Assembly (NCBI RefSeq): GCF_036365525.1
Contig: NC_090395.1
Span: forward strand, 65,683,326-65,747,325
Direction of reading: 5' to 3'
Length of the DNA stretch: 64,000 nucleotides
From: Heterodontus francisci
Taxonomy: Eukaryota
The notes below the pieces were generated by a model. The model made no database searches and was not told the origin of the DNA. It worked only from the letters and a program-made list of their open reading frames with translations. The position numbers and the translations under genes were made by a program. Shown piece after piece: positions 1-64,000 of the stretch. Positions within the stretch are counted from its first letter, which is position 1, and every line of letters begins with the position of its first letter.

Positions 1-1480
1 AGGCTTGTCAGCAAGGTTAAAGCCCACGGAATAAAAGGGACAGTGGCAGCATGGATATAAAGTTGGCTAAATGACATGAAATAGAGAATTGTGGTGAACA
101 GTTATTTTTTGGACTGGAGGAAGGTATATATTCTGGGGCTCCCCAGGAATTGGTATCGAAACCACTATTTTTCATGATCCACATTAATGACTGGGACATG
201 TGTGTGAAGAGCACAACTTCAAAAGTTTCAAATGACACAAAGCTTGGAAGTATAGTGAACGGTGAGGAGGACAAGGTGCTTAAGATCACAAGGCTATTTG
301 GCATGCGGGCCGCCATTTTTTTAGCCAGGTTTGGCATGGGCACTTAAAACCCAGCGCAGAGTCTGTGGATGGAATCTATGTGATTGTGCACCTGTACTCA
401 CCTTTCCTGACTGTTTAGGTCATTAATGTGTATCTGCACTGAACACAGGAACATGGTACAAGTCCCTGCTGCTGACCTCAAGCATGTTGAATTGATGCCA
501 GCAGCAAGTGAAAGATGATCATGTGTATAATTATCACTTAAAACGTTCTTACTGCGACATTTGTAATTCATGTCTTTGCTCCCCCACAGGGCGTTCAAGA
601 GTCCACAGGAGGTGCTCTAGGAAGACGAATCCCCAGAGGAGGTCACTCCCTCTGAGGGTGAACAGTCACAGCACTCACCCAGACCGTGCGTCAGCTCAGA
701 TACAATTTGGTGAGACCATGGAATAAAATAGAGAGTGACAGCATGGATAAGAAATTGGTTAAGTGACAAAAAACAGAGTGAAATAAGGGGTTCTTTTTCA
801 GACTGGAGGAAGGTATACAATGATGATCCTCAGCAGGCGGTACTAGAACCAATGCTTTTCTTGATCTATGTTAATGACTTAGACATGGGTAAAGAGCAAA
901 ATTTCAAAATTTGCGAATGCCGCAAAACTTGGAGGTATACTGAACTGTGAGGAGGATAGTGATAAACTTCCAGTGGACGTAGAGAGGTTGGTGGAAGGAG
1001 CAAAACGTGGCAGATGAAATTTAATGCAGAGAAGTGCCAAGTGATACATTTGGTAGGAAGATCAAGGAGAGGCAATATAAAATAAAAGATACAATTCTAA
1101 AGGGATGCTGGAGCAGAGGGACCTTGGGTTAGATGTGCACAAATCATTGAAGGCGGGAGAGCAGTTAATAGAGGCATAAGGGATTGTTGGCTTTATAAAT
1201 AGAGGCATAGAGTACAAAAGCAAGGAATTTATAGTGAACCTTTATAAAACACTGGTTCAGCTGCAACTGGAATATTCTGTCTAATTCTAGGCACCACACT
1301 TTAGGAATTATTAGAGGAGGGTTCAGAAAAAAATTTATGAGAATGATTCCAGGGATAATGGATTTCAGTTACATGGTTAGATTGGCAAAGCTGGGGTTGT
1401 TCTCCTTAGAGAAGAGAAGGTTGAGTGAAAATTTGATAGAGGTGTTCAAAATCATGATGGATCTGGACAGAGGAGTCAGG
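1..1480 (+). mobile_element. Decayed CR1 RT fragments (1-280, 717-1480; tail at about 2530-2655); paralogs at 42472-44200
   Basis: WIRNWLS, LFLIYVNDLD, LGLFSLEKRRL..LIEVFKIM. Confidence 0.8.
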
Positions 1481-2530
1481 GAGAAGCTCAACACTATCCA
1501 GGACAAAGCAGCCTGCTTGATTGGCACCTAATCCACCATCTTAAACAAGGTGATCCTTTATACCAATGCTATAATGGAGAGATGAACTACAACAGGTAGT
1601 TTGATGGGAACAAGGTCAAGTAGGTTTTTCCCTTGTGTTGGTTCTCTCACCAATGTCCTCAGACCCAGTCAGGCAACTATGTCCTTCGGAATTCAACCAA
1701 CTCAGTTAGCAGTGGTGCTACCAAGCTACTTTAGGTGATGAACACTGAAGTTCCCTCGCTCAGAGTACTTTCAGTGTCCTTGTTACATTCAGTGATTCTT
1801 CCAAGTGGTGTTCAGCATGGAAGACTTCTGATTCCTTGATTGAGGGAGGGTGGTAGGTGACAATTAGCAGGATTCCTTTGCCCATGTTTGACTTGACACT
1901 TTGAGACTTCATGTGGTCCGCAGTGAATGTTGAGGACTCTTGGACCAGTTTCTCCTGAGTGGATACTCCTCTTCCGTCACCTCTGGTGGATCTGTCCTGC
2001 CAGTGGGACAGGACATAACCAGGGATGGTAATCCAGAAGTCTGGAACATTAGCTGAAACGTATGATTCTGTGAGTGTTAATATATCAGACTGTTGCTTGA
2101 CTGGGTCTGTGGGACAACTCTCCTAATTTTGGAAAAGTCCCCTGATGTTCATGAGGAGGACTTTGCCGTGTCAACTGAGTTCGGTATGCTATAGTCATGC
2201 CTGGTGCCTAGATGGAAACAGGATGGTCCATCCAGTTATATACTTATTCGACTTTCTCACAGCCATTTGCGACTGAATGGCATGCAAGGCCAAGTTAAGA
2301 GTCAACCACATGGCTGTGAATCCAGAGTCACACACAGACCATACTGGGTAACAACAGCTGGGCATTAAAGCAGTTGGATTTTGATGAGAATCTGATGCTT
2401 TCATGGTTACATGGCTGATATTAGCTTTTTCATTCCAGATTTGTTTAATTAATTGAATTTAAATTCCCCAGTTGTCTGGTGGGTTCCGAACTCATGTCTC
2501 TGTCAATAGTCTCGGTCTCTGAATTACTAA
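1481..2530 (-). mobile_element. Older tRNA-headed LINE fragment (head + EN, minus strand) with a short inverted RT-end piece at 1481-1547; paralog at about 44200-47515
   Basis: Reverse complement resembles the head (..TAGTAATTCAGAG..GAGTTCGGAACCC..) and the EN N-terminus; shared by both gene copies. Confidence 0.65.
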
Positions 2531-2814
2531 GGGATATGGGGACAGTACGTGAAAATGTCATTGAGTCACAAGATCAACCATGATCTAGTTGCGTGGCGAA
2601 GCAGGCTCAAGGGGCCAAATGGAGAATTCCTGCTCCTATTTCCTATGTTCCTATGTAACATAACCACAATGCTACCTGATGTCTGTTCATTATTCACCAG
2701 ACTCTGCACTGCTGCGGAACCTCGGGATATCAGACCTGTCATGTTTCCTCCCAGATAAAACATTGATCAGACATTTCAGTAGCAAGAAATAAAGTAAATC
2801 ACTGAGAAATGTAC

Positions 2815-3117
2815 CATAAGATATTTGTAGCTCTACAGCAAATACTGGATCGAAGCCAGATTGTTCAATACCACAGCTGTACCATCCTGCATCGCTTAAG
2901 CGAAGATCCTTCATAGTAACAACAAATATTCCTTGTGTTTTGTTATCAGTGATTGATATTCTTCCTCCATGTCCATGTTGCTCATTTGTTTTTACGAAAA
3001 CTGAACTCTGGTTGCTCCAATATTTTACGTGTGACTGGTACCATTTGCCATAGTGACAATCTATTGTGATCACTCTTCCCAAAACTCCTGTTACTTTCTT
3101 TTTTGCACACAACGCGC
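2815..3117 (-). CDS. Copy A V2 exon (CD300/pIgR-type Ig V), intact, 303 nt, phase 1-1
   Basis: TTTCAG|GC acceptor, G|GTAC donor; ITIDCHY..KYW..GRISITD..DAGWYSCG. The gene should continue beyond the left window edge; by analogy with copy B the next C2 exon begins about 0.9 kb outside. Confidence 0.88.
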
Positions 3118-3351
3118 CTGAAACTGAAGAGATAACATTTCAGAAATTGAACAGGAAATAACTGTTGAATACAAACAGATACAATTTACGTGGGGAGAGG
3201 CGGGTCTTTCAGAGCAGTGAGAGACCTTTTGACAGCTATGCAGCAGGTGCTGGGGCCCTATTTTAAGCACCCCAGCACCTGCTTCCTGACAGCTGTCAAA
3301 GAAATACTTACCTGATGGCTGAAGAGTGGGGGCTGCTGTCAATCTGACAGC

Positions 3352-3510
3352 AAAGCAGAAAGTGCTGGAGAAACTCAGTACGTCAGGCAGCATCTGTGGA
3401 GAGAGAAGCAGCGTTAACTTGATCAAGTTCACAGACCTGAAAGTTAACTCTGCTTCTCTCTCCACAGATGCTGCCTGACCTGTTGAGTTACCCCAGCACT
3501 TTCTGCTTTG
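3352..3510. repeat. Palindromic Penelope-terminus-like element (about 65-bp inverted arms)
   Basis: CAGAAAGTGCTGG..GCAGCATCTGTGGAGAGAGAAGCAG..GTTAAC and its reverse complement; related to 29070-29270, 57350-57490, 58357-58455. Confidence 0.7.
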
Positions 3511-4089
3511 CCGCTACATACGTACCCTGCTGTGTCCCCGTGTCCTGTGAAGTTGCGATCCTTTTCTCCCACTCAAGTGTAACATTCCTTCTTGTAAGCG
3601 TGCCGCACTTGGGTGAATAATCTTAATTTTGTACATTCTGTGAAGTGAGACTTAAATATACCATAAAAGGCAAATACACAACAGAAATAAAACCAAGATT
3701 GAAGAATAGTTACCTACTATGAGCATTCAATCATCTGACTGTGAAAAGCCGCAGACTAATATGCATTTGGAATCTGTATTCATTTCTCTGCTAATTGTTA
3801 CGTGAAAATACATATAATCACAATTATACGATCTTTGTTAAAAACAGGAAAATATGTTCATATTCTAGCTGCATTGCCAACGGGGAATATTACACCAATA
3901 ATTATGATCAACAGCTGCAGAAGCAAAGTGTTTGTGAACATGTGTCGATGTGTACTTGTTGAAAAACCATGACAAAAGCACAGATTTCCCCACCAGTCCT
4001 GCATTGGATTTCAAACATGTGCAAGACAAACCTTGCAGCTAGAAGTTAGAGCTGTTACACGGTGGAGTCACCTATGAATTTAAAGGACC

Positions 4090-6211
4090 ATACCAAAAGC
4101 CGAGGATGGCAGAGGGAGATTCCAGGGTAACTCCACAGTTCAGCAATGCCTCCCTGCTCACTCTCCTCCAGGCTGTGCGGGCTATGTGGGAGGTCCTTTT
4201 CACCAGTGCCGGCAGAAGAGGCCCTCCCCCTGAACAAGGCAGTCTGGTTGGAGATGGCAGAGGAGGTGAATAGCCAAGGGGCCTTCCACTGTCAAAGGGT
4301 CCAGTGCTGGAACGGGATGAAGGAGCACTCCTCCAGCCAGCTGGGGCACGCTAGCCCTCGTGTGCACAGGCTATGAGCACCAAAGTCATCAACAGCCAAA
4401 GGGCAATCAGATCAGCAGCCTTCCTCCAGTCAGGCTGCTAGCGCAGAGGTTGCACCAAGAAGGGACAACCTCTCCATTTACAGAGAACACACTGACACAA
4501 ATGGGAATGCACGGGTGTCACAGTAATGTAAATATGTCTTTCATTAAATGTTCCTCACCAACATATGTGTCCTTTTCTCTGTGTGAATGATGTGTGCCAG
4601 CATGTAGCACCAATGTCACATCCCTTTGCACCTTTGGATCTTCAGGAGAGCCAACGTGTGCAATAACAATTGCTATGCCACCATTACTCAGTGAGTGTCT
4701 CCACAGATGCAGTGACATGGACATTGGCTCAGTCAGCTGCTGCCTCTAATGGTTTACACAGGGTTGCTGCAGATGTGGACTGGTGCACAGCAGGTGAGCG
4801 AGGGGGACGTGTGGCTTGCAGAGCTCATGTCGGTTCCTATGGAGCAGACAGCCTTTGTCTGATAAGCTACTGCCGTACATCCCTAGCTCACTGCTAGCCC
4901 TGCGTGCAGAGCCTGGGTGCCAATTTCCCTCCCAAGCATCTTTCATGTTGTAGGTCTTCAGCGTCCTCACAGTCTGAGGAGGAATCCTGTTGATGTCTCT
5001 CCTCATCATACCAGGCCTGGCCCCTGCTAGGTGCGTAGTTGTGCAAAGCAGCAAAGAAAGGAGATGGCCTTTTTGGTCCGTAGTACAGGGCATCACCCTA
5101 TCCATCCAGGCACTGAAGACGCTCTTTCAGCATGCTGATCTCCTGCTCAATAGTGGCTCATGTAGCTCAGTGGCTGGCGTTCTATCTCTCCTCTGCAGCA
5201 AGGGATAGCCTTTATCTCTAAGGAGCCACCCCTCTATCTGAGCCAGTTCAGTGAACAGAAGTGACAGCTGGGACCGGCGCAGGCCTCAGGTGTCATGGAA
5301 GCGGGCACAGATTTGCATGAAGCATCTGCGTTGATCACATACCAGCTTCACCTAGATTGAGAGGGCTCCTTTAATGGTGACGTCTGCGGGTGGTAGCCTG
5401 GCAGGAGGCCTGATGGCCACATGACTGCAGTCTATGAACATTATAAACTATGGTTCTCCGGCAATGGTGCTGAAACTGATGGCCCTCTGAGCCTGGCTGT
5501 GAGAGTCCGTCCTGAAGTGGACATACTCACTGGCCTTCCGGTGCAGGGCATTGGTGACCTCCCTGATGCAGCAGTGCATTGCTGACTGTGTGACCCCACA
5601 AAGGTTTCCAGTGGGCCCCTGGAAAGCTGTAGAGGAGTCAAGCTTGAGAACTGCTGCCACTATGAGGACCAAAGGCATAGGATGTCCACTGAAGCCCATG
5701 GGCTGCAGGTCATCTTTGAGCAGGGCATAGAGATGTGTCACCACCCTCTCTACATGTACAATCACCTCTGACACTGGTGCTCTGACATCCGATGGCATGT
5801 CATGCAATTTTAATGTCGAGCTCCCCTTGGGGGCTGCTGTTCACAACCGGAGGCCTCTACGTGGATCGCACCTGCCTGTTGATTTTGCCTCTGGTGCATA
5901 TGGATCCTCACGAGCAGAGGATCACACAATGTAGGATGAGCCAGACCTATTTCCATGTGATAAATAAAGTTGAACCCTTTATGTATTCGAAGAAGTTCTA
6001 AGTAAAATCAGGAAGAGTCAATGGAGAGGCAACGGGCTGCATAATCTGCGGAGGTAAGTACCGTTTAACATATTCTAATTGGGGTGCCGCCGCAGGTAAT
6101 TTGTGGCGGGGCCTTCTCGACTTCACGGGTCAAGGCGGGCCTCTCCCTGCAGAATTTTGTCGGCCTCCAGACCCTGACCCGTGGCATTGAGGGGCCGGTA
6201 ATATTCAGCCC
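4090..6211. mobile_element. PIF/Harbinger transposon remnant: DDE transposase (minus, about 5030-5810) converging on a Myb/SANT-like gene fragment (plus, about 4150-4320)
   Basis: HPMP..FQGPTGNLCGVTQSAMHCCIREVT, GWLLRDKGYPL, IEQEISMLKERLQCLD; WLEMAEEV..VQC; terminal GGGCTGAATATT (reverse complement) ending at 6211; copy A only. Confidence 0.8.
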
Positions 6212-6600
6212 TGTGTGTCCACTCCAAAGACTTGAGCACATAATCTAGGCTGACACTCAACACTGCAAGACTGAGGGAGTGCTGCACTGTTGGTGGTGTT
6301 GTCTTTCAGATGAGATATTAAACTGGGACCTGCCTGCCCTCTCGGACGGGTGTAAAAGCTCATATGACACTAATTCGAAGAAGAGCAGGGGAATACTCCC
6401 CAGAGTTCTGACAAACATTTATCCCTCAACCAGAAAACAGATTATGTGATCGTTATAACTTTGCTGTTTGTGGGAATTTGCTGTTTGTAAATTGGCTGCT
6501 GAGCTTTCTACAACAGTGGCAGAAATTCAGATAAATAATTGGATGAGCAGCACTTTAGAACTTCCTGAAGTTGTGAAAGGCATGAATCAAATGCAATTCC
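6212..6600 (+). mobile_element. Deu-domain SINE; related copies at about 16490-16920, 22520-22690 plus 23700-23960, 31240-31510, 48345-48790, 54290-54720, 58130-58350
   Basis: Shared core CTGAGGGAGTGCTGCACTGT..GATGAGA..TTAAAC..GAAGAGCAGGGG..TTTATCCCTCAACC..GCTGTTTGTGGGA. Confidence 0.7.
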
Positions 6601-6718
6601 ATATTGTTCCTAATTTCTTAGAGGGACTGAAGATACTTGATCAGTGTCAGTTTGGATTGAGATAAATAGATTAATTAATGATATGAATTTTTGTTTCAAA
6701 TTACCACTTAACACTCAC

Positions 6719-7042
6719 CATTGCTGCGGATTTGTGTCACATAACGGCAGTTTTGCCCCGATCTGTTGAAGACTGACACGTGAACCATTTCACTGGATTT
6801 TTCTCCATGATTATTTGAGGCTGTGCAGTAATAATCATGCTGTTGCTGTGTGAAGGATTGACAATGTAGATCCAGTTTATTGGTGTCAGAGATCTTTGAA
6901 TCTTCAGACGGGGTCTTTTCATACCATGCGTACTGAATGGGAAGGGATCCCCAGACAGACTCACAGTAGATGGACACTGAGCCCCCGGAACATGAGAGAT
7001 TTGGTGGTGATAAAAATCTCAGTACAGGAACAGACATGGATT
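6719..7042 (-). CDS. Copy A first C2-type (FCRL-like) Ig exon, intact, 324 nt, phase 1-1
   Basis: CCCACAG|AA acceptor, G|GTGAGT donor; SVPVLRFL..C..GSLPIQYAWY..YYCTASNNHG; no stops. Confidence 0.88.
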
Positions 7043-7859
7043 CTGTGGGAAAGAAACAAACATTCAGATACTGACTGAACATCTAAAAATCAAATACTCT
7101 CCAGTTATCAGCACTTCTGTACCTCATGTTGGAATCTCACCAGCACATCTACCTCTCCATATCTCTCCTTCCTTTTCGCAGCCTGAACTACCATGTTTAC
7201 CATTGCATCAGAACAGATCAAGGCTGCAGATCAGGACAGCAGCAATGATACTGAGAATGTGTCAACATGAAAATTAGGCTAACAATGTCAATAGCAGGTA
7301 GCCAGTTTCCTATGCCGTTTAAATTTTTGACTCTTGAATGTGCATGAGTTGGAAAGAGTCTGAGAAAACCACAGCAGAAAATGAGGGTAAAGTATTGGAA
7401 GATATGTTACTTGTTTTGTGGCTTTAGATACGGAATGCAATTGTAACAGATTGAAGTTAGCTGCAGCTGGAAAGGAGGCCTTTGGCCCCAAAATTTCTGG
7501 GGTGTGGGGAGGGAGCGCGAGTGTGGTCAGTAAACCCGGAAATGCTGGGAAGGTGGAGGTTATCACAAATGTAACAGCAGAACCTCCCAAGAAGTCATTT
7601 GCACCATTTCCTGCCCAACAGTGAGCCAGATTGAGAGTCTGATCAGTTGCCGAGTGTGAAAACCTGCTGTAGAAGTGGGGGCGAGGAGTCAGAAGGTGGC
7701 AACAAGGAGGAAGGATGGGAAAGAGAGATTGCTGTCATGTTTGACCAATTGCAGTGTGGGACAGATCGCAGCAGATGGCTTGTTTGGGGGCTGGGGTGAA
7801 ACACTCCTGCTCCTTCTGGCCCACAAGCAGTGCTGGAAAAACATTGACCTGCTGTTGTT

Positions 7860-8105
7860 GAGAAGGATTTTTTTCACCCAGAGAGAGGTGGGCTTCTGGA
7901 ACTCACTGCCTGAAAGGGTAGTAGAGACAGAAACCATCATCACATTTAAAAACACTTGGATAGGCACTTGAAGCGCCATAACTTAAAGGGCCATAGACCA
8001 AGAGCTGGAAGGCAGAATTAGACTGAATAGCTCATTGTCAGCTACCACGGACACGATGGGACGAATGGCTTCTTTCTGTGGCTTAAATCTTTCCATGTTT
8101 CTATG
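7860..8105 (+). mobile_element. CR1 3' end; paralog at about 50065-50310
   Basis: FFTQREVGFWNSLPE followed by a CR1-type tail. Confidence 0.7.
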
Positions 8106-8540
8106 TTAAGAAAGAAGGATAGTGTTGTGTAAGGACCTGAAAGGGTTCATGTTAGAGACAGTGAGAGCAACGCCTCCCACAGAAGTGATGATGATGTAAC
8201 AGTCACATGGTAATGGGCTTTGGAAGAAGAGAGTAGCAGCACAAAGGATGCTAGCTAGAGAGGCTTATGGAAAGTGTCAATCGAGATGTGTGACTACTAA
8301 GTCATCCGTTCACCTATCCCGACTTTGAAACTTTATCAACAATCTCCTAGCTATTACTACAACAACAACACACACAAAGGGTGCATGTGATGTGATGATA
8401 TGGGTTTGACAAGATAGATTGTAGGGGATGGAATCTATGTAATTGTGCACCTGTACTCACCTTTCCTGATTGTTGAGGTCAGTAATGTGTATCTGCACTG
8501 AGTCCAGGAACATGGTACAACACTCCTGCTGCTGACCTCA

Positions 8541-8865
8541 CACAGTGGTGCAGTGGCTAGCACTGCAGCTTCACAGCTCCAGCAATCTGGGTTCGGTTCT
8601 GGGTACTGCCTGTGTGCAAGTTCTCCCTGTGACCATGTGGGTTTCCGTCGGGTGCTCTGGTTTCCTCCCACAGCCAAAGACTTGCAGATTGATAAGTAAA
8701 TTGGCCATTGTAAATTGCCCCTAGTGTCGGTAGGTGGTAGGAAAATTGAGGGGATGTGGTAGGGAGTAGGGGGTTAATGTAGGATTAGCATAAATGGGTG
8801 GTTGTTGGTTGGCACAGACTCAGTGGGCTGAAGGGCCTGTTTCAGTGCTGTATCTCTCTATGACT
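8541..8865 (+). mobile_element. V-SINE (HE1-like): tRNA head, V domain, CR1-like tail; copy A only
   Basis: GGTTTCC..GGGTGCTCTGGTTTCCTCCCACA..AAAGAC core; tail GGGCTGAAGGGCCTGTTTC..GTGCTGTA. Confidence 0.8.
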
Positions 8866-8974
8866 TCTATGTTGAGCTAATGCCAGCAGCGAGTGAAAGA
8901 TGATCATGTGTATAATGATCACTTAAAGCACACTTACCATGACAGTTCTAATTCACATCTTTACTCTCCCACAG

Positions 8975-9449
8975 GATTTACCGGAATGATTCCGGGTTGA
9001 GGGAGTTCAGCTACTTGGATAGATTGGAGAAGCTGGGGTTATACTACTTGGAGAAGAGAGGTTGCGAGGCAGTTTGATGCAGGTGTTCAAAATCATGAGA
9101 GGTCTCGACAGAGTAGATAGAGAGAAACTATTCCCATTGGTGGAAGGGTCAAGATGCAAAGGTCATAGATTTAAAGTGATTGGCAAAAGAACCAAATGGT
9201 GACATGAGGAGAAACTTCTTTATGCAGTGAGTGGTTATGATCTGGAATGCACCGCCTGAAAGGGTGATGGAGGCAGATTCAATCATGCCTTACGAATGGG
9301 AATTGGATAGATACCTGAAGGGAAAAATTCACAGGGCTACAGGAAAAGGGTGATGATGGGGGACCAACAAAATTGCGTTTGCAGAGTGTTGGCATGGATA
9401 CATGGACAGAATGACTTCCATCTGTGGTGTAACCATTCTATTTTTCTCT
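8975..9449 (+). mobile_element. CR1 3' fragment; longer paralog at 50610-51518
   Basis: LDRLEKLGLYYLEKR; QPQLEYCVQF in copy B. Confidence 0.75.
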
Positions 9450-9909
9450 GGGCTGGATTTTATGGGCGCCCCTGAGGCAGGGTCAGAGGCGGGGTGTACC
9501 ATAGAATCATATCGGGTGTCGGGGGAACGGAAGGTTCGAACCAGCGGCAGGATATGGGGGGCCTCCGCCATGCGGGGAGGGCACCTTGTAAAAAGAGGCA
9601 CACTCCCTGCTGGCTTGACGCCGGGGGGAGGGGGTGGTGACCCTCCTTCAAGAGCAATCTGTGGCCCACAGAGGACCCCGTCCAGCAAAAACTACAACTC
9701 CATGATCCCCACCTCCCACCAGACATCACGTCCACCCTCCCACCTCACCTCACCAGTGCAAACCAGAGTGTCCCCAGTGACCCCGCCTCACTTCACTGAG
9801 TTCTGGTGTTCCAGCACTGGGCCTGGGTCCAAGGCCTCTGCAGTATGGGCAGTGGCCACCGGGCTTGGTGGTGCTGCCAATACTACTGAGCTGCCAGCCC
9901 TGTGACTAT

Positions 9910-12362
9910 GGGGAGGCAGACTAGACTAGTAACCTAGAGACCCAGAGTATTGCTCTGGGGCCATGGGTTCGAATCCCACCACAGCAGAAGGTGGAAATTG
10001 AACGCAATTAATAAATCTGGAATTAAATGCTGGTCTAATGATGGCCATGAAACCATTGTTGATTGTTGTAAAAACCCATCTCGTTCACTAATGTCCTTGA
10101 GGGAAGGAAATCTGCTGTCCTTACCTGGTCTGGCCTACATGTGACTCCAAATCCACAGCAATGTGGTTGACTTTTAATGCCCACTGAGAAGCCCTAGCAA
10201 GCTTCTCAGTTGCATCAAACCACTAGAAAGTCAATAAGAAATGAAACTGGACAGACCACCTGGCATCGACCTAAGCACCGGAAGCGACAATGGCAAACTC
10301 AGCCCTGTCGACCCTCCAAAGTCATCCTTACTAACATCTGGGGGCTTGTGCCAAGGTTGGGAGAGCTGTCCCACAGATGAGTCAAGCAATAGCCTGACAT
10401 AGTCATTCTCACGAAATCATATCTTACAGACAAAGTCCCAGACACCTCTATCGCCTTCCCCGGGTATGTCCTGCCCCACTGGCAGGACATACCCACCAGA
10501 GGTGGTGGCACAGTGGTATACAGTCAGAAGGGAGTTGCCCTGGGAGTCCTCAACATCGACTCTGGATGCCTTGAAGTCTCATGGCATCAGGTCAAACATG
10601 GGCAAGGAAACCTCCTGCTGATTACCACCTACTGCCCACCCTCAGCTGATGAATCAGTACTCCTCCATGCTGAACACCACTTGGAGGAAGCACTGAGGGT
10701 GGTGAGGGCACAGAATGTACTCTGGGTGGGGGACTTCAATATCCATCACTAAGAGTGGCTCGGTAGCACCATTGCTGGCCGAGTCCCAAAGGACATAACT
10801 GCTAGAGTGGGGCAGTGGCAGGTGGTGAGGGAACCAACAAGAGGGAACAACCTACTTGACCTTGTCCTCACCAATCTGCCTGTTACAGATGCATCTGTCC
10901 ATGATAGTATTGGTAGGAGTGACCACAACACAGTCCTTGTGGAGACGAAGTCCAGTTTGCACACTGAGAGTACCTTCCATCGTGTTGTGTGGCACGACCA
11001 CCATACTAAATGGGATAGATTTCAAACAGATCTAGCAACACAAAACTGAGCATACATGAGGCGCTGTGAGCCATCAGCAGCAGCAGAATTGTACTCAACC
11101 GCAATCTATAACCTCATGGCCCAGCATATCCCCACTCTACCACCACCGTGACCTCATTACAGCCTTGGTTCAAACATGGAAAAAAGAACTGAACTCAAGA
11201 GGTGAGGTGAGAGTGACTGCCCTTGACATCAAGGCAGCATTTGGCAGAGTATGGCATCAAGGAGCCCTAGCAAAACTGAAGTCAATGGGAATCAAGGGGA
11301 AAACTCTCTGCTGGTGGGAGACATACCTCGCGCAAAAGAAGATGGTTGCGGTTGTTGGAGGTTAATCATCTGAGATCCAGGACATCACTCAGGGTAGTTT
11401 CCTAGATCCAACCATCTTCAGCTGCATCATCAATGACATTCCTACAATCATAAGGTCAGAAGTGGGGATGTTCGCTGACGGTTGCACAATGTTCAGCAAA
11501 ATTCATGAATCCTCAGATACTGAAGCAGTCCATGTAGAAATGCAGCAAGACCTGGACAAAATCCAGGCTTGGGCTGGTAAGTGGCAAGTAACATTCATGC
11601 CACATAAGTGCCAGGCAATGACTATCTCCAACAAGAGAGAATCTAACCATCTCCCCTTGACATTCAATGGCATTACCATCGCTGTCAACCCCACTATCAA
11701 CATCCTGGGGTTCACCGTTGACCAGAAAATGAACTGGACCAGCCATATTAATACTGTGGCTACAAGAGCAGGTCAGAGATTAGGAATTCTGTGGCTAGTA
11801 ACTCACCTCCTGACTCCCCAAAGCCTGTCCACCATCTACAAGGCACAAGTCAGTGATGGAATACTCTCCACTTGCCTGGATGGGTGCAGCTCCAACAACA
11901 CTCAAGAAGCTTGACACGATCCAGGACAAAGCAGCCCGCTTGATTGGCACCCCATCCACAACATTCACTCCCTCCACCACCGACGCACAGTGGCAGCAGT
12001 GTGTTCCATCTACAAGATGCACTGCAGCAACACACTGAGGCTCCTTATTCGGCACCTTCCAAACCCACGACCTCTACCACCGAGAAAGAGAAGGGCAGCA
12101 TATGCAAGGGAACACCACCACCTGCAAGTGCCCCTCCAAGCCACACACCATCCTGACTTGGAACTATGTCACCATTTTTTCACTGTCTCTGGGTCAAAAT
12201 CCTGCAACTCCCTTCCTAACAGCACTGTGGGTGTACCAACTTCACATGGGCTGCAGCGGTTCAAGAAGGTGGCTCACAACTTCTTTCACAAGTGCAATTA
12301 GGGATGGGCAATAAATGCTGTCCTAACCAGCGATGCCCACATCCTATGAATGAATAAGAAAT
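9910..12362 (+). mobile_element. tRNA-headed LINE copy with head, EN, RT and tail; internal deletion at about 11145; nested in a Harbinger MITE; copy A only
   Basis: B box GGTTCGAATCC at 9966-9976, EN and RT motifs, tail GCCCACATCC..GAATGAATAAGAAA; absent at the paralogous site near 52005. Confidence 0.9.
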
Positions 12363-14371
12363 ATGTTCTTGAAGGCGGGATTACCGTCTTTAAAGGGACA
12401 GGGTTCCCAGTACACGACATTAGGCATCAAAACAGAGGAAGATTGCTGTGTGGGGGTGGGGGGGGGGGGTGGGGGGGCAGGGGGGCACGAAGAGGCCGAG
12501 GCAGGACTCCCCCCACCTTCTCAGCCCAGCGCAGGAAGCCCTGCCTGCTTCACAAAATACAGCCTTATGATTCCAACAGTAAGGCAGATAGTTGTGTTCT
12601 TAGCTGGCGACTTGCACATCATAAGTGAGCAGGAGTGGATGGTGGATGCAGGGACAGCAGTGGGGAGTCTGCATTGGCCACCATAGGGCACTGAAGGCTT
12701 TGTTCAGCTGTATGCAGATGCTGCACCTTGCAGGCTGTTAATGAACAGGATGTTCCTGGGGCAGCAGCAAAGAATGTGTGGTGTACAGGCAGGCTTTCCA
12801 GTTGCACCGTGCATGCTCACAGAGAGATTGGAAGAGTCCGTCTCAAGTGTGAGGTGGCATTATGTCACAAGCCTTTGCAATGATATCTTCATCAATGAAA
12901 GAGTAGCCTCCTGCATGGAGCAACAAATGTGGCAATCACACAAATAGGATAAATCACCCCCTCGCATTGACCATTCATTCTCCCACTGATCTCCAGCAAG
13001 GTGTTCTCCAGTGGGTGAGCCATGGGAGGGGTGATGGTGAAAGAAGACATGGATGTGGGGACTTGGTTCAAAGTATTTTAACTTCTCGCCTGTTGCCCTT
13101 CATCCCACCTCATTCAGTACCCCACATGTTGCCTCATGTCTGATGGAGGAGTCTGTTCCTGCACAGATGCAGATGCAGCAGTCTTTGCCAGGGCCTTCAT
13201 AGACTCCAAAACCCAGAGGTCACCAGCTAAGAGCATCTCAGCAGTCAGAGCAGGGATCTGAGCAGCCCACCCCTACCTCTGCTGATACCACAGGGGTTGC
13301 ATCATGTAGAAGTGCACAGAAAAGGAAGAATAACAACTTTTAGTTGCACAAGTGTATGCAGATGGATGTTTGTGAACATTTTTATATTGTTAAGTGAGCC
13401 CCCTGCTACACTGGTGTTCCAATGTGTTATGGAAACGTATCCTCTGCCTGTACACCCTGTGTTGCAGGGACAACCTCCTGTGAGCTAAGGTCCAAAATAA
13501 AACAGGATAAGCGGCACTCGCACTGATCTGATAGATAACATGGGCAAAGTGCAGAGCAGACGTCAAAACCTCCACAGTTGTGAAAATAACATCTCAGCAC
13601 AAATACTGTGAACAAATCCTCTCACACAATCAGACAAGAAATCAGCAGACAGGTTTCTGTACTTATTGGTGTTTCCTAGTCCTGTGTTCAGCCTCCTCAA
13701 TTCCCAATGTCTTCTCACCTTGCTTTCACTGGCAAGTTCCAGGAAGCCTGGGAGACCCGTGCACCCACAGTTAGTTTCCAAAGTTCATGTAACATTACAC
13801 AAAATGACCAATTAACATCCTGAAATTGACAACAGCATCTCTGAAGGAGTTTGCTCCCACACAGACTGACACGCTCCAGTTACATGCACAATTTGGGGTG
13901 TTGGATTGGCTTCCCAACCCATTGTCAATTACTGTGTCTTTAACCACCTCCTCACCACCACTCACCCCCAAACCCACGTGCTCCTGCAAGGTACCACGAG
14001 TAACAACTTGCTGTTCACTCCTTTTGTTATTGTCTATTAGCTTTAGTCACAATGCAAACATCAGACAGTGTGATATTTAATATAGTTCAGAGACAGAAAA
14101 TGTGATAAGCATCCCATGTGATGTCTATCAAAACTCCATATATTTAAAGGAATTGTTGGTCCAATAACAATTGAAATTCTTGGTCAGAAAATTGGACAGG
14201 CCATGAATTGGGTGTGTAACACAAGCCAGATTTCCCGACCTCTGCCCGTAACCTGCCAGATTCTGCACTGCTGTGGAGCCTCCGGATATCGGAGCTGTCA
14301 TGTTTCTCCCAGATAAAACATTGATCAGACATTTCAGTAGAGAGTAATAAGAAAATCACTTGGAGATGTAC

Positions 14372-16230
14372 CATAAGATATTTGTAGATGTACAGGAAAT
14401 ATGGAATCAGTTTCATATTTATCAATACCACAGCTGTACCATCCTGTATCCTCAAAGCGAAGATCCTTCATTGCCAGAAGCTGGCCGAGCGCGTCTACCC
14501 TGAGGCACAGTGTGGCTTTCGTGCAGAGAGATCGACTATTGACATGCTGTTCTCCCTTCGTCAGCTACAGGAGAAATGCCGTGAACAACAGATGCCCCTC
14601 TACATTGCTTTCATTGATCTCACCAAAGCCTTTGACCTCGTCAGCAGACGTGGTCTCTTCAGACTACTAGAAAAGATCGGATGTCCACCAAAGCTACTAA
14701 GTATCATCACCTCATTCCATGACAATATGAAAGGCACAATTCAACATGGTGGCTCCTCATCAGAGCCCTTTCCTATCCTGAGTGGTGTGAAACAGGGCTG
14801 TGTTCTCGCACCCACACTTTTTGGGATTTTCTTCTCCCTGCTGCTTTCACATGCGTTCAAATCCTCTGAAGAAGGAATTTTCCTCCACACAAGATCAGGG
14901 GGCAGGTTGTTCAACCTTGCCCGTCTAAGAGCGAAGTCCAAAGTACGGAAAGTCCTCATCAGAGAACTCCTCTTTGCTGACGATGCTGCTTTAACATCTC
15001 ACACTGAAGAATGCCTGCAGAGTCTCATCGACAGGTTTGCGTCTGCCTGCAATGAATTTGGCCTAACCATCAGCCTCAAGAAAACGAACATCATGGGGCA
15101 GGATGTCAGAAATGCTCCATCCATCAATATTGGCGACCACGCTCTGGAAGTGGTTCAAGAGTTCACCTACCTAGGCTCAACTATCACCAGTAACCTGTCT
15201 CTAGATGCAGAAATCAACAAGCGCATGGGTAAGGCTTCCACTGCTATGTTCAGACTGGCCAAGAGAGTGTGGGAAAATGGCGCACTGACACGGAACACAA
15301 AAGTCCGAGTGTATCAGGCCTGTGTCCTCAGTACCTTGCTCTACGGCAGCGAGGCCTGGACAACGTATGCCAGCCAAGAGCGACGTCTCAATTCATTCCA
15401 TCTTCGCTGCCTTCGGAGAATACTTGGCATCAGGTGGCAGGACTATATCTCCAACACAGAAGTCCTTGAAGCGGCCAACATCCCCAGCTTATACACACTA
15501 CTGAGTCAGCGGCGCTTGAGATGGCTTGGCCATGTGAGCCGCATGGAAGATGGCAGGATCCCCAAAGACACATTGTACAGCGAGCTCGCCACTGGTATCA
15601 GACCCACCGGCCGTCCATGTCTCCGTTATAAAGACGTCTGCAAACGCGACATGAAATCGTGTGACATTGATCACAAGTCGTGGGAGTCAGTTGCCAGCAT
15701 TCGCCAGAGCTGGCGGGCAGCCATAAAGACAGGGCTAAATTGTGGCGAGTCGAAGAGACTTAGTAGTTGGCAGGAAAAAAGACAGAGGCGCAAGGGGAGA
15801 GCCAACTGTGCAACAGCCCCAACAAACAAATTTCTCTGCAGCACTTGTGGAAGAGCCTGTCACTCCAGAATTGGCCTTTATAGCCACTCCAGGCGCTGCT
15901 TCACAAACCACTGACCACCTCCAGGCGCGTATCCATTGTCTCTCGAGATAAGGAGGCCCAAAAGAAAAAAAGAAGAAAAGAACCATCCTGTATCCTCAAA
16001 GCGAAGATCCTTCATTGTAACAACAAATTTTCCTTGTGTCTTGTTATCTGTGATTGATATTCTTCCTCGCTGTCCACCTGGCTCATTCGTTTTCACTAAA
16101 TATGTACACTGGTGAGTCCAGCCATGACACCAATATTTCATGTTCGACTGGTAATATCTTTGATAGTGACAATCTATTGTGATCGCTCTTCCCACAACTC
16201 CTGTTACTTTCGTTTTTGCCCACAGTGCAC
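14372..16230 (-). pseudogene. Copy A V1 exon (CD300/pIgR-type Ig V domain) interrupted by an RTE LINE
   Basis: Acceptor CAG|GT at 16230; GALWAKTKVTGVVGRAITIDCHY..KYWCHGWTHQC..GRISITD..DTGW, then the RTE, then YSCGIDKYETDSIFPVHLQISY with donor G|GTAC at 14372. Confidence 0.9.
14474..15981 (+). mobile_element. RTE-clade LINE, 5'-truncated, young; 36-bp TSD (14438-14473 / 15982-16017)
   Basis: PEAQCGFR, FIDLTKAFD, GVKQGC, LLFADD, C-terminal CxxC..H..H; open to 15914; short 3' UTR with A/GAA tail; perfect TSD ACCATCCTGTATCCTCAAAGCGAAGATCCTTCATTG. Confidence 0.95.
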
Positions 16231-17592
16231 CTGAAACTGAGGAGATAACATTTGAGAAATTGAGCAGGAAATAACTGCTTAATGCAAACGGATACATTAG
16301 CATAAGAGTTACCACTGTGTACAGAGGAATCTCTCCACTGTATCTATTAATATGTTGAATTCCTTCTCGTTTGTGAGAATAGAAAACATTAATATAGTGC
16401 CTTATCACAGCCTCAGAATGTGCCAAAACACTTCTCAGCCAATGATTTACTTTTGAAGTAGAGTCATTATTGCAATTGTTTTCACTGTCGTTTAGTGCCA
16501 GTACTCTCACCTCTGGGTTAGTAGATTATATGTTCAAGTCGTACTCCAGCGACCATAGCAAAAAATCTACAATGACATTCCAGTGTAGTACTGAGGGATA
16601 TGCTGTATTTTAGATGAGATGTTAAACAGAGACCCTCTCTGCCCCTTAGATGTAAATGTTGGCACAGCCCTTTTTCAAAGCAGAGCAATGGAGTTTTCCC
16701 TGGTGCTATGGTCAATATTTATCCCTCAACCAACAATCACAAAAAAAAGCTGATCCGTTCATTATTATATTTCTGTTTGTGGGATCTTGATGTGCACAAA
16801 TTGGCTTCCACTTTTTCAATGTTGTAACTGTGACAATACCTTAAAAGAGTAATCGGCTGTAAAGCATATTGAGATGTTTTGTGGTCTTAAATGGCGGTAA
16901 ATAAATACACGACCTTCTTTCTAACAGCAACAACTTAAATTTGAGTTGCTTCTCAATTCATTCAGCAACATGGGAAATGCCAAATTAATTTCTATCCCCT
17001 CAACTTTGTTGGGTGCAACTGGTACAGCAGCAGGATTTGGAGAAGGAAGGTTAACATGTTTCATGCAGCCAAGAACGTAGAAAGGAAGAGGATTGCGGTT
17101 CAGCAAGGGAAGATTCAGGAACTTGGAGATAGGTCAATGAGTAGGACCTTGAGGGAAGTAAAGACAGGATTATTCCCAGTGTCACATGGCCATCCGTATA
17201 AGAATAGTAAGATAATAGAAGTAATTGTCTGGCTGGAGAGATGCTTCAAACGAAAAGGGTTCATATTCTTGTCACATTGGTGCCAGTTCTGAAAGAGGAG
17301 CAGTCTGTAGAGGACGGGAGGATTTTACTTGAACATTTATTAGACCAATGGCCTTGCTTGGAGAGGAACTCATGTTGTGGGGAAAGAGTTTACACTAAAA
17401 TGACAGGAGGAGGGATTAAAAACAAGATGAAGAGGCAGAGAGACAAGCAGAAATGGCAAAGGATGTAGGAAAGATTAAGGAGGGTCAGTGGAGAGATAAA
17501 AGAGATCAGATAGGAGAAGGAAGTATTGAAAAGAGGAAGATAGCCAAACAGACAGAGGCACCCATCAGTCAAATGTACATAATACATAAAGT

Positions 17593-18800
17593 TCTTCTTC
17601 TTTTGGGCCTCCTTATCTCGAGAGACAATGGATACGCGCCTGGAGGTGGTCAGTGGTCTGTGAAGCAGCGCCTGGAGTGGCTATAAAGGCCAATTCTGGA
17701 GTGACAGGCTCTTCCACAGGTGCTGCAGAGAAATTTGTTTGTTGGGGCTGTTGCACAGTTGGCTCTCCCCTTGCGCCTCTGTCTTTTTTCCTGCCAACTA
17801 CTAAGTCTCTTCGACTCGCCACAATTTAGCCCTGTCTTTATAGCTGCCCGCCAGCTCTGGCGAATGCTGGCAACTGACTCCCACGACTTGTGATCAATGT
17901 CACACGATTTCATGTCGCGTTTGCAGACGTCTTTATAACGGAGACATGGACGGCCGGTGGGTCTGATACCAGTGGCGAGCTCGCTGTACAATGTGTCTTT
18001 GGGGATCCTGCCATCTTCCATGCGGCTCACATGGCCAAGCCATCTCAAGCGCCGCTGACTCAGTAGTGTGTATAAGCTGGGGATGTTGGCCGCTTCAAGG
18101 ACTTCTGTGTTGGAGATATAGTCCTGCCACCTGATGCCAAGTATTCTCCGAAGGCAGCGAAGATGGAATGAATTGAGACGTCGCTCTTGGCTGGCATACG
18201 TTGTCCAGGCCTCGCTGCCGTAGAGCAAGGTACTGAGGACACAGGCCTGATACACTCGGACTTTTGTGTTCCGTGTCAGTGCGCCATTTTCCCACACTCT
18301 CTTGGCCAGTCTGAACATAGCAGTGGAAGCCTTACCCATGCGCTTGTTGATTTCTGCATCTAGAGACAGGTTACTGGTGATAGTTGAGCCTAGGTAGGTG
18401 AACTCTTGAACCACTTCCAGAGCGTGGTCGCCAATATTGATGGATGGAGCATTTCTGACATCCTGCCCCATGATGTTCGTTTTCTTGAGGCTGATGGTTA
18501 GGCCAAATTCATTGCAGGCAGACGCAAACCTGTCGATGAGACTCTGCAGGCACTCTTCAGTGTGAGATGTTAAAGCAGCATCGTCAGCAAAGAGGAGTTC
18601 TCTGATGAGGACTTTCCGTACTTTGGACTTCGCTCTTAGACGGGCAAGGTTGAACAACCTGCCCCCTGATCTTGTGTGGAGGAAAATTCCTTCTTCAGAG
18701 GATTTGAACGCATGTGAAAGCAGCAGGGAGAAGAAAATCCCAAAAAGTGTGGGTGCGAGAACACAGCCCTGTTTCACACCACTCAGGATAGGAAAGGGCC
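17593..18800 (-). mobile_element. RTE-clade LINE, same subfamily, 5'-truncated; 20-bp TSD (17573-17592 / 18801-18820)
   Basis: Near-identical to about 14765-15965; TSD ATGTACATAATACATAAAGT; empty site in copy B at about 55376-55395. Confidence 0.95.
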
Positions 18801-18959
18801 ATGTACATAATACATAAAGTAATCTGTGTAAAATGAGTAAGCTAGAGGCACAAATATTTGTGGGGAGATTTGATGTAATAGAATGAACAGAGTTGTGGTT
18901 TAGAGTAGGCTGTACTGGGAGCTTAACATTTCTGGTTACAAAATAGATTCATAATACCC

Positions 18960-19755
18960 CTTTGGTAGCAAAAATAAAAAATAGAATATTTTTCAAAAAG
19001 TGAGAGATTGGGAAATGTTTGCATTCAGAGGGACCTGGATATCCTTGTAAATCAAACACAAAACGTTAACACGCAGGTACAGCCAACAATTAGGAAGGCA
19101 AATGATATGATAACTTTTGTTACAACAGGATTGGTGTGTAAGACTAAATAAGTCTTTCTAGAATTATACAGAGGATTGTGAGGCCTGGAGTATTGTGAAC
19201 AGTTTTGGTCTCCTTACCTACAGAAGGACATACTTCCTCTAGAAGGAGTGCAATGATGGTTCACTAGACTTGTTCCTGGGATGAAGAGATTGACCTACGA
19301 GGAGGGATTGAATGGACTAGGCCGATATTCCCTGGTGTTTAGAACAATGAGTGGTGATCAAATTGGAACATATAAAATTCTTAAGGGGCTTGACAGGGTA
19401 GATGACAGGGTAGATGCTGAGAAAATGTTTCTCCTGGCTGGGAATCTAGAACACATTGTCTCTCAGAATAAGGGATTGGATATTTAGGACTGAAGTGAGG
19501 AGAAATTTCTTCACTCAAAGGGTTATGAAACTTTGGAATTCTCTACCCCAGGGAGCTGTAGATGCTCAGTCGTTGAGTATATTCAAAACAGAGGTTGATA
19601 GATTTTTGGGTACTAAGGGAATTAATGGATATGGAGAATAGTTCGAGAAGGTGAAGTTCAGGTAGGAAATCAACCATGATCTTGTTGAATGGCGAGTAGG
19701 GCTCGAAGGGCCAAATGGCTGACTCCTGATCCTATTTCTTATTTTCTTATGTTGT
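18960..19755 (+). mobile_element. CR1 3' fragment; paralog at 55530-56325
   Basis: YKILKGLDRVD, RRNFFTQRVMKLWNSLP. Confidence 0.8.
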
Positions 19756-20375
19756 GGTGTAAATGAAAGAGGTGGCATTATTAATCAGAAATTCCATTGC
19801 AGCATAATGTTATCAGGTTATATGGGGTGGGAGTGAAAAGCTAAATCTAGTTGGTAAAGTTAAAGAATGAGAAGTAGATGGTTACTTTTGGAAGAGTAAT
19901 GTCGGCCAACCCTCTAGCAGTGAGGATCCGTGTCACTGACAGAGCCTTAAAAAAACAATATTTCATCAAAAGTACTTTAAATGATAGAAGAAATTGCAAA
20001 TTCAAAACCTGTTCGATTCGAGGGTTTATTACCACTGCAGCCATCAGTGTATATTAGACATCAGACTACATTTTTAAAAAATCACTTTTTACACATTTAA
20101 ATATGTTACATTTTAATTAAGTTACCCGTGTAGCTTTCTACAAAGTTAAATGGACCCTTTATTTTGCATTCACAATTAATAATACGGCTTAGTATATATC
20201 AGTAAATATTTCTGTGGTGCTACAGTGTAGTTAAAAAGTATTACAAGGCTGCACACAAAAATTATTCATTTATTTTTGCTAAGTATTTTGTGCCTTTTTT
20301 CCCCCAAGTATAAAGCATACGCTAGGCCTAAATTAACATAGATTATCTGAATATCCAGCTCTGGCTGTCACTTAC

Positions 20376-20412
20376 CGGGCAAGGAACAAATGAAAAGTAT
20401 CAGAATCCACAT
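20376..20412 (-). CDS. Copy A leader (signal peptide) exon of CD300/pIgR-like Ig receptor, MWILILFICSLP(G)
   Basis: ATG at 20412-20410, 12 mostly hydrophobic codons, phase-1 donor G|GTAAG at 20376; paralogous exon at 56908-56944. Confidence 0.85.
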
Positions 20413-21092
20413 TGTTTTCATTGGGATCTTCAGGTCAGCACTTGTTGTCACTCACCCAGCGCTTAGTTCTCAGAGTCAAATAAGTATTTAATGTAACTCA
20501 GTTGAGGAACTTAAATGAGGAAGAAGATAGTAGCAAGCCAGGTCCCAGAAAGTTCTACCCTTTATGCACCTCTAGATTAGAGGTCACAGTTGACCATTAC
20601 TGACACTGGCTGTTCCAGCTTTATGCTGTTTATTAACTGCAGATGTTCTTGCAGCAGACGGCACAGCTCTGCATTTGCCTCTTTGATGACTTGAAGACAA
20701 TTGCTGCCAGGAGGGTGCTGCAATGTCTGCAGATATGGTTGTTGACTTCTTGGGAGGTGTCAACAAGCAGGCTGTGCTTGCTGTTGAATCACCCTGACAA
20801 GTTTCCTGTACTTATTTCCTGTACTATTGCTGAAAGTATAACCACCCAGAATTTGCAGAATGAATTACAGCATTTGAACAATTCAAACCCTTATTAATAT
20901 GCAATACAGCCAGCAACAAGATGCTCCATTAATTTTGAATCACCACAACTTACTGCCTGATGTGTGTTGCTCGCTGTTAGCTTTGTGAAATTGGCAGCTT
21001 ACCCTTAACCTCCCTGTTGCTTTGATGAAGTTGCCACATTTGCCCAGTATTACCCATCAAGATTGGCATAGAATGTTGAGTCTAGTAATTTT

Positions 21093-22165
21093 TGTTAAGT
21101 GTATGTTTTTGAGGACTTATATTTAAAATGTGGAGACGAATTCATTGGAAGGCTGAAGATCTCATGGAAGCTGGACTTTGCTTTGTTTTTGACAACTCAT
21201 TGAAAGGACACTGAGATGGTGTTTAAAAACAACCTTGCTAGAAGTCATGTGCCTTAAGCAATAAACAACAGGAACCTTGGTGACTTGGAGAAGATGTTTA
21301 CAGAGAAATGATAGGTCAAGATTTGTAGGGGTCAGGAGGCTTGACTCTTGAGGTATTGTTTTTGGTTTCCCTTTGGACAGTGTGTTGGGCTGTGAACTGT
21401 TTGAACTGCCTCTGTTTCATTTATATGTTTTCAGAACTTACATAAACAGAAAGAAGAAGTTTGCTTATTGACCTGCCAGGAGAACAGAAGAAGATCCAGC
21501 CAGCTCAGCTTTTTCTCTTGAAAAGACATCCTGCATCAAGTGCGTTTACTATTTCCTCCTGTATTTGAAGAAACCTTTACTGCTACATTGCTGCTATAAG
21601 ACTTAATAAAATCCTTGTTGATGTTTCCTGCTGTAAAGCCTGACTGGACCTTTCTGTGCTGCATCTCTTGTAGGCCTACCCAGACTGATCTTCAACATTG
21701 CCTGGAAGGGACTGTCCTGGGAAGATCCTCGTGACAGCCGTCTATTCGCATTTGGGATGTCTAACAAACAATGGATATCTTTCCATACCTTCTTTTCAGC
21801 ATATGTTTTTTGTCATTCCTTCTGTTTCTTTGTAACAGCTGTAAACAAAAATCCCTGTTTACTCCTGGGTAACTGGTTTTGTGTGTATGTAAGTATGTTA
21901 ATGAGGGCTAGGACAAATAAGGGGTTTTAATATTTCAATTCACGTGCATGTTTGCTTTATTATTGGTTAAGACTTGGTCTATGATAAATGGATAATTTTG
22001 TTGTTTATTAATGAAACATAGTTGGTGTATTTTATTCTGGGATAAGGAGTGGAGTGTATGATTGGCTGCATCAGTAACTGGGTAAACATTTTAAAATATA
22101 TATGTGGTGACATGTGGAGAAGTGGTACTAGAAAAGAGTGCACTCCTCCTGACTCAGTCGTAACA
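21093..22165 (+). mobile_element. Solo LTR about 0.7 kb upstream of the copy A start codon
   Basis: TGTT..TAACA termini, TAATT on both flanks, absent at the copy B site near 57780. Confidence 0.75.
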
Positions 22166-25100
22166 TAATTAACAGTGTGAGTAACCTTTTAACAATGTGA
22201 TAATTATTCATGGCTGCCAATCCACCTCACTGGCTCAGATTGTGAACAATTATATTGTGGAGATTCATTCCTTCGGGTATTGAATTATTGACCCGCATTT
22301 TCGATGGATAGTAACGATGAGGTGAGCAACACTCACTGTTGTTATGGAATAAAGGAGACTGCAATTGCCAGAGTGCACAAACATGCAGTTAAGTGCAGAA
22401 ATGTTGAAGTTGCTGTCCGAATTACCCTGCTTCTCCACAGGCTGCATAACACTGATAGCTTTGATATTGAAATTAATGTAAGGGCGTGAAATTGTGGAAC
22501 TTACTGCCTGGTTACCCATGCAGCTGTGGATCGGTTGGTAGTTCTCTTGCTTTTGAGGCACAAAGATGTGGGTTCAAGTACCACTCCAGGACCTCAGTGC
22601 CAAAAATTAATGTTGACACTCCTGTATAGTAGTGAGGGAGTGCTGCATTGTTGAAGGTAACATCTTTTGGATGAGATGTTGAACCAATTTTGTGGGCCCT
22701 GCAAGAGTGGCTTTGGTAGCGAATAGTGTGATTTAGTTTGGCGTAAGCTGTTTTTTCAGATTTCCGACTGCGGGTTTTTGTATCGCAATGAAGTCAGCAG
22801 CATGTTTGCAGCAGTCCGGGGTTCCCCACACATGGTGGCGGATTGCAGCTTTGTATGTATTTCCATACCATGAATACTCATTACCCTGCACTTAGTTCAA
22901 ATTAAATCCTACCTGCCAGATTAAATTAGCGGCAAACGATATTCCCGTGCCACCTGATTCACATTCATTCAACCGTACACTAGTCGGCTTTGTGCAATTG
23001 TGTCTGACGTCAGTGGTTTCGAGTCTTGTATTCATCGGCACAAGGAAGGCCAACATTGAAATGGATGTTTGGCTCCAGGCTCAGCACCAGCAAGGGAGAA
23101 TTTCCTCAGGCAATGGCAGGAAAGCATGGGAGAGCATACATGGAGGAGCAGGGGAGGGTACTGGGGCAGGACAGGATAGGGTGATCGGTTGGATGGAGGA
23201 GCAGGGGAAAGAGGGGGTCAGGACACATGATGGGGTGATCGAGTACATGAAGGAGCGTAGGAGGGATATTGCCTAGTGCCTGGCATTATATGGGTTATGA
23301 AATTCAAAAACATTATCGTTGGGGGAGGGTTACCTGGTGCTGGGATGAAAACTGAAAGTTGAGGTAAAGTAAGTTCAAAAAACTTTTAGGATTTTCTGTC
23401 GGTGCGATCAACAGATAATTGCAACGGCTGCCAATCCTTCAGGCTTGCAACACAGAATGATTTATAGACATACGGCTCTTGGTGCTTCTGAGAGTGACGG
23501 CAGGTCCCACCTATGAAAGTCCGTCCGCCCCCGCATGATTATATGTGTCTCCTGTGCCTGTTGCCGCACCTTTAATTTGCATGTAAAATTGTGTCTCAAA
23601 TGAGAAAAAGGGCGGAGGCGGAAATACCAACAACTTCCAGGTCAGCTGTTGGAACGCCGTGATACTCGTAAAATCCTGGTCATAGTCTCTGTCTGGCCTC
23701 TCAGGTGGACCTAAACAATCGCATGGCACTATTTCGAAGAGATGCAGGGGAGTTATCCTTGGTTTTCTGGGCAATTATTATTCATCAATGAATATAAAGA
23801 AGATTATCTGATCATTCTCTGATCATTATCATGTTGCTGTTTGTGGGAGCTTGTTGTGCATGAACTGGCGGCTGCATTTCCTAAATTGCAACGGTGACTC
23901 AAAAGTACCTCGTTGGCTGGTGGTCATGGAAGGCGCTATATGAATACAAGTCTTTTATTTTTCTTTCTCTTTTAAACGCATAGAAATGATTAAGGCTGTT
24001 GCATTCAGGTGTAGTTGAATTTTTAGCAGTCTGATCAGTGACAATTTCTGCCAAATTACCTCTGTGGCTCTGAAAATGAAATATTGCAAATGTGGAGTCT
24101 CATTCCTTGAGAATTTAATAAATGTTGGAGGTTTCCAAAAAATAAAATTAATAATGAAAATAGTTTTTCTGCCTATATCTGTTATCTCACTCTCTTAATC
24201 CCATCTTTCTTTCCCAATCCTCATTTTGTTGTCTGTGCATGATTCAAGTCAACTTTATAACTCCTGTTTTATATTTCCTGGTTTATTCTCTGCATGGCTT
24301 GGTGAGGATTCTTCAATCTGATTGATGAATCTTCCTGTTTCTTGGCTTGCTCACAGAGGTCCCAGATCCCCTGCAGAGGGCTGGATTAGAGCCATTATAG
24401 GAAAGCTCTGCTCAAAACACCACAAATACTCTGTGGACAGCTGTCAGTGTAGTGAATGGCGAGTGCTGTTCCTTTGTTGATGGCAAAATCCCAGCTACTG
24501 CTGGAGATTTAAAAAAAGGCTGAGGAACCTATGGAGAAAAAGTGAAGATATGAGACTAAGAATGACTTCCCTTTCAAACAGCCAGCACAGGCACGATGGC
24601 CTTAATGGCCTCCATGTTTGTTGTCATTTTCTATGATTCTACTTTAGGATTGACTCGGCTACAGGACATAGGGCTCTGAAATTGGTTCTGTTTTCATCCA
24701 TTTTCCGTAACATGAACGACAGCTACCTCCTCCGATTTTACTGCTGGTCACCTATTGATGCCACTAGTTTTCCTTGCAACTCAGTTTTCTCTTGTTGCTC
24801 AAACAAAACCAGTTGGAAGGCCTCACTTAATCAATAGCAATACTATGCAGACTACAACAAACAGTAACCATATTTCCAACCTTCCCTGGCCAGTGTGTCA
24901 ATTCGCCTCCAACCATATATACCCAAGTATAGGCCTTTCGAAAAATTCTGAAAAATCCCTGTGCAACAGCTGACAGCATTTCCTTTGAGTCTAAGATATC
25001 TGCCACTCAGTTCCTGGAAGGTATATAAATGTTGAGAGCTGTGGTAACTCTGATTTCACTTAAATTAAGCAAAGTTTAACTGATGACTGTATCTCCCAGT

Positions 25101-25799
25101 CTTTTGGGAGCTCATCATGTAGATCAATCAATAAGTCTTTGCTCAGCTTTGGCCTCTCCTTCTCTTTAAGATTCATCATCTAGCTTAGTAATGCTTCCCT
25201 CTGGGGTAATTTGTCCACACCAAAGCGTGGCTTGTATGATCCCTGTACACCTGTCCACTGTTTCATCAATAAATGGCCCAGCACCCATGATGCTGCCTAT
25301 ATAAAGCCCTGTAACAGTGCAGTTCTTCTTCTCCCAGTTACAAACACAACCCTTCATTTAGTCACTAACACCTACTGTTATTGTACATTTATGGGTTTCT
25401 GCCACACATCAACCCTGAGAATATCAACACATTTTTCTTACAGTTTCAAACCACCATGACCATTGCAAGCTGCATCAACTTGAACACACACATTTTCAGA
25501 CCCCCAATTCTTTCTTTGCTTTATTTATCAAGCCTTAAAGTAGTTGAGGACCGAATGGAATTTTGTTCAAACTGAATTTGTGTTCATTTACAATAGAACA
25601 TTCACTTGCAGCATTTGATGCACAACAAACATTTTTCATTGAAACCAGTAGGAAAATTCAGGCCTCTGAAGACAATCTGTTACACAAGGATAAGACCTGC
25701 ACTCTTAGCAAAACTAAAGAGATGGGACTCTCATTGACAACAGCAGTGGGTTGAGAAGCACGTTCATTTATTATTTTTGCCTCATTAGTGGTGTCAACA

Positions 25800-26100
25800 A
25801 CAATAACTTGCATTTAGATAGCACATTTAACCTAGTAATCCCTCCCAAGATGCTTCACAGGCATGTAATTAGACAAAAATTGTTGCCAAGCCAAAGGTAG
25901 AGACATTCGGTCAGCTGATCAATATTTGGTCAAAAAGAGCAGTCAGTGTTAAGGAGAGGATGCTGGAGTTTTGGACTTGGACAACTCAAGGCATTGTCAT
26001 CAATGGTAAGGCAAATGAAGTGGGAATGCACAAGAAGCCAGAGTTGGAAGAACACAGAGTTCGCAGAAGTGGTTACAAAGATAGGAGGGGTGAGGTCATG
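25800..26100 (-). mobile_element. Old L2-like fragment, continuing at 28456-28870 across the younger LINE
   Basis: VTSRLDYFNALLGGLP in the 28410-28670 frame. Confidence 0.55.
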
Positions 26101-26105
26101 GAGGG

Positions 26106-28455
26106 TTTTTTTTTTATTCATTCAGGGATGTGGGCATCACTGGCTAGGCCAGCATTTATTGCCCATCCCTAATTGCCCTTGAGAAGGTGGTGGTGAGCTG
26201 CCTTCTTGAACTGCTGCAGTCCATTTGGGGTAGGTATACCCACAGTGCTGTTATGAAGGGAATTCCAAGATTTTGACCCAGCGACAGTGAAGGAACGGTG
26301 ATATAGTTCCAAGTCAGGATGGTGTGTGACTTGGAGGGGAACTTGCAGGTGGTGGTGTTCCCATGCATTTGCTGCCCTTGTCCTTCTAGTTGGTAGAGGT
26401 TGCGGGTTTGGAAGGTGCTGTCTAAGGAACCTTGGTGCATTGCTGCAGTGCATCTTGTAGATGGTACACACTGCTGCCACTGTACATCGGTGGTGAAGGG
26501 AGTGAATGTTTGTAGATTGGGAGCCAATCAAGTGGGCTGCTTTGTCCTGGATAGTGTTGAGCTTCTTGAGTGTTGTTGGAGCTGCACCCATCCAGGCAAT
26601 GGGAGAGTATTCCATCACACTCCTGACTTGTACCTTGCAGATGGTGGACAGGCTTTGGGGAGTCAGGAGGTAAGTTGCTCGCCTCAGGATTCCTAGCCTC
26701 TGCCCTGCTGTTGTAGCCACGGTATTTATATGGCTATTCCAGTTCAGTGTCTGGTCAATGGTGACCCCTAGGATGTTGATAGTGGGGGATTCAGTGATGG
26801 TAATGCCGTTGAATGTCAAGGGGAGATGGTTAGATTCGCTCTTGTTGGAGATGGTCATTGCCTGGCACTTGTGTGGCGCGAATGTTACTTGCCACTTATC
26901 AGCACATGCCTGGATATTGTCCAGGTCTTGCTGCATTTCTACAAGGACTGCTTCAGTATCTGAGGAGTCACGAATGGTGCTGAACATTGTGCCATCATCA
27001 GCGAACATCCCCACTTCTGACCTTATGATTGAAGGTAGGTCATTGATGAAGCAGCTGAAGATGGTTGGGCCTAGGACACTGCCCTGAGGAACTCCTGCAG
27101 TGATGTCCTGGAGCTCAGATGATTGACCTCCAACAACCACAACCATCTTCCTTTGCGCTAGGTATGACTCCAGCCAGCAAAGGGTTTTCCCCCTGATTGC
27201 CATTGACCTCAGTTTTGCTAGGGCTCCTTGATGCCATACTCGGTCAAATGCTGCCTTGATGTCAAGGGCAGTCACTCTCACCTCACCTCTTGAGTTCAGC
27301 TCTTTTGTCCATGTTTGAACCAAGGCTGTAATGAGGTCAGGAGCTGAATGGCCCTGGCAGAACCCAAACTGAGCGTCATTGAGCAGGTTATTGCTAAGCA
27401 AGTGCTGCTTGATGGCACTGTTGATGACACCTTCCATCACTTTGCTGATGATTGAGAGTAGGCTGATGGGGCAGTAATTGGCCGGGTTGGACTTGTCCTG
27501 CTTTTTGTGTACAGGACGTACCTGGGCAATTTTCCACATTGCAGGGTAGATGCCATTGTTGTAGCTGTACTGGAACAGCTTGGCTAGGGGCGTGGCAAGT
27601 TCTGGAGCACAGGTCTTCAGTACTATTGCCGGAATCTTGTCAGGTCCCATTGCTTTTGCAGTATCCAATGCCTTCAGTCGTTTCTTGATATCACACGGAG
27701 TGAATCGAATTGGCTGAAGTCTGGCATCTGTGATGCTGGGGACTTCGGGAGGAGGCCGAGATGGATCATCAACCCGGCACTTCTGGCTGAAGATTGTTGC
27801 AAATGCTTCAGCCTTCTCTTTCGCACTGTTGTGCTGGGCTCCCCCATCATTGAGGATGGGGATATTTGTGGAACCACCTCCTCCAGTTAGTTGTTTAATT
27901 GTCCACCATCATTCATGGCTGGATATGGCAGGACTGCAGAGCTTAGATCTGATCCGTTGGTTATGGGATCACTTAGCTCTGTCTATCGCATGCTGCTTAC
28001 GCAGATAGTCCTGTGTTGTAGATTCACTAGGTTGACACCTCATTTTGAGGTATGCCTGGTGCTGCTCCTGGCATGCCCTCCTGCACTATTCATTGAACCA
28101 GGGTTGGTCTCCAGGGTTGATGGTAATGGTAGAGTGGGAGATATGCCGGGCCATGAGATACAGATTGTGGTTGAGTACAATTCTGCTGCTGCTGATGGTC
28201 CACAGTGCCTCATGGATGCCCAGTTTTGCATTGCTAGATCTGTTTGAAATCTATCCCATTTAGCACAGTGGTAGTGCCACACAACACGATGGAGGGTATC
28301 CTCAATGTGAAGGCGGGATTTCGTCTCCACAAGGACTGTGCGGTGGTCATTCCAACCGATACAGTCATGGACACAAGCATCTGTGGCAGGCAGATTGGTG
28401 AGGATGAGGTCAAGTATGTTTTTCCCTCATGTTGATTCCCTCACCAGCTGCCGCA
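26106..28455 (-). mobile_element. Same LINE family, 5'-truncated, 499-aa open RT frame, poly(A) tail
   Basis: ORF 26169-27668; tail matches 12300-12360; inserted in an older L2. Confidence 0.92.
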
Positions 28456-29069
28456 TCTGAACACAAGGATGAGAATTTTATCATGGAAGCATCTGGGGAC
28501 TGGAAGCTAATGTGGACCAGCAAGCAAAGGGTTGAGGAGTGAAGCAGACACAGTGCGAGCAAGGATACAACAGTAGAGATTTGGCTGAGCTTACGTTGAT
28601 GGGGAGTGGAAGATGGGAGGCCACCCAGGAGGGCATTGAAATAGTCGAGTCTGGAGGTAACAATCAGCATGAATGAGGAAATTAGTGGCCAGGGAGGGGA
28701 TGAAATCCGTGGTTAGAGAACAGTGTTTGTGGTGGGGATAAAGATAATGGCTTCAGTCTTCACAATGTTTAATTGGCAGATATTGTGGCTCATTCAGTAC
28801 TGGATGTCGGATAAGCAGCTGGACATGCATAGAGGCAATGGAGGGGTCAAGAGAGATGGTGGTCAAACAGGAGATCAGGCTTCCTGCTTGTTTAAGTCAT
28901 AATTATCAAAATAAAGACCAAATCATAATATAATAAAATTAATATAACAACAGATTTGCAAAAACAAAGAAAATCAAAGTCTTATTTATACCAGCGTATC
29001 TCCTATTCTACGGTAATAAAGGTACATCACTCACATTATGTAAAAGTGTAACATACAATTGGAGCTAAA

Positions 29070-29270
29070 ATAAAAACAGAAAGTGCTGGAAATACTCAGC
29101 AGGTCTGGCAGCATCTGTGGAGAGAGAAGCAGAGTTAATGTTTTAGGTCAGTGACCTTTCATCAGAACTATAACGTTAACTCTCCTCTTTCCACAGATGC
29201 TATCAGACCCGCTGAGTATTTCCAGTACTTTTTTTATTTCGGATTTCCAGCATCCATGGTAATTAGCTTT
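29070..29270. repeat. Penelope-terminus-like inverted repeat with a degenerate hammerhead core
   Basis: Minus strand reads AGTTCTGATGAAAGGTCACTGACCTAAAACATTAACT. Confidence 0.65.
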
Positions 29271-30244
29271 TATGTAATTGGCGCAACTGGTTTCCAATGA
29301 ATGAATCATTCAAGTTGTCTATTTCTTACAGAATCTTGTTCATGTATTATTGATACTTTCAGGCTTCAAAATTGACACAAAAATGATGACAAAACTATGA
29401 AATAAGAAGTCTAGCTGTGCAGAGTGCAAGTGGGCACACAGATAAATTATTGCCAATATGTAAATAGAGACAGTTGAACGACGCAGCCATCATTTTGATT
29501 TTGGATTCTTCCTCCACTAATTTAATGTCCACGTTGATTTAATGGCCAAGTTGATTTAATGCGAAAATCCATTTTATTATGTACAATTGGGAAAGATAAT
29601 GTTCAAAGCTGGGTGAAGAATGAATATTCAATCAGTTGTAACCTGGGAATCTTCATTTTACCACCTTGGTCAAGCTGTGACCTTCGTATTCAGCGAGTGA
29701 CTGGAAAAGAAAATATTTAAGACATCAGTTTTATTGAGACGGAGAACGATGCTTATTTTCCATGTCAGTGCTGAACAGAATTCTGGAACTAGCAACAAAT
29801 TAAGGAAAAGCTTGTGATGGACTGGAGCTGTGTTGAGATCACTCTCCTCTCTCCTCCATCACACATTTGCTGGGCAAAGGTGCCAGTTGAGACCCTCTAT
29901 AATACATCTAACACCATTTTCTCATAGACAACTGATATTTTGCTGCACTCTGATGGTGGGTAGTTGACTGCAGAAGAAAATTGACTTGGCTACTTTATTA
30001 AATACATTTTAAACAGCCCCGTTGAGGTTCTCAGCAACAATAGCATCAGGCCTGTGTATGAAACTCTTGGTGCTCGACTGGATAAATTCAAGTTCCCTGT
30101 GTTCTTGTCCAAAAACAATTGTCCCTTGTGCCCTCCAGTAAAGTGCTTTTCAACTTTCCCATTTTCTCCCTTTTTCTTAAGCGACTGTTTAGTAACAATG
30201 GACCGCAAGTCGGGAAGGTTCCGTAATGGGCCGGTTGCATAGTA

Positions 30245-31100
30245 GCTACATAGCAACAGAAGCAGCTCATTCAATTGGTCCAGCCTGTTCCTCCAACCAA
30301 TTAGATCACCGCTGATCTGTAGTTCAACTCCATTGACCCACCATTGATCAATATCCTTTGATTTTCTTACCCAACAAATATCTAACGATCTGAGCTGTGA
30401 AAAACCCAGTCTTAGGATGAACCAGTTCCAGATTTCCACTGCTCTGTGGAAAAAATGCCTCCTAATTTCACTCTTGAATGACTTAGCAGTCATTTTTAGA
30501 TTATGCCACCTTGTACTGGATTCCTCCACTGAGAAACAGTTTTTCTGCACCTACCATATCGTAGCCCTTAATAATTTTCAACAGCTCAAACGACTCACCC
30601 CTCAATATTCCAAGCCCAAAGAAATACAAGACAATTTATGCAATCTGTCTTCATAACTTCACCCTTTACCCCACGTATCGCTCTGGTGGGTTTACACTGC
30701 ACCCTTTCCAAGGTCAATATTTCTTTCCTGAGGTTCGGTGCCCAAAACTGAAAGCAGAATTCCAGATGGAGTCTGACCAAGACGCTGTACAACTAAAACA
30801 TCACTTCTTCACTCTTGCATTTCAATCCTCTTAAAATAAAGGTCAACATTCCATGAGCATAATTGATTATTTTTGGTACCAGTGCACGAGCTTTTAGTGA
30901 TGTGTCTACATAGACACACAAATCTCTTTACTCACCCACATCATCTAGTCTCTAGCCATTAAGAGATTATTCTAATTTGTCTTTCTCAGATTCAAAGTGG
31001 ATGAACTCACACTTCCCCGCATTGAACTCCATCTGCCATAGATTTGTCCATTCACTCAGTCTGTTTATGTCCTTATGTAACTTCCTGCTCCCATCCACAC
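30245..31100 (-). mobile_element. CR1 3' fragment
   Basis: LVRLHLEFCFQFWAP, IRRHFF..VEIWN. Confidence 0.75.
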
Positions 31101-31559
31101 AATCTACGTTCTAGAATGGGTGAGTGATCCTGTCCACAGCGTTAATGCCAATGCTGTGAAGATGATAAGTTATTCCAGTGACACCAATTAGAAATTAAAC
31201 TCTTGTAACGTGGATTTCTATAACCTGGATTGAACCTGTTTAGCCATGGACTGCAAACACATCATCTAGGCTGGCAGTTCAGCACCATACAGCGGTAGTG
31301 CTCGATTGTCAGATGAAACATTGCCTGAGGGCCCCATCTGCTAGTTCAGGTGAACATAAACGATGTCATCACTCCATGTGAAGAAAAGCAGAGGAGTTTT
31401 CCCAGTGTCCTGGCCTAGGCAGATTAACTGGCCATTCATTTGCTTTGTTGTTTTTGGGACTTTGTTCTGTGCAAATTGTCTGTCACTTTTTCTGACATAA
31501 CAACAGTAACGCGGCAAATAAACTCACTGAGCAAATTTGACCAAGAACTCAATGTTTTG

Positions 31560-32717
31560 ATCCATGGCAGGGGGGCCTGAAGATGGGTCTGGGTGAGGTC
31601 CACCATGGACCTTGACGCCAGGAGGGCCAGGCCCGATCCTCCCGGCAGTGGTAAGGCTCTGTGGTGCCCCCTCCCCCGCCCCCGCCGCTGGGCAGCAGGA
31701 CCACAATTTAAATATGCAAATGAATAAAATTAATTAATGTACATACACTCTGTGATCTTCAGCTCAGTCGGGGAGCGCCACTCCCACACCTTCAGATCCC
31801 TGTCCAGGGAATCGCAGCGACACACTGATGGGGAGGGGGGAGGAGGTAAGTTTGTCAGTGTGGCAGGCGGGGGGATGGGGTCAAATAAATGTAATTGGTG
31901 TAGCGCATGGTGGGAAGGGTTGAACCTTAAACTTTGTGCAGTTTTGGGGGGGAAGGTCAGATGTTAAAGGTAAGTGTTTAGTGTGGGGGGAAGGGAAAAT
32001 AGTTCATATAATTGTTATTGTGGGAAAGGGGCGTTAGAAATTTATGTATTTAATTTTGGGAGTCAGGGCTTTAAATATGTAAATAGGGCAGAAGGGCTGG
32101 CTGCCCTTTAAAAAAAGAGCCAGCGCCTGTGCAAAGGCAGCTGATGCCATTGCTGGGGACGGACAGCACACTAAAGGCTTGCTCGGCTCTGCAAGTGAGA
32201 CCTGACCCGAGCCCAACAGAACCCCAACCGACCCCAAGCCCGACCCGGCCCGAGTCCTTCCATTTTTTCCCGCGCCCAACCCGACCAGACCCGACCATCA
32301 GTTAACCTACCTTCCGTTTCACTTTGTTCCTTACCTGCACAAGCTTAAAATAACTGTCGCAAAACCAATTTTAAAATCCAAAAAGTAAATTAGCATTAAA
32401 GTCACTCACCTGAGGTGGTGATAGAGCTTGTCCGGCCCGACCTGACTTGAGCCTGAATGCCGGACCCAGAAGTGCGACCCGACCCAACCCAAAAACGACA
32501 CGTCGTCGGTTCCCGTCAGGTACGGGTTGGGTAGCAGGCCTTTACTGCCCGCCCCCTACACGAGATTGGGGATGGGGGGGAGGGGGGCAGCTCGGCTATG
32601 AAATGAGCTGCCGTGCTTGTGATTGCAGCGGCTCTTTTGGCATAGGGCCCAGGCGTGCTGGCTGCTATTTTTTGAGCTCGCTGTCGAGATCGGCGGTGGG
32701 CTTTTAAAATCCAGTCC
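31560..32717. mobile_element. Harbinger-like MITE (left boundary uncertain) hosting a nested element
   Basis: GC-rich body, right end TAAAATCCAGTCC. Confidence 0.5.
32172..32544. mobile_element. hAT-like MITE with ACCCG-type subterminal repeats
   Basis: TIR TAAAGGCTTGCT / AGCAGGCCTTTA; many GACCCGA/ACCCG motifs; the putative 8-bp TSD matches at only 5/8. Confidence 0.6.
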
Positions 32718-33066
32718 AAAGAATGTAAAGAGCTTGTGACGACTTACAGACATGAAAGGCACCATGTAAATTTTATTATAAGAACCTTCACTGATAAAAT
32801 GAAACTTTCATTTATTAGTGGAAGTTCATCGAGACTAAAACTACATCTGGATGGATACAGCTACAACAAGAATCAAGAAGCCCAACACCATCCACAACAA
32901 GGAATCTATTTGATTTTGCCTAGATAACATCAGTAACACTTCAAAACTAACTCATATCACCTGTCAAACACTTTGTTTCATCTTGCGGATGTGAAAGCAT
33001 TCATATAAAAGCAAGCTTTTTTTTACAATATCTGTGATCAATTGCTTTGAAAGAATTGATAAATCG

Positions 33067-36000
33067 TGTTGTGATCCTGTAGTTTTTTGTTCTTTTCCAG
33101 GAAGTATGCAGTGTGCCATTAAAGCTGTAAAAGGATCAGTACTGCTTTTAGAACCAGAAAGCCTCAGGAATTAGAGAAAGTGCATTCCGGTTGCCATAGG
33201 ATACAAATATACAGAGAAGGAACCAACCAGCTTCAAAGAATGCATCCTGGTTACCCTGCAACAGCCATTCGGAGAACAAGGACCAAATATGCAATGTTAC
33301 GATGAACTGTTTGAACTGGCTTTTTATTTTTGATACAGACTGTTCTAACACACAGGCAGCTATTCTGCCAGCATATACTGAAGGAAAGAGAGTGCTCTCT
33401 TGGCTTATTTAAACCCTATTTATTATACTCTCAGAATCCTGATAAATCAAGCCAGATTATTTTCTTAAAAGAAAATAAACAATTACTTTAGCTACTCAAC
33501 TGTATTTGCTGAATTCATTGCTGGAAAAGGAAGAAGTGCATCACTTCAGCTCTTGAAATAGATTACTGACAGTCCTACTGTTGAAGAACTTTTTTTAATC
33601 CCCATCGGACAGCTGTGAGGACTTCAAGCAACCTTGGACTGTTCCACAATGGAAGATTCCATTTCAGCAGGAGCGTAAATCCACAAGGAAACCAACTTTT
33701 TCTATTTGGAATGTTGCTTCTATCTTAGTAGTGTTAGAGAATTTAGTTTTACTAATTAAACATTTAATTTGTTGATCTAAAGACACCTGATTTGGTTAGC
33801 CTGATTCAGGGGATAATAGATGGTCAATTTGGCAGTGTTTTTTTTAATATGGAAGGCTTAAAGTGATATGTTAGGCAATCTGTGGAGGGACGGGACTGAA
33901 TCAACAGTACGTTTCTCCCACTGCAATCAGAATCGTATATTTTGATTGGGGGCTTTGTCTTGAGGGGTCAATCATAACTTATTAATTGGGGGCTTGCTCG
34001 CGGTTGAATCATATTTAGTTCAGTGGCTCGTGGCTGGGATCAGAATCAGACTAATTTGGAGGGCTCACATTTGGAGTCATATTCACTACTTCTTTCTGGG
34101 ATAACATATTTAAATTGAGGTCTTGCATTTGGCCTCATATTTAATTGCACTCGCGTCTGGGATCATAGCAATTGGAAACTCGATTGTTGGGATCTCAATT
34201 TAATGCCAATTACAAAGAAAATAAAAGAACCAGGTGTCTTATATGATAAGGTACAGTCTATACTATTGTAATGGCATTAGTGGTTGCAACAGAGTTTTTG
34301 GGAAAGCAGAATGTTTCCATGAGTGACTTGATAACTTTAACTAAGAACAAATTAAAAGAATTGGCAACGAAAATGGGGTTTGGAATTGAAATTAGGTGCC
34401 AAAAAAGTAGAGATAATTGACATAATAGCTGAACATTCTGGAATTAGTAGAAGAAGATGATGAGGAGGATAATGATGATGATGGGCAATCCGAGGAACAA
34501 GAAGGCAGTAGGTCCAAGAGTGATGCAGTGGTATTGACTAGGATTCATTTAGAAATGAAAAAAACTTGAGGCAGAAAAAGAATTAGGAAAACTTGAATTG
34601 GAAAAAGAGGAAAGGAAAAAAGAAAAAGTGACAGCGATATGAAAACATGAATTGGAAAAAGAGGAAAGGGAGAAAGAGAGGGAACTTAAGTTAAAAGAGA
34701 TGGAACTAAGACAAAAGGGTAGACTTAAATCCTGGGAAAGTTTGGGTCAGGGAGAATCTGAATTTAGATCAGGATCCAGCGGAAAGTTGTTTACATTTAT
34801 ACAGGCTCTTCCTAAGTTCCAGGAAAGGAGCGTAGAGGCATTTTTCATATCTTTTGAAAAAATAGCCAAACAGATGAAATGGCCAAAAGAAAGCAGGACA
34901 CTGCTCATGAAGCTTATGCCATGCTTCCTGAAGAGGCTTCTACAGATTATGAGATGGCAAAAAAGGTTATTCTCACTGCATATGAGTTAGTCCCTGAAGC
35001 TTACCGTCAGAAGTTTAGGAACCTACAGAGATTGGCTGGGCAGACATATTTAGAATTTGAGAGGGTATTGCAAATTACTTTTGACCATTGGATACTGGCA
35101 TTAAAGATGGAAACCACATATGAGAACCTTCCAGAATTGATTCTTTTGGAAGAGTTTAAAAATTCCATTTCTTCAGTAGTGACAATTCATGTAGATAACC
35201 TGAAATTTTTGAAAGCTAGGCAAGCAGCAGAGATTGCTGATGATTTTGAGCTTGTGAATAAGCCAACCTATTTTGTCCGTCACCCCCATAAACCCGAGAA
35301 GGATAGAAAGTGGGAGAATGAAAAGAAGGCTAATAGCCAGGGACAAGAAAGAACAGCTGGGAATGCCCCAGGATCACCTCCTCAGGTCAGAAAGGAAGGT
35401 GCTGAGGGTAGAAGTGAGGTTCGCAAGCCAAAGTGTTATCATTGCAACAAAATAGGTCATCTTTGTTCAGAGTGCTGGAAATTGCGAGATAAACCCATAG
35501 GACTTGTTGGGGTATGCAAAGCTAGTGCAGAGGAAAAGACGATGACTAAAAGTATAGCAGACCAGGCTATAGCTTTAACGACAGCTGTGAAATCAGATAC
35601 TAAAACTAAAATGAATGTAGAGGTTAAGAATACAATACCTGAGCGTTATAATGAATTTTTGTCAAAGGGGAGAGTAACTCCATATTATGTAAGTGAGGCA
35701 GAGACACCTATCATTATACTCAGGGACACAGGAGCAACCCATAAACACTTGCTTGGGAAAGATATAAGGTTTCCACCAGAGAGCGCCTTGAAGGCTAAAG
35801 TTTTAGTTAATGGAATTGGTGGGGAGTATATACCTTTGTATAAAGTATGCCAAGAGAGTGACTTAACATCTGGGATAGTAACTGTAGTGTTATCCACAGT
35901 TTTACAGTAAAGGGAATTGATCTATTCCTAGGAAATGATTTGACTGGATCAAAAGTATCAGTTTCTCCTATTGTTACAGAGGAACCAAGTGAAATTAAGG

Positions 36001-38663
36001 AAACGGAGCAATTACAGGAAAAAGTTCTGGGAATATTTCCTCTTGTGTAGTCACCCGAGCAATGGTTAAACATGATCCATTATCAGAGCTGAAAGGGGCA
36101 CCACACTTAGATAGCTAAGTATCTGAAACCTTATTTGGGGATTTAGATAATACAAATGAGGACATCTCTAACAGATCATCTATCACTGCAGCACAACAAG
36201 CTAATCCAGAGAAATACAGAATAGCAGACGGCTCTGTCAGAAGCTGAGGCAAAAGGAGTTCCGGAAGGCTATTATATGACAAACAGGGTTTTGAGGAGGA
36301 AATGGAGACCGCCTCATAGACCTGCCGATGAAGACTGGACAGTTGTTGAACAGATAGTGGTACCATCTAAATATTGACAGGATTATTAAGGTTAGCACAT
36401 GACTTTCCTTTTGCAGGACATAGGGGAATTCGGAAGGCCAAATCACACATAAGCAAACATTATTACTGGCCAGGTCTTACACAGGATGTGAGACAATTTT
36501 GTAGGACATGCCATATCTGTCAAATGGTGGGAAAATCACAACCTACCATAAAACCAGGGGAAGTATTAGTGTTGTTACCATTACAGGGAGAACCATTAAA
36601 ATAACGGTTCGGTGGCCCATATCGAGTGATCAAAAGAGTGGGTAAGGTAGATTACTTGATTGACACCACTGATCGCCGGAGGAAGAACCGGTTTTGTCAC
36701 ATTAATATGCTTCAAGCAATATTACCGCAGGGAGGAGGTTAAGGCTCTACAGATATGTCAGGTAATCAGGACTGTTGAAAAAGAAAAGGATAGTGAGGAT
36801 GAGGCAGAAACAGACCTAGGAAATTCTCAGATTGAACCTCCAATAATCCAATTAGCGAATACAGAATGGCTAGGAAAATTAGACAATATGCTTTTACACT
36901 TAGAGGCAAAACAGCATGAAGTCCTAGCCAGGGTTTTCACAAGGTTTCACAACGTTTGTAGGGATAAGCCAGGATGCACAACCTTAGCCACACATGATGT
37001 GGGTATGAGGGAACCATTCATTTAAAACAACATCCTTGTTTCTTCGATCCAGACAAACATGCCCAAGTGGAAGCAGAGGGACAATGCATGATGAAGGGCA
37101 GCTTAGTTGAACCTAGTCAGGACAGCTGGAATTCACAGGTGGTCTTGATACCTAAACCTGGTGGGACGGCTCAAACTTGCATAAAATATAGAAAAGTCAC
37201 TGCGGTAAAGAAGGCAGACTCCTACCCAAATTCTTATTTAAACGACTGTATGGACAGAGTGGGCAACACCATGTGTCTTAAAGAGACAGATGTGCTGGAG
37301 GGATACTGCCAAATTCCTTTGACACCCCAGAGTAAGAAAAAGTTAGCTTCTATTATACCAAACAAGGTTTTTCAGTGGCAAGTGATGCCACATAGGTTAA
37401 GGGGTACTGAAGAAACATCTCAGAGAACAGTGAACCCAGTAATGGTCAGTGCTCCTAGCTGTGCACTTCATGTGGCTGAGGTGATGGACAATAGGAACAC
37501 TTGGAAGGATAGCAAAAAAATAACTGGAAGAAAATCCTTGGAAATTTGAAATGGGTTAATTGGGACAACCTTTTTGCAAATTTAAAGCCAAAAATGTTCT
37601 GGTAGAACTTGTTGCTGTAGTGCAATATTTTTGAAAAGTGAATACCTGTCAATGCAAGAAAAATGTGTTGGAGTTTTTTCAATTTGTATTTTTTACAAAT
37701 TGTAATAAAACACATTTCAGGAATGGTGTTTCATTCCACCAGGGGTGGAGGTGTTATGATCGTGTATTATTTTTTCTTTTCCGGGAAGTATGCGGTTTGC
37801 CTTTAAGGCTGTAAAAGGATCAGTACTGCTTTAAGAACCAGTAAGCTTCAGGAGTCAGAGAAAGTGCATTCTGGTTGCTGTCGGATACAATCATAGGGAG
37901 AGGGAAGCAACCAGGTTCAAAGAATGTATCCTGGTTATCCTGCAACAACGATTCAGAGAACAAGGACTGGATAGACAATGATGTGATTAACTGTTTGAAC
38001 TGGCTTTTTGATTTTGAGACAGACTGTTCTAACACACAGGCAGCTGTTCTGCCAGCATATACTGAAGGAAAGGAAGAGCTCTCTTGGTTTATTTAAACCC
38101 TATTTATTATACTCTCAGAATCCTGATAAGTCAAGCCAGATAAATTTCTTAAAAGAAAATAACCAATTACTTTAACTACTGAACTGTAATTGATGAATTC
38201 ATTGCCGGAAAAGGAAGAGGAACATAACTTCAGCTGCTGAAATGGACTACTGACTGTCCTACAGTTGAAGAACCTTTTTTTATCCACATCGGACAGTTGT
38301 GAGGACTTCAAGCAGCCTTGGATTGTTCCACAATGGAAGATTTCACTTCGGCAGGTGTATAAATCTGCAAGGTCACTAATTGTTTCGATTTTAAATGTTG
38401 TTTATATCTTAATAGTGTTTAAGAATGTAGTTTTTCTAATTAAACAGTTAATTTGTTGATCTAAAGACACCTGGTTTGGTTAGCCCGATTCAGGGGATAA
38501 TAGATGGTCAATTTGGCTGTGTATTTTTTAATTTGTAAAGTTTAAAGTGATACGTTAGATGATCTGTGGAGGGACAGGACTGAATCAACAGTGCATTTCT
38601 CCCCCCGCAATCAGAATCATGTGTTTTGATTGGCAGCTTTGTCTTGAGCGGTCGTTTGTAATA
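33067..38663 (+). mobile_element. Gypsy LTR retrotransposon, Gmr1-like order (gag-PR-IN-RT), decayed; LTRs at about 33067-33979 and 37752-38663
   Basis: Two similar ~910-bp LTRs; polypurine tract AGGGGTGGAGG at 37741-37751; CYHCNKIGHLCSEC; LRDTGA; HDFPFAGH..CRTCHIC placed before RT remnants (..GYCQIPL). Confidence 0.9.
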
Positions 38664-38694
38664 GACTGATTGAAACAAAGTTAGTAATCACTAC

Positions 38695-38785
38695 CTTAGA
38701 TTATCTTGTCCACCTTGTAAACAAAATGGCCCAAATCACCAGGAGAGCAAAGAGCACCCAGCATATCACATTGAAGATAATGTAA
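38695..38785 (-). CDS. Transmembrane exon: YIIFNVICWVLFALLVIWAILFTRWTR* (not in the ORF track)
   Basis: Long polypyrimidine tract plus AG at 38786; phase-2 entry gives about 22 hydrophobic residues then RWTR; TAA at 38703-38701; donor AAG|GTAG at 38695. Confidence 0.78.
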
Positions 38786-39619
38786 CTAAAAAAAGGGAAG
38801 AAATACAAAATCATTTGAAGGGAACGTGCTTGAAACATTTATCTCCTGTTTGCACTCTAATCTTAGTACATTGAACCAATGAAAAGCAGCAGAGCCAAGG
38901 GACTTCAGCTGGGAAGCTAATGTTTTTATGGAAGAAGGACAACTTTGTGATCATGACATAAAGATCAAATGAAGCAAAGTTCATTCAGGTGCCCAGACAG
39001 TATCACTGTAATGTTAAGCACAATTTTATAAGTGAGGACTTTCTAAAAGTGACTGGCCATCTGACGGAGGCACCGTCGTCTGGAGCCATGTAGCAATGGT
39101 AAGATGGCTCCTCAGGGAATGAGGATATTCAGAATAACATCATTCCACTGCTCTTATGTATCTTTTAATAGGCAATTGTTGAGCAGCTGGAAGTAGACAG
39201 TTTTCCCTCCCTCTCAGTTTGGGAACAATGTACTAAGGAGAAAATGACAGAGAATAAAACTTTTCTGTCAGTATCACTCCAGAACAGATAAGGTTAAAGA
39301 AAACCTGCAACGCTGCAGAGCAGCAAATGCAACTCCATGAGATTAGGTTCGTGGTGAAGTAATCAAGGTGAATAATGAAAGCAGCACCATCTGAGGGGCA
39401 GCAAACTGGAAAGGCTTACTTTCTGTTCATATTTACCAACAACATAAATATCATATTCGTTAGGAAGCTAACACAACAGCATGATATAAACCCAGTCACC
39501 ATTTCCATTCTGATGAATAATAGTTTGAAATAGTAGATGATTGTAAATCCTTTTGCAGGACACTCAACCATTTATTCTCATGTGAAAGCAATGAAAACAC
39601 AGAAATGAGAACTATATAC

Positions 39620-39725
39620 CTTTGACTGATGGATGTAGATGGTTCATCAGTACTTCTACAACATGTAGTTGTTCTTGATGTTGTCCTTGATGTTGTTGAA
39701 GAAATTTCACAAGAATATTCAGGTC
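39620..39725 (-). CDS. Ser/Thr-rich stalk exon (PEYSCEISSTTSRTTSRTTTCCRSTDEPSTSISQ)
   Basis: CAATAG|GA acceptor (phase 1, matching the C2 donor); AG|GTAT donor (phase 2, matching the TM exon). Confidence 0.7.
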
Positions 39726-39995
39726 CTATTGAGACAAGGGGATAACATTCAGATGCAACCTGATTCTCACTTGTCGGCAACCCTAAACAAATGGAACCTC
39801 AGTACTTGAGGAAAAGTCTGGGTGATGTCATGGATTTTGATGATTTAATTTCGGTGTAATTTCCCCCTCTTTGTTAGCAAGGAGAGATGCAGCAGACACC
39901 TGGCAGTGGTTACATTAGAGAGGTGGTGGTACAGAGTTACTGTTGGGAAGTTAAAGGGCTCAGGATTGTGGGACCACAATCCAGATATTACCTTT

Positions 39996-40913
39996 TGTTA
40001 TGACCAGGTGAGAAAGGTATCTAAGGGTCTTTTACTGTCTTCACCTGGTCTTATTGTAAGAAGGTTTAATTTTTACACACACTGTGTTTTGAGCTCCCCT
40101 TTGGTGAATCATTGTTCAACACTTTCCAATTATCAAGCAAAGAAATGAACACAAACAGGCTTTCTTAGGTTGAAAGAAGAAAAGTGAAATTTATTAAACC
40201 ATAAACTTAAACTCTAATGCGGTTAATGCCTATGGATATACGACGTGCCCACACAAGCATGCACATGCAATACACAATTGCAAACAGGGACAGAAAAGAG
40301 CAGAAGAAAAAATAAAGTAGACAGGTTTGAGGCAGTCTCTAAAGGGGTTTCTTGTTACTGTTTCTGTGTTTCCAGCTCGCCGTAGAATCCTTGATTTTAG
40401 ACAGCTCTTACTTTTCGTTGGGGCCCAGTATTCGTCTTAAACCTTGTTCACTGTAGGAGACTTTTCTCTCTTGGGGTGCCTATGTCTTCAATGGTTTTTG
40501 AAGCTGGTGAGGGTGAGATGAGAGCAGACAGGAGTGAGGTCTTTTCTAGTCCAGGAGTAAACAGCTTTCTAAGCTTTTTTCTCTGAGACAAGGTCAAAAT
40601 TCAAAAAATTCCAACAGTCAGTTAGTCATGTGACTAAACTGGCCTGACCTGTTTGTGTATTCAGCCATCTTAGCAGTTAACCTGGAATGCTTCAACGTCT
40701 GGTAATCAAAAGTCCATTTTGGATTAAATTGGAGCAGGGAATAGCTCCTTTGTCCTTTGAAGGACTGTCTGTTGACATGCTAATATCTCTCTCCAGCCAA
40801 AGTCTCCAGTTGTTTGTTTAAAGCAAGTTCTTTCTTCACCAACAACTGTTTCAAATCAATGTTCATGTGGTGAAATTATGTGTGTCATAGTCTTGTGGGG
40901 GGCCTGCATGGCA
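39996..40913 (-). mobile_element. Solo LTR related to 44901-45816
   Basis: Reverse complement starts TGCCATGCAGGCCCCC and ends GGTCATAACA; flanks CCTTT/TCTTT. Confidence 0.8.
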
Positions 40914-41454
40914 TCTTTTATGCCCCATGCAAACATAATGAGTGGACGTAATTAGTCGCAATTTATCTTATCAAAGCCCCTAATAATTTTAAATCCCTTC
41001 AGCAGATCATTTACCTCTGTTCTGATGTTTCTCTCCTCATAAATCAAAAGCCTCAACATGTTATCATTTCAGATCAACTCTTCCATTCTCTATCCCTGAA
41101 ATTCTTCTGAAACTAGCACAGAACAATTGGAGGTTGTATTTCCCAATTCCATCTGCTAGAAACAGGCATATTGGTTTCTGATGTTTCAGTCAATCAAATT
41201 CCATTGTAATTTCATGGGATAACTGAGTTTCTGCAACATTTACACATGATTTGGAGATATTTTATAATTCTGCCAATTTTCCAGGAAAAATGCAGATCAG
41301 TGTCCTTGTTCATAACCAGTGAGGGGCCAAATAGAATGAATTTGGCCAATTGCACTTTCTCAGAGAGACTGAAGGAATTTAACCAGTGACCAATTTGGAT
41401 AGACTTTAGTTAAAAAATTCATTAGCAATATTGCTTGTTAACTTTAATTCTTAC

Positions 41455-41776
41455 CAATGCTGCTGATTTGTGTCACATAACTGCAGTTCATCCCTGATCT
41501 GTTAATGTCTGACACGTGAACCATTTCACTGGATTTTTTCCCTGATTATTTGAGGCTGTGCAGTAATATTGATGATGTTGCTGTGTGAAGGATTGACAAT
41601 GTGGATCCAGTTTATTGGTGTCAGAGATCTTTGAATCTTCAGACGGGATCTTTTCATATCATGTGTACTGAATGGGAAGGAATCCCTGGACAGACTCACA
41701 GGAGGCGGATACTGAGCCCTCAAAACATGAGACATTGGTGGTGATAAAAATCTAAGTACAGGAACTGACACGGATT
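41455..41776 (-). pseudogene. Copy B second C2-type exon, frameshifted
   Basis: 322 nt vs 324 nt; 1-bp deletions near 41735 and 41537; TGG>TGA; splice sites retained. Confidence 0.85.
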
Positions 41777-44700
41777 CTGTGGGAAAGAAACAAACATTCG
41801 GATAATGACTCAACATCTAAAAATCATATACTCTCCAATTATCAGCACACTGTACCTCAGCCATGCTGGAATCTCACCAGTACATCTACCTCTCCATATC
41901 TCTCCATCCTCCTAGCAGCCTGAGCTACCATGTGTACCATTGTATCAGAATATAGCAGAGCTGAAGATCAGGACAGCAGCAATGATACTGAGGATGTGTC
42001 AACATGAAAATCAAGGCTATCCATTTCAATAGCTGGTAGCCAACCTCCTATGTTGTTTGATTGTTTGATTGTCGCATGTGAACTAATTGGAGAGAGTCTT
42101 AGATAAACACAGCAGAAAATGAGGCCAAAAATTTGACTGACATCTGTTACAGGTTTTGTGGCTTTAGATAGGGAGTATAATTGTGATTGACTTTGTTTAA
42201 CTGCAGCTAAACATTTCTGGGGAGTCAGGGAGGGAATGTGTGCACAGCCCAAAAACCTGGAAATACTGGGGAAGTGGTGGTACTCTTGCCAGTGATGCTC
42301 AAATCCTATGAATGAATTAAAAAAATGGGGTGCAGGCAGTACCACACAACAGAGTTTATCCTAACCTCTCTGAACAGCAGTACCTCTGAAGGCTGAGGTT
42401 GTCATGTAAGATGGTGTCAGACATCTGCAGCCTCCTATAGGAAGACCTGCTGCATGCTGGATCTGGTGGTGTAAGGTTTAAGGTTAAGCCCAGAAACTAC
42501 AGATCAGTCAGTTTAACCTCAGTGGTGGGAAAGTTTTTAGAAACGATAATCTGGGACAACATTAACAGTCACCTGGACAAATATGGATTAATTAAGGAAC
42601 TCCAGCAGATATTTGATAAAGGCAAATCATGTTTAACTAATTTTAGTGATATTTTGATGAGGTAACAGAGAAGGTTGATGTGCTCTTCATGGACGTCCAA
42701 AAGGCACTTGATATGGCTTGTCAGCAAGGTTAAAGCCCATGGAATAAAGCGGACAGTGGCAGCATGGATATGAAGTTGGCTAAATGACAGGAAACAAAGA
42801 ATAGTGGTGAACAGTTATTTTTTGCACTGGAGGAAGGTATATATACTGGAGTGCCCCAGGAATTGGTATTAGGACCATTGCTTTCATGATCCACATTAAT
42901 GTCTTGGACATGTGTGTAAAGAACACAACTTCAAAATTTTCAAGTGACACAAAACTTGGAAGTATAGTGAACTGTGAGGAGGATAAGGGGCTTAAGATCA
43001 CGATGGTCTTTGGCATGCGGGCCGCCATTTTTTGAACCAAGATTGGCGGCGGTCTCTTAAAACCCAGCGCAGAGTCTGTGGATGGAGTCTATGTGATTGT
43101 GCACCTGTACTCACCTTTCCTGACTGTTTAGGTCATTAATGTGTATCTGCACTGAACACAGGAACATAGTATGAGCCCCTGCTGCTGACCTCAAGCATGT
43201 TGAATTGATGCCAGCAGCAAGTGAAAGATGATCATGTGTATAGTTATCAATTAAAATGTTCTTACTGCGACATTTCTAATTCATGTCTTTGCTCCCCCAC
43301 AGGGCATTCAAGAGTCCACAGGAGGTGCTCTAGGAAGACAAATCCCCAGAGGAGGTCACTCCCTCTGAGGGTGAACAGTCACAGCACTCACCCAGACCGT
43401 GCATCAGCTCAGATCCTCACACTGTGGTGGGACCATGGAATAAAAGGAGAGTGGCAGCATGGATAAGAAATTGATTAAATGACAGGAAACAGAGTGGAAT
43501 AAAGGGTTCTTTTTCAGACTGGAGGAAGGTATACAGTGATGATCCTCAGCGGGTGGTACTAGAACCAATGCTTTTCTTGATCTATGTTAATGACTTGGAC
43601 ATGGGTGTAAAGAGCACAATTTCAAAATTTGCAAATGCCACAAGACTTGTGAACTGTGAGGAGGATAGTGATAAACTTCAAGTGGACCTAGAGAGGTTGG
43701 TGGAATGAGCAACACGAGGCAGATGAAATTTAATACAGAGAGGTGTGAAGTGATACATTTTGGTAGGAAGAACTAGGAGAGGCAATATAAAATAAAAGAT
43801 ACAATTCTAAAGAGATGCAGGAGCAGAGGGACCTTGGGTTCGATGTGCACAAATCATTGAAGGTGGGAGAGCAGATTGAGCAACCAGATAATATGTATAT
43901 GAGATTGTTGGCTTTATAAATAGAGGCATAGAGTACAAATGCAAGGAAGTTATAGTGAACCTTTATTAAAACACTGGTTCAGCTGCAACTGGAATATTCT
44001 GTCTAATTCTAGGCACCACACTATAGGAAGGATTAGAGAAGGGTTCAGAAAAAATGTATGAGAATAATCCCAGGGATGAAGGATTCCAGTTACATGGCTA
44101 GATTGGTGAAGTTGGGCTGTTCTCCTTAGAGAAAAGAAGGTTGAGCGGAGATTTGATAGAGGTCTTCAAAATCATGATGGATCTGGACAGAGTACATTGG
44201 AAGATACTCAACACTATCCAGGATAAAGCAACTTGTTTGACTGACACCTAATCCACCATCTTAAACAAGGTGATCCTTCATACCAATGCTATAATGGATC
44301 AGTGCACTACAACAGGTAGTTTGATGAGAACGATGTCAAGTAGGATTTTCCCTTGTGTTGGTTCTCTCACCAACTTCCTCATACCCAATCAGGCAGCTAT
44401 GTCCTTCGGAATTTAACCAGCTCAGTTAACAGTGGTACTACCACTTTAGGTGATGAACATTGAAGTTCTCTCGCTCAGAGTACTTTCAGTGTCCTTGTTA
44501 TATTCAGTGATTCTTCCAAGTGGTGTTCAACATGGATGACTTCTTATTCCTTGATAGAGGGTGGTAGGTGACAATTAGCAGAAGATTCCTTTGCCCATGT
44601 TTGGCCTGTTGCTTTAAGACTTCATGTGGTCCGCAGTGAATGTTGAGGACTCTCGGGCCAGTCTCTCCTGAGTGTATACTCCAATTCCGTTGCCTCTGGT

Positions 44701-44900
44701 GGATCAATCCTGTCATTGGTTCAGAACATTCTCAGGGATAGTGATCCAGAAGTCTGGAACATTAGCTGAAACGTATGATTCTGTGAGTGTCACAATGTCA
44801 GGCTGTTGCTTGACTGGGTCTGTGGGACAACTCTCCTAATTTTGGAAAAGTCCCCAGATGTTCATGAAGAGGGCTTTGCAGTGTCGCCTTGGTTGAGTAC

Positions 44901-47139
44901 TGTCATGCAGGCCCCCACCTGCCAGGAATGAAGCACGTTGGTTTTGTCATACGAACATTGATTTTGAACTGTTGCTGGAGCAAGGAAATGACTTCTTGTT
45001 CAGATCAGCCGTGGCTGGAAAGAACATTTGCATAGTAACAGATGATGCTTATGTAGAGAAAGGAGCAGCCCCTGACACATTCAACCCACAATGGATGCTG
45101 ATCACCGGACAGTGAGGAGGTGGGGAAGCGCATTCTAGGGGCTACTGGGACGATGCAATCCACAGGGGCCAGGACTGGTTGGACTAGCTGGTCACATGAC
45201 TAACTGGCTGTTCCAGGGTTTTTTGAAGTAGCCACAGAGAGTTTGAACTCAGAAAGATTGTTTTCTCCTGGACTGAGAAGATTTCTGCTGTCTGCTCCCA
45301 TCTTTTTCTCACGGAACTCCAAATCCACTGAAGACACATAAACCCCAACAGAGAAACGTCTCCAACAGCAAACAAGGTTTAAAAAGAATACTGGACCCCA
45401 ACGAAGAGCAAGATCTACCAACAATCAAGGACTCTACAGTGAGCTCAAAGAACCGTAACAAAAACTGTCTTCAGAGATTGCCTCAAACTTTTCCACTTTA
45501 TTTTCTTCTGCTCTTTTCTGTCTCTATCTGCATGTGTATATTGCGTATGCATGCTAGCTTGGGCGTGTCGTGTATCGTAGCTGTTAACTGAATTAGAGCT
45601 TAAGTTTAAGTTTAGTAAATTTCAACCTTTCTTCTTTAAGCCTAAGAAAACCTGTTGGTGCTGGTTTCTTTGCCTTATTATTGGAAGTTAGTGAACAAGG
45701 ATTCACTAAGGGGGGAGCTAAAAAAACCCAGTGTGTTTAAAATTAAACCCTGTTACGACAAGACCAGGTAAAGGCTGAGAGGGAAACCTAGAACCCTTTC
45801 TCCTCAGGCGGTAACAGAAATTTGGGGGCTCATCCGGGAATTTACCCACAGACAACCAAGGGAAATTGGAACTGGGAAGCCAAATTGTTCCCAATCAAAA
45901 AACAGCAAGATTTAAATAACATGTCTGCAACTGAATCTAGTAACTCCCCAAGCCAGGGTGAAGTGACTTGGGATAAGTTAAAAGCACATACGGAGGAGCT
46001 GAGAAAAATGGCTGAGGAGTGTAGGATCACGGTACGTGACAAGGCTAGGAAGTCTGAACTCCGAAGACTAGAGGCCAACCATTTATCCCTTGAATCTGAA
46101 GAAGCAGAAACAGGGCTAGAAGCAGACTCTGACTGGGTATTGTTAGCAAAGAAACAATTGGAACAGAGGAAACTTGAATTTGAGGTAAGGGTTAGAGAAA
46201 GAGAGAGGCAGGAGAGGGAGAAAGAAAGAGCCTTCCAGAAGGAACATAAGAGAGAGAAAGACAAGAGAAGGAACAGGAAAGAGAGGAGAGAGAGAGAGAA
46301 AGAACATTCTGGAAAGAATGCGAAGAAAGAGAGCTGAAGCAGCTTGAGTTAATGAGGGGGCGACAGAGTAACACCAGTGAAAGCACATCTAATATGGAGG
46401 AGCGTAATTCAGGGCTAGGTACAGAATTGTTAAACCTAGCTCAACTAACCCCAAACAAATGAGGAAGATGTAGAAGGTTTTTTTGTGTTCTTTGAGAAAC
46501 TGGCAAGGCAGTTAAAATGGCCAGCAGAGACCTGGCCTCTTTTACTACAAAGCAAGCTAACCAGAAAAGCCCATGAGGTATATTCCCTGTTGTCAGATGA
46601 GAGTTCATCAAATTATGAACTGACCAAAAATGCTATCCTCGGGGCGTATGAAGTAGTACCCGAAGCCTATCGCCAAAAGTTTAAGTCCTCAAAAAGCAAG
46701 CTAATCAAACTTATCTGGAGTTTGAAAGAAGCAAGCTGGCTTTTGTCCTGGGAGAGAAAGGAAATCAGGAGACACAGGGGGCCCTCCTCTAGCCAAAAAG
46801 GAAAGTGCTGTGAACAAGAGTGAGGCCCAGAGACCTGTGTGCTTCCATTGTAATAAAGCAGGGCATTTAAAAGCTGACTGCTGGAAACTAAAGGGAAAAC
46901 CGGTAGGGTTAATCAGGGCACACCCACTCAGTGAAGACGGAACCCTGATGGAAAGCACAGCAGAACAAGCTGTGGCTTTAACTGCAGTAAGAGTGAGACC
47001 CAGGAAGCTTATGGCTGTAAGTGCAAGAAAAGCTAATAAGATTCCTGAAGGTTATAGGGGTATTGTGTTTGAAAGAAAAGTAACCCCATACCCCAAGAGT
47101 GGGGCAAGCAAGCTCATAGTAACTCTCCGGGTCATAACA
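44901..47139 (+). mobile_element. Gypsy element with 5' LTR (44901-45816), gag remnant and large internal deletion; copy B only
   Basis: TGTCA..GTAACA LTR; CFHCNKAGHLKADC; ends in GGTCATAACA; empty site in copy A at about 2185. Confidence 0.85.
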
Positions 47140-47805
47140 ATATGCTTTAGTCATACCTTGTACTTAGGTGGAAACAGGATGGTCCATCCAGTTATATACT
47201 TCTTAGACTTTCTCACAGCCATTTGCAACTGAATGGCATGCAAGGCCGTTTCAGAGGGCAGTTAAGAGTCAACCACATGGCTGTGAATCCAGAGTCACTC
47301 ACAGGCCATACCAGGTAACAACAGCTGATTTCCCTCCCTAAAGGGCATTAAAGCAGTTGGGTTTTGATGAAAATCCGATGCTTTCATGGTCACATGGCTG
47401 ATATTAGATTTTTAATTCCAGATTTTTTTAATTAATTGAATTTAAATTCCCCAGCAGTCTGTGGAATTTGAACTCTTGTCTCTGGGTCATTAATCCAGGC
47501 CTTTGAATTACTAAGGGATATGGGGATAGTGTGGGAAAATGTCATTGAGGCACAAGATCAACCATGGTCCAGTTGCATAGTGGAGCAGGCTCTAGGGGCC
47601 AAATGGCCTATTCCTGCTCCTATTTCCTATGCTCCAATGTTGCGATGTAACATGACTACTATGGTATGTGACCTCTGCCAACTACCTGACAGACTCTGCA
47701 CTGCTGTGGAGCCTCGGGATATTGGAGCTGTCATGTTTCTCCCAGAAAAAACATTGACCAGACATTTCAGTAAAGAGTAATAAAGTAAATCACTGAGAAA
47801 TGTAC

Positions 47806-48108
47806 TGTAAGATATTTGTAGTTCTACAGCAAACACTAGATCAAGGCCAGGTAGTTCAATACCACAGTTGTACCATCCTGCATCTGCTGAACGAAGATCA
47901 TTCATAATAACAACAAATATTCCTTGTGTCTTGCTATCAGTAATTGATATTATTCCTTGATGTCCATCTTGCTCATTTGTTTTTATGAAAACTGAACTCT
48001 GGTTGCTCCAATATTTTATGTATGACTGATACCATTTGCCACAGTCACAATCTATTGTGATCGCTCTTCCCAAAACTCCTGTTACTTTCTTTTTTGCACA
48101 CAATGCAC
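47806..48108 (-). CDS. Copy B V2 exon, open frame, 303 nt
   Basis: Homologous to 2815-3117; donor A|GTACAT; extra Cys (IDCDC). Confidence 0.83.
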
Positions 48109-48909
48109 CTGAAACTGAGGAGACAACATTTCAGAATTGAACAAGAATAACTGTTGAACACAAACAGATACATTTTTATAAGTGTTACCACTGTGTACTG
48201 AGGAATCTTGCCACAATATTGATTATTACATTGAATTCCTTCTACTTTGTGATGAAGGAAAACATTAAAATTGTGCCTATCACGGCCTCAGGATGTGCCA
48301 ATGATTTATTTTTGATATAAAGCATAGTCAGCTTTGCTATTGCGTCAGTTGTGGCTCAGTGTTAATGCTCACATCTCTGGTGTTAGTAGATTGTGTGTCC
48401 ACTCCGAAGACCTGTGCTCATAATCTAAGCTGGCACTCAACGCTGCAAGACTGAGGGAGTGCTGCACTGTTGGCGGTACTATCTTTCAAATGAGATATTA
48501 ACCTGAGACATGTCTGCCCTCTTGGTTGGATGTAAAAGCTCACATGGCACTAATTCGAAGAACAAGGGATTACTCCCCAGAGTCCTGACGAACATTTATC
48601 CCTCAACCAACAACTTCCAGACAACAGATTATGTGATCGTTATAACTTTGCTGTTTGTGGGAATTTGCTGTTTGTAAATTGGCTGCTGAGCTTTCTACAA
48701 CAGTGGCAGAAATTCAGATAAATAATTGGATGAGCAGCACTTTAGAACTTCCTGAAGTTGTGAAAGGCATGAATCAAATGCAATTCCATATTGTTCCTAA
48801 TTTCTTAGAGGGACTGAAGATACATGATCAGTGTCAGTTTGGATAGAGATTAAACAAATTCATTAATTAAACGCATTTTTTTGGTTTCAATTTATCACTT
48901 AACTATCAC

Positions 48910-49230
48910 CAATGCTGCTGATTTGTGTCAGATAACTGCAGTTCGTTCCCGATCTGTTGAAGAGTGACACATGAACCATTTCACTGAATTTTTCTCCCTG
49001 ATTATTTGAGAATGTGCAGTAATATTGATGTTGCTGCTTGAAGGATTGACAATGTAGATCCAGTTTATTGGTGTCAAAGAGCTTTAAATCTTCAAATGGG
49101 GTCTTCTCACGCCATGCGTACTGAATGGGAAGGGATCCCCAGACAGACTCACAGGAGATGGACACTGAGCCCCCAGAACATGAGAGATTTGGTGGTACTA
49201 AAAATCTAAGTACAGGAACAGACACAGATT
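48910..49230 (-). CDS. Copy B first C2-type Ig exon, open frame, 321 nt
   Basis: Acceptor CCCACAG|AA, donor G|GTGATA; homologous to 6719-7042. Confidence 0.85.
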
Positions 49231-51518
49231 CTGTGGGAAAGAAACAAACATTCTGATACTGACTGAACATCTAAAAATCAAATACTCTCCAATTTTCAGC
49301 ACTTCTGTATCTAAACCAGGGCCTGTCATGTTGGAATCTGTCTAGCACATGTACCTCTCCATATTTCTCCATCTTCCTCATAGCCTGAACTACCATGTCT
49401 ACCATTGTATCAGAACATAGCAGCGCTGCAGATCAGGACAGCAGCAATGATACTGAGGATGTGGCTAACAATCAGGTGAACAATTTCTCAGGTAACCAGC
49501 CTCCAATGCTGTTTCAATATTTGACTCTTGAAAGTGAATGAGTTGGAAAGAGTCCTAGAAAAGCACAGCAGAAAATGAGGGCAAAGAATGGGAAGTTATC
49601 TGTTACAAGTTGTGTGGCTTTAGATAGAGAGTGCAATTGCAATTAGTTTAATTTAACTGCAGCTGGAAAGAAATCCTTTGGCCCTGAAATTTATGGGGTA
49701 TGGGGAGGGAGTATGTGGTCAGGAAACCCAGAAATGCTGGGGAGGTGGAGGTTGTCCCAAACGTAATGGCAGAACCTCACCAGAATTCATTTTCTCCATT
49801 TCTTGCCCAGCACTGAGCCAGATTGAGAACTGATCAGCTGCCGAGTGTGAAAACCTGCTGTGGAAGGTTGGGGGAGTGGGGGGTTGCGAGGATTTGGAAT
49901 GTGGCAGCAAGGAGGGAAAGAGGGAAGGAGAGATCGCTGTGGGTTTGACCAATTGCAGTGTGGGACAGATTGCAGCAGGTGGTTTGTTTGGGGGCTGGGG
50001 TGAAGCTCTCCTGCTCCTTCTGGCCCACAAGCAGTGCTGGAAAAACATTTACCTGCTGTTCCTGAGGAGGATATTTTTTCACCCAGAGAGATGTCGCGGT
50101 CTGGAACTCACTGCCTGAAAGAGTAGTAGAGACAGAAACAATCATCACATTTAAAAACACTTGGATATGCACTTGAAGTGCCGTAACCTACGGGCATGAA
50201 CCAAGAGCTGGAAAGGGGAATTAGACAGAATAGCTCTTTCTCAGCCACCATGGACATGATGGGCCGAATGCCCTCCTACTGGTCCTTAAATCTTTCCATG
50301 TTTCTATGTTTAAATAGAAGGATGGGTGCATGTGAAAGTTAACTGGGCATAGGGAGTGATCTGATGCTGTGGGTTTGACAAGATCAAGTGTGGGGAATGG
50401 AATCTATGTGTTTCATTACCTGTAATGACCTTTAGGTCATTAATATGTATTACTGAAAATGTTCTTACTGCAACATTTCTAATTCATGTCTTTATTCTTC
50501 CACAGGGCCTTCAAGTGCCTCACAGGAGGTGCTATAGGAAGACGAATCCCAAGAGGAGGTCACGCCGTCTGAGGGTGAACAGTCACAGCACTCATACAGA
50601 CCGTGCCACAAAACTTGGAACTCTAGTGACCTATGAGGGAAATAGTGTTAGACTTGAAGAGGACATAGACAGGCTGGTGGAATGGGCGGACATGTGGCCT
50701 ATACAACGTAATGCAGAGAAGTGGCAAGTAATTCACTTTGGTAGGAAGAATAAGCCAAGACAATAGAAACAAAAATGATGCAATTCTGAAGTGGGTGCAA
50801 GAACTGAGAGTCCTGGGGGTTTACGTGCATAAATTGTTGAAGGTGACAGGGCAGATTGAGAAAGTGCTTAAAAAGGCATATGGGACCCTTTGCTTTATAA
50901 ATAAGGGCACAGAGTACAATAGCAAGACAGTTATGATGAACCTTTATAAAATACATGTTCAGCCTCAACTGGAGTATTGTGTCCAATTCCGGACACCGTA
51001 CTTTAGGAAGGATGTGAAGGCTTTTGAGAGGGTGCAGAAAAGAATTGCAGGAATGATTCCAGGGATGAGGGAGTTCAGCTACTTGGATAGATTGGAGAAG
51101 CCGGGGTTGTTCTACTTGGAGAAGAGAGGTTGCGAGGCAATTTGATGGATGTGTTCAAAATCATGAGAAGTCTAGACAGAGTAGATAGAAAGAAACTATT
51201 CTCATTGGCGGAAGGGTCAAGATTCAAAGGTCATAGATTTAAAGTGATTGGCAAAAGAACCAAATGGCGACACGAGGAAAAATGTCTTTATGTAGTAAGT
51301 GGTTATGATCTGGAATGCACCGCCTGAAAGGGTGGTGGAGGAAGATTCAATCATGCCTTTCAAATGGGAATTGCATAGGCACTCAAAGGAAAAAGTCTGC
51401 AGGGCTACAGGAAAAGGGTGAGGAAGAGGGACTAACTAAGTTGCATTTACAGAGTGTTGACATGGGCTTAACAAACAGAATGGCCTCCTTCAGTGGCATA
51501 ACCATTCTATGTTTCTAT

Positions 51519-52186
51519 GGGCTGGATTTTATGGGCTCCCCAAGGCAGGGTCAGAGGTGGAGTGTCCCATAGAATAGCAACAGGTGGCGGGGGGTAGAAG
51601 GCCCATCGCCTCCCTATCACCAGGAAATTTTTCCAGGGTTGGGATAGGTTGACAGTGGCCTTACCGCCAAAGGCCAATTGAGGCCATTAAGTGGCCAATT
51701 AAGTGCCTCTTCCCACCAACACTGGGTTCTAATGAGCGACAGGATGGGGCGGGGGGGGCCTACGCCAAGTGGGGAGGGTGCCTTGTAAAATGAGGCCTTG
51801 TGGGGGCAGTCCCTTCTTCATGGGCCATCGATGACCCACAGAGGACCTCCGCAGGCAAAACCTATAACTCCATGGCCCACCTACCCTGGACTTAGTGCCC
51901 ACCCTCCCACCCCACCCTGGGCCTGGGTCCAAGGGCTCTGCAGTATGGGCAGTGGCCATCTTTCCTGGTGGTGCTGCTGCTACTGCTGAGTTGCCAGTCC
52001 CATGACTGTCCGGCAGCTCTTGGAGCAGGATCCCCGTCTTTGAAGGGATGGGGATTCCGGTGCGGGATGCATGGGCATTAAAAGAGCGGAGGATCGCTCT
52101 GGGAGGATATGAAAGGCCATCGTAGGGCTCCCTCTGCCTTCTCAGCCTGGCTCCAGGAGCTCTGCCTCCTCCACAAAATCCAGCCC
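51519..52186. mobile_element. Non-autonomous Harbinger-like MITE, TIR GGGCTGGATTTT, 3-bp TSD TAT; paralog 9450-12565
   Basis: TAT|GGGCTGGATTTT...AAAATCCAGCCC|TAT. Confidence 0.8.
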
Positions 52187-53722
52187 TATGATTCCAACAG
52201 TAAGGCAGATAGTTGTGTTCTCACCTGGCGACTTGCACATCATAAGTGAACAGGAGTGGATGGTGAATGCAGGGACTGCAGTGGGGAGTCTGCATTGGGG
52301 GCCATAGGACACTGAAGGCTTTGTTCAGCTGGATGCAGATGCTGCACCCAAGGGGCCGTTGATGAACAGGATGTTCCTGGGGCAGCAGCAAAGAATGTGT
52401 GGTGTACAGGCAGGCTTTCAAGTTGCACTGTGCATGCTCACAGAGAGATTGGAGGAGTCCATCTCAAGTGTGAGTGGCATTATGTCACAAGCCTTTGCAA
52501 TGATATCTTCATCCAATGAAAGAGTAGCCTCCTGCATGGAGCAACAAATGTGGCAATCACACGAATAGGATAAATCACCCCCTCGCATTGACCATTCATC
52601 CTCCCACTGATCTCCAGCAAGGTGTTCTCCAGTGGGTGAGCCATGGGAGGGGTAATGGTGAAAGGAGACATGGATGTGGGGACTTGGTTCAAAGTGTTTT
52701 AACTTCTCACCTGTTGCCCTTCATCCCACATCATTCAGTACCCCACCTGTTGCCTCATGTCTGATGGACAAGTCTGGCCCTGCATAGGTGCAGGCAGAAC
52801 AGATTTTGCCAGGGCCCTCATAGACTCCAAAACCCAGAGGACACCAGCTAAGAGCATCTCAGCAGTCAGAGCAGGGATCTTAGCGGCCCACCCCTACCTC
52901 TGCTGACACCACAGGGGTTGCATCATGTAGAAGTGCACAGAAAAGGAAGAATAACAATTTTTAGTTGCACAAGTGTATGCACATGGCTGTTTGTGAACAT
53001 TTTTATATTGTTAAGTGAGCCCCCTGCTACACTGGTGTTCCGATGTGTTATGGAAACGTATCCTATGCCTGTACACCCTGTGTTGCAGGGACAACCTCCT
53101 GTGAGCTAAGGTCCAAGATAAAACAGGATAAGCGGCACTCGCACTGATCTGATAGATAACATGGGCAAAGTGCAGAGCAGACGTCAAAACCTCCACAGTT
53201 GTGAAAATAACATCTCAGCACAAATACTGTGAACAAACCCTCTCACACAATCAGACAAGAAATCAGCTGTCAGGTTTCTGTACTTATTGGTGTTTCCTAG
53301 TCCTGTGTTCAGCCTCCTCAATTCCCAATGTCTTCTCACCTTGCTTTCACTGGCAAGTTCCAGGAAGCCTGGGAGACCCGTGCACCCACAGTTAATTTCC
53401 AAAGTTCATGTAACATTACACAAAATGATCCATTAACATCCTGAAATTGACAACAGCATCTCTGAAGGAGTTTGCTCACACACAGACTGACACGCTCCAT
53501 TGTTAGTCCAATAATATTTTAAATTCTTGGTCAGAAAGTTGGACAGGCCATGAATTGGGTGTGCGTAACACGAGTCGGATTTCCCGACCTCTGCCCGTTA
53601 CCTGTCAGACTCTGCACTGCTGCAGAGCCTTGGGATATCGGAGCTGTCATGTTTCTCCCAGATAAAACCTATTGATCAGATATTTCAGTGGAGAGTAATA
53701 AGAAAATCACTGGCAGATGTAC

Positions 53723-54037
53723 CGTAAGATATTTGTAGATGTACAGGATATAATTGATCAGCGTCACGTTTATCAATGCCACAGCTGTACCATCCTGTAT
53801 CCTCAGTGTGAAGATACTTCATTGTAACAACAAATTTTCCTTGTGTCTTGTTATCTGTGATTGATATTCTTCCTCGCTGTCCACCTGACTCATCTGTTTT
53901 CACTGAATATGAACAGTGGTGAGTCCAGCCATGACACTAATATTTCATGTTTGTCTGGTAATATCTGTGGTCGTGACAATCTATTGTGATCGCTCTTCTC
54001 ACAATTCCAGTTACTTTCCTTTGTGCCAACAATGCAC
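53723..54037 (-). pseudogene. Copy B V1 exon with nonsense codon at the conserved Trp (KY*C)
   Basis: 315 nt, phase 1-1; TAG at 53939-53937 where copy A has TGG. Confidence 0.88.
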
Positions 54038-56907
54038 CTGTAATGGAGGAGACAACATTTCAGAAATTGAACAGGAAATAACTGCTTATTACAAACAGAT
54101 ACATTAGCATAAGAGTTACCACTGTGTACAGAGCAATCTCTCCACTGTATCTACTAATGTGTTGAATTCCTTCTAATTTGGGAGAAAAAACCTTAATATT
54201 GTGCTCTATCACAGCTTCAGAATGTGCCAAAACACTTCTCAGCCAATAATTTACTTTTGAAGTACAGTCACTATTGCGATTGTGTTCACTGGGGCGCAGT
54301 GTCAGCACTCTCTCCTCTGGGTTAGTAGATTGTATGTTCGAGTCCCACTCCAGAGACCCAAGCTTAAAATCTACAATGACATTCCAGTGTAGTACTGAGG
54401 GACATGCTGTCTTTTAGATGAGATGTTACACAGAGACCCTATCTGCCCCTCAGGTGCAAATGTTGGCACAGCCCTTTTTCAAAGCAGAGCAATGGAGTTT
54501 TCCTTGGTGCTATGGTCAGTATTTGTCCCTCAACCAACAATCACAAAAAAAAGCTGATTTGTTCATTATTATGTTTCTTTTTGTGGGTTCTTACTGTGCA
54601 CAAATTGGCCGCCACTTTTTCAATGTTACAACAGTTACAATACCTTAAATGAGTAATTGGCTGTAAAGCACTTTGAGATGTTTTGTGGTCTTAAATGGCG
54701 GTAAATAAATACACGACCTTCTTTCTAACAGCAACAACTTAAATTTGAGTTGCTTCTCAATTCATTCAGCAACATGGGAAATGCCAAATTAATTTCCATC
54801 CCCTCAACTTTGTTGGGTGCAACTGGTACAGCAGCAGGATTTGGAGAAGGAAGGTTAACATGTTTCATGCAGCCAAGAACGTAGAAAGGAAGAGGATTGC
54901 GGTTCAGCAAGGAAAGATTCAGGAACTTGGAGATAGGTCAATGAGTAGAACCTTGAGGGTAGTAAAGACAGGATTATTCCCAGTGCACATGGCCATCCAT
55001 ATAAGAATAGTAAGATAATATAAGTAATTGTCTGGCTGGAGAGATGCTTCAAACGAAAATGGTTCATATTCTTGTCACATTGGTGCCAGTTCTGGAAGAG
55101 GAGCAGTCTGTAGAGGACGGGAGGATTTTACTTGAACATTTATTAGACCAATGGCCTTGCTTGGAGAGGAACGCGTGTTGTGGGGAAAGAGTTTACACTA
55201 AAATGACAGGAGGAGGGATTAAAAACAAGATGAAGAGCCAGAGAGAAAAGCAGAAATGACAAAGGTTATAGGAAAGATTAAAGAGGGTCAGTGGAGAGAT
55301 AAAAGAGATCAGATAGGAGAAGGAAGTATTGAAAAGAGGAAGATAGCCAAACAGACAGAGGCACCCATCAGTCAAATGTACACAATACATAAAGTATTCT
55401 GTGTAAAATGAGTAAGCTAGAGGCACAAATATTTGTGGGGAGATTTGATGTAATAGAATGAACAGAGTTGTGGTTTAGAGTAGGCTGTACTGGGAGCTTA
55501 ACATTGCTGGTTACAAAATAGATTCATAATACCCCTTTGGTAGCAAAAATAAAAAATAGAATATTTTTCAAAAAGTGAGAGATTGGGAAATGTTTGCATT
55601 CAGAGGGACCTGGATATCCTTGTAAATCAAACACAAAACGTCAACACGCAGGTACAGCCAACAATTAGGAAGGCAAATGATATGATAACTTTTGTTACAA
55701 CAGGATTGGTGTGTAAGACTAAATAAGTCTTTCTAGAATTATACAGAGGATTGTGAGGCCTGGAGTACTGTGAACAGTTTTGGTCTTCTTACCTACAGAA
55801 GGACATACTTCCTCTAGAAGGAGTGCAATGATGGTTCACTAGACTTGTTCCTGGGATGAAGAGATTGACCTACGAGGAGCGATTGAATGGACTAGGCCGA
55901 TATTCCCTGGTGTTTAGAACAATGAGTGGTGATCAAATTGGAACATATAAAATTCTTAAGGGGCTTGACAGGGTAGATGACAGGGTAGATGCTGAGAAAA
56001 TGTTTCTCCTGGCTGGGAATCTAGAACACATTGTTTCTCAGAATAAGGGATTGGATATTTAGGACTGAAGTGAGGAGAAATTTCTTCACTCAAAGGGTTA
56101 TGAAACTTTGGAATTCTCTACCCCAGGGAGCTGTAGATGCTCAGTCGTTGAATATATTCAAAACAGAGGTTGATAGATTTTTGGGTACTAAAGGAATTAA
56201 GGGATATGGAGGATAGTTCGAGAAGGTGAAGTTCAGGTAGGAAATCAACCATGATCTTGTTGAACAGCAGAGCAGGTTCAAAGGGCCGAATAGCTGACTC
56301 CTGAACCTATTTTTACCATCTTATGTAAAAGGAGTGTTGGAAGTATTAATCACAATTTCCATTACAGCATAATATTATTAGGTTAATATGGGGTGGGAGT
56401 AAAAAGCTAAATCTATTGATTAAAGTTAGAGTGAGAAGAAAATGTTACTGATTGGAAGAGCGATATAGATCAATTGTCTGTCAGTGAGGAACAGTGTCAC
56501 TGACAGAGCCTCATAAAACAATATTGCATCAGCTGTACTTTAAATGACAGAAGCAATCACAAACTCAAGACATGTTCTGTTTGAAGGATTATTACTTCAG
56601 ATTATTTAATCTTTACAGATTAAAACAGGTTACATTTACATTTTAATTAAACTAGCCGTATAGCTTTTTTAAAAGTTAAATGAACCCTTTATTTTCCATT
56701 CACAACTAATAATGCAGTTTAGTATATGTTGGTAACTATTTCTGTGATTCAATAGTATGGTCAAAATGAGATACAAGACTTTACACAAATATTATTCATT
56801 TATTTTTACTAAGTATTTTGTGCCTTTACACGTCTCCAAGTAGAAACTCTACACTAGACTGAAACTAACACTGATTATCTGAAGATCTAGCTCTGGCTGT
56901 TACTCAC

Positions 56908-56944
56908 CGGGTAGGGAACAAATGAGAAGAATCAGAATCCACAA
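56908..56944 (-). pseudogene. Copy B leader exon, start codon TTG (LWILILLICSLP)
   Basis: Aligns to 20376-20412; TTG at 56944-56942; donor G|GTGAG. Confidence 0.8.
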
Positions 56945-57350
56945 TGTTTTATTCACAAAGATCAGATCAGCATTTGTCGCAGTCACCCAGTTCTTCATTC
57001 TCATATTGAAATATGTATCTAGTATAAATGATGCGAGGAATTTAAATGAGGAAGAAGATAGTAGCAAGCCAGGTCCCACACAATTCCACCCTTTATGTAC
57101 CTCCAGAGTAGAGGTCACAGTTGACCATTACTGACACTGGCTGTTCCAGCTTTATGCTGTTTATTAACTGCAGATGTTCTTGCAGCAGACGGCACAGCTC
57201 TGCATTTGTCTCTTTGATGACTTGAAGACAATTGCTGCCAGGAGCGTGCTGCGATGTCTGCAGATATGGTTGTTGACTTCTTGGGAGGTGTTAGCAAGCA
57301 GGCTGTGCTTGTTACTGAATCACCCTGGCATGTTTTATTTACTGTATTTC

Positions 57351-57387
57351 AGTTCCGAAGAAGGGTCACTGACCCGAAACGTTAACT
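57351..57387 (+). ncRNA. Minimal hammerhead-ribozyme-like motif within a Penelope-like terminus
   Basis: AGTT-CCGAAGA-A-GGGTCA-C-TGACCC-GAAAC-GTT-AACT: stem I AGTT/AACT, stem II GGGTCA/TGACCC; core CUGA>CCGA. Confidence 0.5.
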
Positions 57388-60129
57388 CTACTTCTCTTTC
57401 CACAGATGCTGCCAGACCTGCTGAGTGGTTCCAGCATTTCTTGTTTTTATTTCAGATTTCCAGCATCTGCAGTATTTTGCTTTTATTTTATTTCCTGTAC
57501 TATTGCTGAAAACATATTAGCCCAGAATTAGCTGGAAATATAATGGCGTGTGAATGACACATGCTTTTATTAGTGTGAAAATCAGCCAGCGACTTGTTCT
57601 GATTTAGAGATACCTCATGAATTACAACACACTACATGTTACTGGTTGATCTGTACTGCCATTGTCGTCAGCTTCGTGCAAATGGCAACTCACCCTTAAC
57701 CTCCCCATGACCCTGATGAAGGTGTTGCATTTGCCCAGTAATTACCCCTTAAACCCGCCACAGAACGTTGAGTCTAGTAATTAATAGGATAAGTAACCTT
57801 TTAACAATGTGATAATTGGTAATGACTGACAATCAACCTCAGTGGCCCAGAATGTGAACAATTAAAAGTGTTTCACTCCTTCAGGTATTGAATTATTGAC
57901 CCAAATTTTCCCTGGACAGTAATGACGAGGCAAGCAACTCTCACTGTTATTATGGAGTAAAGGAGACAGCAACTTCCAGAGCGCACACACGTGCAGCTAA
58001 ATGCGGAAGCTGTGGTCCTAATTACGCCGCTCCTCCACATGCTGCACTCTGTTGATACCTTGTAGATAGACTCGGAAGTGAAATTAATGTAAGGCCATGA
58101 TGTAGTGACACTTACTTACACATTGCACGTGCAGCTCTGGCTCAGTTGGTATCACTCTCACTCTGGAGCCTCAAGGATTTGGGTTCCAGTCAGTCTAGGA
58201 CTTGAGCACAACAATTAATACTGTCACTTGAGGGAGGGTTGCAGTGGCTGCCTTTTGGATGAGATGTTAAACTGAGACCCTGTCTGCCCTCTCAACTGGA
58301 GCTAAAAGACCCTGTGGTGTTACTGTGAAAGAGAGTGGGGGTGTTACCTCTGGCATAGAAACAGAAAGTGCTGGAAATACACAGCAGGTCCGGCAGCATC
58401 TGTGGAGAGAGAAAGAGAGTTAACGTTTCAGGTCAGTGACCTTTCATTCGAACTTCTTTGGCTCAGTATCAATTTTCATCTGATTATATTCCCGTGAAGC
58501 ACCTTGGTATGTAATGCTATGTTAAAGGTGTTATATCAATGTAAGGAATTGCTGTTGTTGTCGATCCCACTTGCGAGCCAACATTAATCAATTAAAATGC
58601 TTCTCAAACTGCTGCTGTTGTCAATAAGAGGTCCAGCCCTTTAAGTTTTGTTGAAAGTGAAGTATTTATCCATCTGTACCAGATTACCTTCAGAGGCCTA
58701 AATTTTCCTGCTGGTTTCAATGGTTGGGAATTTTTTGTTGTGCCTAGAATACTATGAGTGAATGTTCCATCCGAAATGAACACAAAAGATCTGGACTCTG
58801 AAAATTATGCGTTTTCAAACTTGTTGCAGCTTGCAGTGGTCATGGTGGTTTGAAACTGCCAAAAGAAATGTGTTGATAGTCTCAGGGTTGATGTGCAACA
58901 GAAACCGGTGAATGGACAATGACAGTAGATGCTAGTTACTGCATGAAGGGCTGTTTGTAGCTGGGAGAAGAAGAACTGCACTTTTACAGGGCCTTTTTTG
59001 AGAAGCATCATGTATACAGAGCAACCAAGGCTGCTCGGACCTGCGCACCATTCCCATTCCCATTCTGAATCAACAAAGGTCCTCACTCAGCAAATAATGC
59101 AGATTCTGTGTTAGTGCTTCATGTGGTTGGAACACTCAGGAGGTGAATTGTCACACTGCCCATCAAAGGGTGGAAATATAATCACTGTTTGCTGTATTCT
59201 GCAGAGCACTGCAATAGATTGAAACTTTGCAAATTGATTTAAATTGAGCCACAAGAGAAATCTGAGTAACAAGATGAACTATTAGCATCAACAGGTGGCC
59301 AGCCCTTGAATCCAAGGAAACGGCAGCCATTTATCAGGCATAAAATGGAGGGAAAACAAACCAACTCGAAGGCCCGTGTCCTGCACCCGAATCACTCCTG
59401 ATGTAGAATCATTGAATCTTACAACGCACTTCTGGCATTTTGAAAGAGCAGTTGTGTTTAGTTCCATATCCTCACCTTTTGTCTGTAAGCCTGCAAGTTT
59501 CCTGTCTTTTTAAAAATCTTCAACAATGCCCAGGATTTTACAGTCAGTGGTGAAGAAACATCACTCATTGTTCACTACACTGGCAGCTGTCCACAGAGTT
59601 TTCATGGGTTTTTGAGCAGCGACATCCTGTCATTGGGTATCTGATCCAATGTGTCACCCTCCGCAGAGGATCTGGGACCTGTATGAGCTGGACAAGAAGC
59701 TGGGAGTTAACCAGTCAGATTGAAGAATCCTCACTGAGACACGCAGAATCTAAACCAGGAAGTCTAAACCAGGAATTATAAGTTAGATTTGAATCATGTA
59801 TAGAAAGCATAATAACGATTGGGGAAGAAAGTTCGGGGAGAGATAAAAGATACAGAAAGTAAACCTAAAAAAAAATTATTTCAGATTAGATTTTTTAAGA
59901 AAACTTCAACACTAATTAAATTATGAAGGAATGATACCCCACATTAATAAAATTTAATTTTCAGGGCCAGAGAGGTTATCAGCAGTCATTATAACTATTC
60001 ATGCCAGTAAAAATTCACTTAACACTTGAATGCACCATCGCTAATTTTTTCTGCTGTGAGCATTGCGTAACTAGTGGGTAGGTACCATAACTTTATGTTC
60101 TTATGTTGATTTCAGTGTTGAATCTATCA

Positions 60130-61359
60130 ACATATGAACATATGAATTGGGAGCAGGAGTAGGCTACTCGACCCCTCGAGCCTTTTCCATCATTCAATAA
60201 GTTCATGGCTGAACTGATTTCTCCACATTACCACCTACCCCTGATAACCTTCCACCCCCTTGCTTATCAAGAATCTATCTATCTCTGCCTTAAACTTATT
60301 CAAAGACTCTGCTTCCACTGCCTTTTGAGGAAGAAAGTTCCAAATACTCACGACCCTCTGAGAGAAAAAATTTCTCCTCATCTCTGTCTTAAATGGGCAA
60401 CCCCTTATTTTTAAACAGTGACCCCTGGTTCTAGATTCTCCCACATGGGGAAACATCCTTTCCACATCCACCCTGTCAAGACCCCTCAGGATCTTATATG
60501 TTTCAATCAAGCCGTCTCTTACTCTTCCAAATTCCAGTGGATACAAACCTAGCCTCTCCAATCTTTCCTCGTAAGATAGCCCGCCCCTTCTAGGTATTAG
60601 TCTAGTAAACCTTCTTTGAACTGCTTCCAAAGCTGTTACATCCTTCCTTAAATAAGGAGACCAATGCTATACACAGTACTCATGATGTGGTCTCACCAAT
60701 GTCCTGTATAGCTGAAGCATAACCTCCCTACTTTTGTATTCAATTCCCCCCGCTTTCCTAATTATGTGCTTTACCTACATACTAACCTTTTGCAATTCAT
60801 GCACTAGGACACCCAGATCCCTCTGCATCTTAGAGCTCTGCAATCCCTCACCATTTAGATAATATCCTTCTTTGTTATTCTTCCTGCCAAAATGGACAAC
60901 TTCGCATTTTCCCACATTATACTCCATCTGCCAGATTTTAGCCTTCTCACTTAACCTATCTATATCCCTTTCTAGTCTCCTTATGTCCTCTTCACAACTT
61001 ACTTTCCAACCTATTTTTGTGTCATCAGCAAATTTAGCAAGCATACCGTCAGTCCCTTCATCTAAGTCATTTATATAAATTGTAAAAAGTTGAGGCCCCA
61101 GGACAGATCCCTGTGGCACACCACTCGTTACATCTTGCCAACCAGAAAATGACCCATTTAGGTCTAGTCTCTGTTTCCTGTTAGCTAGCCAATCGTCTAT
61201 CCATGCCAATATGTTACCCCCTACACCATGAGTTTAGTTTTGCGATAACCTTTGTTGTGGCACCTTATCAAATGCCTTCTGGAAATCTAAGTACAGTACA
61301 TCCACCGGTTCCCCTTCATCCACTGCACATGTGACTCCCTCAAAGAACTCCAATAAATT
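60130..61359 (-). mobile_element. CR1 LINE RT and 3' end, cut off at its 5' side by the tRNA-headed LINE
   Basis: GVPQGSVLGPQLFTIYINDLD, KFADDTK, RRNFFSQRVVSIWN. Confidence 0.88.
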
Positions 61360-64000
61360 GGGGTGGCGTAGCATAGTGGTGTTGTCACTGGACTAGTAAT
61401 CCAGAGACCCAGGGTATTGCTCTGGGAACATGGGTTCAAATCCCACCACAGCAGAAGGTGGAATTTGAATTCAATTAATAAATCTGGAATTGAAAGCTAG
61501 TCTACTGATGGCTATGAAAATTGTTGTAAAAACCCATCTGGTTCACTAATGTCCTTTAGGGAAGGAAATCTGCTGTCCTACCTGGTCTGGCCTACATGTG
61601 ACTCCAGACCCACAGCAATGTGGCTGACTCTTAAATGCCCTCTGAAATGGCTTAGCAAGCCACTCACTTGTATTAAACCACTACAAAGTCTAAGAAAAAG
61701 AATGAAACCAGACAGACCACCCGACATCGGCCTAGGCACCGGAAATGACAATGGCAAACCCAGCTCTGTCGACCCTGAAAAGTCCTTCTTACTAACATCT
61801 GGGGGCTTGTGCCAAAGTTGGGAGAGCTGTCCCACAGACTACATACCTTATGGACAATGTCCCAGACACTGCCTTCACCATCCCTGCGTACGTCCTGTCC
61901 CACCAGCAGGACAGACCCAGCAGAGGTGGCGGGACAGTGGTACACAGTCTGGAGGGATTCCCCCTGGCAGTCCTCAACATTGACTCCGGACCCCATGAAG
62001 TCTCATGGCATCAGGTCAAACATGGGCAAGGAAACCTCCTGCTGATTACCACCTACTGCCCTCCCTCAGCTGATGAATCAGTACTCCTCCATGTTGATCA
62101 CCACTTGGAGGAAGCACTGAGGATGGCAATGGTGCAGAATGTACTCTGGGTGGGGGACTTCAATATCCATAACCAAACATGACTCAGTAGCACCACTACT
62201 GACCGAGCTGGCCGAGTCTTAAAGGGCATAACTGTGAGACTGGGTATGTGGCAGGTGGTGAGGGGAACCAACAAGAGGGAAAAACATACTTGACCTCGTC
62301 CTCACCAATCTGCCTGCCGCAGATGCATCTGTCCATGACAGTATTGGTAAGAGTGACCACTGCACAATCCTTTTGGAGACGAATTCCCGCCTTCACGTTG
62401 AGGATACCCTCCATCGTATTGTGTGGCACTACCACCGTGCTAAATGGGATAGATTTTGAACAGATTTAACAATGCAAGTCTGGGCATCCATGAGGCGCTG
62501 TGGACCATCAGCTGCAGCAGAATTGTACTCAAACACAATCTGTAACCTCATGGCCCAGCATGTCCCCCACTCTACCATTGCCATCAAGACAGGAGACCAA
62601 CCCTGGTTCAATGAAGAGTGCAGGAGGGCATGCTAGGAGCAGCACCAGGCATACCTCAAAGTGAGGTGTCAACCTGGTGAAGCTACAACCCAGGACTACT
62701 TGTGTGAAAAAACTGCAGTATGCAATAGACAGAGCTAAGCAATCCCATAACCAATGGATCAGATCCTAAGCTCTGCAGTCCTGCCACGTCCAGCCGTGAA
62801 TGATAGTGGGCAATTAAACAACTAACTGGAGGAGGTGGCTCCACAAATATTCCCATCCTCAATGAAGGCGGACCTCACCACATCATTGCAAAAGACAAGG
62901 CTGAAGCATTTACAACAATCTTCAGCCAGAAGTGCCGAATTGATGATCCATCTCGGCCTCCTCCTGAAGTCCCCAGTATCACAGATGCCAGAATTCAGCC
63001 AATTCGATTCACTCCGCGTGATATCAAGAAACAACTGAAGGCATTGGATACTGCAAAGGCTATAGGCCCTGACAATATTCCGGCAATAGCGCTGAAGACC
63101 TGTGCTCCAGAACTTGCCGCGCCCCTAGCATCTTCCCAGCAATGAGGAAAATTGCCCAGGTATGTCTTGTACACAAAAAGCAAGACAAGTCCAACCTAGC
63201 CAAATAGCACCCCATCAGTCTACTCTCAATCATCAGTAAAGTTCTGGAAAGTATCATCAACAGTGTGATCAAGCGGCACTTGCTTAGCAATAACTTGCTT
63301 AGTCACGCTCAGTTTGGGTTCCGTCAGGGCCACTCAGCTCCTGATCTCATTACAGCCTTGGTTCAAACATGGACAAAACAGCTGAACTCAAGAGGGGAGG
63401 TGAGAGTGACTGCTCTTGACATCAAGGCACCATATGATCGAGTATGGCATCAAGGAGCCTTAGCAAAACCGAAGTCAATGGGAACCGGGGGGAAAAACTC
63501 TCCACTGGTTGGAATCATACCTAGCGCAAAGGAAGATGGTTGTGGTCGTTGGAGGTCAATCATCTCAGCTCCAGGACATCACTGCAGGAGTTCCTCAGGG
63601 TAGTGTCCTAGGCCCAACCATCTTCAGCTGCTTCATCAATGACGTTCCTTCAATCATAAGGTCAGAAGTGGGGATGTTCGCTGATGATTGCACAATGTTC
63701 ACTATTCTCGACGCCTCAGATACTGAAGCAGTCCGTGTAGAAATGCAGCAAGACCTGGACAATATCCAGGCTTGGGCTGATAAGTGGCAAGTAATATTCG
63801 CGCCACACAACTCAAGAGGTAAGGTGAGAGTGACTGCCCGGCAATGACCATCTCCAACAAGAGAGAATCTAACCATCTCCCCTTTACATTCAACGGCATT
63901 ACCATTGCTGAATCCCCCACTATCAATATCCTAGGGGTTACCATTGACCAGAAACTGAACTGGAGTAGCCATATAAATACCGTGGCTACAAGAGCAAGTT
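61360..64000 (+). mobile_element. tRNA-headed single-ORF LINE (APE-EN + RT, CR1/L2-group), 5' end intact, runs off the right edge
   Basis: A box 61369-61379, B box 61433-61443, then EN (RGGGTVV, VGDFN, LDLVLT, SDH) and RT (QFGFR, ALDIK, GVPQGSVLGP, FADD) with frameshifts. Confidence 0.9.
61361..61450 (+). promoter_or_regulatory. tRNA-Thr(AGT)-like Pol III type-2 promoter head of the LINE
   Basis: TAGCATAGTGG fits TRGCNNARYGG; CTGGA-CTAGTAA-TCCAG anticodon-like arm; long extra hairpin CCCAG..CTGGG; GGTTCAAATCC. Confidence 0.75.

What the first reader, a model, noticed from the sequence alone, without database searches (positions are those of the whole stretch)
26106..28455. The LINE's sense strand avoids TTTT (the Pol III terminator) over more than 2 kb
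Seen: reading 26161-28440 I found no AAAA on the plus strand (no T4 on the element's sense strand) but about ten TTTT runs (sense A4). The sense T4 runs in the two younger sister copies (10172, 12175, 62371, 62454) each sit where another copy has C or G, so they are copy-specific decay mutations. The RTE in this window does contain sense T-runs (about 14818-14831). A rough estimate at about 22% T predicts around 4 runs here and around 6 per full element, so zero is suggestive rather than conclusive. Known: four or more Ts terminate vertebrate Pol III. Inference: the coding sequence has been purged of terminators so Pol III can read through about 3.3 kb. This supports the previous finding independently.
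Basis: partly seen in the sequence, partly recalled or inferred. Interest (0 to 1): 0.85.

Follow-up and report, generated by a model that had tools for sequence, protein, structure and literature searches.

The report
T-run-free sense strand of tRNA-headed LINE
A very abundant protein-coding jumping gene (LINE) that starts with a tRNA-like promoter has almost no runs of T on its coding strand, unlike 77 related LINEs and other LINEs nearby, which is what would be expected if RNA polymerase III had to read through all 3.3 kb, although that transcription is not shown.

Summary
Copy B (26106-28455, minus strand) has no sense T4 in 2.34 kb. The four T4 runs in copies A and C are copy-private.

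Zero T4 alone is weak evidence. The expected count is 3.5 by base composition (P=0.02). It is only 1.3-1.9 after dinucleotide or codon-aware shuffling (P=0.11-0.22).

The real signal is broader and much stronger:
- T3+ runs: 4 observed against 10.6 by codon permutation (P=0.002).
- 5-mers with at least 4 T: 1 against 8.6-11.1 (P=0.002-0.009).
- Codon junctions that would create T3+: 1 against 8.7 (P=0.0006).
- Non-canonical Pol III terminators (T3VT/TVT3): 0 in both B and C.

The depletion is specific to T and to the sense strand. It is absent for pyrimidine or GT tracts, and absent from the RTE and another LINE in the window. It is also absent from 77 related LINE ORFs (lowest ratio 0.71, against 0.09 here). 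Neutral decay re-creates T runs in older copies.

Together with the tRNA-like head (A and B boxes) that four copies in the window carry in front of the endonuclease ORF, this fits selection against Pol III termination. I give that about 50%. Pol III transcription itself is untested.

The scan noted the same element on other DNA of this genome (s1-872189, s1-872185, s1-871833).

The parts
26116..28455 (-). Copy B of the LINE. It is 5'-truncated, covers the RT region to the 3' end, and is the least decayed of the three copies. It has zero sense T4, five sense T3 and one 5-mer with at least 4 T.
26106..26115 (-). A10 run that ends copy B, after ...TGAATGAATAA.
26169..27668 (-). Intact 499-aa ORF with a reverse transcriptase domain (Pfam RVT_1, E=3e-34). 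TTC:TTT is 11:2.
26169..28154 (-). Single-frame coding stretch of 662 codons with 3 internal stops, used for the codon-aware tests. T3+ is 4 against 10.6 expected. Junction-made T3+ is 1 against 8.7.
25937..28907 (.). Longest interval free of AAAA on the plus strand (2,971 nt), and the longest A4- or T4-free interval in the window.
27246..27248 (-). One of only four T3 runs shared by at least two copies. The others are at 27366-27368, 27801-27803 and 28247-28249. All four are exactly T3. The two inside the intact ORF (27246-27248 and 27366-27368) are in-frame TTT codons.
9920..12361 (+). Copy A. It has part of the head, the body, the EN region, an internal deletion of about 790 nt at 11142/11149, the RT region and the tail. 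Its private T runs are at 10172 (T4) and 12175 (T6).
61362..64000 (+). Copy C. It runs from position +1 of the tRNA-like head through EN into RT and is cut by the window end. Its private T4 runs are at 62371 and 62454. It has no T3VT or TVT3 motif.
61368..61447 (+). tRNA-like head of copy C (Rfam tRNA, 21.8 bits, below the gathering score of 29, E=0.043). The A box TAGCATAGTGG is at 61369-61379 and the B box GGTTCAAATCC at 61433-61443.
9966..9976 (+). Perfect B box GGTTCGAATCC in the head of copy A.
1700..2529 (-). Older, diverged copy (about 66% identity) with the same architecture of head, body and EN ORF. This shows the head has long been part of the lineage.
47140..47479 (-). Second fragment of the older subfamily (head and body, then the 5' part of the LINE).

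Best explanation
The active lineage of this LINE family is kept almost free of T runs on its sense strand by selection at the nucleotide level. It avoids not only T4+ but also T3 and T clusters, including the weak non-canonical Pol III terminators.

The most likely reason is that full-length RNA is made by RNA polymerase III. Transcription would start at the tRNA-derived head (A and B boxes) that forms the element's 5' end. Any T run in the roughly 3.3-kb unit would then cut the transcript short and stop that copy from leaving descendants.

Shown: the depletion, its specificity and the presence of the head. Inferred: that Pol III is the polymerase. It is also open whether the Pol III transcript serves as mRNA, or only as a retrotransposition template used in trans, like a giant SINE.
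For: (1) Copy B has zero sense T4 in 2.34 kb, and no T4 is shared between copies.

(2) The depletion goes beyond codon usage and protein sequence. T3+ is 4 against 10.6 by codon permutation (P=0.002) and 9.5 by synonymous permutation (P=0.004). Codon junctions that make T3+ number 1 against 8.7 (P=0.0006), while isolated T|T junctions number 9 against 12.4 (not significant).

(3) 5-mers with at least 4 T number 1 against 8.6-11.1. T3VT/TVT3 motifs number 0 against about 4 in B and 0 against 6.6 in C (P=0.001). These motifs are the sub-optimal human Pol III terminators of Orioli et al. 2011 (PMC3141230).

(4) The effect is specific. A, C and G clusters show no comparable depletion, though A3+ runs are mildly low. 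Pyrimidine tracts, GT runs and sense A4 runs are all normal.

(5) The effect is confined to this family. The RTE and another LINE in the same window give ratios of 0.9-1.25. For 77 related LINE ORFs the ratio of observed to codon-permuted T clusters ranges from 0.71 to 1.59, against 0.09 here. None of the 77 has zero T4.

(6) Neutral decay re-creates T runs. Private T3+ runs number 1, 6 and 5 in copies with 3.2%, 4.6% and 7.6% private change, so genomic mutation bias does not maintain the depletion.

(7) A tRNA-like head with A and B boxes sits at the 5' end and runs into the EN ORF in copies A and C and in two fragments of an older subfamily.
Against: No transcript evidence was obtained. All four runs laid, including the three labelled 'RNA?', are kept as contigs, which cannot show starts or polymerase type.

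The depletion starts at T3, and the data have no power to show a specific cliff at T4: with so few T3 runs, fewer than one T4 is expected anyway. The head and body module itself tolerates two ancestral T3 runs in 340 nt.

No Pol III transcript of this length and no Pol III-made LINE mRNA is known (own knowledge). Uncapped RNA is poorly translated. No terminator lies inside the element's 3' end.

All three copies belong to one subfamily and one window, so they are not independent. I ran about a dozen statistics post hoc. Contig depth dips at the junction between body and ORF (61670-61763), so many copies may lack the head.
Confidence: 0.5

Rival explanations
1. The element is an ordinary Pol II-transcribed LINE, and U runs are selected against for another RNA-level reason. 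Candidates are binding of U-tract proteins, nuclear decay targeting, pairing with A runs or the A-rich tail, and ribosome slippage. The tRNA-like head would then be a captured 5' UTR or an element that affects chromatin or Pol II.
For: The depletion begins at T3, below the canonical Pol III signal. The 3' end carries AATAAA motifs typical of Pol II 3' processing. A 3.3-kb coding RNA is normal for Pol II.
Against: Pyrimidine tracts, GT-rich runs and A4 runs are not depleted, so avoidance of splice acceptors, poly(A) downstream elements or nucleosome-excluding tracts does not fit. No such depletion is seen in 77 relatives or in the two other LINE families of the window, which should face the same RNA-level pressures. 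This rival gives no reason why only the tRNA-headed family shows the effect.
Confidence: 0.25
2. A mutation bias tied to the replication cycle removes T next to T at each round of retrotransposition, without selection on runs. Examples would be reverse-transcriptase error or editing of the RNA:cDNA hybrid.
For: T is the rarest base (20.9%). TT observed/expected is 0.75, against 0.97 in the RTE.
Against: The deficit is concentrated in junctions that would create T3+ (1 against 8.7), not in isolated T|T junctions (9 against 12.4). The conditional P is 0.04. T3+ is also below the dinucleotide-preserving expectation in all three copies (P=0.01-0.03). No known enzyme produces this pattern (own knowledge).
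Confidence: 0.1
3. The result is chance plus composition: a T-poor, TTC-preferring ORF that happens to lack T4.
For: Zero T4 alone gives P=0.11-0.22 under dinucleotide, codon or synonymous nulls. Other stretches of the window of 1.5-1.9 kb also have zero T4.
Against: The T3+ and T-cluster tests give P=0.0006-0.009 with codon usage and protein sequence held fixed. The element is about 8-fold below the lowest of 77 relatives.
Confidence: 0.07

Closest known systems
tRNA-derived SINEs of cartilaginous fishes with LINE-type tails (SacSINE1 / HE1 type; PMC5499810)
   Same: They have a tRNA-derived head with A and B boxes at the 5' end, no internal T4 on the sense strand, and a 3' tail shared with a partner LINE. 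Contig depth over the head and body here is several-fold higher than over the start of the ORF, as expected if a SINE shares this module.
   Different: This element is about 3.3 kb long and encodes endonuclease and reverse transcriptase, so it is autonomous. SINEs are a few hundred bases long and non-coding.
CR1/L2/Jockey-type LINEs (APE endonuclease plus RT, internal Pol II promoter)
   Same: The domains match: RVT_1 at E=3e-34 and Exo_endo_phos_2 weakly at E=3.5e-4. The ORF is 30-46% identical to 77+ LINE ORFs. Copies are 5'-truncated, and the tail is of the (TGAA)-like type.
   Different: The relatives show normal T-run content (ratio 0.71-1.59). No B box was found on the sense strand upstream of their ORFs in the fetched loci. 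This family has a tRNA-like head and a roughly 10-fold deficit of T clusters.
R2 elements (own knowledge)
   Same: R2 is a precedent for a LINE whose RNA is not made by Pol II: it is co-transcribed by Pol I with rRNA and translated without a cap.
   Different: R2 depends on its rDNA target and a self-cleaving ribozyme, has a restriction-like endonuclease, and carries no promoter of its own. The element here would carry a mobile Pol III promoter.
T+ SINEs (B2, Dip, Ves; PMC8466645)
   Same: They are Pol III transcripts that carry AATAAA and become polyadenylated. The tail here also contains AATAAA.
   Different: T+ SINEs carry their own T-rich terminator next to the AATAAA. No terminator lies within this element's 3' end.
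L1Tc/NARTc and ingi/RIME pairs of trypanosomes (PMC1874656)
   Same: In these pairs an autonomous LINE and its short non-autonomous partner share the same 5' internal promoter module.
   Different: That module (Pr77) is Pol II-dependent and is not derived from a tRNA.

Membership tests
Pol III type-2 (tRNA/SINE-like) transcription unit | A box (TRGCNNAGTGG) near position +8 | tested here: met
   TAGCATAGTGG lies at 61369-61379, which is position 8 of the tRNA-like head. It is missing from copy A because of 5' truncation.
Pol III type-2 (tRNA/SINE-like) transcription unit | B box (GGTTCGANNCC) 30-60 nt or more downstream of the A box | tested here: met
   GGTTCAAATCC lies at 61433-61443 (one mismatch). 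GGTTCGAATCC lies at 9966-9976 (perfect).
Pol III type-2 (tRNA/SINE-like) transcription unit | Head recognisably derived from a tRNA | tested here: inconclusive
   The Rfam tRNA match scores 21.8 bits, below the gathering score of 29 (E=0.043 for a 461-nt search). It has a 22-nt insertion in the variable region. ARAGORN finds no tRNA.
Pol III type-2 (tRNA/SINE-like) transcription unit | No T4+ terminator inside the transcribed unit | tested here: met
   Copy B has zero T4 in 2.34 kb, and no T4 is shared by two copies over the roughly 3.3-kb alignment. Two of the four T4 comparisons rest on a single other copy.
Pol III type-2 (tRNA/SINE-like) transcription unit | A T-run terminator at the 3' end of the unit | tested here: not met
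   The element ends ...TGAATGAATAA(A)n with no T run. The first T run after copy B is about 170 nt into the flank. Many SINEs also rely on flanking terminators (own knowledge).
Pol III type-2 (tRNA/SINE-like) transcription unit | Transcription by Pol III (inhibitor profile, 5'-triphosphate, Pol III/TFIIIC occupancy) | not testable with these tools
   All four runs laid are kept as contigs, which cannot show starts, ends, strand or polymerase.
APE-type non-LTR retrotransposon (LINE) | Reverse transcriptase domain | tested here: met
   Pfam RVT_1, E=3.1e-34, 118.9 bits.
APE-type non-LTR retrotransposon (LINE) | N-terminal apurinic-like endonuclease domain | tested here: inconclusive
   A 79-aa stop-free piece of copy A matches Exo_endo_phos_2 at E=3.5e-4, 20.9 bits, below the cut-off of 27.4. 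By tblastn the region aligns to the endonuclease part of homologue P0001, which carries PF14529.
APE-type non-LTR retrotransposon (LINE) | Many dispersed, 5'-truncated copies | tested here: met
   The window holds three copies plus two older fragments. 391,352 contig pieces were laid in one DNA run, with depth rising toward the 3' end.

The most novel reading that the evidence does not exclude
[quoted passage not shown] Its 3.3-kb coding strand has been purged of both canonical and weak Pol III terminators, so the polymerase can reach the 3' tail. The LINE and its SINE partner would then be long and short versions of one Pol III transcription unit.
Probability: 0.45. Interest if true: 0.92.

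Novelty: new variant of a known kind. Interest (0 to 1): 0.78.

Why it matters
All LINEs studied so far use Pol II, or Pol I read-through in the case of R2. Pol III is thought to be limited to short non-coding RNAs.

A hugely successful vertebrate LINE whose coding strand carries a sequence-level footprint of terminator avoidance would show three things. Pol III can make kilobase-long, possibly translated, RNAs in vivo. LINEs can escape Pol II-directed silencing by borrowing a SINE promoter. SINE/LINE pairs can share both ends.

The footprint found here gives a simple computational screen for other such elements. It consists of a T-cluster deficit beyond codon usage, strand-specific and T-specific.

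Tried and rejected
Tools and searches that gave nothing useful:
The DNA of the protein-database homologues could not be fetched. Relatives came from the search for related loci on metagenome contigs instead.
- ARAGORN and Rfam at gathering threshold found nothing in the window.
- Read laying returned only contigs. The three 'RNA?' runs have the same depth profile as the DNA run, so they gave no evidence on transcript starts or polymerase. Only 40 of 284 difference rows were printed, so the T4 positions in copy C could not be checked against the family at large.
- Four literature searches found no report of a tRNA-headed or Pol III-transcribed LINE. That shows absence from the held library only.

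Explanations rejected:
- Avoidance of splice-acceptor or polypyrimidine tracts, of GT-rich poly(A) downstream elements, of AT runs, and of strand-symmetric poly(dA:dT): none of these is depleted.
- Phe codon bias alone: TTC:TTT is 11:2, but against the other NNC/NNT pairs Fisher P is 0.14.
- Genomic mutation bias: decay re-creates T runs.

Other limits:
Ancestral states were inferred only by noting which runs are shared between copies.
- A search for an in-frame start codon of the EN ORF was inconclusive because the copies are decayed.

Full report
**What is there.** The stretch 26106-28455 is a 5'-truncated copy (copy B) of a non-LTR retrotransposon on the minus strand.
- It holds an intact 499-aa ORF at 26169-27668 with a reverse transcriptase domain (RVT_1, E=3e-34).
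- A single reading frame continues up to 28154, giving 662 codons with three stops.
- The copy ends ...TGAATGAATAA followed by A10.

Two sister copies lie on the plus strand.
- Copy A is at 9920-12361 and has an internal deletion.
- Copy C is at 61362-64000 and is cut by the window end.
- Pairwise identity among the three copies is 87-91%.

Copies A and C begin with a tRNA-like head.
- The A box TAGCATAGTGG is at 61369-61379.
- The B box is at 61433-61443 in copy C and at 9966-9976 in copy A.
- The Rfam tRNA match scores 21.8 bits, below the gathering score.
- The head is followed by a SINE-like body that runs straight into the endonuclease ORF.

Two fragments of an older subfamily, at about 66-73% identity, have the same architecture (2529->1700 and 47479->47140, minus strand). 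The head is therefore an old, integral part of the lineage.

The family is extremely abundant. One DNA run yielded 391,352 contig pieces on copy C, with depth rising toward the 3' end.

**Check of the observation.**
- The plus strand of 26106-28455 holds no AAAA, so the sense strand has no T4.
- The AAAA-free interval 25937-28907 (2,971 nt) is the longest A4- or T4-free interval among 719 in the window, whose median is about 95 nt. Copies A and C supply the next longest sense-T4-free intervals.
- The four T4+ runs in A and C are each absent from the other aligned copy or copies. Two of these comparisons rest on a single other copy.
- The RTE carries T5 and T4 runs at 14818, 14827 and 14878.

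**Is zero T4 more than chance?** On its own, barely.

| Null model | Expected T4+ | P |
|---|---|---|
| Mononucleotide shuffle | 3.5 | 0.02 |
| Dinucleotide-preserving shuffle | 1.5 | 0.18 |
| Codon permutation | 1.5-1.9 | 0.11-0.19 |
| Synonymous-codon permutation | 1.3-1.7 | 0.12-0.22 |

Other stretches of the window (4099-6003 minus, 7875-9440 plus) also reach zero T4 over 1.5-1.9 kb. They have normal T3 counts, so they are ordinary extremes.

**The stronger signal.** The deficit starts earlier than T4.
- T3+ runs in copy B number 5, against 16.6 by mononucleotide shuffle (P<0.001) and 9.8 by dinucleotide shuffle (P=0.03). Copies A and C show the same.
- In the 662-codon frame, T3+ is 4 against 10.6 by codon permutation (P=0.002) and 9.5 with the protein sequence fixed and synonymous codons permuted (P=0.004).
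- Codon junctions that would create a T3+ run number 1 against 8.7 (P=0.0006). T|T junctions that make no run number 9 against 12.4, which is not significant. The avoidance therefore acts on runs, not on the TT dinucleotide, on codon usage or on amino-acid content.
- Only four T3 runs are shared by two or more copies over the roughly 3.3-kb alignment. All four are exactly T3, and the two that lie in the intact ORF are in-frame TTT codons.

I took from the literature the sub-optimal terminators of human Pol III: T3VT2, T2VT3, T3VT and TVT3 (Orioli et al. 2011, PMC3141230). I then counted them.
- They number 0 in B, against about 4 expected.
- They number 0 in C, against 6.6 expected (P=0.001).
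- 5-mers with at least 4 T number 1 in B, against 8.6-11.1 (P=0.002-0.009).

**Specificity.** No comparable deficit exists for A, C or G clusters or for A4 runs; A3+ runs are mildly low. Pyrimidine tracts (5 against 4.5), GT runs and the antisense strand at the T4 and T-cluster level are normal. This argues against avoidance of splice acceptors, of poly(A) downstream elements, or of nucleosome-excluding tracts.

**Controls.**
- In the same window, two RTE ORFs and a third LINE (60256-61326, minus strand) have observed/expected ratios of 0.9-1.4.
- From metagenome contigs I fetched 80 loci that encode relatives (30-46% identity), and 77 of them have open frames of at least 1.2 kb.
- Their TTT observed/expected ranges from 0.72 to 2.02, against 0.22 here. 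Their T3+ ratio to codon permutation ranges from 0.77 to 1.34, against 0.37 here.
- Their T-cluster ratio ranges from 0.71 to 1.59, against 0.09 here. None has zero T4, including those with only 21-25% T.
- Only one of the 80 loci has a B box on the sense strand, and it lies downstream of the ORF.

**Selection or mutation?** Private T3+ runs number 1 in B, 6 in C and 5 in A. This rises from the least decayed copy (B) to the two more decayed ones. Where copy C differs from the bulk of the family it mostly has T where the family has C. Neutral decay thus re-creates T runs, and the active lineage is held away from that equilibrium. A bias tied to the replication cycle cannot be excluded. It does not explain why junctions that would form runs are hit and isolated TT dinucleotides are not.

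**Interpretation.** The sense strand is kept free of T runs, the effect is specific to T and to that strand, and it occurs only in the family that carries a tRNA-type promoter at its 5' end. I put this at about 50%.

Caveats:
- No transcript data were usable. All laid runs were contigs.
- The deficit begins at T3, and there is no power to see a cliff at T4.
- The head and body module itself keeps two T3 runs that are shared with the older subfamily.
- No terminator lies in the element's 3' end.
- A 3.3-kb Pol III transcript that must also be translated has no precedent. R2 is made by Pol I, and T+ SINEs are polyadenylated (PMC8466645). These show that parts of the scheme exist.
- A variant avoids the translation problem: the Pol III RNA may serve only as a template that is copied in trans.
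- All evidence comes from one subfamily in one window.

**Context from the scan.** First-stage notes on other DNA of this genome (s1-872189, s1-872185) and on copy C (s1-871833) describe the same tRNA-headed LINE without TTTT in 3.3 kb. I could not read those sequences, and they are not independent tests.

Noticed in passing
window 1700-2529 (-) and 47140-47479 (-): These are fragments of an older, diverged subfamily (66-73% identity) with the same architecture of tRNA-like head, body and EN ORF. The head-LINE fusion is therefore ancient and was propagated, not a single chimeric insertion.
   Followed up: partly
window 61640-61900 (+), 10190-10470 (+): In copies A and C the endonuclease frame (…KV(L/I)LTNIWGLVP…) has no in-frame ATG between the last upstream stop and the domain start. 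The nearby ATG (MAN(P/S)ALSTL…) sits in another frame. This may be decay or a non-standard start, and the copies are too damaged to decide.
   Followed up: partly
window 61388-61857 (+): Summed contig depth is 1.4-2.4 million over the head and body. It drops to 0.2 million at 61670-61763, the junction between body and ORF, and recovers to 0.5-1.4 million in the EN region. This suggests a much more abundant SINE that shares the head and body, and many LINE copies that lack this 5' end.
   Followed up: no
window 61470-61482 (+): An AATAAA lies within about 120 nt of the element's 5' end, inside the SINE-like body (…caattaataaatctgg…). This is unusual for a Pol II mRNA leader. Two AATAAA/ATTAAA motifs occur in the first 884 nt, against 0.4 expected.
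   Followed up: no
window 7875-9440 (+): This 1,566-nt stretch at 26% T has no T4 (4.25 expected) but a normal T3 count (18 against 17.8). It is a mosaic of other repeat fragments upstream of copy A. The interval was selected post hoc, so it is probably a chance extreme.
   Followed up: partly
window 60256-61326 (-): A different LINE (RT ORF, 28% identical to homologue P0001) ends about 35 nt upstream of the 5' end of copy C. Its T-run content is normal, and it served as an in-genome control.
   Followed up: partly
window 11142-11149 (+): Copy A has an internal deletion of about 790 nt relative to copies B and C, removing the region that corresponds to 27340-28126 of copy B.
   Followed up: no
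window 34879-35910 (+): A 343-aa ORF with a SCAN domain (E=2.6e-7), rich in T runs (8 T4+). It is probably part of another mobile element or of a domesticated gene.
   Followed up: no

Follow-up and report, generated by a model that had tools for sequence, protein, structure and literature searches.

Structure of the focal gene

We examined a window of 64,000 nucleotides from Heterodontus francisci (contig NC_090395.1, positions 65,683,326 to 65,747,325) and found on its minus strand a gene with seven exons in the order L-V-C2-V-C2-stalk-TM, all with GT-AG ends, together with a separate tail exon. The exon series is confirmed, and the span originally predicted for it, 38695..56944, was exact; the eighth (tail) exon had been missed. 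In window coordinates, the exons are:

56908..56944, minus strand, leader exon (L): start codon TTG
53723..54037, minus strand, V1 exon: CD300-type V domain of subtype Va, with TAG at the Trp of KYWC
48910..49230, minus strand, C2a exon: MDIR-type C2 domain, frame open
47806..48114, minus strand, V2 exon: subtype Vb, frame open, without the C-C' loop disulfide
41455..41776, minus strand, C2b exon: length 322 nt, frame lost, with a TGA and two deletions of 1 nt each
39620..39725, minus strand, stalk exon: Ser/Thr-rich, of the short-tail gene type
38695..38785, minus strand, TM exon: Cys in place of Arg, TAA near the exon end, before the donor
29653..29700, minus strand, tail exon: short, without tyrosine motif, outside the 38695..56944 span

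The tail exon was accepted after reading three paralogous exons; tblastn with tail exons gave mostly noise. The V exons matched the Pfam V-set domain (E 1.7e-7 for V1 and 6.4e-8 for V2), while C2a obtained a weak Ig_3 score (E 0.0014) that fails the cut-off. With skate MDIR5 as the tblastn query, the four focal Ig exons scored 94–119 bits, against at most 25 bits in each of 20 shuffled controls; the TM exon, at 28 bits, barely exceeded that shuffle maximum. The internal Ig exons are all in phase 1. The series had been described as splice-compatible, which is true of its GT-AG ends, but no protein is encoded, C2b being out of frame. The KYWC..C hallmark that had been read in the V exons is intact in neither of them: V1 carries KY-stop-C, and V2 belongs to a subtype without that Cys (16 out of the 16 domains of its clade).

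Membership in the MDIR family

All four focal Ig exons were 44–66% identical to skate MDIR5 according to tblastn, and the TM exon was 55% identical. The focal V domains shared 45–51% identity with all six named MDIR V domains, and the focal C2 domains 48–64% with all five named MDIR C2 domains (BLASTP of the focal C2 to MDIR5, 1e-36). We placed the V domains in a tree of 222 domains, comprising 231 homologue domains thinned to 202 by removal of near-duplicates and 20 domains from this genome. Here the elasmobranch MDIR clade (support 0.975 by FastTree) included the two focal V domains, V1 falling with shark subtype Va (support 0.954) and V2 with subtype Vb (0.739); shark and batoid V domains formed separate clades.

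At the level of exons, and judged by sequence, the focal order is the VCVC order of MDIR5, that is, V and C2 modules combined in one type I membrane protein. A search with the V2 of the sister gene (G4, below) recovered 26 shark proteins, and a search with the protein P0025 gave 122 matches, the 120 listed ones including skate MDIR2, MDIR3 and MDIR5 (ABC86796.1, ABC86797.1 and ABC86800.1, respectively). We examined 137 homologue proteins, mostly gene predictions, some of them clearly fused genes: 128 combined both domain types and 49 had the V-C2-V-C2 architecture. Many homologues are named "polymeric immunoglobulin receptor-like" by NCBI. The structure model of P0016 (pLDDT 74, pTM 0.41) showed a TM helix in addition to four beta domains; pIgR ranked first in a whole-chain fold search with this model, at a TM-score of only about 0.2, which is uninformative. 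We also considered a stronger within-species homogenisation of C2 than of V domains and rejected it: the nearest neighbour came from the same species in 119 out of 198 C2 domains and 123 out of 214 V domains, with no clear difference.

MDIRs with mixed domain classes and a likeness to FcR homologues were reportedly described by Cannon et al. in 2006, and the skate receptor MDIR5 is said to have been named in that year. Skate MDIR5 (ABC86800.1, UniRef100_A0S0F2, P0053; Rostroraja eglanteria), a V-C2-V-C2 protein with an arginine TM, shares with the focal gene the order L-V-C2-V-C2-stalk-TM-short tail and the TM class. The focal copy differs in being broken, and its Va and Vb domains are shark subtypes, not one-to-one orthologues of the MDIR5 domains. 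Skate MDIR2 and MDIR3 and the Callorhinchus "MDIR2" (AFK11143.1) are built of V-C2 modules of the focal types, but unlike in the focal gene their TM is without charge and their tail bears a tyrosine motif, as in the neighbouring genes G1, G4, G6 and G8. The architecture, which the original prediction had taken to be new, is thus already known from a characterised family (MDIR2, V-C2; MDIR3, V-V-C2-V-C2; MDIR5, V-C2-V-C2), and the feature is real but ordinary. In a literature search that reached few subscription papers, MDIRs were discussed only in PMC3031540, which describes them as a multigene group of activating and inhibitory receptors, known from skate and zebrafish and resembling CD300, TREM, FCAR and pIgR.

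The surrounding gene cluster

We read 454 kb around the window and identified nine V-C2 genes within approximately 390 kb, 4 with long and 5 with short tails. The tail and TM classes of the cluster fit the pattern of a multigene family in which activating and inhibitory receptors occur side by side. The genes and their lesions are:

G1: long tyrosine-motif tail; no lesions found
G8: long tyrosine-motif tail; no lesions found; encodes P0025
G4 (sister gene), 2810..20412 (ends approximate), minus strand: long tyrosine-motif tail; L, V1, C2a and V2 in the window; retroelement in V1, late stop
Retroelement in G4 V1, 14474..15982, plus strand: 5'-truncated, with reverse transcriptase, flanked by a 35-bp target-site duplication
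G6: long tyrosine-motif tail; stop and frameshift
G2: short tail; stop directly after TM
G9: short tail; stop directly after TM; leader not found
G3: short tail; two broken V exons, third V-C2 pair intact
G7: short tail; frameshift in the first C2
Focal gene: short tail; broken

G4 runs past base 1 of the window, beyond which it has an uncharged TM and its tyrosine-motif tail. Frameshifts were visible from the C2 exon lengths in the focal C2b, in G6 and in the first C2 of G7. An old LTR-like remnant (36998-37546) had no Pfam match. Another seven, more distant V exons, with no C2 among them, were found 260–400 kb further left; the two regions that were read lie 40 kb apart. The proposal of a multigene locus holds, with many dead copies in the cluster; its lineage-specificity applies to the gene expansion, the V-C2 unit itself being shared with a chimaera, with ray-finned fish and with amphibians.

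P0025, a Heterodontus francisci protein at NCBI, matched G8 at 100% in four exons. Three RNA-like runs from one sample were searched, and the C2-to-stalk joint of G8 (GT..AG) was present in two of the three; in run X3, a loose contig end coincided with the start of the G8 TM exon. The V-to-C2 joint of G8 was absent among the matches listed from these runs. Among the RNA matches listed for the focal V2-C2a stretch, no run contained it, which speaks neither for nor against expression. Other RNA-like contigs corresponded to alleles of G1 and of the last V-C2 pair of G3.

V and C2 domains and the putative ligand

The CD300 family of mammals has a single V domain without C2 and a paired on/off design, pIgR has only V domains and FCRL proteins only C2-type domains. 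The V domains of the locus are of the CD300/pIgR type, as had been predicted: the V profile scored 93 bits on mouse CD300f versus 49–54 bits on pIgR domain 1. In CD300f, according to PMC6166816, calcium and phosphocholine are bound by Lys94, Gly96, Asp98 and Met100, with Tyr34 and Cys36-Cys44 also taking part. The CDR3 of G1 aligned to CD300f without gaps and kept Lys94, Gly96, Asp98 and Met100. Asp98 was kept in 139 out of 214 V domains (Va 22/23, Vb 2/16, others 115/175) and absent in 75, including both V domains of MDIR5. Subtype Vb lacked Cys36 in all 16 domains and Asp98 in 14 out of 16. The focal V1 keeps both C-C' Cys and Asp98, and the focal V2 is without both Cys. MDIR V domains have the V-domain class in common with the CD300 family, along with the paired on/off design of the receptors, and may in many domains share with it the C-C' disulfide (Vb excepted) and the CDR3 residues of the calcium/lipid pocket; they differ in that pocket Trp89 is mostly replaced, mainly by Ser, and the focal gene, unlike CD300, has C2 exons and more than one V.

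Since these V domains match CD300f better than pIgR and mostly keep the pocket aspartate, sensing of lipids on cell surfaces appears the likeliest role of the intact members, most of which would recognise lipid head groups through a CD300f-like calcium/lipid pocket, while the ligands of others may have diversified. The original guess of an Ig or lipid receptor would accordingly stand better in its lipid half.

The C2 profile found its best solved-structure match in FCRL5 (best-domain score 35.6 bits), which fits the FCRL-like character proposed for these domains; descent from FCRL would be putative. The C2 outgroups in the tree were CD22-, sialoadhesin- and CEACAM-like and bacterial proteins, with no FCRL among the 5 out of 6 that were looked up. 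MDIR C2 domains differ from FCRL5 by extra Cys kept in 198 and 192 out of 199 domains, the first aligning to a non-Cys position of FCRL5 and the second lying past the aligned part, and the FCRL ectodomain consists of C2 domains only (D1-D5 subtypes), while the focal gene has V domains.

The FCRL5 match, the V-domain class shared with pIgR and the NCBI label of many homologues could also be taken to mean that intact members are Ig receptors, a shark stand-in for pIgR or Fc receptors, and that the focal gene is a dead copy of one. Cartilaginous fish are reported in PMC13337447 to lack both pIgR and Fc receptors, which is treated there as an open question. We regard this reading as unlikely, however, as the single-domain score favours CD300f over pIgR domain 1. 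The CDR1 falls two residues short of that of pIgR domain 1, and the domain-1 CDR1 motif is essentially absent from MDIR (pattern in 1 out of 214 V domains). pIgR is also V-only, unlike the focal gene with its C2 exons, and the fast divergence of the V domains would be easier to reconcile with a ligand that varies than with an invariant Fc.

Transmembrane arginine and signalling

An arginine TM was present in 45 out of the 137 homologue proteins. The full N-x-x-R motif occurred in 3 of the 5 short-tail TMs of the cluster, and MDIR5 has Lys for Asn. TMs with N-x-x-R pair with FcR-gamma in Xenopus and in mammals, according to PMC2413239 and PMC4536121. We found one adaptor TM exon of FcR-gamma/CD3-zeta type in this genome; as no FcR-gamma was found in sharks in PMC4016189, this exon may be CD3-zeta. 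The complex prediction for the G7 TM with an adaptor TM dimer scored 0.12, which is uninformative.

Lesions and fate of the focal copy

The focal copy is a pseudogene of the MDIR family, and its reading frame is not intact. The leader starts with TTG, compared with ATG in the 7 other leader exons of the cluster, TAG replaces the Trp of KYWC in V1, C2b carries its two 1-nt deletions and TGA, and the TM has Cys where 4 out of the 4 other short-tail genes have Arg. With other paralogues as the reference for polarity, we counted 44 non-synonymous and 12 synonymous changes on the focal lineage, and 21 and 11 on the lineage of its sister G4, with 4 changes ambiguous; the neutral ratio expected from site counts, approximately 3.6–3.8, is about that of the focal lineage. 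Ratios in C2a (14:4) and V2 (14:5) were neutral-like. A dN/dS near 1 does not by itself mark a V exon as decayed, because intact V pairs also reach 1.2–1.3.

Altogether, we interpret the locus, with a probability of about 0.85, as a broken shark receptor gene of MDIR5 type from which likely no receptor is made, and which was likely once the activating partner of a lipid-sensing pair.

Continued use of the copy, as an exon-skipped short L-C2a-V2-stalk-TM form or a secreted form, would have to begin at the in-frame ATG at 57004, located 20 codons upstream of the leader start. The Ig exons being in phase 1, skipping of V1 and C2b from this ATG could keep the frame, C2a and V2 are open, and RNA-like contigs represent alleles of the third V-C2 pair of the broken neighbour G3, a pair that is itself intact (12/12 and 8/8 listed differences). 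Such use is nevertheless very improbable, as two exons would have to be skipped and another start used, neutral-like change extends to C2a and V2 themselves, and the TM arginine is gone. Assembly errors, or a null allele on one haplotype of a species whose gene is otherwise intact, are more improbable still as the source of the lesions: both 1-nt deletions fall in or beside short A runs, but the start loss, the three stops and the Arg-to-Cys change are substitutions across four exons, the focal lineage bears 44 amino-acid changes, and the 100% match of G8 to P0025 in four exons indicates high local sequence accuracy.

Origin of the focal copy

The broken MDIR5-type gene was 85–94% identical to G4 over colinear blocks from 57350 down to 42479. 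Below 42479, its C2b was 81% identical to G4 and 83–88% identical to other genes, and identity in its stalk and TM regions reached 79% with G2 and 75% with G7, compared with 70% for G4. The focal TM region matched short-tail genes only, with no match in the G4 TM. G4 and the Va-C2-Vb-C2 proteins P0017 and P0002 carry tyrosine-motif tails.

We infer that the inhibitory gene G4 was duplicated and that, in the duplicate, everything from the last C2 through stalk and TM to the tail came from a short-tail gene, which would make the focal copy the activating counterpart of the inhibitory gene beside it. Unequal crossover near 42.5 kb of the window would be the simplest reading of the identity pattern; it would have given an inhibitory ectodomain an activating 3' end, and the copy would have decayed after this swap. 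P0013 combines Va-C2-Vb-C2 with an arginine TM, although its record may be a fused prediction, and the 3' swap may thus be older or repeated.

Distribution and significance of the V-C2 unit

Among the best 150 of 2801 matches of a HMMER scan, we found V-C2 proteins in Callorhinchus (one of them named MDIR2), gar, arapaima, Hoplias, a caecilian and a spadefoot toad. Of the 5 bony-vertebrate proteins, 4 had a TM-like stretch opening with Arg-Trp; the V domains of the bony-vertebrate proteins grouped with MDIR V domains (0.904), apart from the V-only outgroups. Judging from these sequences, the V-C2 design, found also in bony fish (gar, arapaima and a characin) and in two amphibians, is not lineage-specific. 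One could go further and see in the V-C2 cassette an ancestral jawed-vertebrate receptor, from chimaeras to amphibians, whose intact shark members serve as the Ig receptors of cartilaginous fish, with pIgR/CD300-type domains, FCRL-like spacers and on/off forms made by 3' exon swaps; we consider this extension unlikely.

The focal locus is of little weight in itself, being a dead copy in a known family. The family is mostly mislabelled in databases as pIgR-like or FCRL5-like. Three side results may be of modest use to comparative immunologists: bony fish and amphibians also possess V-C2 proteins with an arginine TM, most MDIR V domains carry the CD300f calcium/lipid-pocket residues, which makes for a directly testable idea of binding, and the focal copy appears to preserve the record of an inhibitory-to-activating switch. 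Finally, the ligand of the MDIRs bears on how sharks manage without the pIgR and Fc receptors reported missing in PMC13337447.

Lesions and mobile elements in the V-C2 cluster

Among the nine V-C2 genes of the cluster (G1-G9), a stop or frameshift was found in 5 of the 5 short-tail genes against 2 of the 4 long-tail genes, although these numbers are small. In G2 and G9, both short-tail genes, the lesions lay solely downstream of the TM. The following mobile-element features were identified in the window:

14474-15982 (+): reverse-transcriptase retroelement, 5'-truncated, RVT_1, open frame
17595-18799 (-): reverse-transcriptase retroelement, 5'-truncated, RVT_1, open frame
33066-38653: 904-bp direct repeats on either side of decayed pol-like sequence, within the intron of the focal gene between its TM and tail exons
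44900-47134 and 40010-40634: remnant of a gag-like sequence, decayed, accompanied by inverted LTR-like repeats

The two reverse-transcriptase copies, which are putatively of the RTE clade on sequence features, were mutually inverted and 99.6% identical, and the first of them interrupted V1 of G4, the long-tail sister gene, with a target-site duplication of 35 bp. The direct repeats in the focal intron were 87% identical to each other, and the element that they bound is likely an old LTR retrotransposon; its segment 36998-37546 had no match in Pfam. The gag-like remnant contained a zinc knuckle (zf-CCHC). A piece related to it was also observed in G1.

V subtypes and transmembrane exons

Cys36 of the C-C' disulfide pair (CD300f numbering) was absent from all 16 domains of Vb, the subtype of the focal V2. 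Both Vb copies of this genome (window 47806-48114 and 2810-3121) also lacked Cys44, which was kept, unpaired, in 14 Vb domains from other sharks.

Outside the window, the same genome contained:

L042-L057 (G000:C25:65.28-65.42 Mb), left of the cluster: seven more distant CD300-type V exons
L060:1480-1581: FcR-gamma/CD3-zeta-type transmembrane exon, the only one detected in this genome

Three TM exons of the short-tail type, bearing Arg-Trp, were also present in L042-L057; a C2 exon was not found there.

Probable relatives in bony vertebrates

Five V-C2 proteins (P0193, P0218, P0233, P0237 and P0240; from caecilian, spadefoot toad, gar, Hoplias and arapaima), named in databases as uncharacterised or pIgR-like, retained the extra C2 cysteines, and four of them had Arg-Trp at the TM start. 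They are likely MDIR relatives of bony vertebrates.

Follow-up and report, generated by a model that had tools for sequence, protein, structure and literature searches.

A LINE of the CR1/L2 group with a tRNA-derived head at its 5′ end and a candidate Pol III promoter

Does a SINE-type promoter that lies at the very beginning of a protein-coding LINE belong to this LINE, and which RNA polymerase reads it? The question is raised by the LINE copy which starts at position 61360 of the window, i.e. of the 64,000 nucleotides of shark DNA analysed here, and runs past its end. In the usual division LINEs are coding and transcribed by Pol II, SINEs are non-coding and transcribed by Pol III, and only the 3′ tail is common to both; a coding LINE with an inherited SINE-type Pol III promoter at its 5′ end blurs this division. 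Judged by its sequence, the element is an autonomous non-LTR retrotransposon of the CR1/L2 group, about 3.24 kb long, with a single ORF of about 940 aa for endonuclease and reverse transcriptase (EN/RT) and without ORF1; within this group it probably belongs to L2. By the same reading its 5′ end is an obligatory tRNA-derived head, which holds A and B boxes and leads into a non-coding core of SINE type. We found no published description of a LINE with a tRNA-like promoter head in the literature, the core motifs had no match in the text of papers, and metagenome scans for the head-to-ORF pattern and for the core motif matched neither. All copies were taken as found, as individual sequences with unrepaired reading frames.

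Head, core and coding region of the copy at 61360

The head (61360 to 61447, plus strand) forms the 5′ terminus of this copy: upstream lies another LINE, whose antisense RT ORF (motif NLLEFFE) is broken exactly at 61359/61360. At element position 10 the A box TAGCATAGTGG (61369 to 61379) matches exactly TRGCNNAGTGG, the A-box consensus of type-2 Pol III promoters, and 53 nt past it follows the B box GGTTCAAATCC (61433 to 61443). The head further contains an anticodon-like arm CTGGA/CTAGTAA/TCCAG (61388 to 61404) and an extra hairpin of 7 bp (about 61408 to 61428). The first-pass annotation had listed these four motifs, and direct reading agrees with it in motifs and coordinates. Both boxes have kept the exact consensus despite the decay of the copy, and they stand at tRNA-like spacing at the 5′ end, as in tRNA-derived SINEs.

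No tRNA is reported in the head by ARAGORN with default parameters or by Rfam when its gathering thresholds are applied. With the Rfam tRNA model it scores 21.8 bits (E 0.042; gathering score 29), and at 80% of its threshold ARAGORN reports 61364 to 61454 as a tRNA-Thr(agt) of 91 nt whose extra arm is long; the same call at the same relaxed threshold is obtained for the copy at 9910. A long extra arm is no feature of tRNA-Thr, and the fold z-score of the head region is -1.0. The head appears to be a degenerate tRNA-Thr(AGT)-like sequence, below the threshold of the tRNA model. A permissive Rfam search of 61300 to 61750 gave no ribozyme, the Hammerhead_3 match (13.6 bits, E 7) being noise.

Between head and core lies a linker (61448 to 61519, plus strand), recognized by contig joints and missing from some family members: joints from 61448 or 61454 to 61520 are present in contigs from all four sequencing runs. 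The conserved non-coding core (61520 to 61699, plus strand) makes up the remaining 5′ UTR; it resembles a SINE body and is a candidate Deu-type domain. Summed contig depth over the core is 3 to 16 times that over the next 100 nt, by a measure which its own tool marks as unreliable; at most this hints at a free SINE derived from the LINE by deletion. Depths of the sequencing runs refer to contigs only and the RNA labels of the runs are guesses; depth ratios between runs tentatively labelled RNA and DNA runs gave no interpretable pattern.

The decayed single ORF, endonuclease first and then reverse transcriptase, extends from 61700 to 64000 (plus strand) and past the window end, as found by tblastn and Pfam. 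Residues 58 to 797 of the relatives P0001 and P0004 align to 61841 to 63996 (tblastn), Pfam RVT_1 matches 63265 to 63603 and 63509 to 63847, and Exo_endo_phos_2 matches 61850 to 62182 weakly (E 0.0025). Contigs of 3.6 to 4.1 kb encode the full-length relatives P0001, P0004 and P0006. Because full-length single-ORF relatives of 962 to 983 aa align from residues 9 to 25 onward, the start of the ORF was placed at about 61700, some 345 nt from the 5′ end, which leaves too little space for an ORF1. The endonuclease motif starts at about 61789, 346 nt past the B box; that the endonuclease follows the head closely without space for an ORF1, as proposed before, is borne out by this distance and by the single ORF of the full-length relatives. 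In neither of the two young copies is the endonuclease in frame with the first ATG that follows the core.

The element thus has what is expected of a LINE, namely an RT domain, an N-terminal apurinic-type endonuclease and a 5′-truncatable unit with a 3′ tail and an empty site. Its L2-type tail, comparable to the tails of L2 and MIR, carries TGAA-like repeats and goes with a target-site duplication of 0 to 1 nt. Being coding and longer, it falls outside the tRNA-derived SINEs, which are non-coding and under about 700 nt. The family is very abundant and common to several related species.

One inserted unit that starts at the head

Evidence on whether the head belongs to the LINE comes from an independent copy at 9920 to 12364 (plus strand, found by BLAST), which comprises the head from position 28, the 5′ UTR, the ORF and the 3′ tail. 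About 765 bp are deleted within its ORF; residues 9 to 316 of the relatives, which also align to 61841 to 62711, align to 10264 to 11136 (tblastn, E 3e-39). The head-to-EN junction recurs at 9920 to 11142 with 82.7% identity. The first-pass annotation had cited this copy as an independent insertion with the same junction, which holds; its head, however, is incomplete, since the 5′ truncation at head position 28 has removed the A box and left the B box (GGTTCGAATCC). A continuation of this head into 9860 to 9919 was considered and rejected, as this stretch is flank and present in the empty paralog.

The flanks of this copy (9000 to 9907 and 12503 to 13300) are paralogous to 51068 to 52007 and 52124 to 52921, where the element is absent. 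The unoccupied site aligned at 52007 to 52025 (plus strand, CCGGCAG/CTCTTGG) is continuous across the insertion point near 52016 and holds neither SINE nor LINE, and the target-site duplication of the copy is 0 to 1 nt. Because this site is unoccupied, the truncated head, the ORF and the tail of 9920 to 12364 must have been inserted together. This refutes, for this copy, an origin by chance or targeting, in which a SINE came to lie beside a LINE or LINEs inserted into existing SINE copies. Such an origin might be suspected in shark genomes, which are dense in SINEs and LINEs, and the flanks here are indeed other repeats; but the junction is identical in independent copies and the head is always joined to the LINE body within the window, so that we consider it next to impossible. 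Neither a head without attached LINE body nor a free SINE copy was found in the window.

An old copy lies on the minus strand. BLAST and tblastn place the 3′ half of its head, the 5′ UTR and part of the endonuclease at 1561 to 2527; it is 67% identical to 61394 to 62349, the junction falls within 2529 to 1561, and both P0001 and P0004 match it (tblastn). The 5′ half of its head with the A box (GTAGCATTGTGG...) is kept at 2655 to 2675 (minus strand, 17 of 21 positions matching 61368 to 61388), separated from the other half by a nested foreign LINE fragment of 129 bp (2528 to 2656, matching 19623 to 19752 and 56198 to 56312). The earlier description of this copy, at about 2200 to 2530, was right as to the shared junction and has to be corrected by this second half of the head. 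In the flank homology to other paralogs stops at 2697.

Window positions 1 to 3187 are a segmental duplicate of 42715 to 44885 plus 47141 to 48176. The duplicate holds the endonuclease part at 44270 to 44886 (minus strand; 2 to 2172 against 42715 to 44885, 89%) and head and core with the same nested insert at 47226 to 47673 (minus strand; 2185 to 3187 against 47141 to 48176, 85%), the 5′ half of the head being at 47647 to 47673. Owing to this duplication the copies at 2530 and at 44886/47479 count as one insertion. The recurrence of the junction at 9910 and in the old minus-strand copy stands, and the independent insertions number three and not four. A sense-oriented 3′ fragment at 1482 to 1536 adjoins the old copy; twin-priming inversion as its source was rejected, since it would require a different order of the parts.

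In these three independent insertions the junction lies at the same nucleotide, and the core-to-ORF passage is also bridged by contigs from further copies. Compared with the copy at 61360, the young copy at 9910 and the old copy are 89 and 74% identical in the head, 89 and 67% in the core (61520 to 61699), and 86 and 73% in the endonuclease. Both 5′-complete copies begin 0 to 14 nt from the head, one at 61360 and the old one at most 14 nt upstream; no 5′-complete copy in the window reaches more than about 14 nt beyond it. A continuation upstream of the head beyond these 14 nt, or an ORF1, which the first-pass annotation had named as refuting its view, is seen in none of the 5′-complete window copies, and the relatives have a single ORF.

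LINE reverse transcriptases are known to switch templates, and a jump from the 5′ end of LINE RNA to SINE RNA would leave the complete small-RNA sequence at the 5′ end, so that each copy could be a separate chimera without any heritable architecture. Against this stand the junction at the same nucleotide in three insertions, the divergence of head and core in step with the ORF between old and young copies, and the one copy truncated within the head. Further, a SINE 3′ tail is missing between core and ORF, as the LINE 3′ end used as query had no match in 61360 to 61800. We regard separate chimeras as very improbable. The empty site, the truncation inside the head and the similar divergence of the segments make the head a part of the retrotransposed unit of the LINE, and the truncation fits a LINE reverse transcription that stopped short. 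Head, core, ORF and tail went through reverse transcription and insertion as a single unit and evolved jointly through at least two subfamilies. The view that this is a family architecture rather than a chance neighbourhood of SINE and LINE is upheld by the empty paralog, the shared junction and the matched divergence.

T runs and the transcription of the element

For the T runs a further copy is of use, 5′-truncated with a 3′ tail at 26106 to 28456 (minus strand), 87.5% identical to 62246 to 63996. It keeps an intact 499-aa ORF for RT and C-terminus (26169 to 27668, minus strand; Pfam RVT_1 3.1e-34), which has 162,749 homologues at E<=1e-3, the top one with about 44% identity over 490 aa. As read in this copy, the 3′ tail of the family ends ...CAATAAATG...TGAATGAAT(A)n.

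The new observation here is an avoidance of T runs on the sense strand, also at synonymous sites. In the best-kept copy the ratio of observed to expected TTT on the sense strand is 0.22 to 0.24, and it climbs with the decay of the copies to 0.35, 0.43 and 0.50. Three other LINE segments of similar T content (two with an intact RT ORF, the third a decayed fragment that bears RT, all from this one window) gave 1.08 to 1.31. Runs of A, C and G are near expectation, the depletion being limited to T runs on the sense strand. When codons for the 499-aa protein were drawn according to their usage in the other LINEs, 12.8 +/- 3.4 TTT were expected and 3 are seen (P = 0.0006), showing the depletion at synonymous sites too; for runs of four or more T (T4+) 2.2 were expected and none is seen (P = 0.076). 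The best-kept copy has no T4+ run in 2351 nt and each such run is private to a single decayed copy, from which it follows that the source elements were free of T4 over about 3.2 kb. In lacking an internal T4+ terminator on the sense strand the element resembles tRNA-derived SINEs, and the finding that T runs are avoided across the ORF on one strand, synonymous sites included, is what Pol III use, as proposed in the first-pass annotation, would predict.

The counts of T4 are not significant against dinucleotide-preserving shuffles (1.5 to 2.4 expected per copy) or against synonymous-codon shuffles within the ORF (P = 0.21); both nulls are blind to avoidance, because they retain the T-poor dinucleotide and codon usage of the element itself. 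The T signal comes from the TTT depletion and from no more than three control LINEs of one window. T3 is not a canonical Pol III terminator, and the TTT depletion may have a cause other than Pol III termination.

As far as sequence features can tell, we give about an even chance to a LINE that is read by Pol III from a promoter of its own. The A and B boxes would then be the promoter of the element, at which TFIIIC and TFIIIB would set RNA polymerase III to begin about 9 nt before the A box, and this initiation point would be the exact start of the 5′-complete copies. Pol III would read through the whole element, which would be possible because the sense strand is kept free of T-run terminators, and would stop at a T run in the flank, as with SINEs. 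The full RNA would serve as template for target-primed reverse transcription, begun at the L2-type 3′ tail. The next step is speculative: for the translation of the ORF the uncapped RNA might be used in some unconventional way, or Pol II might now and then supply read-through transcripts. A free SINE that has this head, this core and this tail would be the element minus its ORF. The following points weigh against Pol III: the absence of T4 taken alone is non-significant, the out-of-frame first ATG would leave the translation of the ORF unexplained, and uncapped Pol III RNA is poorly translated. To our knowledge there is no natural multi-kb protein-coding Pol III transcript, and our search found no paper on one; if Pol III does read the element, its RNA would be the first, and its export and capless translation would become direct questions.

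A serious competitor, to which we give somewhat less than an even chance, is a LINE transcribed by Pol II whose 5′ UTR is a SINE captured once, either by a template switch of the reverse transcriptase onto SINE RNA or by recombination via the shared 3′ tail. The head could have been kept as or near an internal Pol II promoter, through chromatin opened by TFIIIC, or as a passenger. Among the known autonomous LINEs transcription is by Pol II, except that R2 relies on Pol I read-through, and SINEs may have Pol II promoter activity, for example mouse B2. The results on architecture fit equally well with such a captured SINE, the T4 counts alone are within dinucleotide expectation, and LINEs with internal Pol II promoters likewise start precisely at their first base. 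However, Pol II transcription predicts neither the strand-specific TTT depletion at synonymous sites, which is absent from the three other LINEs of the window, nor source elements free of T4, and it requires a start held exactly on the opening base of the SINE head in two subfamilies which differ by about 30%.

Comparison with known elements

Among single-ORF LINEs of the L2 clade, UnaL2 of the eel and ZfL2-2 of zebrafish have partner SINEs which share their 3′ tail. They resemble our element in a length of about 3.2 to 3.6 kb, one EN/RT ORF without ORF1, a 3′ end of short repeats and little or no target-site duplication; in contrast to it they have in common with SINEs the 3′ tail only, and their 5′ ends are not tRNA-like. 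R2 is co-transcribed with 28S rRNA by Pol I and freed by a ribozyme, and is hence a precedent for an autonomous LINE without a Pol II promoter of its own. R2 needs, however, the transcription of a host gene at a specific target and a self-cleaving ribozyme, whereas here the putative promoter is internal and mobile with the element.

The vertebrate DeuSINEs SacSINE1 and LmeSINE1 consist of a tRNA head, a Deu-domain of about 330 bp and an L2-type tail, SacSINE1 being 463 bp long with L2-2_CM as partner (PMC2746220, PMC5499810, PMC4824008). They share with our LINE the tRNA-derived head with boxes, a conserved non-coding body of a few hundred nucleotides, the L2-type tail and the shark host, and differ in that here an EN/RT ORF of about 2.8 kb lies between body and tail. 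The 5′ 330 to 345 nt or so of the LINE together with its tail of about 120 to 130 nt would make a SINE similar in length to SacSINE1. The agreement is one of lengths and architecture, and an identity with SacSINE1 or with the Deu-domain is a lead to follow. Possible, though in our opinion rather doubtful, is a wider proposal: the element might be an autonomous Pol III-transcribed retrotransposon, i.e. a SINE still carrying its reverse transcriptase, with the deeply conserved SINE body of Deu type as 5′ UTR. The DeuSINEs (SacSINE1 and by extension LmeSINE1, LF-SINE and AmnSINE1) would then be ORF-deleted descendants of tRNA-headed L2, and the body might be an RNA element for cap-independent translation or for recruitment of the LINE protein.

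The origin and function of conserved SINE bodies are an old question, and an L2-like LINE with a SINE-type body as 5′ UTR is a testable candidate source of them. As the family is abundant and common to several related species, experiments are feasible. Bipartite LINEs that are non-autonomous, and the SINEs derived from them (Bov-tA, WALLSI, CoeSINE4), show that a LINE 5′ region can form the middle body of a SINE, the SINE being the LINE minus its ORF with a small-RNA head (Kojima 2018, PMC5786205). In that study 5′ regions were contributed by RTE and Vingi LINEs only, the classic conserved domains were without a source, and SINEs were stated to be unable to encode protein (PMC5786205). The head is there found on the SINE only and never on a coding LINE, whereas here an L2-like coding element bears it. 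U6-L1 and other chimeric retrocopies made by template switching, in which a small Pol III RNA is likewise fused 5′ of LINE sequence, are one-off dead ends with variable junctions, in contrast to the architecture described here, which is heritable and evolves with the ORF.

A tRNA-like 5' end

Judged by its sequence, the stretch 61360-64000 (+) belongs to a decayed LINE copy, of which it holds the 5' 2.6 kb; the copy continues past the end of the window. Its first 88 nt are tRNA-like. An A box (TAGCATAGTGG, 61369-61379), an anticodon-like arm with the loop CTAGTAA (61388-61404), a 7-bp extra hairpin and a B box (GGTTCAAATCC, 61433-61443) follow one another on the plus strand, and all four elements claimed in the first-pass annotation could be read directly in place. 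In a 451-nt search the Rfam tRNA model aligned to 61368-61447 with 21.8 bits (E 0.042), short of its gathering score, 29. ARAGORN reports no tRNA in this head at default settings; at 80% of the threshold it calls a tRNA-Thr(agt) of 91 nt, whose extra arm is long, in this head and also in that of the younger copy at 9910. Judged by the sub-threshold Rfam alignment and the relaxed ARAGORN search, the head very probably derives from a tRNA, but the proposed assignment to Thr is nominal, since tRNA-Thr does not have a long variable arm.

The copy starts at 61360, where it interrupts, partway through a conserved motif, the antisense RT ORF that a different LINE contributes upstream. This boundary is exact and lies 9 nt upstream of the A box, a distance within the range of SINE transcript starts. 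In the old copy on the minus strand (about 1561-2675) the head is split by 129 bp of a different LINE, a fragment nested within it. A truncation of this copy within the head is ruled out by its A-box half at 2655-2675 (-), matching at 17 of 21 positions, and the duplicate at 47647-47673 has the same split-head arrangement. Homology of the old copy's flank to unrelated paralogs stops at 2697 and thus leaves at most 14 nt ahead of the head. Two independent 5'-complete copies of the window, about 30% diverged from each other, start at the head, and in neither was an extension upstream of it found beyond these 14 nt.

Next to the other end of the old copy (1561) lies a 55-nt piece of the LINE 3' coding region in opposite orientation (1482-1536 (+)), an arrangement that does not fit twin priming. 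Immunoglobulin V-set ORFs are found at 2690-3112 (-) and 15878-16510 (-) (Pfam E about 2e-12), and the old copy directly adjoins one V-set exon.

Head, core and ORF in one insertion

Self-comparison of the window finds the continuity of head, core (a conserved non-coding 5' UTR stretch, 61520-61699) and ORF again at 9920-11142 (+) with 82.7% and at 2529-1561 (-) with 67% identity. Both junctions had been noted before, at 9910 and about 2200-2530 (minus), and both exist, the copy at 9910 beginning only at head position 28. Because the old copy is carried by a segmental duplication (1-3187 equals 42715-44885 plus 47141-48176, 85-89% identity, the second copy being interrupted at 44886-47140 by additional sequence of about 2.2 kb), the matches at 44886 and 47479 do not count as separate events and three insertions are left.

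A second segmental duplication (9000-13300 versus 51068-52921, 87-92% identity) provides a natural empty site. The flanks of the young copy, 9000-9907 and 12503-13300, are paralogous to 51068-52921, which is uninterrupted at the insertion point and has neither SINE nor LINE there; the LINE was inserted into one paralog after the duplication. The inserted block extends from head position 28, inside the head, through the L2-type tail, with a target-site duplication of 0-1 nt, so that head and ORF lie in one insertion. In appearance 9920-12364 is a 5'-truncated LINE insertion, which shows that the head was part of the reverse-transcribed RNA.

Identities to the copy at 61360 for head, linker (61448-61519), core, pre-ORF and endonuclease are 89, 89, 89, 83 and 86% in the young copy and 74, 60, 67, 68 and 73% in the old one. 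This about equal divergence indicates a common history of the LINE parts, which counts against repeated template-switch chimeras and chance adjacency as origins of the joint; together with the empty site it makes such models disfavoured. The joint between core and ORF is likewise spanned by contigs that come from other copies in the genome. Empty site, three insertions and co-divergence bear out the earlier view of a family architecture instead of a SINE lying by chance beside a LINE, and we consider it solid that the heritable 5' end of this single-ORF L2-like LINE consists of a tRNA head and a body of SINE type.

Contigs in all four sequencing runs compared omit 65-71 nt between head and core (61448-61520), which suggests that one subfamily lacks the linker. 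Just ahead of 61520, the site of a small private deletion in the copy at 61360, each DNA run has more than 1000 diverging contigs.

Coding part and likeness to SINEs

Pfam detects RVT_1 on the RT pieces, with 3e-34 on the intact 499-aa ORF (26169-27668 (-)) of a 5'-truncated sister copy. Among 1.8 billion representative proteins searched, the hits were single-ORF proteins, 941-983 aa long and about 44% identical, on 3.6-4.1-kb contigs. Their tblastn alignments to the window begin at residues 9-25, which places the ORF start near 61700, about 345 nt from the 5' end of the element, and confirms that no room is left for an ORF1 before the endonuclease. In the young copies the first ATG past the core (61700 in the copy at 61360) is in +1 to the endonuclease frame and opens 50-57 codons, and the endonuclease frame itself has no ATG (61700-61800 and 10240-10330); the old copy has an in-frame ATG at about 2250 on the minus strand. 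The out-of-frame ATG may reflect unconventional initiation or mere decay.

The 3' end, ...CAATAAATG...TGAATGAAT(A)n at 26106 in the sister copy, is what we take to be the L2/MIR tail type, and the element totals about 3.24 kb. A whale shark protein fragment is 77% identical to the LINE protein, and runs from at least five organisms contain words nearly identical to those of the element. A 40-nt piece of the 3' tail alone, at 42285-42327, presumably represents the extreme 5' truncation of an insertion.

No description of a LINE with a tRNA head or with Pol III transcription was found in searches of openly available full texts, and metagenome scans for the head-to-ORF pattern and the core motif gave no match. 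The shark SacSINE1 is a 463-bp SINE of tRNA head, Deu-domain and L2-type tail with L2-2_CM as partner (PMC2746220, PMC5499810), and the body common to vertebrate DeuSINEs measures about 330 bp (PMC4824008). The 5' ~345 nt of the LINE plus a tail of ~120-130 nt would make a similar SINE; the likeness of head, core and tail to a SacSINE1-type SINE, drawn from lengths and architecture as described, is a lead only. Summed contig depth of the core is 3-16x that of the ORF start, an unreliable measure when based on contigs, and gives a hint that the core is common to a free SINE. LINE 5' regions in SINE bodies were found for RTE and Vingi only, and heads were proposed to be added to ORF-less bipartite LINEs, SINEs being unable to encode protein (Kojima 2018, PMC5786205). 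A coding L2-like element which bears the head itself falls outside this scheme.

T runs and transcription

Across all copies each T4+ run is confined to one copy, and the source elements would thus have been free of them over about 3.2 kb. The number of T4 runs does not stand out against dinucleotide shuffles (observed 0-2, expected 1.5-2.4) and synonymous shuffles within the ORF (P = 0.21), two nulls which both keep the element's own composition. Measured against base composition, the sense strand, and it alone, is strongly depleted of TTT: the observed/expected ratio lies at 0.22-0.24 for the copy in the best state of preservation and climbs with decay to 0.35, 0.43 and 0.50, and A, C and G triplets are close to expectation. 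Three segments of other LINE families with similar T content (14388-15914 (+), 17650-18777 (-) and 60128-61359 (-); two intact RT ORFs of 375-508 aa with RVT_1 plus DUF6451 and one decayed RT-bearing fragment) have no T-run depletion (TTT observed/expected 1.08, 1.18 and 1.31), a comparison limited to these three controls, all from one window. If the 499-aa protein is held fixed and codons are drawn from the usage of these other LINEs, 12.8 +/- 3.4 TTT are predicted versus 3 observed (P = 0.0006), and 2.2 T4+ runs versus none (P = 0.076). Phe is encoded by TTC 11 times versus TTT twice, the remaining C/T-ending codon pairs standing at 154:100.

T-run avoidance is a specific prediction of a model in which Pol III, recruited by the A and B boxes inside the element, would read through the whole LINE, with the caveat that T3 is no canonical terminator. 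A Pol II-transcribed LINE retaining a captured SINE as 5' UTR or promoter does not predict it, and we give this alternative somewhat less than an even chance. While the autonomous-LINE architecture proposed earlier is solid, we infer its SINE-type Pol III promoter use, with about even confidence, from where the 5' terminus lies, from the preservation of both boxes, from the avoidance of T runs and from the compact form without ORF1.

Also seen, at 34879-35910 (+), was an ORF of 343 aa in which Pfam detects a SCAN domain (2.6e-07); T runs are plentiful on its sense strand.
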